Assembly: GCA_964016885.1 (NCBI GenBank)
Contig: OZ024743.1
Location: 340,814,001-340,878,000 of the forward strand
Origin: Eledone cirrhosa
Taxonomy: Eukaryota
Direction of reading: 5' to 3'
DNA length: 64,000 nucleotides
A program made the translations under genes and the position numbers. Position 1 is the first letter of the stretch; the number at the start of each line of letters is the position of its first letter. A model generated the notes under the pieces. It had not been told where the DNA came from, did no database searches, and worked only from the letters and a program-made list of their open reading frames with translations. This document shows, in pieces, positions 1-64,000 of this stretch.

Positions 1-1829
1 GTGCGTGTAGGTGTGCGTGTGTGTGTGTGTGTATGTGAAAGTGAGGGTTGGGGGAAGAACGGGGTTGCATGTTCAGGAAGAGGTGTGTGTGGGAGGGTGT
101 TTATGTGGGTCGGAGTGTCTGTGCGTGTGTGGATAGGGGGGTGGGGGGAGAGGAATCAGGAGGCCGAGGGTGTAAATACGTGGTGGGAAGCACGTGTGTG
201 TGGGGTTTAAGCGTGTTGTGGGTGTGGGTGGCGTGTGGAGAAAACAAATTTTTTTGGGGTGTGTGTGTGGGTGAGTTATATAGGTGATGATGTAAGAGGA
301 TGGTTGAAAAGTTGGTAAGTTCCAAGGATGTTTGGAGATTTGGTTATAAGTCAATTTCTGCGTGTGGGTAATCCATGAAGCGGTGGTCGGAAGAGGAGAG
401 ATGTGGGCTGCGCGCGCAACAGGAAGTGGTCAGCAGTGGGAGTGCTGTGGTCAGTTGGTGCTGGGAGGTGGTCGGAAGGGCATAGCAGCAGTCGGTGGAA
501 TGGTAGGGAGGCGAGGATGGGTAGGTGTGAGAGTTGGAGTGAGGAGGGAGTGGGTGTGTGTATTAGTAGGGGTGTTAGTGGGATGAGTGAGTGTGGAGCG
601 GGGGTGTGGGTGGAGCGGGGAGAGAAGGGTGTGTGTGGTTCTATGGAGGGAGTGTGGTGTACTGGTATGTGTGTAGTTGGGTGAAGAGGTGTTAGTGGGT
701 GTTAGTATACGGGAGGTGGGGAGGGGTAGAATGCAGGTGTGAGTGGGGGTTAGTAGTGGTAGGGTGTGTAGAGTTGGTGGTGTACGAGGGTGTGTGGGTA
801 CGTGTGCGTGGGGTTGGGGGGTGTTAGTAATGTTAGTTGCGTGTGGGGTGGGTGGTGTAAGTGGGTGCGTGTGTGCGTGTGATAAGGAGGGGGAGGAGGA
901 GAAGAGGGGAGGGATGGGATGTTAGTATGTTAGTTGGGGAAGGGTGGTCAGATGAGGGGTGGAGTGGAGGTGTTAGTATTGTTAGTGTGGGGTGGGCGGT
1001 GAAAGGGGGGGGGGGTGTTAGTGGTGTTAGTGTGGGATAAGTGTGTGTGGGGGGGGGGGGGGGGTCGAACGCTAAAGGAATAAGTGTGGGGAGTTCAGGC
1101 CGGGGGGATTGTGGGTCTGTAAGATGAAGATAGTTCGTTGTTCGACCGTAAGGCGATGGGCGGGTGTTCCGTGGCACTGGAGTAGGCCACAGACTGTGAG
1201 ATGGCGTGCGGTGTGTCCAGGGCCACCAAAGTGGTGGGCGATGGGGGAACTGCCCCCGAGACGAATATCCCGGAGGTGCTCCGTGACTCGGTCCGCCAGG
1301 CGACGTCCCGTCTGTCCGACGTAAGTCGCGCTGTACTCCGTGCAGCGAAGTCCGTAGATTTGGTTGGAGGAGGTGCAGCGGAAGGCATGTCGGACCGAGA
1401 GAGAGTGGCCGTTGGGACCCTGGAAGGTGGTGGTGTTGGTGATGTGGGGACAGGTGTTGCAGCGGGGCCTAGAACAGGGGAAGGAACCGGGGGGGGGAAC
1501 AGAGCGTGGGTTGGGGGGTAGGGAGCTGTGGACGAGGAGGGTGCGGAGATTGCGTGCGCGTTTGAAGGAGGGGAGTGGTGGGGTTGGGAAGATGTGGGAG
1601 GTGGAGGGGTCGGACTGGAGGCGTCGGAAGAGGCGGCGGATGGTGCGGTGGAGGGGTAAGATGGAGGGGTGGTAGGTGATGGGGAAGGGGAGACGGTGGG
1701 TGGGTGTGCGGTGGCGTGGGGTGAGGGTGGTGGAGCGGGGGATAGCACGGGCGTGGTTGAGAGCGGTGTAGACGAGAGGGGGGGGGGGGGTAAACTCTGC
1801 GGATGAAATGGCTGACTAGGGAAAGGGCC
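1..1829 (-). mobile_element. Penelope-like retroelement (Neptune-type architecture), 5'-truncated at (AT)n, with long C/A-rich 3' region running off the window start
   Basis: Contains the RT-thumb/Zn-finger/GIY-YIG frame at 1072-1829. Bases 1-356 align by eye with 52491-52848, where the same family's 3' end (HHR core, AATAAA, (AT)n) is visible. Confidence 0.85.
1072..1829 (-). pseudogene. PLE ORF C-terminal part: RT thumb, Cys-rich linker, GIY-YIG endonuclease (not in ORF track)
   Basis: Hand translation: RLPFPITYHPSILPLHRTIRRLFRRLQSDPSTSHIFPTPPLPSFKRARNLRTLLVHSSL...PGSFPCSRPRCNTCPHI...FRCTSSNQIYGLRCTEYSATYVGQTGRRLADRVTEHLRDI...PIAHHF...EQRTIFILQTHNPPGLNSPHLFL*. The frame is open from about 1790 to 1072, with a shift in the G13 run at about 1778-1790. 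Confidence 0.9.
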
Positions 1830-1889
<60 letters not shown>

Positions 1890-2269
1890 TATAACGCCCG
1901 CATCTATTATGAATTCCTCTATATTAGGTGCTCATGCTAACTAATACCAGCCAATCAAGCAAGCACTATATGCAAACCTGTACCTGAAGCAGATGATTTA
2001 ATATGCAATATAGCTTATTCCTGTTGCAGTACTGAATGAACGAATGTCACTGAAGCAACAAAATATATATAATGAATATAATGAATATATATTGTTGTTT
2101 CAGTGACATACACTCACTCAGTAACGAAACAAGAATAAGCTATATGCGTATACATCATTCACTTCTGGATTGACATGCGTAGTCGGGTTGGAAGTGGTAT
2201 CAGGACTGGCTGGAATGAAAATCCGTGCTGTGAAAACTGAGACACTTGTACACTCATAGAGGTCTGCAC

Positions 2270-2894
2270 AGAGCACTCTATATGTGAATGGAGTTCCACC
2301 GAGGCAGGTAAAGAAGTTCAAGTTTTCCGGGACCATGTTTACGAGTGATGGAAGGCAGGAGGCTGAATTAAGTGTAAGAATTGTAGGAGCTGGTACGCCA
2401 GACTCTGCATCCGGTAATCAGAAGAAGGGAGGTAGGTGTAAAAGCCAAACTTGCTATCTCCAATTCGGTATATGTGCCAACCCTTACCTATGGTCATGAA
2501 TCTTGGGTTAAGACAGAAAGAATACGATCGCGTATACAAGTGGCCTAAATGAGGCTCCGTCTAAAGCTATTTGTAGTAACGTTACTCGAGAGAATGCGCA
2601 GCTCGGAGATCAGCGAGTCGCTCCCGGTAGAACCGCTATTTCCCCGAATTGAGAGATCACAGTTCCAACACTATGGGCATGTGGTTAGAATGGTTCAGGA
2701 ATCGATGGACAGATTTTACTGGCAAATCCAACCGGCAGGAGACCTAGGGATAGACCCCCGAGCAAGATGGTTGGATAACATCCATGAGCTTCCCTGGTCT
2801 CATTTGGGGATCCAGCCTGATCAGTTGGAGAGACTTGCTTCTGACAGGACCTGCTGAAAGGAGTGTTTGAGGAATCTGCCCCCACGATTCTCAG

Positions 2895-2895
<1 letters not shown>
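2270..2895 (+). mobile_element. RTE-clade LINE 3' fragment (Rex3/Expander-like), degenerate
   Basis: Across frames: QVKKFKFSGTMFTSDGRQEAEL, YVPTLTYGHESWV, VEPLFPRIERSQ..YGHVVRM, PRARWLDNI..LGIQPDQLE. These match the Rex3/Expander post-RT region. Confidence 0.8.
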
Positions 2896-2972
<77 letters not shown>

Positions 2973-3058
2973 CTGAGAATAAAATTTACATCTTCGAAAT
3001 ATATGTAATGAAATAAATAGAGATGATACAAAGTATATATCTTTCGTTTATTACTATT

Positions 3059-3128
<70 letters not shown>

Positions 3129-3134
<6 letters not shown>

Positions 3135-4462
3135 TGGAATAAATGCTCTGAAATAGCGATATATATGTGAATATAGACATAGAATATTCGAAAATATTCT
3201 GTATGTTTATAATAAACATTTTGAAGACCTAATCGCTATAGAATAGAATACGTCACGTATTACAATTAGATTCTCGATAAAAGCAAGGGAAGTAATCTAC
3301 GCGTTTCATTCTCGTTAGAAATCATCAGGACTACATATCCAGTGCTTTTATCGAGAATGACACAGCTAGAGACTTATAGAATACTTAGCTGTGTACAGGA
3401 ACTGGTTTGAAAGAGCGGTTGCCGGTCCGGCAGAAATTAGAAATTGGAATAAATGCTCTGAAATAGCGATATATATGTGAATATAGACATAGAATATTCG
3501 AAAATATTTTCGAATATTCTATGTCTATATTCACATATATATCGCTATTTCAGAGCATTTATTCCAATTTCTAATTTCTGCCGGACCGGCAACCGCTCTT
3601 TCAAACCAGTTCCTGTACACAGCTAAGTATTCTATAAGTCTCTAGCTGTGTCATTCTCGATAAAAGCACTGGATATGTAGTCCTGATGATTTCTAACGAG
3701 AATGAAACGCGTAGATTACTTCCCTTGCTTTTATCGAGAATCTAATTGTAATACGTGACGTATTCTATTCTATAGCGATTAGGTCTTCAAAATGTTTATT
3801 ATAAACATACAGAATATTTTCGAATATTCTATGTCTATATTCACATATATATCGCTATTTCAGAGCATTTATTCCAATTTCTAATTTCTGCCGGACCGGC
3901 AACCGCTCTTTCAAACCAGTTCCTGTACACAGCTAAGTATTCTATAAGTCTCTAGCTGTGTCATTCTTGATAAAAGCACTGGATATGTAGTCCTGATGAT
4001 TTCTAACGAGAATGAAACGCGTAGATTACTTCCCTTGCTTTTATCGAGAATCTAATTGTAATACGTGACGTATTCTATTCTATAGCGATTAGGTCTTCAA
4101 AATGTTTATTATAAACATACAGAATATTTTCGAATATTCTATGTCTATATTCACATATATATCGCTATTTCAGAGCATTTATTCCAATTTCTAATTTCTG
4201 CCGGACCGGCAACCGCTCTTTCAAACCAGTTCCTGTACACAGCTAAGTATTCTATAAGTCTCTAGCTGTGTCATTCTCGATAAAAGCACTGGATATGTAG
4301 TCCTGATGATTTCTAACGAGAATGAAACGCGTAGATTACTTCCCTTGCTTTTATCGAGAATCTAATTGTAATACGTGACGTATTCTATTCTATAGCGATT
4401 AGGTCTTCAAAATGTTTATTATAAACATACAGAATATTTTCGAATATTCTATGTCTATATTC

Positions 4463-4463
<1 letters not shown>
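3129..4463. repeat. 310-bp HHR-containing unit: 377-bp inverted arm (3129-3505) joined without spacer to about 3.1 tandem copies (3506-4463), flanked by (AT)n
   Basis: ATCGCTATTT recurs at 3541, 3851 and 4161. The palindrome centre is AAAAT|ATTTT at 3505/3506. I saw one substitution between copies (3968). Confidence 0.95.
3654..3740 (+). ncRNA. Minimal type I hammerhead ribozyme motif (also 3964-4050 +, 4274-4360 +, 3271-3357 -)
   Basis: GTAGTC-CTGATGA-t TTCT aacg AGAA t-GAAA-CGCG-TA^GATTAC. Stem I GTAGTC/GATTAC is extended by a 15-bp helix TTCTCGATAAAAGCA/TGCTTTTATCGAGAA. Predicted cleavage is after GUA at 3713. Confidence 0.85.
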
Positions 4464-4496
<33 letters not shown>

Positions 4497-4543
4497 ATAT
4501 ATATTGTGTATATATATATATATGTGTGTGTATATATATTGTA

Positions 4544-4835
4544 ACAAGTACATATGTTGTTGAGGTGTACAATTTTGTCAATACTTTGATATGTCCAGTT
4601 CCTGGTTGGGTTGTTATTTCACTGAGGAACTGGAATAACAACCCAACCAGGAACTGGACATATCAGAGTATTGACAAAATTATACACCTCAACAACATAC
4701 GTACTTGTCTATACCACACTAATTCGGACTGCCTGAAGAAGTCACAGCCAAAGATGGCTGTCACCGAAATATATATAGCAGTAATAAACGAAGCTAAATT
4801 TTAAACATTTGACTTTTTATTTTACTTTAATTTTA
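4544..4835 (+). mobile_element. Short PLE pLTR-like element with inverted 5' arm (4544-4634 vs 4634-4708); second copy at 61345-61562
   Basis: Inverted repeat followed by HHR and AATAAA, starting at an (AT)/(GT) array. Confidence 0.75.
4728..4782 (+). ncRNA. Type I HHR motif (copy at 61456-61510 +)
   Basis: ACTGC-CTGAAGA-[ACAGCCA aaga TGGCTGT stem II]-GAAA-TATATA-TA^GCAGT, then AATAAA. Confidence 0.8.
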
Positions 4836-4950
4836 CATTACTTCGGAGTAACCAAACCAACCTGCGCACCTCGTCGAGTACTCCAGCCTGCATACAGAAG
4901 TGTTGGTATACAACCAACATATACTCAAAATCTCTCTCTCTCTATATATA

Positions 4951-5821
4951 TAAATGAAAATAGAGAAATTAATGTGAGCAAGAAGCCAACAGTATTTCAT
5001 AATATATAAGTGACTATAACGTCAAAATGGAAAATAATTAACGTAAGATATGGGAAAATAATTCAAACTCAATTAAAAAAAGAACCAAGATATAGATTTT
5101 ATCCACAGACTTTGTGAAATCCAGGGAAAAAACCAATAGAGTCTTGACTCAGAATAAAATAAAGTCCATCCTTCAATTTGGAAAAACTACAAATGGTCTA
5201 TAAAAAGACTATTTCACGAAACCTTTCAGTGCGATTAGTCACGGTTGGAGTCGTTCATCAGTAGAGCTCAACACAATAACTTAAAATCACTGCCAAAATA
5301 TGCCAGAAAGGGAATTCAAAAGCAGGCTAGTTCACCTCGTGCGGAATTATGAAAATAAATACACATGGAGAAAGATGGCTGGTGACGTCAGAATGAGACG
5401 AATGTCTGTTTACAAGAAACAGCAGTCAAAAACATTCCGAAAAAACTCTACAAAATGTAAGGAGTTCAGCAAATAGCAATATTATCAAGGTCTTTTTTAA
5501 AAAAAGACAAATAATTTTAAGCACTCTAGGAAAAATTCCGAGTATAAATATAAATGAAAATAGAGAAATTAATGTGAGCAAGAAGCCAACAGTATTTCAT
5601 AATATATAAGTGACTATAACGTCAAAATGGAAAATAATTAACATAAGATATGGGAAAATAATTCAAACTCAATTAAAAACAAAATCAAGATATAGATTTT
5701 ATCCACAGATTTTGTGAAATCCAGGGAAAAAACTAATAGAGTCTTGACTCAGAATAAAATAAAGTTTAAATACTCATCCTTCAATTTGGAAAAACTACAA
5801 ATGGTCTATATAGTCTTAAAA

Positions 5822-5826
<5 letters not shown>
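4951..5826. repeat. Partial tandem repeat, period 600 bp; diverged third copy at 41882-42330
   Basis: TAAATGAAAATAGAGAAATTAATGTGAGC at 4951 and 5551, bounded by (AT)n. Partial tandems are typical of PLE insertions. Confidence 0.8.
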
Positions 5827-5871
<45 letters not shown>

Positions 5872-6632
5872 TATGAGAGAAAGAGATAGTTACACACATA
5901 CATAGTATTATGTATAATATGTAAGTCTACTTTATCCAATGTGTCCGTCCTCTTGCTTTTGCAGAATGGTGTGTTATTAAGGACTTTCGGCTGCTATTTC
6001 TAGCAAGTTGAGCGATTATGTACTGCATTTTCCATTAATTCAAACTTACGTAAAATGGTAATTAAGACTTGTAACCCTAATCTTGAATAGGAGAAGGAAG
6101 GTTGCCAATTTCTGTCATGCTCCCTCGAATTGGTCCGGAAGATCGAGCAACATTAATTGTAACGTTATCTTATAGGTTTCTATCGCACGAAGTTTGGATT
6201 AATAACATTGTGCGATATATAATCATTCCCCTCCATGCTTCTCGTCTTCCTCTCTTCTCTCTCATTCCAGGATTGACAGTATCATTAGAAGGTCGGACAT
6301 AATATATTGCAGTGTTTGTTCCGGTTCGTTACGTTCTGAGTTCAAATTTCACCTTTCTAATCATCCTCTTTTCTTCTTCCATCCTTCCTCTCTTCTCCCG
6401 CATTGCTGGATTAGCAGAACCACTAAATCAGCAGACGAAATGCCTTGTGCTAATTGTTCCCGCTTTCTACATTCTGAGTATAATCATGTCAAGATGTCTA
6501 TAAATTACTGAGGTCGATTTAATCGATGATTCCCCCCCCCCCCCCCGCCCTAGATTTCTCACTTTTCTATTTTAGAAACGATCAACTGTAATCATCGAGT
6601 TGAAGAAATAACCTCTACGTCTCATTTAACTA

Positions 6633-6823
6633 ATAATTGTTTCTATTTTAGGCACAAGGCCAGCAATTACCCAGTACAATACTGGTACTTTATTTTATCG
6701 ACCCCGTAAGGATGAGAGGCAAAGTTAACCTCGGCGGGATTTGAACTCAGATCATAAAGGGACGTAACTCTATGCTTCAAAGCATGGTGTCCGACTCTCT
6801 ACCGATACTGCCAATCCACCGCA
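6633..6823 (-). mobile_element. tRNA-derived SINE (about 190 bp)
   Basis: Reverse strand shows A-box-like TGGCAGTATCGG, B box GAGTTCAAATCC, core GCCTYTCATCCTTACGGGGTCGATAAAATAAAGTACCAG and an AT-rich tail. At least 8 copies are in the window. Confidence 0.85.
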
Positions 6824-9259
6824 TTCGATAATGTATTTCTCTTTTAATCTTATACCTATTCCAGCCGATGGGATGTAGTCACGCTAGGGCGCCGTCGTTA
6901 TTGCTATACCTTCTATGGCCTTCTTTCTTTGGGTGGTAATTGATGAATAAGAGTTTGCCACCACTACTCTCATTTGTATTTGTTGATGCGAGGTAGACTC
7001 ATCACGGATATTGGACAGCCATTTCATGTAGGTCTCTGAAGTTATTTGGCAAGATATTAGAGATCTGTTGGCCTTTGAATGTAAAGGTTATTGCAACATC
7101 TTGTCGTTACTCTAGATTGCAGTGGTATCCTGTTTGAGGGTTGGTGTTACAAGTATATATAACTGAAATGCATTTGGTCATAGGTCCACTCCTTCACATT
7201 ACCATTTCTGTTCTGCATGATTATTTGGTATTCTATAAGTAGAAGCCAATGTACTGCATATCGAGTCCAAATATTTTAAAACAAATAAATGACAATTTAG
7301 TGTCTGTAAAAATGATGGGAACATGACGAATATGTTTATTTGATCATGGTTGAATGGGAGTAAACAACACCAGAAACCATTTTCTGTAATCAATTAGCAG
7401 TAATGTGCTCTAAATGCCTCCTACGGTGATAATACGGTCTAATGGTCAGAAATTGACTATCCTTGCTTCTACTATCTGTAGTACATAATCTATTAAGTCA
7501 CGCACAAGTAAACACGTACTAAGCACGATCACTAATGTTCCCTAACATCTCATATATAGAGAATCCTGCAAACACTTATGAAGTGTGCAGAGAGACAGAG
7601 AGAGACCTCATCTTCGTGGGGACAGAGAGAAACCTATTCTTCGAATATATATAAATATATATAATTATATAAAACTAGACACTAGTATCTACATACATAT
7701 ACACATAAATACATATACACATAAATACATATACACATAGATACACATACATAACGACATAGTTTTACAAATATAAGTGTGTGTGTGTTTTCAAATGGTT
7801 TTAGGAGTGTGTTTTAGTTACATATAAGTGACGTATAAAGTCCAAGTCTCTGTAGGAGTTTATCATTTATTTCTCAGCTAGATCAATAAGTAGATAAATA
7901 TATGGAGAAATATCTATGTCAGTTAAGCCAACCGAATAACAATTACCACATATATGATATTTCGAGAACCATTCTTCAATTTATTATGTATTAAGTACTT
8001 AAAAGTGAAAACTATAGAAATGCATGGCTGTGGATTAGTAGAATGGTTAACGTTTCGGATAATATACAAGGCTATATTTAATTATGTCGCTTTATTTTCT
8101 GAATTCCATTACGGTAGTGCCGATAAAATAAAGCCCCGCTAGATAATAGCATATTAATATAAAAGTTTAAGAGAAATACAAAACAGTGCAATTATAAAGC
8201 GTTTGAACACAGTGAATCATAGGCCAAAACAGTGCTACCATGAGGCTACCCATCTTACTAGAAATAGCTGCAACATTTATTGTAGTACGTTATTCCGTCG
8301 TTATAGTTACAGAATTTTTCCATAATATGGCGGATTTTCTTTTTTGCATGATCTATCTTAAACTAAAAAACATCATCATCATCATCATCATCATCAATAG
8401 CAGTAGAAGCAACACCAATCTATACGGTTTCGGTTTTCTCATATTGATTAGATGTTTTATTCTACCCATGTACGGATGGACTATACCTGTAATTCAAAGT
8501 GCCAGCCTCGTCACACAATCTGTCACGTTGAATCTTCCTGAGAATTACGTCAAGGGTACACATAATTGTGAAAAACTCAGCTACTTGCTTGTTAATTTCA
8601 TGCCACAGGCTGTCCCTTGAACACGTAGAGAACTTATCAAGACCAACAAAGGGCCATTTTATGCGTGTGTGTATGAGTGTATGTGCGTATGCACACGAGT
8701 ATGTCTGAGACTGTACTTCGTTTGTAATTAGAAGAAAACATTTTACTTATTACGTTTAAACTTGTGGTGTGAAAGACGTTTATTTTCACTTTCCTTTTGT
8801 GGGTTAAATTTTTACCAGATCAAGGCTTCAAGTTTCAAAGAAACTTTTTGCATACAATATTATCGTGGAATATGTTTTCAGGAATTACATATATCTCGAA
8901 AGAAGTGTGACATTACACTTAATTTTAGACAGAAAGAGATAGGTGTGTTGTGGGTATCTTGCTTCTCCGTTACTTCGATATACGACTTTACTGTAGGTTT
9001 TGCCAATTTTACATCTCTTCTTGATAGGCATAGTCTATTGAGAGGGCATCCAATGGCGTCTATGCAATTGCATTCTAGTTTGATTGCTCGTGCGAGATTT
9101 ATAGATAATTGTTTATGTTGTCCACACAGTTATATCTGGCCTAAACATAATTTTTGTAGACGGCTTTGCAACATTTATGTAAAATTAATATGTGCATATT
9201 AATTAGTTTTATAATTGTGAAATGAATAAATGCATATTAATTAGTGTTCTAGCAATATT

Positions 9260-9566
9260 GATTTTCGAATATATTGGCCTTGTTGTGGCGAGGGGTTTTG
9301 TGTTCTGTAAATCCGAGAGAGCGTTGCCGTCTGGAGCTTTGCTCCTTGTAGGACTATCGTAGACGGGCCAGTCTCCAGGGGAAGTATCTCTATATTTGCA
9401 TGTTCCATCGCTAATCGCTTCAGCGCCTTGTCCAAGGACGAGACCAACAACTGGCAGATCTGAAGGCCAACTTTATTGATTCCTCTCGGTATATAGTTAG
9501 TGCGTCCCTAAGCTGATCGATCGAGTTGCTGAATAGGGAGATGTCATCCGCGTACTTCAGGTTGAT
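9260..9566 (-). mobile_element. Degenerate, internally deleted LINE fragment (probably RTE)
   Basis: Minus-strand NLKYADDISLFSNSIDQLRDALTIYREES contains the RT YADD motif. Confidence 0.6.
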
Positions 9567-10239
9567 ATATATATATATTTATTAAAATAAGAGATTAAAG
9601 TTCAAGCAAAGAATCGCTGATTTCACCCTTAACGGGATCTTCTGAGAGATTCCGTTAAGGGTGAAAACAGCGATTCTTTGACTAAAAACCCCGGAATAAC
9701 TCACATTATACTCACTTCGTCCATTTTCTACTTCATCTATTTGGAACTTTCATCGTGGTAGGATTGTTTTCTCGGTTGTTTTCCTCCTGAAAACCGTTGA
9801 TTTAGAGAAATCGGCTGAGGAATTTATTTTTCGGTTGTTATTGTGTTTGTCACCTCCCGCAGATTTTTTTTGCCCGATTCTGAACTGTCTCGTTTGTTCC
9901 ATTTCCCACTTGTTTCATTACATTTGATTTATCACATAATAGAATATTTTTCAATACGCTGACGCGTATGTGTATATGTGCATGCGTGTGTGTATCTGCA
10001 TATGCATACGATTATATGTATGTGTATACAAACACAGACAGACAGACACACATACAAAAATACACACTCACAGCCATACATTCACACACATACACATACA
10101 TTCACACAAACACACACATACACATACCCTCACACACACACAACGTAGCAAATAGAACGCCAGCGGCTATTTTGCTATAGTTTTTTTCACCATTCCCTTC
10201 CTTTCTTTTACACACATATACATTCACACACGCACACAC

Positions 10240-10975
<736 letters not shown>

Positions 10976-11771
10976 TCACGCGCATACATATACTTATATA
11001 TGCATGCTTATCTTTGTGTGGTGTGTCAGTGTGTGCGTGCGTGCGAGTGTGTGTATCTGTTTGGGGGTGAGGTGGGAGATAATTACGAGAGAATGAATCA
11101 GTTAACTTTATACCAGCCATGCAGAACAAATTCATTCTGTCTAATATGTCTTATTATATTTTCCAGTTAGATCAACATGTAGAGAAATATAGCAGAAAAA
11201 AATTTGTGTGAGAGTTAAGCCGACCAAATAATAATTAGCATGTTCATAGTATTTCGAAAAACATACTGTAATTTATATAGAATAAAGCACTTAACGGCAA
11301 AGTCATTGAAATCTCTACGGTTTAGGTTTTGTTTCATTGCTTAAAGGCTCCATAGAACTAATAACATTTGTGCAGTAATTTTCTAGTGACACGAAATCAG
11401 TTTTCTTCCTTTGCTAAGAGGGTTTCTTTCCGTCTGTCTCGTCTACATATTTGTTAACCATTCTTCCGGACTAACGCTCCTACTTTACAGATTTTGAGAT
11501 CTACTTAGTAAAATTGGTATTCCCCCTGTCTCTAATTAACTTTTCAAGTGTATTTCTTCTTCAGGATTATATTTTTTCCACTAACTAACTGATGCATGCA
11601 ATGTCATTGGTTATAATGTTCGCTTGGCAATCACCTATTTCCGGGTTCGATTTGACTACGCGTCATTATAGACAATTTTTGTTTACTATGATATCAGATC
11701 TACTAAATTCATGTGTGTGTGAAGTTGGGAAGACAAATACTATGAAGTAACCTGTCGGATATATATGTATA

Positions 11772-12030
11772 TCGTCATCGTCAAAATAACGTCCACTTTC
11801 CATGCTAGCAAGGGTTCGACAGGTCGACATAAACCAAGTCAGTACTGAAGCTGAGCCACTGATCTACCAAGCAGGCCAGCGATCTGCTTCTTGATTTATG
11901 TGCAGTTTCACGTTTCACCGAGTGCATAAGAGAGCTTGTCATGTCTTTGACACAGCTGTCGGTCCTCCCAACCCTTTTCGGCAAAGTCTCTACGGCTGGA
12001 TGCCCTTCCTATCATCAACCACTTTACAAC
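11772..12030 (-). mobile_element. SINE/LINE-tail repeat family (related pieces at about 18860-19120 + and 48345-48500 -)
   Basis: Shared TCTACGGYTGGATGCCCTTCCTA..CAACCAC motif and AACGTCCA..TTCCA.G.TAG motif next to a short (CAT)-type tail. Confidence 0.55.
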
Positions 12031-12339
12031 GTTTATCTTGTAGGTCACCAAACACTAGGGAGGTTGCCATGTCTTTAACACGACTGAAGAGTCCTTCCAA
12101 CCCTTTGTTTGGCAAGCACTCCACAGCTAGATCTCCTTCCCATCACCAACTAGTTCACAGTAGGCAGCTGCTAGGAATGTGGGGGGCTGATTTAGCGATG
12201 TTAAGAATAGCTATTTGTGAGTACTAGTGGAGGTGGGGTATGGGGGAAGGTCAAGTCACATTGTATGCTGCAGGTCGGGTCTTCTTCAGCAACGCATAGC
12301 GCCAGCCCTCGCGCTGTTTAGTAACATGTGATATATATA

Positions 12340-13790
12340 TATTTATGTAATTTTGATAATTTTCATAGATTTTGGCCAGTATTGCCCAGCAATGTCTAAC
12401 TTAATTGCACCACCTGGCGAAGTCTTTGCAATCATGATTTGAATACCATGGCCCATTCAAGTTCAGAGTTATTGTTTACGGAGACATATCAGGGTGTTGC
12501 AGGGATATCCGGGATTTCTTGGAGGAATATGTCTAAAGACATTTTGAATTTTATGGGATCTGTTTCCAATTTTATGTTTTTGTGTAATGTTAAAGAAAGC
12601 GGGACCGTAATGTTGTTATGAGATGCGAGTTTGATTTTTGTTGTTTGTTGTGGGTGGAGAGCACGGGGCCCAAGTCTTAGGTGTATTTTAAAGATGATGT
12701 CGACATCATTTGGGCAATGATGTTGGAATATTTTTCACATCATTCAAATAATGTAGCGCTGACAGCGGCCTTGTAGAGAGTAGAGTTTCAGCTTTTTTAA
12801 TCAACCCTAATAATGAAGGCCTGTCATGCTGTCTATCTTTTATTGTGACTGACTTTTAAAATACTTCAGTTTTCATAATACTTTGTTTCGTGTAGGGAGA
12901 CCACATTGGACCACAGTATTCAAGGTGGGATCAGGCAAAAGTAAGGAAGAGAAAGATAATGGTGTGGATATCTCTCGACTGGAAATTTCTGAGAATCCAG
13001 GAACACATTCTACGGGCCATGTCAACTTTGCTGTTTATATGGGTGGCCCAGCTTATGGTATTATCAACAATTACTCTCAGGTCTCTGATGTTATTTGATG
13101 CCACAAACGTTTCACCCGAGGGAATGAAATATGATAGTTTCAGTGCAAGGAGGATTAGTTCGAATTTAACCTCGTTCAGTAGCATATTGTTTTTTCCACC
13201 CATTGGATAACATGTAAACAGGATGGCATGTCCGGTATCATTCCATCGATGACCCTCTGTAACTTGCAGATATAGATAATGAAGAGGTGGGCCCAACACA
13301 GTACCATGTGGGACGCCACTCCTGACGCCACTACTGGAGCCACTACTGCCGCCACTCCTTCGACAACAACATGTTGGGATCTGTTTGTCAGGAAACATTT
13401 GACTCATTGCAGTAACTTTCCAGAGACAAGAATGTTGGATAGTTTTTTTCAGTAAAATGTTGTGTTCAACCCTGTCAAAGGCCTTGCTAAAATCAAGGTA
13501 GATGACATCAATGCTGGAGCTCCCTCACAAAGCTCTTCAAATGTCATCAAAGTGATGCAGGAGCTGCGTTAGGCAGCCCCTTTCATTACAGAACCCATGT
13601 TTGTTGGAGTTCAGTCGATTTTGCTTTCAAGAAAGAGAGTCATTGTGGATCTCACCACCCTCTCGAATACCTTAATGATATGAGACGTAAGTGAGGTCAG
13701 ACGGTAATTCACTGCAAGGGACTTGTTTCACTTTTTGAAAATTGGGACAACAGACTCGGTCAGACAGTTTTCAGGTATGTAGCCAGCGTC
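12340..13790 (-). mobile_element. CR1-like LINE RT remnant
   Basis: Minus-strand motifs NYRLTSLTSHIIKVFERVV, DVIYLDFSKAFDRVEH, SGVPHGTVLGP, IRDLRVIVDNTISWATHIN. Many stops and shifts. Confidence 0.85.
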
Positions 13791-13830
13791 ACAGATTAGC
13801 TACACACACACACACACACACACAAACACA

Positions 13831-14049
<219 letters not shown>

Positions 14050-14667
14050 ATATCTATATCTCTATAAATATATCTGTATATATATACATGTATGTGTTTG
14101 TGTGATAATATGTTTCTAGGTGTTTGTGCGAGCACTGTCTAAAATATGTTATTACATTTCCCAGCTATTCTATTTCAAGGATAAATATCTGTAGAAAGAA
14201 AGCCGAAACTGAACAAAATATAAACATAACTATCAAGTTTGAGGTATTTGGAAATCATTCTTCAATTTATAAATTACTAAGAACAAAGCCATAGAAATAT
14301 AAAGCGTGAGATTACCAGACTTACCAAAATGCATTGCAGTATTAGTTACTTTGCTTTATCTTATGAATTGAAGACATAGTTATACACAATAGTTAATATG
14401 ATTATTTGAATTTCAAGTAAATTACAAAGAAATGAACGAGAGATTTTATGCTGTCACTCGTCTTCTTAGAAATAGCAGTCGGATATGCTTCAAGTTACAT
14501 TTTTAGGTGAATTTGAATAATATTGCTCTAGATACATTACATCAAAATGATATGGGCAAGCCAACACTAGAATTTCTTTGATCAAACAATTACGGGCTAA
14601 ACGGCAATAAAAATCATTCGGTTCCTTAAGGCCGTAGTATTTGTTGTTGCTCTCTTCTTCGCCCACT

Positions 14668-14805
14668 TATTTCTGAGGGGATCGTGGGAGCAGAGTCCTC
14701 AAACACTAATTCCAGCGGGTACTGTCAGAAGCAACTGTCTCCAACTGATGTGGTTGGAACTTGCTGGGGGGTCTTCCACTGGGTCTCTTGCCGGTTGGTT
14801 TTTCC
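14668..14805 (-). mobile_element. 3' end fragment of the same Rex3/Expander-like LINE as 2270-2895
   Basis: Reverse complement matches 2820-2890 (ATCAGTTGGAGA..TTGCTTCTGACAG...GTGTTTGAGGA.TCTGC.CCCACGAT). Confidence 0.65.
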
Positions 14806-15444
14806 CAGCTTAAAGACTCCAAAAAAACTAATTATTTGTGTATAGAAATTTTAATGACTATACAAATTCAGTTTTCTTTTAATGTAAATTCTTTTAAACT
14901 ATTCAAACAGACCAAGTTTAAGTATTTTTTGAATTTCCTAGTAACATTGATATTTCTTCAGTCACAAATAAACCTTTCTGATAGAATTTGCCTAAAGTTT
15001 TCCATTTATTTTACTAACTAGACAGTGGAGATTCTATTCATTTAGTATGCTAAAAAATTGCAGCCAATTCAGATTCAAACCAAACTTAAATGCAGAAGTA
15101 AATGTAAAATGTTGTCTTACATATACTTGACTGAAATAAGTGGTTGCATGGATACGGCTACTATTTAATGAAGTAAAAGAGTAAAGTAGTAAATCAACAT
15201 GCCTAACAGACGTTAATCCATTCTGGTTAACAGTATAGAGTACCTCTTCCGTTTCGCTGCACTTAAAATCAATAAAGGTATGATAGTTATAACCAAATCT
15301 CTTCATACACACATACATACATACATACATACATACATACATACATACATACATACATACATACATACATACATACATGGTGGGTGCCCCCTCGTTATCG
15401 AGTATGGCCATTGCACGATATAATATTACTAATAATTATCAATT

Positions 15445-15632
15445 AATTGTTTCTACTTTTGGCACAAGGCCATCAATTACCCAGTGCATTACTGGTACTT
15501 TATTTTATCGACCCCGTAAGGATGAAAGGCAAAGTTAACCTCGGCGGGATTTGAACTCAGATCATACAGGGAGGTAACTCTATGCTTCAAAGCATGGCAT
15601 CCGACCCTCTACCGATACTGCCAATCCACCGT
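15445..15632 (-). mobile_element. tRNA-derived SINE copy
   Basis: Matches 6633-6823. Confidence 0.85.
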
Positions 15633-15829
15633 GCAATACCTGTTCTTGAAGATTTTTTTAAAGTGATGAAATACTGTACATTATATGCATACATACATTT
15701 GTAATAAGGAACGCGTAACCAGGGAGTATTACACCCGATTAAGAAAAATATGTCCAAAGTTTTATTCCTACCTTTTGTAGTATTGTAGTTGTTTTTATTT
15801 CGTACAATTGGCTCGTCATTATTTTCTGT

Positions 15830-16015
15830 GTATTGGCAGTATCGGTAGAGGGTCGGACGCCATGCTTTCCAGCATAGAGTTGCGTCCCTTTATGATCTAA
15901 GTTCCAATCCCTCCGAGGTTAACTTTGCCTTTCATCCTTATGGGGTCGATAAAATAAAGTACCAGTAATACACTTGGATAATTGCTGGCCTTGTGCCAAA
16001 AGTAGAAACAATTAT
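15830..16015 (+). mobile_element. tRNA-derived SINE copy
   Basis: Reverse complement of 15445-15632. Confidence 0.85.
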
Positions 16016-16019
16016 TTTC

Positions 16020-16808
16020 CTTCTCCAATCGTTGTTTTGAGTGTCGTAATTTTCTACAGAAGTATAAAACAACTAATTGAGGGTGGGGTATTGTGGCAAT
16101 AGAATTAATTTTAATCCCCTTGAGATGATTTTGCTTCGTTGGGTTGATAGGATTATATTCGATAGATTGATTATTTTCGGCTTTTAATAATTGTTTTGTA
16201 CCATTTAGTGTCGTAGATTCTGTCGACTTGTTCTAAAAAATGATCTTTCAACTTTTTCCTTTCATTGGTATTTATGTAACTGATAGTATTTTCCTCTTAT
16301 TTTGTGATCGTTTATAGAAATTTCGGTTATTTTTTGTGCGGATTGTTGTTGTTTGTGATTGCACTGCGGGTTGTGGCTCCTGTTCCTCTGTGTATGTTGT
16401 GATCTACGGTTTCGGAATAAATCCTGGAGGAAAATGTCAAGGCCTAAAATCAAATGCTTGTAACGAAAAGAAGTTAAGCGCTAATCGAATATAGATATCC
16501 ACTAACTCGATCAAATGTACTAACAGTGGAATCCATAAATGTATATATATATATATATATATATAAGGTTAACGTTTGATATAGCAGGAAGAGGGTCTTA
16601 ATGATTCGGACGCTAGTCCTTCACTAGCTTCCGAAACATTGAGACCCTCTTCCTGCTATATCAAACATTAACCTTATATATATATATATATATATATTTA
16701 TGGATTCCACTGTTAGTACATTTGATCGAGTTCGTGGATATCTATATTCGATTAGCGCTTAACTTCTTTTCATTACAAGCATGTGATTTTAGGCCTTGAC
16801 ATTTTCCT
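16020..16808 (-). mobile_element. PLE remnant: fold-back pLTR (16428-16808, centre about 16620) followed on the minus strand by a degenerate ORF N-terminus
   Basis: Arms of about 190 bp each contain an (AT)n. Minus-strand NLSNIILSTQRSKIISRGLKL resembles the PLE N-terminal NLS..L....LSKGLKF motif. Confidence 0.6.
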
Positions 16809-16854
16809 TTTATCGTGTGATTGACAATTAAGGAGCAGTATTTATATATCTATA

Positions 16855-17676
16855 TCCAAAATTAAGACAAATCATATGAATTTAATCTAAATCAAAATTA
16901 TGGGTGTCGTGCCAGAAAGACATGCGCCATATCACCCGCAAAATAAGCTCTAAGATTCTAACGAGTAGGTCCGAGCATTTTATAATAACTAGAAATTGAT
17001 TAACATATAAATAAACATGAATAATCACAGGAGATAATTTTTACAAGTGTGTAACCACACATAGTTAGCTAGGTAACTAAATAAAGTTGACCAGAACTTC
17101 AAAATATACATACCTTATAATATGATTAATCTTCCCTGTATATATTCCATTAAAGAAATATATTTCACCAATTAATCGGATGGTAAACCACGGAAGTGGA
17201 GACTTGGATTTTCCACAAGTTGTCGATAACCCTATTCACGCCACTAGGGCTAATAGATATAGCACGTGTTGCTGGCCAGTCGCTGATGTGAACTTGAAGT
17301 GTAAACACGGATCGCTGGAACTTCTTCCTTGTTGAAAATCCAAGTCTCCACTTCCGTGGTTTACCATCCGATTAATTGGTGAAATATATTTCTTTAATGG
17401 AATATATACAGGGAAGATTAATCATATTATAAGGTATCTATTTTTGAAGTTCTGGTCAACTTTATTTAGTTACCTACCTAGCTATGTGTGGTTACACACT
17501 TGTAAAAATTATCTCCTGTGATTATTCATGTTTATTTATATGTTAATCAATTTCTAGTTATTATAAAATGCTAGAATCTTAGAGCTTATTTTGCGGGTGA
17601 TATGGCGCATGTCTTTCTGGCATGACACCCATAATTTTGATTTAGGTTAAATTCATTTGATTTATCTTAATTTTGT
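16855..17676. repeat. Fold-back repeat, about 350-bp arms with about 120-bp spacer, (AT)n-flanked
   Basis: 16855-17213 is the reverse complement of 17334-17676, apart from one small indel and scattered substitutions. Confidence 0.9.
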
Positions 17677-17701
17677 GTATATATATATATATACATATAA
17701 C

Positions 17702-18466
17702 ATACATAATCGGAGAAAGCTAATAGATACTCCGGCCAAATTCCAACTCACTCAACAAACATTAGGAAATACCTTAGTATATTCCTAATTAAACGTTCGG
17801 GGTGCTAACTAATTGTATTGTGTAGAAAATTGGCTGTATCATTTCATATGAGATATATCAAATATATCTCTTCCCAGACGACTCGTGTCACTATAAGATT
17901 TCTACAAGTTGGGTGAAATTATACCAATTTATGTAGAATATTGTATAAGATCAACAGATACTTATTCAAGTGGGCTCTTATAATTCATCAGTGGGTGCCC
18001 AATAATATTAATATTGATAACCAAATCACCATCAGTGCTTGAGGGAGCTGCTAGGTTGTTAGTCCAGCAGTTCTAAAGAAAATCTCACACTGTCTCGAAA
18101 ATAGGAGGAAGGAGACTACCGCCAAAAAACAATACATGCGCGGGTAAATGAATTCTGAAAAGAATTCAAGCCACGTGCTAGAACTCAATTGGATATGAAC
18201 AAATAACCATATGTGCGCATCGATTGATGACACACAGATATTTTCTCGGGCAAAATAACAGAATGAGATACAAGAACAAACAATCAATATTCATATAAAA
18301 AATAAACAAAGAGAGTCATACCTTATATCGGGAAAGTTCATATCTGTTGCTCCAAGAGTAAATATATAAATACATAATCGGAGAAAGCTAATAGCGATAC
18401 TCCGGCCAAATTCCAACTCACTCAACAAACATTAGGAAATACCTGAGTATATTCCTAATTAAACGT
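17702..18466. repeat. Partial tandem element with about 95-bp direct terminal repeat (period about 668), (AT)n-flanked
   Basis: ATACATAATCGGAGAAAGCTAATAG...CCTAATTAAACGT at 17702 and 18370. Confidence 0.8.
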
Positions 18467-19130
18467 ATATATATATATATATATATATATACCAGCATTT
18501 GTCTGCTTTTGTGTGTTTTCATGCAAAGACTTCTATGTACATAAATGTCTCATGAGAGTTGATATCGCCATCCCATGCGTGCAGAATGAAACAAACATGT
18601 AGACACTGGTCTACACCTATCTTCTCCCTTCCCCCTTCCATTTACTCTTCCTTGACTTAATACCAACCAACAGCAACATATTCCACTCACTTCATCTATG
18701 TCTAACTTGCATAATTATTCCGGCTCCTCCTCTCAACCATGACCGTCCTCACTCCTGATACACGCCTCCTGTCCAACCCATGCATACAAGTATGGAATTC
18801 TGAACTCGCTCCACATTTGCTCTCCCACTATGCTATTGCCACTACGTTCAGCATATATAGTGATCTGGTGCCACAACAAAAGTCTGTAAGATGGTCGTGC
18901 TGGCAACATGACCAGAGACAGTACTCAATCCACCCTGTTAGTTGGTCGTTTTAGTGTCACGATAAAAAAAACACCCAATCCACATTGTACGTAGCAGGTG
19001 TTAGAGAGGGCATCTAGCCGTAGAAAGCAAGCCAAACCAAAATACAGATGCGATTATCGAGACCTGTGAACTTACCATTACATGTCCCATAACGTGACAA
19101 CCTATCTAGTCCATGCAAGCACCCCCCCCC

Positions 19131-19235
<105 letters not shown>

Positions 19236-19595
19236 CAAAATGACCGAGGACCAAGGTTAAGAACTTAAATCAATTCTTTAAATTCTACCCCCGTTTCAAT
19301 ACCGAATTACGCCGTACAGTGTTTAGGCAACCACGTCACCTTTTTGTTCAAATCAGACACAGGAACGATGTACTAGATTCAAGCTTATTAGCTATCGTCA
19401 GCATCGTATACCTTCCTGTCAGATGGTTGAACGTCTGAAAGTATATACTTTCCTTATGCATATTAACGGCTGAGCAGCCTAATTTGCATATCGAGTGTGT
19501 TCAGTTGGCCGGGCACACCGAAAACGAAAAAACGATTTAAGTAAGTGCCGTACTAAGAGTGAGAAATGAAATTTCGCTTCATTCTATTCCATTTA
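19236..19595 (-). mobile_element. Solo copy of the 43522-44940 HHR family (HHR at 19366-19406, GAAA mutated to GAAT)
   Basis: Shares AAGCTTATTAGCTATCGTCAGCA.CGTATACCTTCC with 43730, 44196 and 56240. Confidence 0.8.
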
Positions 19596-19626
<31 letters not shown>

Positions 19627-19793
19627 ATATATATATATACATAAAATTGAAAGTCTGAAGAACTATTAGATAAAATATATACAGTATTTCCTCTCCTAAT
19701 CAGTATAAATCAACCACATAAAAAATCATTTAAACTCATATATGTATCTGTGACTATGTCTAATTATATATATATACCCCTTTGAATTTAATA

Positions 19794-19825
<32 letters not shown>

Positions 19826-19837
19826 CATATATATATA

Positions 19838-20033
19838 GGAAAAGAGTCAGGACCTCAACGACTGAGCTCCGGCCGTTTCGACAACTATTTCAGCAGTTGC
19901 TGTCGTAACGCGAAACGGCCGGAGCTCAGCCGTCAGAGTCCTGACTCTTTTCCTATTACCCACTCTACTACCCATAGTATCGAGTACTCTGGTGCGTTAT
20001 TCTTCACCTGGTTCCTTGCCACACTCCCTTCGT
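19838..20033 (+). mobile_element. About 195-bp hairpin-headed element; copies at 22124-22318 +, 50082-50265 +, 53510-53668 -, fragment 20907-20962
   Basis: AGGAAAAG...CGTTTCGAC-[loop]-CGAAACGGC...CTTTTCCT hairpin followed by ATTACCCACTCTACTACCC...CACCTGGTTCCTT. Always in or next to (AT)n. Confidence 0.8.
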
Positions 20034-20072
20034 TATATATATATATATATACACATATATATATATAGAGAG

Positions 20073-20740
20073 ATATCAATAATATTAATAAATGGAAGCT
20101 ATCTTTATAAAACCATATTTATTTTATTATATATATTTCAAGGGTATCAACATTTTGGTACCGTCTCATCAGATAAAATAGTGACATTTTCAGACAAGAA
20201 CTTAATGTTGTGAGTTCTATTTGAATAGTTTATTTATAATTCGCACATTATATTATAAATACTTCTAAAATATATAATTAGATAATCAAATAAGTAAAAA
20301 TAAATAAGTAAAAATAAATCTAATTATTTCATTCTCTCTACATCCTTACAAATATGTTCCGAACAATTATATACCTACATTCCTATAAATATTCAGTTAG
20401 TAGCTTTATTATATTTTTTCTTAAAATCTTTCCTTAATTTTCTTCCACCCTAATAATAACCCTTATTTCCTTTTCTTATTAAAAAATAATCCTAAAAATT
20501 ATTTAAATTCACCTAGCGGCTAAATGTAACGATCTTTTTCAGTTTTAACGTTATCCTCATTAGCATATTCATCTTGTGATTTGAAGTTTTCTTCACTGTT
20601 CAAATAGAACTCACAACATTAAGTTCTTGTCTGAATATGTCACTATCTGTAAACCAAAATTTTGGTAACCTTGAAATATATATAATAAAATAAATATGGT
20701 TTTATAAAGATAGCCTCCATTTATTAATATTATTGATATT
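20073..20740. repeat. Fold-back element (20073-20230 vs 20596-20740) with minus-strand HHR at 20120-20180; same family as 41085-41260
   Basis: Inverted arms seen directly. The right arm has lost CTGATGA. Confidence 0.8.
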
Positions 20741-20823
20741 ATACTCCAGAAGAAATTTGTTGAGTGCTTCTAATCTGTTATAAATTAAATTTATTGAATA
20801 ATCAACAAATTAAATAACTCATT

Positions 20824-20902
<79 letters not shown>

Positions 20903-21685
20903 TATAGGAAAATGTTTAACCCCGACGGCAGAGCTCAAGCCGTATCGACGGCTATTTCTGGATCATATATATAAGAAGCATTCGTAAATTACCATTAACG
21001 ATAATATTAATCAAGTTCTAAGATACAGTCCATGTAGATGGTTGAATTGATTGAATTCCTCTCACACTGTTGGTAACACGTATTAAAAATTAAATTTAAA
21101 AAAAAAAAAATTAAATTCAAAGATTTGACATCACAGGGTAAATTTAAAATGAGTAAAACCGTGTTATTTAAGTTTGGCAGTGTCCTATTAATATGGTCTT
21201 TTACATAAGTATTTGATTTATAGTGTACCAAATTATTCTTATAATAACTCTTGTAATCATTCAGTGAATTAATTAAGATATGGTTACTACTGTCATTTTA
21301 CAAGATTGTTTACCGATCTGTATAACACATTTCAATAATTATTTGTATTTGTACTGTTGAATGCCATAAGTGTAATTAATGCTCCGAATAAAACGACATA
21401 TGGTTGTATACATGAACATAAACACATACATACATACACATATATCTATATATATATATATATATATATATATGCTACATCGGTAAACAATCATCTAAAA
21501 TGACACTACTAACCATGTCTTAATTAATTCACTGGATAATTACAGGAGTTATTATATATATATATACAGGGTTATTTATTTAAAAAGAATGAACCAATCA
21601 TGACGCATTGCAGTGAAATCGGTTCATTATTTTTGAATAACCCTGGATATATACATATATATACGTATATATACATATATATACA

Positions 21686-21744
<59 letters not shown>

Positions 21745-21849
21745 GTATATATATATATGTATATATATATATTGTTATACTTGGGGAGGGTCATATTTGT
21801 GTCATATTTCATATAAAAAACCTCGCAAAACTAATTCATCGCCGTTATT

Positions 21850-21907
<58 letters not shown>

Positions 21908-21912
21908 TATAC

Positions 21913-21956
<44 letters not shown>

Positions 21957-21962
21957 GTATAC

Positions 21963-21997
<35 letters not shown>

Positions 21998-22045
21998 AAT
22001 ATATATATATAATAATATGTATAATAATTTCCATACTTTTCATTC

Positions 22046-22083
<38 letters not shown>

Positions 22084-22314
22084 ATGTGTGTGTGTACGTA
22101 TGTGTTTATGTATATATATATATAGGAAAAGGTTCAGCACCCCGACGACAGAGCTCAAGCTGTTTCGACGGCTATTTCTGGACCAGAAATAGCCGTCGAA
22201 ACGGCTTGTGCTCTGCCGTCGTGGTCCTGAACCTTTTCCTATTACCCACTCTACTACCCAAAGTATTGAGTACTCTGGTGCTTTACGGTTCACCTGGTTC
22301 CTTACCACACCTTC

Positions 22315-22352
<38 letters not shown>

Positions 22353-22555
22353 CACACTCACACATCCACACTCCTATATATATATACACAAACACATATC
22401 CACTCATATATATATACGCACGTAGACGTACATACACAAATATAACATAACAGAATATAACAGAATAGAATGTAATATAATATAATACACCATAACATTT
22501 CTCATAGCAATGCAATACAACATAATATAACATATTATACCCTTATATTATTCTG

Positions 22556-22731
22556 GGAGTATCAGTGGAAGGTCGGACGACATGCTTTCCAGCATAGTTA
22601 CTTCCCTTTACGGTCTGAGTTCAGATCCTGTCGAGGTTAACTTTGCTTTTCTTCCTTACAGGGTCGATAAAATAAAGTACCAGTAATGTATTGGGTAATT
22701 GCTGGCCTTGTGCCAAATGTAGAAACAATTA
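22556..22731 (+). mobile_element. tRNA-derived SINE copy
   Basis: Matches the 15830-16015 family. Confidence 0.8.
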
Positions 22732-23012
22732 TATTATTACAAGATACCATTTTACAATTATATAACTAATACTTGGCCATATAAAACTTTACTTTAACAA
22801 ATATTGGATATATATTTAGGCCAAGTTGCTACAAGGAATTTTATAAGTATAAACCTCTAGTGAGATTTAGATATTTGTAAGATTAGGTGAGATTATTGTT
22901 AAAATACATTTATATTGCATGTAATTTCAGAATATATATAGAGAGTACTCCTATAAGCATTTCAAAATAGATGTTTATAAATAGTCATTTATACAACTTT
23001 TATCTAGTCACA

Positions 23013-23100
<88 letters not shown>

Positions 23101-23101
23101 C

Positions 23102-23146
<45 letters not shown>

Positions 23147-23699
23147 CATATATATACATATATATACATATATATATACATATATATACATATATATACA
23201 TATATATACAAATATATCCACCCATGTGTAATTTAAGATCTATAAGTGTATATCAATTTATGTGGATATAATACATATTGAGTGCGTGGAGAAATTATTT
23301 CTAGATTATTTTGGAAGGAAGGAGGAAGAGATTGATTTTTTCCTAATGTGGGTTTATTAATTGCAGTATTAAAGACTTTCTGTTTATTTTGCCGGGGGAA
23401 ATAACGATTAACACTAGAGGGCTATAGGGAAAATTAATTGAAAAATAAAATAAAATTATAAAATTAGAGAAAATAAGATAGGAATTAGTTGGGATTTGAT
23501 AGAGGTGAGGCAATTATTATGCCAATAATTAATTTATAAATAAATAAATAAATAAAAACAAATATATATATATACAATATATATATAAAACATTGATATA
23601 AAAAAACACATTTCTATCTTAGTATAACAGATAATGATATCATTGATTAAAACTAGTGGAGTTTAATTATGTGTACCTATAGATATATTATACCATTAT

Positions 23700-26105
23700 C
23701 TTGTTAAAGTTTAAATAGTACCATTATTTTAATATTTACTATAATAGAAATATTGAGAACGTTTATGTGGACATGTGGAAAGAAACTCAGAGTTTCTGTT
23801 AATAATTATTAGTTTGGATTTTAAGATATACAGATTTTCAGTTACTAACATATCCCAGTGCCCCAATAATCACAGGCATAAATCTGAAGGTATAATCAGG
23901 GTGGATTATCTGCAGATTTCTCATTAGTTCTGCATAAATATTCTCCTTTTTCGATAATCTTTGATATTATATTGGCATCTGCTGGGCAGCTAACTTCCGC
24001 TACTGTGTATGCCGTCTTTTCCCTGTCCCATATCATTATATTGGTCTGTTATGCCTGCATTTCATTGGGACTTTTACTGGAACATACCACCCGTACTCTT
24101 TCATATTTTATATATATGTATGTCTTCCATATTGTTGTAGTTTCTAATGTGTTTATTATCGGGGCTATCTTTTCTACGGATTGCATTGTACAGTGTTTTG
24201 TTCACTACATCATGCCTCATATGTAGACAGTACCGCGATGACATCTTTGGACAGCTGCTTATGGCATGGGTGAAGTCTGCACTTGTTATCACATCTAGGT
24301 GTTTTGCCTGCATCCCTATCTCTTTTGCGAATCAGGTATTTCGTGTTGATTTCCTGTTCTTGGATTGCAAAGGCGTATCATTCAAAGTGGGAGCCAATAT
24401 AGCGGTTGTTGGTCCAAGATAGGCTACTTTCTTTATCTATATACTCTCACTCTGGAGCTTCCTGGCAACATATGCATGCATAATTGTTTGCTGATAAGCA
24501 TGCAGTTTTTCATCCATCGATTAACTGCGATACTGCTGAGCGACTTCCCTGGGTGTGAGTTTTTGATTATCACACAGGGAATATCTCTCGAGGAGTTCCT
24601 TCCCAACTCTTATGATCTTATCTGTTTCATGCAGATAGACTTACTCGAGAGACGGGCTCATACGCTTCGATGTTCGTATATGTTGTCGGAGGGATATGAT
24701 GCGACATTCAAATGCTGTCTGTACTGATGTTAGGCCTCTGCCTCCCTGCTTACGTTTCAAGTAAAGGCAGTCTATGTCACTGTTGATGAGGAAGTTTCCG
24801 GTGTTGTTCAGTATTTTTCGAGTTCCAACATCAACTGCTCGGATTTCGTCTATCGTCCAATTGAGTATTCCAAACGTTGGTGTTAGGACAGGCATAGCAA
24901 GCACATTGTGAACCACTGTTTTGTTGTACGCAGAGAGTTCCGATGACCATTTTTTAAAAATCGGTTGTAGTATTCCCTGGTTACGCGTTCCTTATTACAG
25001 ATACCATTATAGGATATGTTCTCATCTATCCCCAGGTATCTGTAGCAGTCCTTATCAGATATCGGTGAAACAGTTAGGCCATTGATGACAATGTTGCTAG
25101 ATTGGTTTTTTTTCCCCGCTTTACAGTCATATATGAGCATTTATCTTGGCCAAACTCCATTCCTATATCCTTTGAGAATGTTGTAACCAGGTCAAGATTT
25201 TTCTTTATCCCATCCATGTTCTTGGCATAGAAATTCAGATCATCCACAAAGAAATTATGGGTTAGGTTCGTATCTCTGTCCTCCTGTGAGCCAATGATAT
25301 ATCTTTAACATTTCTTGAAGTTTAATGACAGGATAAATAATATCACAGAGAGACTGTCTCCTTGGACTATACCTCTGTGATATTCTATTTTATCAGTGAA
25401 AATAGAATCCTCTTTCTCTGTTTTTAACTTTAGGATAGTAGCCCAATAAAAAGACAGCTTCTCTTTGGCTCTGATAATAATGTCTGGGACTTTAGCAAGT
25501 CGGAGGCCCTCTAACATCCAAGAGTGTGGACAGAATCGAAAGCTTTCCTGTAGTCCAGCCAGACTGTAGCCATTTTTCTCCTAAGTTGTTGCACGTCCGA
25601 CATCGCAGTTTTGTTGACTAGGAGTTGTTCAGCACATCCCCAACCCCCTTTCTTTCCAGCTGCTTGTTCATCTGTGATGATGTTATTATTTTCACAGAGA
25701 TCTTGGAGGAATAGGTTCAGGCAGGCTCTATACATCTTATACATCAGGTTCTGGCATGCAATGGGTCGGTAGTATTTTGTCAAGTGGGTGTCTTTGTTCT
25801 TGGGGACCAGTAATGTTTGTGTTAATGTCAACCATTCTGGTATAAGTGTATCTCCCTTAAGAACTTGTTGGTAGAGGTCGTTAAGACACCTCCGATAGAA
25901 TATCAGTTTTTTGTACCAGTAGCCGACAATCATGTCTCTTCCTGGTGTTTTCTTATCTTGGAGTTTTCCTATCACAATCTCAAGGGTACCCTCACTTATT
26001 TCGTATGTTTTTGTTGTAGTGTAGGAGCAATAGTTCTTTTGGATTTCTTTTAGCCACACTGCATCTTGGTTGACATTCTTCTTTCACCCCATATTTTTCT
26101 CTAAA
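23700..26105 (-). mobile_element. R4/Dong-like (RLE-type) non-LTR retrotransposon, degenerate RT to RLE
   Basis: KTPGRDMIVGYWYK, YRPIACQNLMYK, WLDYRKAFDSV, RGIVQGDSLS, FFVDDL, YRYLGIDE, LYLKRKQGGRGL, IQEQEINTKY. Multiple frameshifts. The 3' boundary is approximate. Confidence 0.85.
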
Positions 26106-26191
26106 AGGAATGTATGTATGTATGTATGTATGTATGTATGTATGTATGTATGTATGTATGTATGTATGTATGTATGTATCTATGTATGTAT

Positions 26192-26865
26192 GTGATGTCA
26201 GGTCACCAGTTGGTGCTACTGGTAACATGTATCCCAGTACAACCTGTCTCATGGTCGGGTCGTTGGCGACTAAACTGGCAACCCCACCAAGGTTTCTTGG
26301 TGAGGAGGGTGACTTTGGACATCCTGCAGGACTAAAAACAAACCCTGTCAAAGGGCAAAGGAGCTCTTAAGAGTCAATGGCCATCCAAAATCATCGGGAG
26401 AGATGACCCCTTAGCCTTTGTCAAGGCAGAATTCTAGGAGAAGGAAAACTCTGATATAACACCTGCAACCCTGATGGTATCCAATGATGTTGACTTGTTC
26501 TTCTTTTTGATAAATATCATCTTGGTTAAGAGAGTGGGACTGGCTTTGTGCAGTGCCTTTGCTCACTATAAAAGTTTCACGGCACAGGCATTGCTTTATA
26601 TCTGGAGATCTCTCTGCACTTGTCATCACATGGTACCATGGGCCCAGCACTATGTGTCAATAATGGTCACAAGTGTAGTCTTTGTGCCAGAGTTTTCAAG
26701 TTGCTGGCTGGACTAAAAAGTCACACTCGTTCAGCGCATTGGTAGGGGTTCTCCTACATGGATATAAAGTAGTGGCCGTACTCGAAAACGAGTTGGCAGC
26801 CACCATGTATGTATGTATGTATGTATGTATGTATGTATGTATGTATGTATGTATGTATGTATGTC
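26192..26865 (+). mobile_element. Non-autonomous RTE-derived element (5'-UTR-like part plus 3' stem-loop and (ATGT)n tail); relatives at 26900-27180, 32411-33075, 60962-61290 (-) and 3' stub 15306-15420 (-)
   Basis: TCTAGGAGAAGGAAAACTCTGAT resembles RTE 5'-UTR motifs (from recall). It ends GGCCRTACTCG-AWAA-CGAG...GCAGCCAYCATGTATG. Confidence 0.65.
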
Positions 26866-27199
26866 AATAAGTGATTTTTTTTTTTTTTTTTTTTTTTTGC
26901 GCCGGGACATAGAAATAATCGGGCTGGATGCCCGATCGCGCAGTTAAACCACTGGGAGTGAAGAACCCCTAGCCCTTGTCAGGGCAATCTTCTAGGAGAA
27001 GGCATCCCAGGAAACTGGGTTAACTCCGACATAAAACCTGCGGGTCAGTAGTTACCGATGATGTTGATCTTTTCTTCTTTTCGGGTTATAGCTACTGTCG
27101 CTCAGAGAGTGTGATTGGCTCAGTGCACAGTCTTTCCTCACTTTAAAAATATTCGTCACGCACAGGCATTGCACGAGTGCATTAATAATTATTAATAGT

Positions 27200-28250
27200 G
27201 TACTATTATTATTATTATTATTATTATTTGCATTTATCTTGCTTTATGTTTATACGAGTTATCACCAAGTCACAACCAGTGACCTCAAGAGACAACAAGG
27301 TCCGCCATGTTCAAGAAAGAACACACATATTCACACATGCATCCTTAGTGTTTAGACTTGTGATGTACTTATATTGACAGGATCTTCCTTAGTATATGGG
27401 CAGTTCCCATTAGTACTATCTTTTGTATTTCTCCTATACGCGGGTTTCCTGGGATTTGCGATAAGTAGTCGTTAGACCCCTTAGGTATCATTCCCAGAGC
27501 GCCTACAACCACTGGTATTGTTTTAGTTCTCAATTTCCACATTTTTCCAATTTCTATCTCCAGGTCCTTATACTTGCTCAATTTTTCAAATGTTTTTATA
27601 GATACATTCTTGTCTATTGGAACAGACATATCAATTAGCAGGCATACCCTCCTTTGAAAGTCCTTCAATATTATATCAGGTCTATTTGCATCTATTTTTC
27701 GGTCTGTTTGGATGCTAAAGTTCCACAAGATTGAGATGTGATCTTTTTCAAGTATGGGAGGTGGTTGAAGCTCCCACCAATTCTTTTGATGGGGAAGGTC
27801 AAAATGCTTACACATTATCCAATGTATGTATTGTGCAGCTCTGTCATGCCTGTTTAGGTATTCGGTTGGAGCTATAGGACTGCACATTGAAATTATATGG
27901 TCAATGGTCTCTGGTTGTTTTTTGCATACACGGCATAATGGGCTGCACCCATTTTTTATTATGTTGGCTTGGTAATTTTTTGTTGGCAGACACTGATCTT
28001 GTGCGGATATAATCAGTCCTTCAGTCTCCGATTTCAGTCCAGAGGATGCCAACCACTGATGGGTTAAAGTTTTGTCAACATCAGGATTGTTAGCTCGCTC
28101 TGGGTATTTTCCATACAGAGGCTTTTCTTGCCATTTCTTAGCCAGTTTCTGTAGCAGTTCTTTCTTTGCAGTTACTTTTACCTGCTTTGCTTTTTCTGTG
28201 TTTTCCATTTCAGCAGTAAATGGGACTTCTGAAATTTGTACTTTTTTTTT
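27200..28250 (-). mobile_element. R4/Dong-like element, 5'-truncated, with (TAA)n 3' end
   Basis: Carries the intact 27369-28208 ORF and ends in (TAA)n at 27203-27228. Confidence 0.9.
27369..28208 (-). CDS. R4/Dong ORF C-terminus: CCHC zinc knuckle and restriction-like endonuclease (279 aa, truncated)
   Basis: LKSETEGLIISAQDQ, CRVCKKQPETIDHIISMC, RHD, NRPDII...IDMSVP, EKLSKYKDL, IPVVVGALG, IQKIVLMGTAHILRKIL. Confidence 0.9.
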   Translation of the reverse strand: MENTEKAKQVKVTAKKELLQKLAKKWQEKPLYGKYPERANNPDVDKTLTHQWLASSGLKSETEGLIISAQDQCLPTKNYQANIIKNGCSPLCRVCKKQPETIDHIISMCSPIAPTEYLNRHDRAAQYIHWIMCKHFDLPHQKNWWELQPPPILEKDHISILWNFSIQTDRKIDANRPDIILKDFQRRVCLLIDMSVPIDKNVSIKTFEKLSKYKDLEIEIGKMWKLRTKTIPVVVGALGMIPKGSNDYLSQIPGNPRIGEIQKIVLMGTAHILRKILSI

Positions 28251-29352
28251 TTTTCCAATTCAATGATGTTCCAGAACAATATAAAAGAGATAATTGGCAA
28301 TTTAGGTTCTGGAACAAAAAAGATCATTGGCAATAAGGGCAGGGGCCCCAGGTTATCACAGCCTGGACCCGCTCGTCATCGTGCCATTGTAATAGAGCCA
28401 AACAAGGCATTTAGTCTTGGCTGCTGGAACGTACGGACGCTGCTTGACAGGGATTCCTTGAGGCGTCAGAACGAAGGACCGCTCTTCTTGCAAAGGAGCT
28501 TCGACGTTACGATCTTGACATCGTGGCTTTATCTGAGACGAGGCTAGCTGGAGATGGTCATCTTACAGAATTTTGTGGAGAATATACATTCTTCTGGAAA
28601 GGAAGAGATGAAGGAACCAGAAGAGAGGCTGGGGTAGGATTTGCTGTTTAAACTGTGCTTGTGAACAAATTAGAAGAATTCCCAGTAGGGATTAGTGAGC
28701 GTCTTATGTCCATGAGAGTTCAGCTGGACAAGGGAAGATATGCTACCCTGGTGAGCGTGTATGCTCCAACTATGAGTTCTGTCGATGAGGTAAAGATGTC
28801 CTTTTACCATGCTTTGAAAGGTGTTTTAAGAAATCTCCCTCAGGCAGACAAAGTCATCGTGCTTGGTGACTTTAATGCTAGAGTGGGTAGAGATTTTAAC
28901 ACATGGAAAGTAATCGGAAGGCATGGGGTGGGAAAGTGTAACAGCAATGGTATGCTCCTGCTGCAGATGTGTGAGGAGCTGGATCTGTGTGTTACCAACA
29001 CCATGTTCCAACAAAAGAAAAAAATTGAAGACCACATGAATGCATCCTGCATCTAAGGAATGGCATCTTTTGAACTACGTCCTAGTCAGGATGCGTGACA
29101 GACAGGATGTGCAGTGTGTTCGTGTTCTTTGTGGAGCTGAGTGCTGGACGGACCACCGCCTGGTACGCGCAAAAGTGAAACTAATCACTAAACGTAAAAT
29201 ACGGGCTCCTGGTGTTGCCTTGTCCAAAAGATTGAATGCTGCTCGTCTTAAGGATAAAAATGTGAAGAGGACATTGGAAGAAGAGATGCAGGCTGCAGAT
29301 CTTGGTGAGGATTGGCCGACCCTTAAAAAGTCGGTTTATGATGTAGGCAGGC

Positions 29353-31149
29353 GTGTTCTGGGATTGGTGCAGAGGAAACATCAGGACTGGTTTGATATCT
29401 ACATCAGTACATATAGAAGACTTGTTGGCTGATAAGAGGCGTGCTCTGTCACGCTACTTGACGGCAAAACCACAGGAGAGGAATACGTTGCATGAGGTAA
29501 TCAGGGATGTAAAATCACGTGTTAGGCGGAGTCTTTCTCAGATGAAGGATCAGTGGTGGAGTGAGAAGGCTGGTGAGATACAAACTGCGTCTGATTCCAA
29601 TAACACAAAGCTGTTGTACAGTCTCTTGCGTGAGGTTTATGGACCGTCTTCTTCTATGGTGACACCGCTTCGCAGCAAGGATGGCAAAGAACTTCTTCGT
29701 GACTCACAAGGAATTCTACGTAGGTGGCGAGAGCACTTTGATGATCTTTTGAATCAGCCGTCTGTCGTCAGTGAAGATTTCCTCAATCTCATTCCAGAAA
29801 GTCCTGTGAAAGTAGCTCTCGCAGAACCTCCGACGCTTGTGGAGGTTGCAGTGGCTATTTCGAAGCTGAACAGTGGAAGATCTCCAGGTATGGATGGCAT
29901 ACATGCTGAGCTCCTACAATATGGTGGTGAGAGACTCCTGCAACATCTTTACTCTTTGTTTGGCAGGATATGGGCTAATGAATCCGTACCTGAGGACTGG
30001 AGAGATGCAGTAATGGTGGTCTTGTACAAGGGAAAGGGTAACAGGAACGATTGTGGGAACTACAGAGGTATATCATTGCTTTCTGTCGTAGGGAAAGTTT
30101 TATGTAGGGTGCTTCTGGACCGTCTGCTGACACACATTGCAGATTGTGTTCTTCCTGAAAGTCAATCTGGTTTTCGTGCTGGACGCGGCGCTACTGATAT
30201 GATCTTCTCAGCTAGACAGCTCCAGGAGAAGTGCATGGAACAAGGCTTGGATCTGTATCAGGTTTTTGTCGATCTGACAAAAGCTTTCGATACTGTTAAC
30301 AGAGATGCATTATGGAAGGTTCTCCAGAAACTTGGTTGCCCTGATAAGTTCCTTGCTTTAGTTAGGTCTTTCCATGACGACATGAAGGCTTGGGTTAATG
30401 TCGGGGGTAACATGTCGGAGCCTATCTCAGTAAAAAATGGAGTGAAGCAGGGGGATATTCCAGCACCGACCCTGTTTGCCATATACTTTGCAATGGTTTT
30501 CTGTATTGCATTCAGTAATTGCGAGCATGGTGTTTACATCCGATATCGAACCTCAGGCAGCATATTTAACATCAGGCGCTTTGCTGCGAAGACAAAAGTG
30601 TTTACATCAATCATGAGAGACCTCTTGTATGCAGATGATTGCGATCTTGTAGCGCACACAGAGAGTGATATGCAGCACATTTTGAATGCATTTTCTGACG
30701 CTTGCACTGCCCTAGGTCTGACTGTCAGTCTCAAGAAAACCGTCGTCATGTACCAACCTGCCCCTGGTAAGCAGTACACTGAACCAAACATCTATGTGTA
30801 TGGCAAACGACTTGGAGTGGTTGATCAGTTTGTCTACCTGGGAAGCACTGTCAATCGATACAGCAACCTTGACAGTGAAATCTCACTTAGGATTAGGAAA
30901 GCAAGTGATGCTTTCGGAAAGCTAGAAAGGCGACTCTGGGGTCGGCGAGACATATCCAGGAGGACAAAGGTAAAGGTGTACAGGCCATGTGTGCTCTCAT
31001 GTCTTCTTTATGCCTGCGAGACCTGGGTCACATATCGACACCACCTTAAGCAATTGGAGCGTTTCCATCAGATGTGTCTCAGACGGATCCATGGCGTTCA
31101 CTGGAGGGACCACATCAGTGATCGAGATTTTGGAAAGCTCTATGTGTGA
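29353..31149 (+). pseudogene. RTE reverse transcriptase domain (longest open segment, 598 aa)
   Basis: Complete RT motif set including YADD. Joined to neighbouring segments only by frameshifts. Confidence 0.92.
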
Positions 31150-31498
31150 CAGTATAGAATCTCTTGTGCTTAAGCAACGACTCCGTTGGAGTGGTCACCT
31201 TGCCAGGATGAAGGATTCTAGAATACCAAAACAACTCTTTTATGGAGAGTTGGTTAAAGGAAAACGACCGCCACATAAACCAAAAAAGAGGTATAAGGAT
31301 TCCTTGAAAGCCTCTCTGAAAGACGCTAACATCTCTGCTGATACATGGGAGAATATTGCTGCTGATCGTAATAAATGAAGAAAGACTGTATATGAGGGAA
31401 AAGTTGCCTTTGAGGCATCTCGAATCGCATACGAGAAAGTAAAGCGGGATGTGATGTAGGGCATTGCTGTTGCACTTCCAGACGGCGAGGGTCCTCCT

Positions 31499-31807
31499 AT
31501 GGTGCTGACATGCAGCGTATGTGCGAGACTCTGCCTAAGCAAAGCTGGACTCGAAAGTCATCTTCGCAGTCATAAAGTAAGACCAGTGGTTGACTACCAG
31601 GCTGCTGTTGGAGATGCTAATCATCATGCTTGCCAAACATGTGGTAGAGAATGTAAATCAGCAGGAGGGCTCAAGCGACATGCAGAAGTACACGAACTCC
31701 AACCACAGCCGACTATTCCCAGTGAATGTTTTGGTTGCCGACTCTGTGCAAGACATTTTAGATCATTGGCTGGGCTAAAAAGCCACATTCGATCGCAGCG
31801 CTGTTAG
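31499..31807 (+). pseudogene. RTE C-terminal segment with three C2H2-type zinc fingers
   Basis: CSVCARLCLSKAGLESHLRSH, CQTCGRECKSAGGLKRHAEVH, CRLCARHFRSLAGLKSHIRSQ. It is collinear with the RTE ORF end. Confidence 0.75.
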
Positions 31808-31889
31808 TTGTTATCGTGTGTGTGTGTGTGTGTGTGTAGATATGCTTATGTGTGTGCGTGTGTGTGTATATATATATGTATATGTATAT

Positions 31890-32165
31890 TATTATTGTTG
31901 TTGTCGTTATTCCTTGAATCTCAGTCATTGATGTTGGTTAACTGGAAAGTCCGTTGGATTGAATATCAAGCCACTACCTGCAGCCTCAGATATTCAGGAC
32001 GTATCGGAGGGTTCTTGCTGTTCCAAGCAAGCATGCCTTTTGAAGCGTTCCAAAAAGCGTGAAGGGGCCGATTTTCTTTAACCATCCCTGGAAACTTTTG
32101 GAGATAGTCCCCAGTGCGCCTATGACAATCGGGATCACTTTGACTTCATGGCAGTTCCAAATCCT
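31890..32165 (-). mobile_element. R4/Dong-like extreme 3' fragment between (TAT)n tracts
   Basis: Minus-strand RIWNCHEVKVIPIVIGALGTISKSFQGWLKKI, then frameshifted ACLLGTARTLRYVL. Confidence 0.75.
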
Positions 32166-32309
32166 ATTGTTGTTATTATTATTATTATTATTGTTATTAA
32201 TGTATGTGTGTGTGTATATGTGTGTGTGTGTATGTGTGTGTGTGTGTGTGTATATGTGTATGTATATGTATATATATATATATTTCTTTTTTTATTTTTA
32301 TTTTCTTTT

Positions 32310-32342
<33 letters not shown>

Positions 32343-33253
32343 TTTTCTTTTTTTCTCGTGCAATGGCCATACTCGATAACGAGGGGGCAGCCATCATGTA
32401 TGTATGTATGTCGTGTCACTCTTGAGTGCTACTGGTAGTATGTAACCCAGTAAAACATGTCGCATGGTCGGGTCATCGGCGACTAAACCGGCAACCCCAC
32501 CAATTTTACTTGGTGAAGAGGGTGATTTTGGACACCCGGCAAGACAAAAAACAATACTTGACAAAAGTCAGAAGAACTCATAAGAGTCAACGGCCATCCA
32601 AAAGTGTGTAAATATGTATATACACATGTACATATGTATGTATATGTATATGTGTATATATATTGGTGCATGTGTATGTATATGCGCATAGAAATAGAAA
32701 TAGTCCGTCTGAACACCCGATCGCGCGGGAGTGAAGGGCCCCTAGTCTTTGTTAGGGCATTCTTCTAGGAGAAAGCAACTCAGGAAACTGGGATAACTCC
32801 GATATAAAACCTGCGGCTCAGTAGTTACCGATGATGTTAATCTTTTCTTCTTTTCGGTTTATAGCTACTGTTGCTCAGAGAGTGGGATTGGCTCAGTGCA
32901 CAGTCTTCCCTCACTTTAAAAAATATCTTCATGCACAGGCATTGCACGATAGAATTAATTAATAGTGCTATATCGTGCAATGGCCATACTCGATAACGAG
33001 GGCGCAGTCATCATCATGTATGTATGTATGTTTGTATGTATGCATGCATGTATGTATTCGTGTGTATGTATGTATGTGAAATTACATCTCAATTCTTCTA
33101 TTAATGTTATTCAGTTAACAGTAGACGAAAGATGAACACCTGATACGGATGGGTTGGGGATGATAGTAAATATTAGTATGGAATGTTGTATATGAAGTGT
33201 CTTCACATAGAATGTTATAATATACCCTGTAATTTTGGCGGGTATTATATTAG

Positions 33254-33284
<31 letters not shown>

Positions 33285-33719
33285 AATCATCATATATTGG
33301 CAATCAAAAGCTTATTCCTTTTTCTACAGATATCGATGGAATAACGTCTATGAAATAAAGACAGACTCCAGAGAGAAGGTATGGTGTTTAACATAATTTT
33401 CTTTGAAAAGATATTTGAAATTATATATTTTATGACGCTTATTCACTAATGTATTAGAGAAAAAATAAAATAGTATGCCATTACCCGCAAACAAATATTC
33501 TTGTATCGATTGAAATATATGTAGATATATGCACATACACACACACACATACATACTGTATTCGTAGGCACCTCCTTCAACTTTCTTCTGTCTCTTATAT
33601 GTTATCTATAATCACAGATTGTTATTTTACCTAAATCTTGCGCCTGAGACTTTCACATTTTCAAATGTCAAACACTTCATAAAGTTTATATATATATATA
33701 AAATTTCGTTTCATTCTTT

Positions 33720-33832
<113 letters not shown>

Positions 33833-34075
33833 TACTAAAACTCTGATTGTTTGCTTGCTTGTCTGTAATGTTATACAGCCAAAGGAGCGCATAATGGGAA
33901 AATACTTTGAAAGGAAGTTGTCCCTGAAATGGGAATACAAATTGAAGTACGAGCTCCCGAGATATGGGGTTTTCTGGGTACCTTCATAAACATAGAGATA
34001 GAGAAGGATGGAGAGAAAGGGATAGTGGTTGTGAGAAAGTAGATTGAAAGAGAGACATAGAGAGAAGGAGAGGAG

Positions 34076-34173
<98 letters not shown>

Positions 34174-34365
34174 GGGGTTGCTGTGTGTATGTCTATGACC
34201 AGTGTATATAGACCACATACACCTCCGCCCACATATATATACATTTATATATATATATATATATATATCATTGAGCACTTGCCACACTTCTCGGAGGTTG
34301 TTTTTCGTTATTTCGTGGGCCGAAATGCGATTCTCGATAATTTATATATATATATACATATATAT

Positions 34366-34775
34366 ATTGTTATACTTTGGGAGGGTCATGTTGCCAATAA
34401 GAAACACACGCACCAGTTGCTTTCACTTCAATTTATTATAAATTAAATTTAGGAATTTAGGAATTTATAAATTTCCGGTTGGTTGGTTGGTTCCACTACC
34501 AGACGATTGTTCATATATTGTCAAAGTTCTTTCGTCACACATTCTGTGACCTCTTCAGTGACTGGGGATTCTTTTCTTTGTTTTTGTGCCTGTCCTTTGT
34601 TCTGTCCTACGCCATCTGTCCAATTCCTAAATTTATAAATTTAATTCATAATAAATTGAAGTGAAACAGCTGGTGCGTGTGTTTCTTATTGGCAACATGA
34701 CCCTCCCAAAGTATAACAATATCGGTTTCAACACACGTTTTCAGATAAAGAATCTTGCTAAACAAATTCAGAAAC
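34366..34775. mobile_element. Fold-back short element (34366-34455 vs 34625-34720) with minus-strand HHR candidate at 34520-34562; relatives at 57309-57620, 21770-21850, 62860-62945
   Basis: Minus strand reads GTCA-CTGAAGA-g GTCACA gaatg TGTGAC-GAAA-GAAC-TT^TGAC. Confidence 0.7.
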
Positions 34776-36249
34776 GAAATATATACATATACTTATATAG
34801 AAAAGAAATAAGATTTCGCCTCAAGCATAGCTTTATACAATATGTATAGAAATTTCGTTTTAGGATAGAAATACGGTTTTAAGAAGCCGTAGCTATGAAA
34901 ACACCGGGGTGCTAACGCCCTCTGCTGGTGTCCAGCAGAAGCAAGGAGGACAACCGTCTATGCATTTTAGGCTTGACTGGCCATCGTCAGGACGACCCCT
35001 CCCACCGCTTGCGACTGCTGGACTTGAAAACAGCCGAGAATATATAGCTATTCTCGAAGCGAAAACTTATTTCTTTTCTATTATAAGTTGAGCCAACTTA
35101 TGCAGCTTCAGATTTAGTGCCACACTGGGTATGACTATATCTTATTTTCCTTATATACTTATCCTTTTACACATCTGTTACCTAAAATTATTACACGACA
35201 CTAGAATATTACTTTTTATATTTGTTTATCTTTAATTACTCCCCATTTTGTAATGATTACAAGTAGTACGTTGTGGTGTTAGGGTTTATATCTACATCTC
35301 ATCTGTATTTATTGCGGTGTAGGATGGGATTGTATTCCATATAAATCCAAATCTGGACGGCACATGTAACCCGGTTTAACTTGGGATTGACTATGGTTTC
35401 TTTACCTATTTAATCAAATTTTACTACCTTTACACTTCACACCGCTGGTGTGAATAACTAATAATTGTTTGGTAAGCGCTGGATGATCGGCTGGCTGTGA
35501 CGACCTTCCCGCTTTCACTCCCGGCGCCTTCCTGGAGTGCTTGAAAAAATAAAATTTCCTTTCCTTCGGTAGACGAAAATACTCGGAACGGCTGGTTCAC
35601 CCTTGGGCCCTGGGTGGACCAAGAATCCGTCGCGTCACTGGTTATTTGCCGCCAAACAGTACTCCTAAATTTTAAAATTAAATTTTTAATCCTTAATCTT
35701 AACTTTAAATTATACCCTAAAATTTTATGACAATCAAAGATATATTTAAATTTTACATACAAATTTTAAAACTAAATCCTTCTACAAATTCTTTAACTAA
35801 ATCTTTCAATTTTAAACCTAAATTTTACATTTTTAATCTTTAATCTTATTTTAAATTATATCATTCAATTCAAAACCTAAATTTTACACGTATAATCTTT
35901 AATCGTAATTTCAAACTCTACCTTAAAGCCTTCTGGGTTCTGGTTCTCACTGTACACAGTTCAGTATATCTTTTAGTACTTTTGACCAACGCCAACGAAA
36001 ATGTTTTCTTCTATGTAACCTGAGTTCCTTCACCACTAGCACGTGTCCGTTTGGCTGTGAGTGACAGCGCGGTAGTAGTGGAATGCACTATAGGCCTAAA
36101 GCCCCCTGACCAGATCGACAAGACGAAATTAAGTAGATTCCTCACTCAAAGGCGGTCATCCAGACAGGCAACTACTGGCTCTGGCCGCCTTCTGGTCTTA
36201 AACATTTCTCACTACTTTCCAGCCTCTTGGATTGTGTCTACCATTATAA

Positions 36250-36357
36250 TCCCGCCGAGGTTAACTTTGCCTTTCATCCTTACGGGGTCGAGAAAATAAA
36301 GTACCAGTAATGTACTGGGTATTTGCTGGCCTTGTACCAAAACTAGAAACAATTATT
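36250..36357 (+). mobile_element. 5'-truncated SINE copy (others at 45758-45946 -, 51947-52050 +, 53058-53231 -)
   Basis: Core GCCGAGGTTAACTTTGCCTTTCATCCTTACGGGGTCGA. Confidence 0.8.
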
Positions 36358-36648
36358 ATATTCCTTTATTAAATACATTTCGTAACGCCTGATGATGTCA
36401 CCGGGTTCTTACAGATCGCGGTCATTGAAATGTACACAGTGTATGTAATAAATCTTTAAGGAATTTGTCCAGTCTAGCTTCCTGCTTTTTACACAATAAT
36501 AATTAACTCCGTTCTCGCACCATCAACAAGATTGAACATAAACGAAGATGGGTGAGTAGCAATACGTCGAGTGCTTTTCCTAATATTACATCACGGTTGA
36601 TTATACAGAATTACCATTTCTATCCAGTGGTGAACCAACAAACCTAAA

Positions 36649-36707
<59 letters not shown>

Positions 36708-36764
36708 GTGAGGTTTTTTTTTACAAAATGAAAAATAACCGAGGGGTCCTACACGAGTGAAAGT

Positions 36765-37054
36765 ATAAAGAAAAAGAGATGAAATCGAAAATACAACTGG
36801 AGTCTAATTTTTTAAAAATATATATATTTATTTGGTTCCTTTACCGGTTTCGCAGTTCTTCTGCTTTTCAAAAGGTGAGTTGAGATGTAGGGTCTGTGGT
36901 TTTTCTCACATCTGTGAGAAAAACCACAGACCCTCCATCTCAACTCACCTTTTGAAAAGCAGAAGAACTGCGAAACCGGTAAAGGAACCAAATAAATATA
37001 TATATTTAAAAAAAAAATAAAACTCCAGTTGCATTTTCGATTTCATCTCTTTTT

Positions 37055-37060
<6 letters not shown>
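36765..37060. repeat. Near-perfect palindrome (centre about 36911) with an HHR-like motif in each arm
   Basis: CCTT-TTGAAAA-GCAG aagaa CTGC-GAAA-CCGG-TA^AAGG at 36948-36985, then AATAAA. Confidence 0.85.
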
Positions 37061-37110
<50 letters not shown>

Positions 37111-37284
37111 GTTATATATATATATATAGAGAGAGATGTTATATAGTAAGGTGCATTATTGATTGTGTAAAATGGTCCAATAAATTTATGTTAGCAATAT
37201 TAAGTTCTCCACGCTTTTGTATATCTCCAATTCCATTCAAGGGAACAGCTAGATGATGTAAAACGGAGTATAAGTATCAAAATA

Positions 37285-37903
37285 AAAATCCGAAGGCAAG
37301 GTAAAATTTCAATCATTTAATCACGACACATGTTTCAATAAGAGATAGATCGATTGTGAAGCCATGATCGATTATCACTGATCTCATCATGTGAAAATGA
37401 ATTGTCTTCAAATTCTTGATATGAGGGAGAAAATATAACGATGTTCTCTCACAGAATTCATTCCCTCATATGAAAACACACCAGTCAGAGACACGGCGAC
37501 TGCTATTAACTTCAGTTGAGGTCATACAAGTTGTCGGATTTCTATCGCTGCAGAATACGCTGGACATCAATCAAATCTCTAGGGATATAGTTAATGTGAG
37601 TGGGTACACACACACTGCGTACCCACATACACCGGCTCGAGGTCAAAGAAAGAAATATATACATATACATACACACATCAACACAGTATCAAACCTGTAG
37701 AATTATACAAGGTCACAGATAGTGTAGGTGGGTACACACACACTCTCACACACACCGACGCGATGTCAGAGAAAAAAATATAAGGAAACAAATATAAGAA
37801 TGTACCAACACAGCATTCACCGAAAGTTAGTTCACAAAACAACAGATGCTATACTGGTCAAATCTCAATTTTGACGATGTAAATTTGAAATACTGGGTTA
37901 ACC

Positions 37904-38002
<99 letters not shown>

Positions 38003-39880
38003 GCAAGTAAGTTCAGGTCAGTGTTCTGCTATACGTATATAGATTGAATTGTAACATCCATATCTTCAAATGTATGTTATGGTATATACACATCCGAATC
38101 GTCTAAAAAAGGGCATGTCTGGGTATACACACATCCATGTCAAGAGCGAGCAATCAGCTCATATCGAACTCATATGGGCCAATGAACTTTTAAGATAGTT
38201 GTTTGAGTGATGGAGGTGTGTTATCCAACACAGAAGATGAAGTAAAAAAAAAAAATATCATCAAGCTGTCCTTCTCCACAACTAGTAACATAGCTCAGAA
38301 TATAGCTAAGATGAATTATAGTAGACTTAGGACACCCCAAGAGGCAATTAGGCATGGCAGGAACAATGGCAGCTCTATGGAGGAACTGACTCATACACGT
38401 GAGGTGAGTCAGGTGTCCCCAATCCCATGGAATTTACCCATAGAGCAGACAGGAACTGAGATCCGACCCCTAAGGTACCGCGGTTCATCTGGAACTACCC
38501 AGGTCGACAGCAAAAAATGTAACTGCAGAAGCACCGCCACCTGCCCCATGGCTGGGAAATGCCTTACCAAAAACATAGTCTACGACTGTAAGGTCTCCAC
38601 TTCTGATAGAACCTTTAGGTATGTTGGGGCAACTGCCACGGAATTTAAGGATAGATGGTATAATCACAGCCATACCTTTAATAGATTAGATAAAAAAAAT
38701 AGCACGGCACTTTCTGAATTAGTCTGGAAGCTTAAACATCAGAATATAGAGCACTCCTTATCCTGGTCCACATTTTGCTCAGCCCAACCTTATAACGGCA
38801 GCACTGGCGTCTGCAATTTATGTATAGCTGAAACCTTTAATATTATTAGAGGCGGCCCCCTATTAATTAATAGGAGCGCTGATTTTTTCAGCAACTGCCA
38901 ACATAGAACCTCGAAAACCTTTCGCAGGATTTTAGAAGGTAACCTACCAGTAACTCCTCCCTCTCTACTTTAGCCACAGCGTTCTCTCAATAAACAGACA
39001 GTCACACACTCAGATAGTTAGACGGCTAAGAATTTTTGCGAACTTACAAACGATACTCGGCCTGTTTCCACGGAGTTCTCACAGCTGAGTGCACTTTTTT
39101 AGAATACCTAGCTAGTAAATAGTTAGATTGATTACACATTTAGAATACCTAGTTAGTAATTGATTGCACACCCAGGCATGACTGGTTACGCGCACCTACC
39201 TTTACTTTAAGATACCCTAACCATTGAGTTCTCTCAGTTGGGATATAGCTAGTCGTATTACACACTTAGATAGGACTGATTACGCTATCTATACATAACT
39301 CTACACACAGTACCCGCTTCCTTTAGACATTGAGCTCCCACAATTACGACTGTCACGTTCCTACCGACTGAACACTACACTAGGTTTTGATCCGTGATCA
39401 TCTAACCATGGAGGAGTCACTGTTACGGATTGAACAATATTACTTACACACCATTAGTGGGCCTACACACATCCTCTGGATTTTACTACCATGTTTTTTT
39501 AATTTTTCTACTTCACCTGTGTTGGATAACACACCTCCACCACTCAAACAACTATCTTAAAAGTTAATTGGCCCATATGACGGGAATCGCACTTACTGAC
39601 GCATTTACCCAATACCCAACCCTACACGGAACACCTTGCTGGCCTACATTGCGGTTGCTTGCATGCACGGATTTGGTAATTCGGATTCTCAATGGGACAG
39701 CGGTACATACTGAGTTCGATATGAGCTGATTGCTTGCTCTTGAGATGGATGTGTGTATACCCAGACATACCCTTTTTTGGACGATTCGGATGTGTATATA
39801 CCATAACATACACTTGAAGATATGGATGTTACAATTCAATTTATACACGTATAGCAGAACACTGAACTGAACTTACTTGC

Positions 39881-39913
<33 letters not shown>

Positions 39914-40533
39914 CGTGTGTGTGTGTATTTCTAATTTACATCGTCAAAATTGAGATTTGACCAGTATAGCATCTGTTGTTTTGTGAACTAACTTTCGGGG
40001 AATGCTGTGTTGGTACATTCTTATATTTGTTTCCTTATATTTTTTTCTCTGACAACGCTTCGGTGTGTGTGAGAGTGTGTGTGTACCCACCCACACTATA
40101 TGTGACCTTGTATAATTCTACAGGTTTGATATTGTGTTGATGTGTGTATCTATATGTATATATTTCTTTCTTTGACCTCGAGTCGGTGTATGTGGATGTG
40201 GAGTGTGTGTGTACCCATCACATTAACTATATCCCTACAGATTTGATTGATGTCCAGCGTCTTTTGCAACGATAGAAATCCGACAACTTTTATGACCTCA
40301 ACTGAAGTTAATAGCAGTCGCCGTGTCTCTGACTGGTGTGTTTTCATATGAGGGAATGAATTCTGTGAGAGAACATCGTTATTTTTTCTCCCCAATATCA
40401 AGAATTTGAAGACAATTCATTTTCACATGATGAGCTCAGTGATAATCGATCATGGCTTCACAATCGATCTATCTCTTATTGAAACATGTATCGTGATTAA
40501 ATGATTGGAATTTTACCTTGCCTTTGGATTTTA

Positions 40534-40535
<2 letters not shown>
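37285..40535 (+). mobile_element. Penelope-like element, 5'-truncated, with about 950-bp inverted copy of its 3' end (37285-38240 vs 39505-40535)
   Basis: GIY-YIG ORF, 1.5-kb 3' region and inverted pLTR, (AT)n-bounded. HHR-like motif at 40423-40496 with a variant core (ATGATGA). Confidence 0.9.
38250..38973 (+). CDS. PLE GIY-YIG endonuclease domain, open frame but 5'-truncated
   Basis: IKLSFSTTSNI...CNCRSTATCPMAGKCLTKNIVYDCKV...YVGATATEFKDRWYNH...STALSELVWKLK...CNLCIAE...LINR...CQH. Confidence 0.9.
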
Positions 40536-40567
<32 letters not shown>

Positions 40568-40882
40568 GGTGTTGCCGTTTGCTTGAAGCATTGTCGAATA
40601 TGGAATATGAGATAAAAAACGAAAGAAATTTAGTTATTTGGAAGCCCGACAATGCGTGTTTTATGAAAATGCCAACTTAATAAGAAAGTAGAAAGATAAA
40701 AAGAACACTGTGAAGTGAAATAAAAGAGTGCAGACAATAAGAAGTTACCTTAGCAATTTTTAATTATCCCAAGTATTTTCGGGTTTTCCATCAATTGTCA
40801 AGAGGAGCCCGTAGGGGGGTGACATCAGAGAGAAATTTGAGAAATTTCGTGGTCAGCTGATTTATTTTGATTACATATATAC

Positions 40883-41081
<199 letters not shown>

Positions 41082-41155
41082 TGACTATTCAAACAGTACT
41101 TAAAACGATAAGTTCTTGTTTTTTGGATATGACACTATTTATAAAACAACTTTTG

Positions 41156-41216
41156 TATTTTATCTGATGAGGGCGTACCAAATTTTTGGTACCCTTGAAA
41201 TATATATAATAAAATA
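41156..41216 (+). ncRNA. Type I HHR motif
   Basis: TATTTTAT-CTGATGA-[GTACCAAA tt TTTGGTAC stem II]-GAAA-TATATA-TA^ATAAAATA. Confidence 0.8.
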
Positions 41217-41754
41217 AATATGGTTTTACAAAGATAGTTTCCATTTATTAATATCATTAATATATATATATATATATGTGTTTGTGTGTGTGTGTCGTTA
41301 TATATGTATATATACAGAGTTGTGTATTGTAACAGCGCCAATGTTTATGAAAATAAGCACATTTTTAATATGTAGACTTATAAGCATGCCAAAAAATAAG
41401 AATGTTCCTCTAAATTGGAAAAATGATAAACAACTTTAGTTAATTAAGACGATGGTGTATTCGTAATCCTGAATGAACCATAGGTCTTTGATCATAGTTC
41501 TGTGATTATAGGTCTGTTGCTTCAGGGTGGATAAGCAAATTATTACGTCCATTTAAGAATACTTCTATGAGCAAATGGGCATTCAAGTCCATAACATTCG
41601 TGTTTCCTTGTGGTTGTTTAGATGATATACCTGACTTCTTCTGAGGACCCAACTAGGTCCGAAAATATACACATTGTCGCATGCTTGGTTACACACTCAA
41701 TCTATATACAAGTATAACTTTATCGTACACTTCGGCTGCTTAATGTACATTTCT

Positions 41755-41886
<132 letters not shown>

Positions 41887-42329
41887 GAAAGGTATAGAAA
41901 GTATTGTAGCAAGAAGCTAACAGTATTCCATAATATATAAGTGACTATAGCGTCAAAATGGGAAAATAGTTAACGTAAGATATGGGAAAAATAACTCAAA
42001 CTCAATTAAAAAAGAATCAGGATATAGATTTATCCAACAGAATTTAGTGAAATCCAGGGAAAAATCAATAGAGCCTTAACTCATGATAAAATAAAGTTTA
42101 AAATACTCATCCTTCAATTTGGGACAACTACAAATGCTCTGTATAGCCTTGAAAAAGACTATTTCATGTAAACTTTCATTGGAGATGGTCACGGTTGGAA
42201 TAGGATCCTCAGCAGAGCTCAACACGATAGCCAGATTCTCACTGATTAATATGCCAAAAAGGGAATTTAAAAGCAGGCTAGTTTACCATCATGCGTGATT
42301 ATGAAAACAAAACGCACATGTGGAAAAAC

Positions 42330-42361
<32 letters not shown>

Positions 42362-42365
<4 letters not shown>

Positions 42366-42980
42366 TAATAAAATAATGAATAAACAAAGAAACAGTTCCT
42401 TATATTAAACAAATTCATCATTTTACGATCGTTTCTAGGATATATATGTGTTAGAGTTGGTATGCATATTCTATAGATCTATGTACTATATTTATACAAA
42501 CTATCAGAGGGAATATACATACCTACACATATATATGCTGTCTTCAGAAATAATGATATTTGTTTATTGAAAAAAAAATATATATAGAAGAACTTTAAAT
42601 TATGGGTAGAGGAAGGTAGATTTCAGTTTTGAAATCTACCTTCTTCTACCCATAATTTAAGGTTCTTCAACTACTATATTACTATCTTGATCCTCACTAT
42701 CTCTCTATTGTTCAATTCAAAACCTGTTCCCAAACAGACCTATTGAATTGAATCTTGGTTTTTTTTTTCAATAAAAAAATATCATTATTTCTGAAGACAG
42801 CATATATATGTGTAGGTATGTATATTCCCTCTAATAGTTTGTATAAATATTGTACATAGATCTATAGAATATGCATACCAACTCTAACACATATATATCC
42901 TAGAAACGATCGTAAAATGATGAATTTTTTTAATATAAGTAACTGTTTCTTTGTTTATTCATTATTTTATTAATTTATCT
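42362..42980. repeat. Fold-back element, about 260-bp arms, centre about 42627, extra sequence in right arm
   Basis: Inverted arms seen directly, starting at (AT)n. Confidence 0.9.
42782..42923 (+). ncRNA. Type I HHR with about 105-nt stem II (mirror at 42415-42556 -)
   Basis: TCATTATTT-CTGAAGA-[ATATATATGTGT/ACACATATATAT and GGTATGTATATTC/GAATATGCATACC]-GAAA-CGATCG-TA^AAATGATGA. Confidence 0.75.
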
Positions 42981-43109
42981 TGACTCTGTTTTCCGTTTAT
43001 TTTTCACCGAAAGTAGTTTTTGAATGCATCTTCTCTTTTCATGATATCCGGATTACATTGAGTTCTTCATACGGATTGGACACTACCGTAAACTTTTGGT
43101 AGATTTATC

Positions 43110-43180
<71 letters not shown>

Positions 43181-43187
43181 AAGTATA

Positions 43188-43241
<54 letters not shown>

Positions 43242-43521
43242 GTCTATAGAATCACCAGATAAAATATATACCATTTCCTCTCCCAATTAGCATAATTAAC
43301 CATATAAAAAATCGATTAGACCAAGCTATAAGAATAAAGGCTTCCATGAAGAAATCTTATTTTATCTGGTGATTCTATAGACATGTTTTATGATATATAG
43401 CTCTGACTATTTAATTTATTAACTCTTCATTGAGCCACAAAGTGACGCGTTGCAAAACACACACATATATATATACATATATATGTATGTAAACCTTTAT
43501 ATATATATATATATATATATA

Positions 43522-45058
<1,537 letters not shown>

Positions 45059-45255
45059 CAGGGCTTCCTGATGATTTCTCCTGTATGAAACAGTTGTAGT
45101 CCTGTAGAAACCATTTCTATATTAAATATTTATACTCTGCTATGTATTCATTACCTTACTTACTGTGGTTACCCCCGATTGATCCCGGGATAAACTTATA
45201 TATATATATATATATCCTACTCCTTATATATATATATAAATATATATATCCTACT

Positions 45256-45299
<44 letters not shown>

Positions 45300-45301
<2 letters not shown>

Positions 45302-45750
45302 AGTAGGAACATCTAGGGAAGAAACGTCAGTGAAGCCCCCACCTCATGTAATGTTTTAGGCCCTTTACACCTTGCACTCTAAGGAGGACATTGCATGAGA
45401 TGTTCTTCTGTTGGTGTCTTTTAACAGCGTAGATATCAGAGACTCGTGTTTAGGGCACTTATGCCTGAGGAAGATCACATTTGTCCCTCCTCGACCAGAT
45501 CCAGTTGGAACTTCTCTTCATTGCATCTATCGTTTTTTAGATTTCGATCCTCTTCTTCCTAGAAATTAAAAACTGTTTCATGAGATTGTTGGCAAATTTG
45601 CTTGAAACCTTCTGGCTTCAACTTTTAAGGCAAGAACGTTGGCTCTAAAGCTGGCTTCCGTCAGAATTGCATAGTTGTCGGAAGGAGGATAATGAAAGTT
45701 GATCTTGGCAAGAAACGCAAGCAACCAGTCTGCTATGAAATCGATGAACG
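45300..45750 (-). mobile_element. RLE-type LINE 3' remnant (HERO/NeSL-like)
   Basis: Minus-strand NYAILTEASFRANVLALKVEARRF and SSNWIWSRR resemble EVGARGF...SxWIWxRR. Degenerate. Confidence 0.5.
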
Positions 45751-46020
45751 GGAGTAAATAATTGTTTCTACTTTTGGCACAAGGCCAGCAATTACTCAGT
45801 GTATTACTGGTACTTTATTTTATCGACTCCGTAAGGATGAAAGGCAAAGTTAACCTTGGCGGGATTTGAACTCAGAATGGCAAGGGCCGTAACTCTATGC
45901 GTCAAATCATGGCGTCCGACCCTCTACCAATACTGCCAATCCCCTCCCTGAACCGGAGTAAATAATACGAGTGAGAGGGAAAGAGAGAAGGCGGGAAATA
46001 GAGAGAGGGAAAAAGAGAGA

Positions 46021-46725
46021 GAGGAACCTTGTCAGCTACGAAAAGTTTTTGCTAATATGCTGCACAACTGCGATCTCGCCGACCTTCTCACCCTGTGGAA
46101 CAACCAACGTGAAAGTCTAGCTGAGGACATCCTCTACCGCACACGCAGACAGAATCCAAACGTAAGATACGATGTCGTTTTCAATGAAGCGCTCATTTGT
46201 CTTGAAAACAGTGTCCTGAACATTGGTGGTAGGCCTCTAAGTCACTACAGCTTACCTGCTCCTGACAGGAGTGTCCAGAGGTCAACGTCTACAGAGCTTC
46301 TCCCCGAGACGAGCTACGAAATCAATGATTCTCCCATGGTAAATTGTATGTAGGTTGCTCTAGGGTGAGCTCGCCAAACAATCTCTGCATCGTTGCTCCG
46401 GAGGGCCGAACAAAAAATATTACTTACTCTGAGGCTCTAATAATGTAATTTAAATATTTTCTGTTACTTGGAATTTCCAGTATGGATGTACAAATTATTG
46501 TTTGTTAAAAAATGTGTTCTCTGTTCAGCCTTTATTGTTGTAACTATCAATTTTCTTTAACGTACTGGCTGCTGGGGAATCGTAAAATCTATTCAAACCC
46601 AACATCAGAGCACGTTACCCACCCCCCTCGCTGACTTGAAATGGCGTCCGGTATCTTTGCACTGGAGTGTAGGGGGATTCCTGAAAAGATAAAATGCCGG
46701 TACACCAGCCGGACGAGCCAGCTAG
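46021..46725 (+). mobile_element. Internally deleted Helitron, 3' part
   Basis: LWNNQRESLAEDIL...FNEALICLE...GGRPLSHYSLPAPDR (RepHel linker) fused to FSHGKLYVGCSRV...TKNITYSEAL (Pif1 helicase end). Terminates in GC-rich GCCGGTACACCAGCCGGACGAGCCA-GCTAG followed by T. Confidence 0.8.
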
Positions 46726-46826
46726 TATATATATAAAACTAATGGCTTAAAAGAGGCTGTTTCGAATATTATTAATCGAATATTATCAATATTCGAAAAA
46801 CTCAGATTACATTTATTTTATTTATT

Positions 46827-46948
<122 letters not shown>

Positions 46949-47820
46949 GAGAGAGTGAAAGGGAGAGAGAGAGAGAGAAAGAGAGAAACAGGTAGAGGAG
47001 GAATATTTATAGAAATATTCCAAGAAATTGACATGAAGTCTTATCACGTTTCATTAAAGATGAAGAAGAACTAAAATTATGAAACGTACTTTTTGATTGA
47101 TTGCACTGATTTATTAGATTAATCACTCGATTACAATTGAAAAAACATTTGGGAAAGTTACAGTACAACCTGAAATAGATTAGTTTTAAGATTTAATTAA
47201 TTGAAAGCTGGCTATCAATTATTTTATAGGGTGGGGAGTTTCTGCATGAAAAACACGTAAAGTGTTGATTAACATAAAGAATGTACTGTTATCTTGATTG
47301 AAATTTAACTCCAAAGGCGAAACAAAAAAATGTTATTAGAGATAAGCTTTTCGAAATTAGGTTGGACGGCAGTCAATTTTGTAAAAAGAGAAAGTCGTTT
47401 AAATCAACACATATTTTATTTTGTCGACCCCGAAAGGAGTAACAGTAAAGTTAATTTCGGCGAGATTTGAACGCCAAACGTAAGCAATAGTTTTTAGTTA
47501 ATAGTGGACACACAAATCAAAAGGTAACCGCTACGCAAAAGAGTATGCCCGTAGTCGTGAAAAACTAAGTTTCGCGGATCCAACGAGTTAGTCTTCAACT
47601 GTGAAGTCATAGAAAAAACGATGGTGTATTTGTAATCGTCAATGAACCATAGGTAATTTTAAATCTGTTGGCTCAGAGCGGATATGGGGATAAATCGTTA
47701 CAACAAATTCATTTGAGATTGTGCGATAAATCATTAGGATATTAAAATAAACGGGAGCTTGCACGGTTAAAAATAATCGCTAAATTTCACATATACAATC
47801 CTGTTGTTAAACATAAAAAA

Positions 47821-47864
<44 letters not shown>

Positions 47865-48136
47865 CAGGAAGTGTAACTTGAAGTTACTGTAGGTTCACCC
47901 GGGTGAGCACTTGATGTTTAGGTTCACTTTAGTGTCGAAGTGTAGAGCTATACAGAGTGTATTATAGTGAAAAGATAACAAGGACGATTGGTTACTCCTG
48001 CATTACATTTATTGGTTGGTGACATGCGTTTCGCCACTGATCAGCTCAAGGTTCGATCTGTATCAATCTTACCAGACTTTGTAATCCGCGGCTAGTCGGA
48101 CCCCTTGTAATGTTAGTAGAAAATGAATACATGCTG

Positions 48137-48218
<82 letters not shown>

Positions 48219-48544
48219 GTGTATATATATATATATTAAAATACAAATATTAATAAAATAGATGTTCTTTTGATCAATTACATTTTATTATACATATTTC
48301 GGATGTACAAAAGTACGTCCTCATCATATATATATATATATATATCATCGTTTAACGTCCATCTTCCAAGGTAGTATGGGTTGGACGCTTTTGTCCCACT
48401 TGAGGCGAGATTGGTCGAGAGATCGTGTCTCGCTCGTACAGAACTATTTTTGGCAGGTTTTCTACGGTTGGATGCCCTTCCTAACACCAACCACATTTGC
48501 AGCGTGTGTATGTATATATGTATGAATGTATGTATATATCTATC

Positions 48545-48705
48545 TAGGGCGGGTAACATTCCCGAGATCCATGGACGAGTTCTCTCCAGCGGTCTCCGTC
48601 CCTCATCATCGCTGCCATGTCTTGCGTCTCCAAGAGACCAATGTCTGTCCTTAGGGCATCAACACATGTCAACCTCGGCCTTCCTCTTTCACTGTGTCCA
48701 TATTA
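48545..48705 (-). mobile_element. RTE-like LINE extreme 3' coding fragment
   Basis: Minus-strand GHSERGRPRLTCVDALRTDIGL...AMMRDGDRWRELV. Confidence 0.6.
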
Positions 48706-48870
48706 GTTTCATATCAAATAATAATAATAATAATTAATATCCGATTCGTTTGCAAGCAAACAACCACATTACGCTGTGTTTTTCGTTGATAATAAAATAT
48801 ACCGTAATGAGACTTTTTGTTGCAAACGAATCGAATATTGTTATTATTATTCAATATAAACCCCATAAAT

Positions 48871-48989
<119 letters not shown>

Positions 48990-50262
48990 ATTGGCGGTAG
49001 TACTTAGCATTTAAACATAAAGGTGTATATGATAAATACATATATAAACATATATTACAGGTTTATGCACAATAAACATATGGGTAGCCTCGCTACCGAA
49101 CAAAAATATTTTTTCGTGAAGAAAATTAATTTTTCTTTCTACTTTCCTCTGTGAATATATCACAGATATGCCAGTACCTTTTAAGAATATCACTCTGATA
49201 ACACGCTGATTCAAGATTTCTAATCTTTCATCAGTGACATTCACTCAACCCGTAGCAACATGTAATAAACTATTACATGTCTGTATAGAATTTTGCGTGA
49301 TGAAATTTATATATATATATATATATAGGATAACACGGTATCGTTTAAGGTAATCCAGTTAGAGGTTATGAGTACTCTGTATCGAGGATAGTTTTAAGGT
49401 AAGGCGTTGTTTGACTCAACAAGAAGTTTCCTTAGTCGCATGGCCGGTTTAAGAATGTCCCTAGGCGGCGGTTCTTGGAGTAATAGCAAAAGAATGAAGA
49501 ATAACATGGTCGGCTGTATAACTTCTAACGATCACCGGCTTATAGACACACCGGACTAATGAAACAATTGTTAATACTGTAAATAAACCTTGTTGTACAG
49601 CCGCCCGCGTTATTCTTCATTATTTTGTTATATATATATATACATATATATAAATTTAGTGGATCATATAAAGATCTGAGTATTTTTGCATCCAGCGAAA
49701 CAATTTTAACAAATATGCCATATTTTTTAGCTTAATAGATATTATATATACATACATACATACTTTTATGTATACATACATATATACATACTTATATACA
49801 TACATACATACATACATATACACATGTATAGATACAGAAACATATGCACGTGTGCACATATAACGCAAAACATACAGATCTACACATGCAATAACACCCG
49901 TACGTGCACATCCACACAAACACATACATACATATATATTTAACTAGTTGATGTTATCTAATTTCCATTGAACAAGTCTTGTTTCTATGTTAGAAACCCC
50001 CTCTCTCTTTATTGATGAACATATATGAAATAATAAAACCAGAAGAAAATAGATACATATCCCCTATATATATGAACAAATTTAGGACCCCGATAGCTGA
50101 GCCCCGGCCGTTTCGACGGCAAGATCCGAACTAAAGCACTTTAGTTAGGATCTAGCCTTCGAAATGACCGGAGCTCAGCCGTCGGAATCTTGAATTGTTT
50201 CATATTACCCGTATCGAGTACTCGGGTGGGTCATGGTCCACCTGATATTTTACCACGCGCAA

Positions 50263-50319
<57 letters not shown>

Positions 50320-52068
50320 AGAGTATTGAAGTTTGCTTGAAGCATTGTGGAACAATAAGGTAAATTTCTTTAAGTCGTTTGGAAGCCTCGACAATGCAGA
50401 TGGGTAAATTTCCGGGTAACAAGATCCGGTGCAAAATTCTGCTTTCATTTCCAAATATTAATTACATGAATGAAATTATTTATCTGAAATTAAAATATTA
50501 TTGAATTTAGAAGTAGTAGTATACTACATTTAGAATGTAACTTTATATTTCAATGTAACAAAGGATATTTTTGATGTAAATGAAATCCCAAAAGTGCTGT
50601 TGCTACATAGAACAGAAAGCTCTCCAGTGTTTTAATTAGATGTCGGTTTATAATATATTAGACTGTAAATATAATAAAGAAATACAGTATTAATGCGAAA
50701 TGTATATTAGTTCAGAAAAAGGCGTGTATAGACCTATATAAAATATCTATGGTTATGTTTATAAACATTCATGTTATTTTGCTATGAATATTTTAAGTTG
50801 CAATCATATTACAACAACGTCAGTTTCGGTATAAGCGTATTACTTCAATATTCTATCGTGGTCATGCTGGTGTATTATCATTGATGATATCGTTCTTGGT
50901 AGTCTGATAATTATTGTGCTCTAGTCATCATTCGGTGTAAAGAGATTATATAACTGGAGCGGAATAAATACTGCAGCGGTAATCAACAATAGCAATTCAC
51001 ATAAACTCAAAAATGGCCCCACAATCACGCTCACACCCACCCTTCTATGCATCTATGATTTGTGATTCCAGATAAATTCCGTCTGCTAAATTTACATCGT
51101 AAGGCACTGATTAAAACAACTTGGTAGAAAGCCCAGAACAATCAGCCGCGCACAACATCATAAAGTAAACTGCGCGTATGGGAAGCTTTCGGTAATGGAT
51201 GCTGATAAACAGAGAAAAAAGAACATATATACACAAATATATAGTTACGCTACTATTGTAGTTGATAAATTAAAGGATTAAAACAAACAAGGATTCTTCG
51301 GTGGAGGGCAAATCAATGCTGGTTGTAGAGTATACATATTAGTTTGACTTGGATTCTGAGTTTTACCTTTTGCAGATAAGTAATAAGCATACAAAATGTG
51401 CTGGAATTTCTGAAAAGAATCTCATTGAGAATTGTAAGTAATTACCTACGAGAGAAGAGATTAACGAACTCTTTTGTAGTAGGGATTCGTTTACATTTTA
51501 TAAATTAGCTTATATTAAACAGAATAAAAAAGAACATAAGAAACAAGAAGAAAGGAAGAAAACAAAGACAAGACAAAAATAAAAGAAATGAAAGGAACAA
51601 AGAGAGAAAAAAATGGGGAAAATCGGGGAAAAAAAGAAAGGAATATTTTAATGAAATTTGTGGAAGATTAAAATTATTTAAAGAAAGTTAAATTTAGTGC
51701 ATGACATTCCGTTTTGCCAATGAGGTCAATTTATGTTGGCATTTGTGTGGGTTGTCAATTCACAAGGTTACCTGTAAACTAAAGTTATTTCATAAGCATT
51801 CTGAACAAATATCCTCTTGGAAATATCGCACGTACAGAACTTTGAAATAGAAACTCTACAATAACTTAGAGTTAACAATCTATCACCTATACAATTAGAA
51901 AACATATTTCTGTACAATTATATCGGCCATTATATATATATATATACGCCGAGGTTAACTTTGCCTTTCATCCTTACGGGGTCGATAAAATAAAGTACCA
52001 GTGATACACTGGGATAATTGCTGGCCTTGTGTCAAAAGTAGAAACAATTATATATATATATATATATA

Positions 52069-52500
52069 ATGGAAAAATTTGAACAGGGACAAAACAGAGA
52101 GGCAGTACAACGAATGTTTATTAATTTCACGCTCTGGAGAGTGGGGTGTTGGTGGGGGACGACGTTTCGGGCATAAGCCCTTCCTCAGGTGAGAAGTGTG
52201 TGGGAACAGAGTTCAAAGGGTGTGTAGGGGAGTGGTGGAGAGACATATAGCGAAAGGAAACGGTGCGAATGAAAAAATAAAAAATAAAGAATAAAGATAA
52301 AAATAAAAATAAAGCATGATCAAAATACAAGGAATGAGATAAATTTAAAAATAAAGGCATGATCAAAATAAACTGAAATTAAAAGGGGGGTAAACAGGTG
52401 GTGGAAGGGTGTGGGGTGTGTAGGGGTGGTGGCGGGTGGAGTGGGGAGAGGGAGTCGGGGTGTCCGAGCGGGGAGGGCTGAAGGTGGTGTGTGTGTGTAG

Positions 52501-52531
<31 letters not shown>

Positions 52532-52847
52532 AAAGTAAGGGTTGGGGGAAGAACGGGGTTTCATGTTCAGGAAGAGGTGTGTGTGTGTGTGTGTGGGGGG
52601 GTCCGGAGTGTCTGTGCGTGTGTGGATAGAGGGGTGGGGGGAGAGGAATCAGGAGGCTGAGGGTGTAAATATGTGGTGGAAAGCACGTGCGTGTGGGGTT
52701 TAAGCGTGTTGTGGGTGAAGGTGGCATGTGGAGAAAAAACATTTTTGGGGGTGTGTGTGTGGGTGAGTTAGATAGGTGATTACGTAAGAGGATGGTTGAA
52801 AAGTTGGTAAATTCCGAAGATGTTTAGTGGATTGGTTGTTGGTCAAT

Positions 52848-52848
<1 letters not shown>
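52069..52848 (-). mobile_element. 3' end of the Neptune-type PLE family seen at 1-1829, (AT)n on both sides
   Basis: Homologous to 1-356. Minus-strand HHR core CTGAGGA-aGGGC ttat GCCC-GAAA-CG-TC at 52161-52189 (stem I weak), then AATAAA. Confidence 0.8.
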
Positions 52849-52896
<48 letters not shown>

Positions 52897-53408
52897 GTGT
52901 TTGTGTGTGTGTGTTTGTGTTTGTGTGTGTGCGCGCGTGTGTGCGTGAGTGTGTGCATTTGTATAAGCACACCCACACACACATATATATGTATGCATGT
53001 ATTTGAAAATTGAATTGAATCAATAACCTCGCCGTATTTGATTCCAGAAATAGTCTTATAATTGTTTCTACTTTTGGCACAAGGCCAGCACTTACCAGTA
53101 CATTACTGGTACTTTATTTTATCGACTCTATTTTATAGACCCCGTAAGGATGAAAGGCAAAGTTAACCTCGGCGGGATTTGAACTCAGTCTGTAAAGGGA
53201 CGTAACTACTTTCTACCGATACTGCCAATCCTAATAACAAAACGTTTTAGCCCCTAGAGCAGAAAAATGAGTATTAGTTTGGTGCATTTGTTTTCGTTCT
53301 AGGGGCTTATACGTTATTAGACTATTTTCTATAATAAAAGAAACCAACTAAGTTAGTTCATTTCAATTTTCAAATTCCGATACCGACTTCTAATCACGTG
53401 AGATATAT

Positions 53409-53462
<54 letters not shown>

Positions 53463-53957
53463 ATACAAGCAAATATTGCTTATATATATATAAATATATA
53501 TATATATATAACGAAGGAAATGTGATAAGGAACCAGGTGGACCATAACGCACCAAAGTACTCAATACTTAGGGTAGTAGAGTGGGTAATAGGAACGAGTA
53601 GGACCCCGACGGCTGAGCTCAAGCCGTTTCGACGGCTAATTCAGTCCTGAATTAGCCGTCGAAAGGGCTACCCGCTTGTTTTCACGTTATTCGATCACCA
53701 ATACAAAGTTATAACCAGTCAATTCATCGGAGCTTGTGAGAATGAAAGGAATATACAGGCATGGCTACTATATATAGTAGTAATGGCATTCAATCAGAAC
53801 AATAACAACAATACTAACAATGCTAGCAATAAATTATTTGAAATAATCACAACATCAATCTAGGTGGGAAGTATAGTATATCTACGATTTTAGCGTGTAA
53901 AACTAGCTGACTTTACCTACCTCTTGTTATAATTGTAGTCATCATGTTTTCTCTTTA

Positions 53958-54040
<83 letters not shown>

Positions 54041-54496
54041 ATGTATATATATACCTTAACCTCTGTATTAACTTGCCCATTATATTGCTACTCTGTTAAT
54101 GTTGTCTTATACATGTATGTTATTGATGATGAGAAAGCTAGACAACCCTTTCATCTAATATAGACCACACAAATATTACTATCCTCACTACAGTTATAAA
54201 TTCTTCATATGTCAGATAATAAATGATTCTTACGGCCACCAGACCTACATTGTTTAAAGCCACCGGCTTATCTTTACACTATATATAATACACCCCATGT
54301 CAGCTTTTACATGTCAATTTTATACATCTGCCTCATGTCAGCTAGTTTCACACGCTAAAATATTAGATATACTATACTTGCCATGGAAACGCATTGTTGA
54401 GTCAAACTTAGCCAAGCGTTGATATCATCCACTACCCGGAGTACCATAACTGGACTACACTTAAGTGGACTACCTATAACAAAAAATTGTTACCCC

Positions 54497-54592
<96 letters not shown>

Positions 54593-54789
54593 AAAAATGA
54601 AATGATGAAAAATGATGAAATGATATATATATATATATATATATACGTTATTCCGGGTTGAATCGGAAGTAACCACAGTAAGTAAGGTACTCAATACATA
54701 GCACAGTATAAACGTTTTAATATAGATGAGATTATACAGGACTAGAACTGTTTCATTCTTTAGAAATCATCAGGTATCAAAAAATAAAT

Positions 54790-55800
54790 ATTAATGTTAA
54801 TTCTAACCACCCAAAAAACATCACTGACAACGTAGTAAAAAGCGTCTTTATTAGAATCTCTGGCCTCTCAGCCAACGAAGATATTTTTAACGCCTCTGCC
54901 TCCTACTACAATGACGCCCTCACCCGCAGCGGATTTAAAGAAAAGATAACCTACCTAGAATCCACCGCAAGATTGCAGAGGAGGAATAGGCATAGGCAGA
55001 TTATCTGGTACAACTCTCCCTTCAATACAGAGGTCTCTACACCGATAGCTAGGATTTTCTTCACTTTGCTGAACACACACTTTCACACTTCCCCATACAG
55101 CATAGGTACTACACCATCTTTAATAAGAACACAATAAGACTCCTACTCCACCACACCTAACCTAGCTAGGAATATACCCACTCCTTCAGAAGACCGGACA
55201 AATCAAACCAGACAACACTCGCCTCCTATGTTTGGGACCTCAAAAGGAACTCCACCCCCTTCACGCTTAAATGGAAAATACTCCAGAAACACGCTCTTAC
55301 AACACAGGACACAAGGACTGCGACCTTTGTATCTCAGAGAGCTATGAAATTTTATTCGCCAAGGGTACGCTACTGAACAAACTCTCTGAACACTGCCCGA
55401 ACTGCATGCACAAGAACTTTGCAACTTTCAAATACCTTAAGCCAGTGTTAATGCCCGATGGCTAAAAACGACTTCCTCCTTTTAGTCCCTGTAATGCAGC
55501 CTCGACAGATGAATACTGCATGATTATGGCTGATAACTGATGCAACCAAGACACCATAGTAAAAACCAATATATGGAACATTATATTATGTAACATTATC
55601 CCATTATTTTAATTTATATTCCTTTGAAGTTCCGATGAGCCACTGTGTTTTTTAAATATGTTAATTATTTTCAACCGAACCAGATCAATTATGATATATA
55701 GTCATCTGATCCAGAAATATTATATGGAGTAGCGAAACAATTTTAAACGGACATTATTATTATTAATATTATTATTATTATTCTCTACATTCCTTACATC
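54790..55800 (+). mobile_element. PLE remnant (RT thumb and end of GIY-YIG, internally deleted), same general type as 38250-38973, preceded by inverted pLTR-like piece at 54645-54775
   Basis: SNHPKNITDNVVKSVFIRISGLSANEDIF...YNDALTRSGF...RQIIWYNSPFN...IFNKNTIR and CDLCISESYEIL...LLNK...CMHK. Confidence 0.8.
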
Positions 55801-55873
55801 AAACTAAAATATGTTGACAATCTTTTAATAATGTCTTCCTTGTGAAGTTTGTGGTCTTGTTTTGCTTAACTAA

Positions 55874-55965
<92 letters not shown>

Positions 55966-56481
55966 GATATATGTATATATATAAGTAGTATATATATATA
56001 AGTGGAATAGAATGAAACGAAATTTCAAGTATGTATGTATGTATACGTACATACATATATGTATACAGACGTACAGTATTATGTATATATATACATACAT
56101 GCACACATATATTCACGTATCGGTTTACCGAACATTTATTATAATGCTCGGTTTGTTTGTAAACAAACAAACAGCCCGAATTACGCCGTACAGTGTCTAG
56201 GCAACCACGTCACCTTTTTGGTCAACACTGACACAGCAACGATGTACTAGTTTCAAGCTTATTAGCTATCGTCAGCATCCTATACCTTCCTGCCAGATGA
56301 TTGTTGAACGTCTGAAAGTATATACTTTCCTTATGCCTATTAACGGCTGAGCAGCCTAATTTGCATATCGTGTGAGTTTATATATAAGTAGTATATGTAT
56401 ATATATATATATGTTTGTATGTATATATGTATTTATATGTATATTTACGGGCATGTGTATCTTTACGTGTATAGGTGTATG

Positions 56482-56527
<46 letters not shown>

Positions 56528-57236
56528 CTAACATCACCACCGTCACCACCGCTAACTCCACCAAGGCCCCATACCCCCATTCACCCATCTTAGTTATTTC
56601 TCTACACTCTTATATACACCATATCTTATAGCGTCAGATTTCATAATATTTCATAATAATATTCTTTATAATCTATATATCTTAATCTATTTCATTTTAA
56701 TTCTAATTTTAATCTTAATTTTAAATCGATTTTTCATAAACATCTTTTAAATATAGACTTCCTATATCTTATACAACCACACCACACAGTATTCCAACCC
56801 TCCCCCTACCAAAAAATACCCAATGAACCTCCTATTTGATTTTGCTAATTCCACCAGTATTTCCTTTTCTCCTCTACTGACCCCCACACCCAACATCATC
56901 ATCATCACCTACTAGATTCTATCGCTCCTGACCCAATTCATCTTACCTTATTACATTAAATATATCTATTTCAGTTGATCAAACTTTACAAATTATTCTT
57001 TCAACCCATAACCTCACTACATATACATTATTATCTCCCTTACATAACCCCATTCCTCCTCACACGGCCACTACCATCCTTTTCATTCTATTTTCATAAT
57101 ATTAATCCCTCTCTTCAAGTAATCACCTCTGAGCCATCCGTCACCTGTGCTGCCCCTACCATTGAAAGTTTAGTTCCCGTATGTAAAAAGACTCATTATT
57201 TAGCCCTAATAAATTAGTATTTAAACTATATTTCGT

Positions 57237-57314
<78 letters not shown>

Positions 57315-57644
57315 ATATTTTGGGAAGGTCATGCTGCGAATAAAAACACACGCACCTGTTAGTTTTAACTTTAATGTATTATTTATTTCCAGTTGGCTGT
57401 TTTCATCGGATTGTTGTTTATATATTGTTACAGCTCTTTCGTTACACATTCTGTGACCTTCTCAGTGACTGGGTTTTTATTTTGTGTCTCTTCTATGTCT
57501 CTTCACCATCTTCTTTTTGTGTGTTTTATTGGCAGCATGACCCTCCTAAAGAATAACAATATCTATTTCAACACACTTTTTCAGATAAGAAATCTTGCAA
57601 AACAAATTAAAAAGCGAAGTGTGTATATATATATATATATATAT

Positions 57645-57820
<176 letters not shown>

Positions 57821-60800
57821 ATGTGTATGTGTGTGTGTGCACGTTCGTTATTTAATTGAATGAGAATATTTTAAACATTTCAATGGCGGAAGACAAACAG
57901 GATTTAAGCTGAAAATTATATTTATAAATAACCGACACATAATTAACAACAAATGATTTCCAACCATATCTCCTACTTGATGAGAATTCATTGTTCAGTA
58001 GCTGATGATGAGAGCCCTAAAGTGTATACAGCATACAATTAAGAATAAATAAAATCTTAGAGATTGTCAAATTATCATTAGCTACTTATTATGAGTAAAT
58101 GTATTTTCTTTCAATTTTATTCTTTCCTTTCATAGTTTGTCGCTTCCGACAATAAAAGGCAAATTTAGAGAAAAGACAAAATCTAAAAACTATACTTGGT
58201 CTGACAACGGAAAAATTTCCTTCAATTAATGGTAATTAAATCATTTACTAAAATTTATTACATCATGGTATAAAAAAAACTATTGTGATAATGAAACGAA
58301 TTAATATTGACTTGAAAATATAAGTTGTAAACGGATATACTTAATTCAAGAAAATCTTTCTTAATTCAAGTGCATATATGTGTGTGTGAATGCGTCTACA
58401 TATATAATCGTATATAAGGCGAGCAACTCTTTTTTTATACTGTGTTGTTGAAGATACGACTGTATTCCAGTTTCAATATTTTTATTGCAATTTCATTTTG
58501 TAATACGGCATCTATAGTTCGTATGTAAAAAAATATACAGTCTCTACGTGCACCACTTTGGCAACGTGTCCAGTTCCACAGTAGGACAGTTCTTGGTGTG
58601 TTTTTTTACTGCCTCTTTTATTATAGGCATATGTATTTTACATAGTTTTATGCAGTCTAAAGATCAAATTTAAGATTGAAAATGTGATTGGGGTAACTAG
58701 GCTACATGAATGTGGCATCTAAACTGAAAGGTGATAAAACAGAAAAACACATGAGCATAACTAGACAGACACATATTCACACCGACACATATATATATAT
58801 ATGTATATATATATACATACATAATACACACACACGCACACACACATACGCACACACACACACGCACATACACACACTCAAATACAAACGTGCACATACC
58901 CGCGCATTCACGAACGCACACACATACATATTCATTTTGTTAAGGCTAAATAGTGAGTAACAAAACTCACTATTTAGCCTTAATGATGAGTTGCGTAACG
59001 TAGAGTGCTTTTCCTACTAATACATTATGGTTAAGTAAACGGAATGACCGGTTCTATCTGGTGGTCAACAACAAAACATAAATGAATGTAGTTCCTTTGT
59101 CAATCAAGCGCTTTGTGATGTAGTGGAGGACAAAGGCCCTGACACCAACTTAAACGGACTACCACCCCAGAGCAAAGCTACTTGCCAAAACCATGTCGAC
59201 TTCAAGCTGTACCACACCGTACACTGCTCCATATAGCCATATGGACTAAGGCCAATTCTGAAGGACTTTCCGAATTGTTTGATGCATCCGCATGATTTCC
59301 TCTGTTTTTCCTTGACCTTCTATATCTTGTACTGACTGACAGTTGCATCTCAGACCTTACCTTACATAATATTTGAGTTCCTTTTTATTTTTATCTTAAT
59401 TCATTTTATTTAATTGCATTGGATTTTGGGTTTCTATTATAGCTTTTATTGTATTATATATTTAAAATATAACCTGTGTACACCTTAAACTTCAAGTTAT
59501 CTTATACCTCATATGTGGTATCACATATCTCAGTAGGGTCCACGTTCCAAAAACTTCAACGAGGTATTAATTATCATTCATTCATTGCATTTCACTATGT
59601 CTTTCACTTATTTACAATCCATTAATTATATATTTAATTACCCCACCCCGATGAAATTCACTCGCTGCCTAATATTCGATATAGTTATATAATAACCACA
59701 CAGGGACATACATACTACAAAATATAAAATTTCTATATTTTCAGATTTATCTTAAAGTATATAATTATATTATATTCCATTTGGAATCTAATATTGAGCG
59801 ACATATAATTAGCGACATATAATTAGCGAAGAATTTAAATTAATTTAATTTAAATCTAATCTAATTTTAATTTTAATTTAACTTAATTTCATTATATATT
59901 TTTTTATTTCTTTAATTTTACCTTCAACTTGCATTTTTACCCATCACCCACAATTATATCACCATGTTCATTAGAATCATTGCTATTAATAGCTATCTGG
60001 TATGTGTTACATCTCCAACTGACCATCTGAAAACTCTCCGTATTACACACAAGACAACAGAATTTGTTTCCATTCCTTGAGTGCTTGGAATTAAATAATT
60101 TACCCAGCCTCAATATATAATATGCTCGGTACTGGTATATCATTTTCTGGAGCTCGCAGAGATGAGGAGAGTCAATATGGCAGTCGTTAAAGAACGCCAA
60201 ACCACGCTCCTTGTCTTTTCTTTCACAATACAAACACACATATAAGTGTGAACTAGATAAATTATTTTACCAAAACACTGGCAATAACTAATACATATTT
60301 ATATCTATATTTACCCCTAATTGATAGTTATACTTTTTATTAATGTAGTTTTTACGTAATGTATTTTTCGTAATTCAATTTTGTAAATTTACTTAACACG
60401 ACATTCAACCAAACTTTCATTACTTTTTATAAATTTTTATTACTTTTTATAATTTCTCCTAACTTGACCTCCATACAACAAGTCTCCTTTAATCTAATCT
60501 TACCCACCGTCAAACGTAGCTGGTTTTGGCCAGTATATATTCACACATAATTTATTGCCCTTTCACATCTGTGGCTGTGGTCCGGGTGGCTATCATTAAC
60601 AGCATAGCCGCATCTATAACAGCAGGATGTATGTCGCCAATACACATGCGCCATCTTAGTCCCGCCTACCAATCCACAACTCTTTGCATTGACGAGTTTG
60701 TGATTCGGAGATGGTCCGCAGCAAAAATAACATCTATTTCGCGGGTCATCTCCGAATCAAATTTTGTTCTCTACTTTCTCTGTTCTCAATTTGTGTTTGC

Positions 60801-61555
60801 TATACTACCTTTATTTATTAACAAATTATGAAATCCAAATCTGACGATGTCGCCAGGATCTTACGTAACCAGTCTATTGAAATACATATTGAGTCTTTGC
60901 AACAATAAAACTTTAAACGAACATAACCAGTCCGGGCTTCTGTTATTTTAATCGAATTAATATACATACATGATGATGGCTTCCCCCTCGTTATCGAGTA
61001 TGGCCATTGCACGATATACCATTATTAATAATTATTAATTAATTCGATCGTGCAATGCCTGTGCGCGAAGACATTTTTTAAAGTGAGGAAAGATTGTGCA
61101 CTGAGCCAATCCCACGCTCTAAACGACAGTAGCTATAATCCGAAAAGAAGAAAAGATCAACATCATCGGTAACTACTGAGCCGCAGGTTTTATATCGGAG
61201 TTATCCCAGTATCCTGAGTTGCCTTCTCCTAGAAGAATGCCTTGACAAAGGCTAGGAGTCCTTCACTCCCAGTGGTTTAACCGCGCGGTACATGTGTATA
61301 TACATATTTACACACTATATAAATATATATCTATACATATATGACTCCAGTTCCTCAGTGAATTAACAACCCAACAAGGAACTGGGCATATCAGAGTATT
61401 GACAATATTATACACCTAAACAACATATGTACTTGTCTATACCATACTAATTCAAACTGCCTGAAGAGGTCACAGCCAAAGATGGCTGTCACTGAAATAT
61501 ATATAGCAGTAATAAACGAAGCTAAATTTTAATCATTTGACTTTTATTTAACTTT

Positions 61556-62384
<829 letters not shown>

Positions 62385-62960
62385 CGTAAAATAAGAAAGT
62401 TATAAAATTAACTTACTTACTAAAATTTCACTCCCTATATACATATATAGAATGTAGAGAAGTGACATACGAGTTGATAAATATAAAAAAATAGTAAAAA
62501 AGAAGAAAAAATAGAAAATTCTATGGCGATTTTCTCTCAGAATAACATCAAAACATTTATTTACAAAATAGGAATTGCCGCATTAATTGTACCGGTTTCA
62601 GCTTGTGTGCCTTGCATATTAATAAACATAATACTATGGGGAAAAATGTGTTTTTGTATACATACTTAGGGAGAAAAGCTCACATTTTTGTCTGTGGTTT
62701 TCTTTCTTTCTCTCTTAGTGTTGACCTTAGTCTTAACAACAGTGGTAGTAGCAGGAGGGAAGAAAATGTTTTGATGTTATTCTGAGAGAAAATCCCTTTA
62801 GCATTTTCTACTGTATTCTTCTTTTTTACTATTATATATATATATATATATATATATATTTCATTTCTGAATTTGTTTAGCAGGATTCTTTATCTGAAAA
62901 CGAGTGTTGAAACCGATATTGTTATACCCTCCCAAAGTATAACAATATATATAAATATAA

Positions 62961-63000
<40 letters not shown>

Positions 63001-63474
63001 ATATTTATATATAGTACATCACAAATGTTAGAGCAAACAAAGAAGTTTTCTAAAAACAATTTATCAATGGGTTTTGAACTCAATACAAAATAACTCATAT
63101 AGGGTTTGTTGCCAGCTGAAAATCCAGTGAGTGTGGTCTCCTGAATTTGATCCGATCTTTCAATTGTACCTTCAAAGAGTTAAGAGAGGAGGATTGAATC
63201 CTCAAATTTGCATGCATTTATTCAATTTTCTGATAATTGATTTAATATAGCAACTTTTCTGTTTTAACGTTTGAAAATATTTTTGAAGTTTTCATGTAAT
63301 TTGTTTCTCTGAATTCCAGTCACTACGTTCAAACTGGTATTCCTTTGTTCAACTTCTATGGAGTGGACATCAGTTTGTTTGGCACATATGTTCAGAAATT
63401 TTAACTTTAAATGCAATGAATTACACATGGCTATATTATATTATATCATACTATATTATATTCTATTCTATTAT

Positions 63475-63538
<64 letters not shown>

Positions 63539-63826
63539 AAAAGAAATCGAAAATATATATATATATATATGTGTGTGTGTCGCCGCCTTCTAATCATTGT
63601 ACTGATGCTAGTATTATTTACTTCTTGCATTGATTTCCAGTTTGAATAATTTTGGTTTTGTCTTAATAAATGTATATCTATCTACAACTGTATCCTATAT
63701 CTATATTGATTGCTTTTAGAATATGATATCAGCTGGTAGTTTATTTATTACTTGAAATATCTTTGTAGTAAAAAGGAAACAAAACATTTCGATGTCTGGA
63801 GATTTTCGTAAACACATGCATACCCA

Positions 63827-63905
<79 letters not shown>

Positions 63906-64000
63906 GATATATACAATTTTGCCGTTACTGAATTCTCAGAAACAAATATTGGAGAAAATTGGAAGTAAACATCCAATATAAATATATATATTATGCTGAT

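Follow-up and report, generated by a model that had tools for sequence, protein, structure and literature searches.

Metazoan non-LTR retrozymes, described in coral, mussel and axolotl, are tandem arrays of 150–450-bp units with a GC content below 50%, no open reading frame (ORF) and one type I hammerhead ribozyme, and their RNA circles have been demonstrated in all three animals (PMC7229834). The mobiliser of animal retrozymes has so far been argued from shared ribozymes, co-occurrence and homology to the pseudo-LTRs (pLTRs) of Penelope-like elements (PLEs). Retrozymes have been tied to PLE pLTRs through homology and co-occurrence (bioRxiv 10.64898/2026.07.22.740005), and a 2020 review stated that the retrozyme repeats show no motif naming the partner (PMC7761336). 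The main text of PMC7229834 does not use the word 'inverted' (0 occurrences), and the available text of bioRxiv 10.64898/2026.07.22.740005 has it in a reference title only.

Insertion of PLEs follows a layout that is by now textbook, with partial tandems, an inverted 5'-truncated copy, a tail of 30–40 bp confined to one end and a (TA)n target (PMC8557442, PMC3846280), to which Hydra- and Naiad-clade elements add a junction palindrome or overlap and a hammerhead (PMC8557442, PMC3846280, PMC11167929). For the single PLE examined in vitro, the purified protein cleaved AT-rich DNA on both strands and extended each of them. Its reverse transcription started from a pair of adjacent internal sites, which define the tail; the RNA that it used was mainly unprocessed, and insertion did not depend on ribozyme cleavage (PMC11167929). 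With (TA)n as the target of Hydra elements and frequently of Naiads as well, both clades are candidates for the partner of the element reported here. Viroids and viroid-like hammerhead circular RNAs share with this element their size, self-pairing and hammerhead, whereas the unit is integrated in DNA with retroelement scars and carries the hammerhead core on one polarity only.

We analysed a 64-kb stretch of Eledone cirrhosa DNA (64,000 nt of contig OZ024743.1, hereafter the window), in which one locus is probably a very recent, protein-free 310-bp retrozyme insertion, likely pasted into (TA)n by a PLE endonuclease/reverse transcriptase (RT). Its parts are the following.

3503..4463, plus strand: direct arm, 3.1 tandem 310-bp units; its 3' end is site X
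3128..3508, minus strand: inverted arm, 1.23 units, 100% identical; its 3' end is site Y, at 3128
3503..3508, no strand assigned: head-to-head junction, a self-complementary hexamer, AATATT, common to both arms
3128..3167, minus strand: tail of 31–40 nt, on the inverted arm only; equals 3844–3883 of the unit
3065..3129, no strand assigned: left (TA)n flank, the inferred target
4464..4539, no strand assigned: right (TA)n/(TG)n flank
3968..3968, plus strand: sole substitution among the copies, C>T within a CpG

A preliminary description of this DNA had reported a near-identical tandem array at 3506–4463 whose copies differ by a single substitution. TRF recovers the array (period 310, 3.1 copies, 3503–4472, 99% matches), and a position-by-position comparison of the copies finds only the C>T at 3968, in the middle copy, which converts a C–G pair of a long helix (see below) to U–G. 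The reported extent did not hold, since an inverted copy of 378 nt with 100% identity, missed in that description, adjoins the array on the left; the full element spans 3128–4463 (1336 bp) and contains four predicted ribozymes. A single CpG transition in 1336 bp implies that the insertion is very recent. The absence of a credible ORF was confirmed on the looped unit, where the longest ATG-started frame measures 30 aa on the plus strand and 17 aa on the minus strand. The GC content of the unit is 34.5%, below 50%, the array sequence shows no LTR-type layout, and the element lacks the RT plus GIY-YIG endonuclease ORF of an autonomous PLE.

Judged by sequence criteria, the array would be best filed among the metazoan non-LTR retrozymes. 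The earlier reading as a retrozyme is borne out by unit size, low GC content, lack of an ORF, a canonical type I hammerhead and a palindromic stem III (PMC7229834, PMC4209133), but that reading overlooked the signs of the mobiliser: beyond the described arrangement, the array has an inverted arm, a tail on one side only and ends that lie in (TA)n. Conversely, Hydra- and Naiad-clade PLEs match this insertion anatomy and differ in that here the RT/endonuclease ORF is absent and the whole element is repeat. In contrast to the demonstrated circles of the coral, mussel and axolotl retrozymes, those of the present element are putative, and we put their formation in vivo at slightly better than an even chance.

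Each of the three head-to-tail units carries one hammerhead, as had been noted, with CUGAUGA, a 4-bp stem II, GAAA, a short stem III and a 6-bp stem I, and the predicted cut sites after GUA are present at 3713, 4023 and 4333. The predicted RNA features are the following.

3677..3719, plus strand: type I hammerhead 1, stem I 6 bp, U10.1–U11.1 mismatch, stem II 4 bp; predicted cut after 3713
3987..4029, plus strand: type I hammerhead 2; predicted cut after 4023
4297..4339, plus strand: type I hammerhead 3; predicted cut after 4333
3292..3334, minus strand: type I hammerhead 4, in the inverted arm, core at 3328; predicted cut after 3298 (minus sense)
3653..3741, plus strand: 16-bp helix extending stem I, 3653–3668 with 3726–3741; present in every unit
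3811..3830, plus strand: predicted 8-bp hairpin immediately upstream of site X; its 5' arm contains the junction hexamer

The helix clamping stem I had been given as 15 bp; the long helix is there, and the pair table gives 16 bp. The local fold of the clamp region has a z-score of −4.9, with 0 of 200 shuffles equally stable. A strict type I descriptor, composed after the motif was known and allowing the 10.1–11.1 mismatch, finds 10 sites in the 64-kb window against 0 in 100 dinucleotide shuffles. At gathering score, Rfam returns nothing; relaxing the search to E = 10 yields 45 matches, none of them to a hammerhead family and most of them to microRNA-type hairpins on the palindromes, all under gathering score. 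The minus strand of the unit contains no CUGANGA core, and other ribozyme classes were covered by Rfam alone.

The geometry found here equals that of canonical metazoan type I hammerheads (PMC4209133). Stem III is formed in each unit by the palindrome ACGCGU, giving a 2-bp stem III with a palindromic loop, and the rationale for dimer-type hammerheads has been set out (PMC6765202). A U–U in this position, at the foot of stem II, is shared by the axolotl ribozyme HHR_Amex2, whose cleavage improves in the dimer (PMC7229834), and only one of nine Xenopus retrozyme dimers was cleaved in vitro (bioRxiv 10.64898/2026.07.22.740005). Folded as a circle, the unit is predicted to be 60% paired and branched (z = −4.2). 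The catalytic stem II pairs have a probability of only 0.13–0.15 in the circular ensemble because a rival pairing occupies the GAAA core; the active hammerhead fold lies just 1.5 kcal/mol above the computed minimum, and the stem III palindrome self-duplex is predicted at −7.5 kcal/mol.

Both outer ends of the element, which are 3' ends in the ribozyme sense, run into (TA)n. Site X lies 130–139 nt past the cut site and merges with (TA)n between 4463 and 4472, and site Y lies 170 nt past it, which leaves the 31–40-nt extension on the inverted arm. As the flanks are (TA)n, no target-site duplication is readable; (TA)n tracts with 5 nt around them cover 7% of the window. The insertion has an inverted 5'-truncated copy by its 5' end, a one-sided tail and a (TA)n target, a combination that indicates the mobilising machinery, and we consider it highly probable that this is a retrozyme-type element mobilised by a PLE.

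The arms form a perfect 378-bp palindrome without spacer, as a fold-back chimeric read would, alone or with an over-expanded repeat in the assembly. Such an artefact is very improbable, as (i) the left flank is not the mirror of the right, (ii) the same layout occurs where the arms differ (18 mismatches versus 248 matches at one locus, 10 versus 288 at another) and (iii) the ends agree with those of an older relative in the window. Recurrence of the layout with diverged arms at other loci makes a read fold-back unlikely. Two of these loci are the following.

61648..62287, no strand assigned: older relative, 68% identity, period ~317 bp; a head-to-head pair of arms flanked on either side by (TA)n
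43522..44940, no strand assigned: 466-bp hammerhead family; a tandem pair of units and one inverted unit, one arm longer by 61 nt, ends in (TA)n

The older relative is the first of the diverged cases: its arms start 65 nt apart and overlap by 3 nt (AAA) at the junction. One of them ends at X and the other at the equivalent of Y, and one arm bears a tail of 34 nt. At both of the two loci of the 310-bp family on which this pattern is based, one arm reaches X and the other Y. The relative also keeps an 11–13-bp clamp and a 7-bp version of the 3811–3830 hairpin, both with other letters.

In the 466-bp family, the ribozyme has the same geometry and the same U–U as the 310-bp one. Five of the six stem I pairs and two of the four stem II pairs have both partners changed, and three of the four copies tabulated carry another palindrome in stem III. 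If the two families are related by descent, such a pattern would be the trace of selection on a working, dimer-type ribozyme. Further copies of this family lie at 19299–19593 and 56045–56381, about 81–83% alike to 43522–44940. A masked self-comparison of the window gives 33 local inverted-repeat rows at roughly 20 places, five of which were inspected closely for their ends.

The units could instead be the pLTRs of an autonomous PLE and the array a severely 5'-truncated or locally expanded PLE end. The insertion anatomy is indeed that of PLEs (PMC8557442, PMC3846280), and retrozymes have been reported as pLTR-derived, with local tandem expansion proposed (bioRxiv 10.64898/2026.07.22.740005). 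We nevertheless regard this origin as unlikely: the units stand directly head-to-tail without an ORF, a unit boundary is crossed in the inverted arm as well, meaning that the template was already multimeric, the unit assembles as unbranched loop contigs in both sequencing runs assembled, and the hammerhead is canonical instead of the minimal form typical of pLTRs (PMC4209133).

For the retrozyme insertion that we favour, the following course may be proposed. A source array would be transcribed across several units, neighbouring hammerheads would likely pair via the palindromic stem III, and their cutting after GUA would release a monomer that may go on to be ligated to a circle. A PLE protein would nick (TA)n on both strands, and each of the resulting 3' ends would prime cDNA at one of two internal sites, 31–40 nt apart and 130–170 nt downstream of the cut site. 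Synthesis would pass the cut sites on a template that is either a circle or an uncleaved multimer. The two cDNA ends would finally anneal via AATATT, and repair would seal the head-to-head junction.

Because both arms cross cleavage sites, a cleaved linear monomer was not the template. This crossing fits circle and uncleaved multimer templates equally; rolling reverse transcription of a circle, which the preliminary description had offered as a possible source of the tandem copies, is thus possible but not distinguished from copying of an uncleaved multimeric transcript.

For the inversion, we lean towards two-ended priming. Its main rival, which leaves the element the same, is that a single cDNA, or an antisense template, folded back or primed itself. 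Both arms begin at one palindromic hexamer with zero spacer, inside a hairpin arm, as such self-priming would have it, and self-priming at junction palindromes has been proposed for rotifer PLEs (PMC3846280). On the other hand, the junction centre differs from the loop of the natural hairpin, and at 61648–62287 the arm starts lie apart with only their short overlap, each outer end being at a defined site. We therefore hold fold-back to be possible, though distinctly the less probable route.

Within the window, the 68% relative co-occurs with a Hydra-type endonuclease remnant:

38203..38973, plus strand: PLE endonuclease remnant, 5'-truncated, with the Hydra-clade motifs CxCX5C, CxxC and CxH

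Pfam leaves this frame unnamed; in the Atlas, 23% of the members of one cluster provided a lead to GIY-YIG. The surrounding region, 37281–40536, has the endonuclease frame enclosed by long inverted arms whose ends lie at or close to (TA)n (586 matches and 26 mismatches in the outer part), one arm being about 150 nt longer. The remnant shows that candidate PLE machinery exists in this genome. As a proven partner of the array it was set aside, as it has no terminal sequence in common with the 3' region of the unit and no intact hammerhead; no autonomous PLE with a sequence link to the 310-bp unit was found within the window. The two hammerhead core words had no match in the PLE supplement of PMC8557442.

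The window contains several other repeats. Another hammerhead repeat is present at 4544–4834 and 61346–61561 (93% alike), with a CTGAAGA core at 4733 and 61461 and a palindromic stem III followed by AATAAA; it looks like a PLE terminal repeat, and the 4544–4834 copy has a 78-bp inverted arm and lies in the same microsatellite cluster as the 310-bp array. A further hammerhead family, with an 8-bp AT-rich stem I and a palindromic stem III, occurs next to (TA)n at 41164 (plus strand) and 20172 (minus strand), the copy at 20073–20739 having inverted arms. Decayed hammerhead cores with the U–U of the focal ribozyme, a similar stem II and a broken stem I are found at 10495 (plus), 45068 (plus) and 54773 (minus), and 45067–45193 and 54648–54774 are 84% alike. 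At 4943–5825 and 41884–42326, a partial tandem of roughly 600 bp lies between microsatellites, with relaxed hammerhead-like minus-strand cores at 5261 and 42212. Head-to-head inverted repeats also occur at 16428–16808, 16857–17675, 22122–22242, 36768–37057, 42362–42976 and other places; several are bounded by (TA)n and have no detected hammerhead core, and the repeats are probably further truncated PLE insertions.

Among more conventional sequences, a dispersed repeat of ~190 bp, which resembles an invertebrate SINE, is present in at least eight copies (6626–6821, 15436–15631, 15828–16017, 22554–22738, 36248–36366, 45751–45946, 51943–52056 and 53055–53207). Non-LTR retrotransposon remnants comprise 28652–31804 (plus strand; endonuclease, a 598-aa RT frame and C2H2 fingers), 25077–28259 (minus strand; a broken RT with zf-RVT) and 12934–13524 (minus strand; an RT piece). 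Pfam searches of the 113 frames of at least 70 aa in the window returned RT, endonuclease and zinc-finger pieces and three weak matches below cut-off, with no clear host gene among them.

Beyond this genome, between 0.63 and 1.00 of 27 sampled words of the unit are present in 20 runs, which represent 18 samples, 17 studies and 18 organism codes. In both runs assembled, X1 and X20, the full unit forms one unbranched 340-nt contig that loops back by 310 (310 + 30), with no loose ends listed and no link to coding DNA seen; such a contig fits either a circle or a tandem array. The X1 unit is identical to the focal unit (0 differences), and that of X20 has three differences, one restoring the 10.1–11.1 pair, one in loop II and one equal to the letter at 4464. 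The contigs of run X6 amount to only 4 million letters and yet contain 0.93 of the unit words, as would be consistent with high abundance in that sample. In each of two Hi-C runs from organism B, 1,938 million letters yielded 0 unit reads; about 7–34 would be expected for 4.3 copies in a genome of 5–1 Gb, provided that the organism is present in the runs. Motif scans of metagenome contigs, viral contigs and prokaryote genomes gave 0 matches.

A non-coding unit that is ~99% identical under many labels may reflect close relatives, common prey, a symbiont or contaminant, or horizontal spread. The distribution over runs, together with the near-identity of the two assembled units, would suit a mobile RNA circle that is common to several species, spreads horizontally and integrates only sometimes. 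Against this, the coded labels may stand for close relatives, metagenomes, or hosts with common prey, a symbiont or a contaminant; no run containing the unit is recorded as RNA; the hammerhead core is on one polarity only and the fold is branched; and the unit was assembled from two of the 20 runs. We consider such a circle improbable, and give an equally poor chance to its fullest form, in which a 310-nt hammerhead circle would spread horizontally among many animals at ~99% identity and land via resident Penelope machinery, primed from both (TA)n ends. If true, a horizontally spreading circle would be an infectious-like retrozyme linking genomic retrozymes and viroid-like RNAs in animals.

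We found no description of the PLE layout on an ORF-less, canonical-hammerhead array in the open-access literature; supplements and subscription papers may contain one. The locus favoured here as a retrozyme insertion is a young one that bears the putative PLE scar itself, in the form of the inverted arm, the one-sided tail, the (TA)n target and two fixed priming sites. Read from the DNA, this scar supports the mobilisation of retrozymes by PLEs, and the array would offer a defined substrate for comparing circle with multimer templates and for studying two-ended priming.
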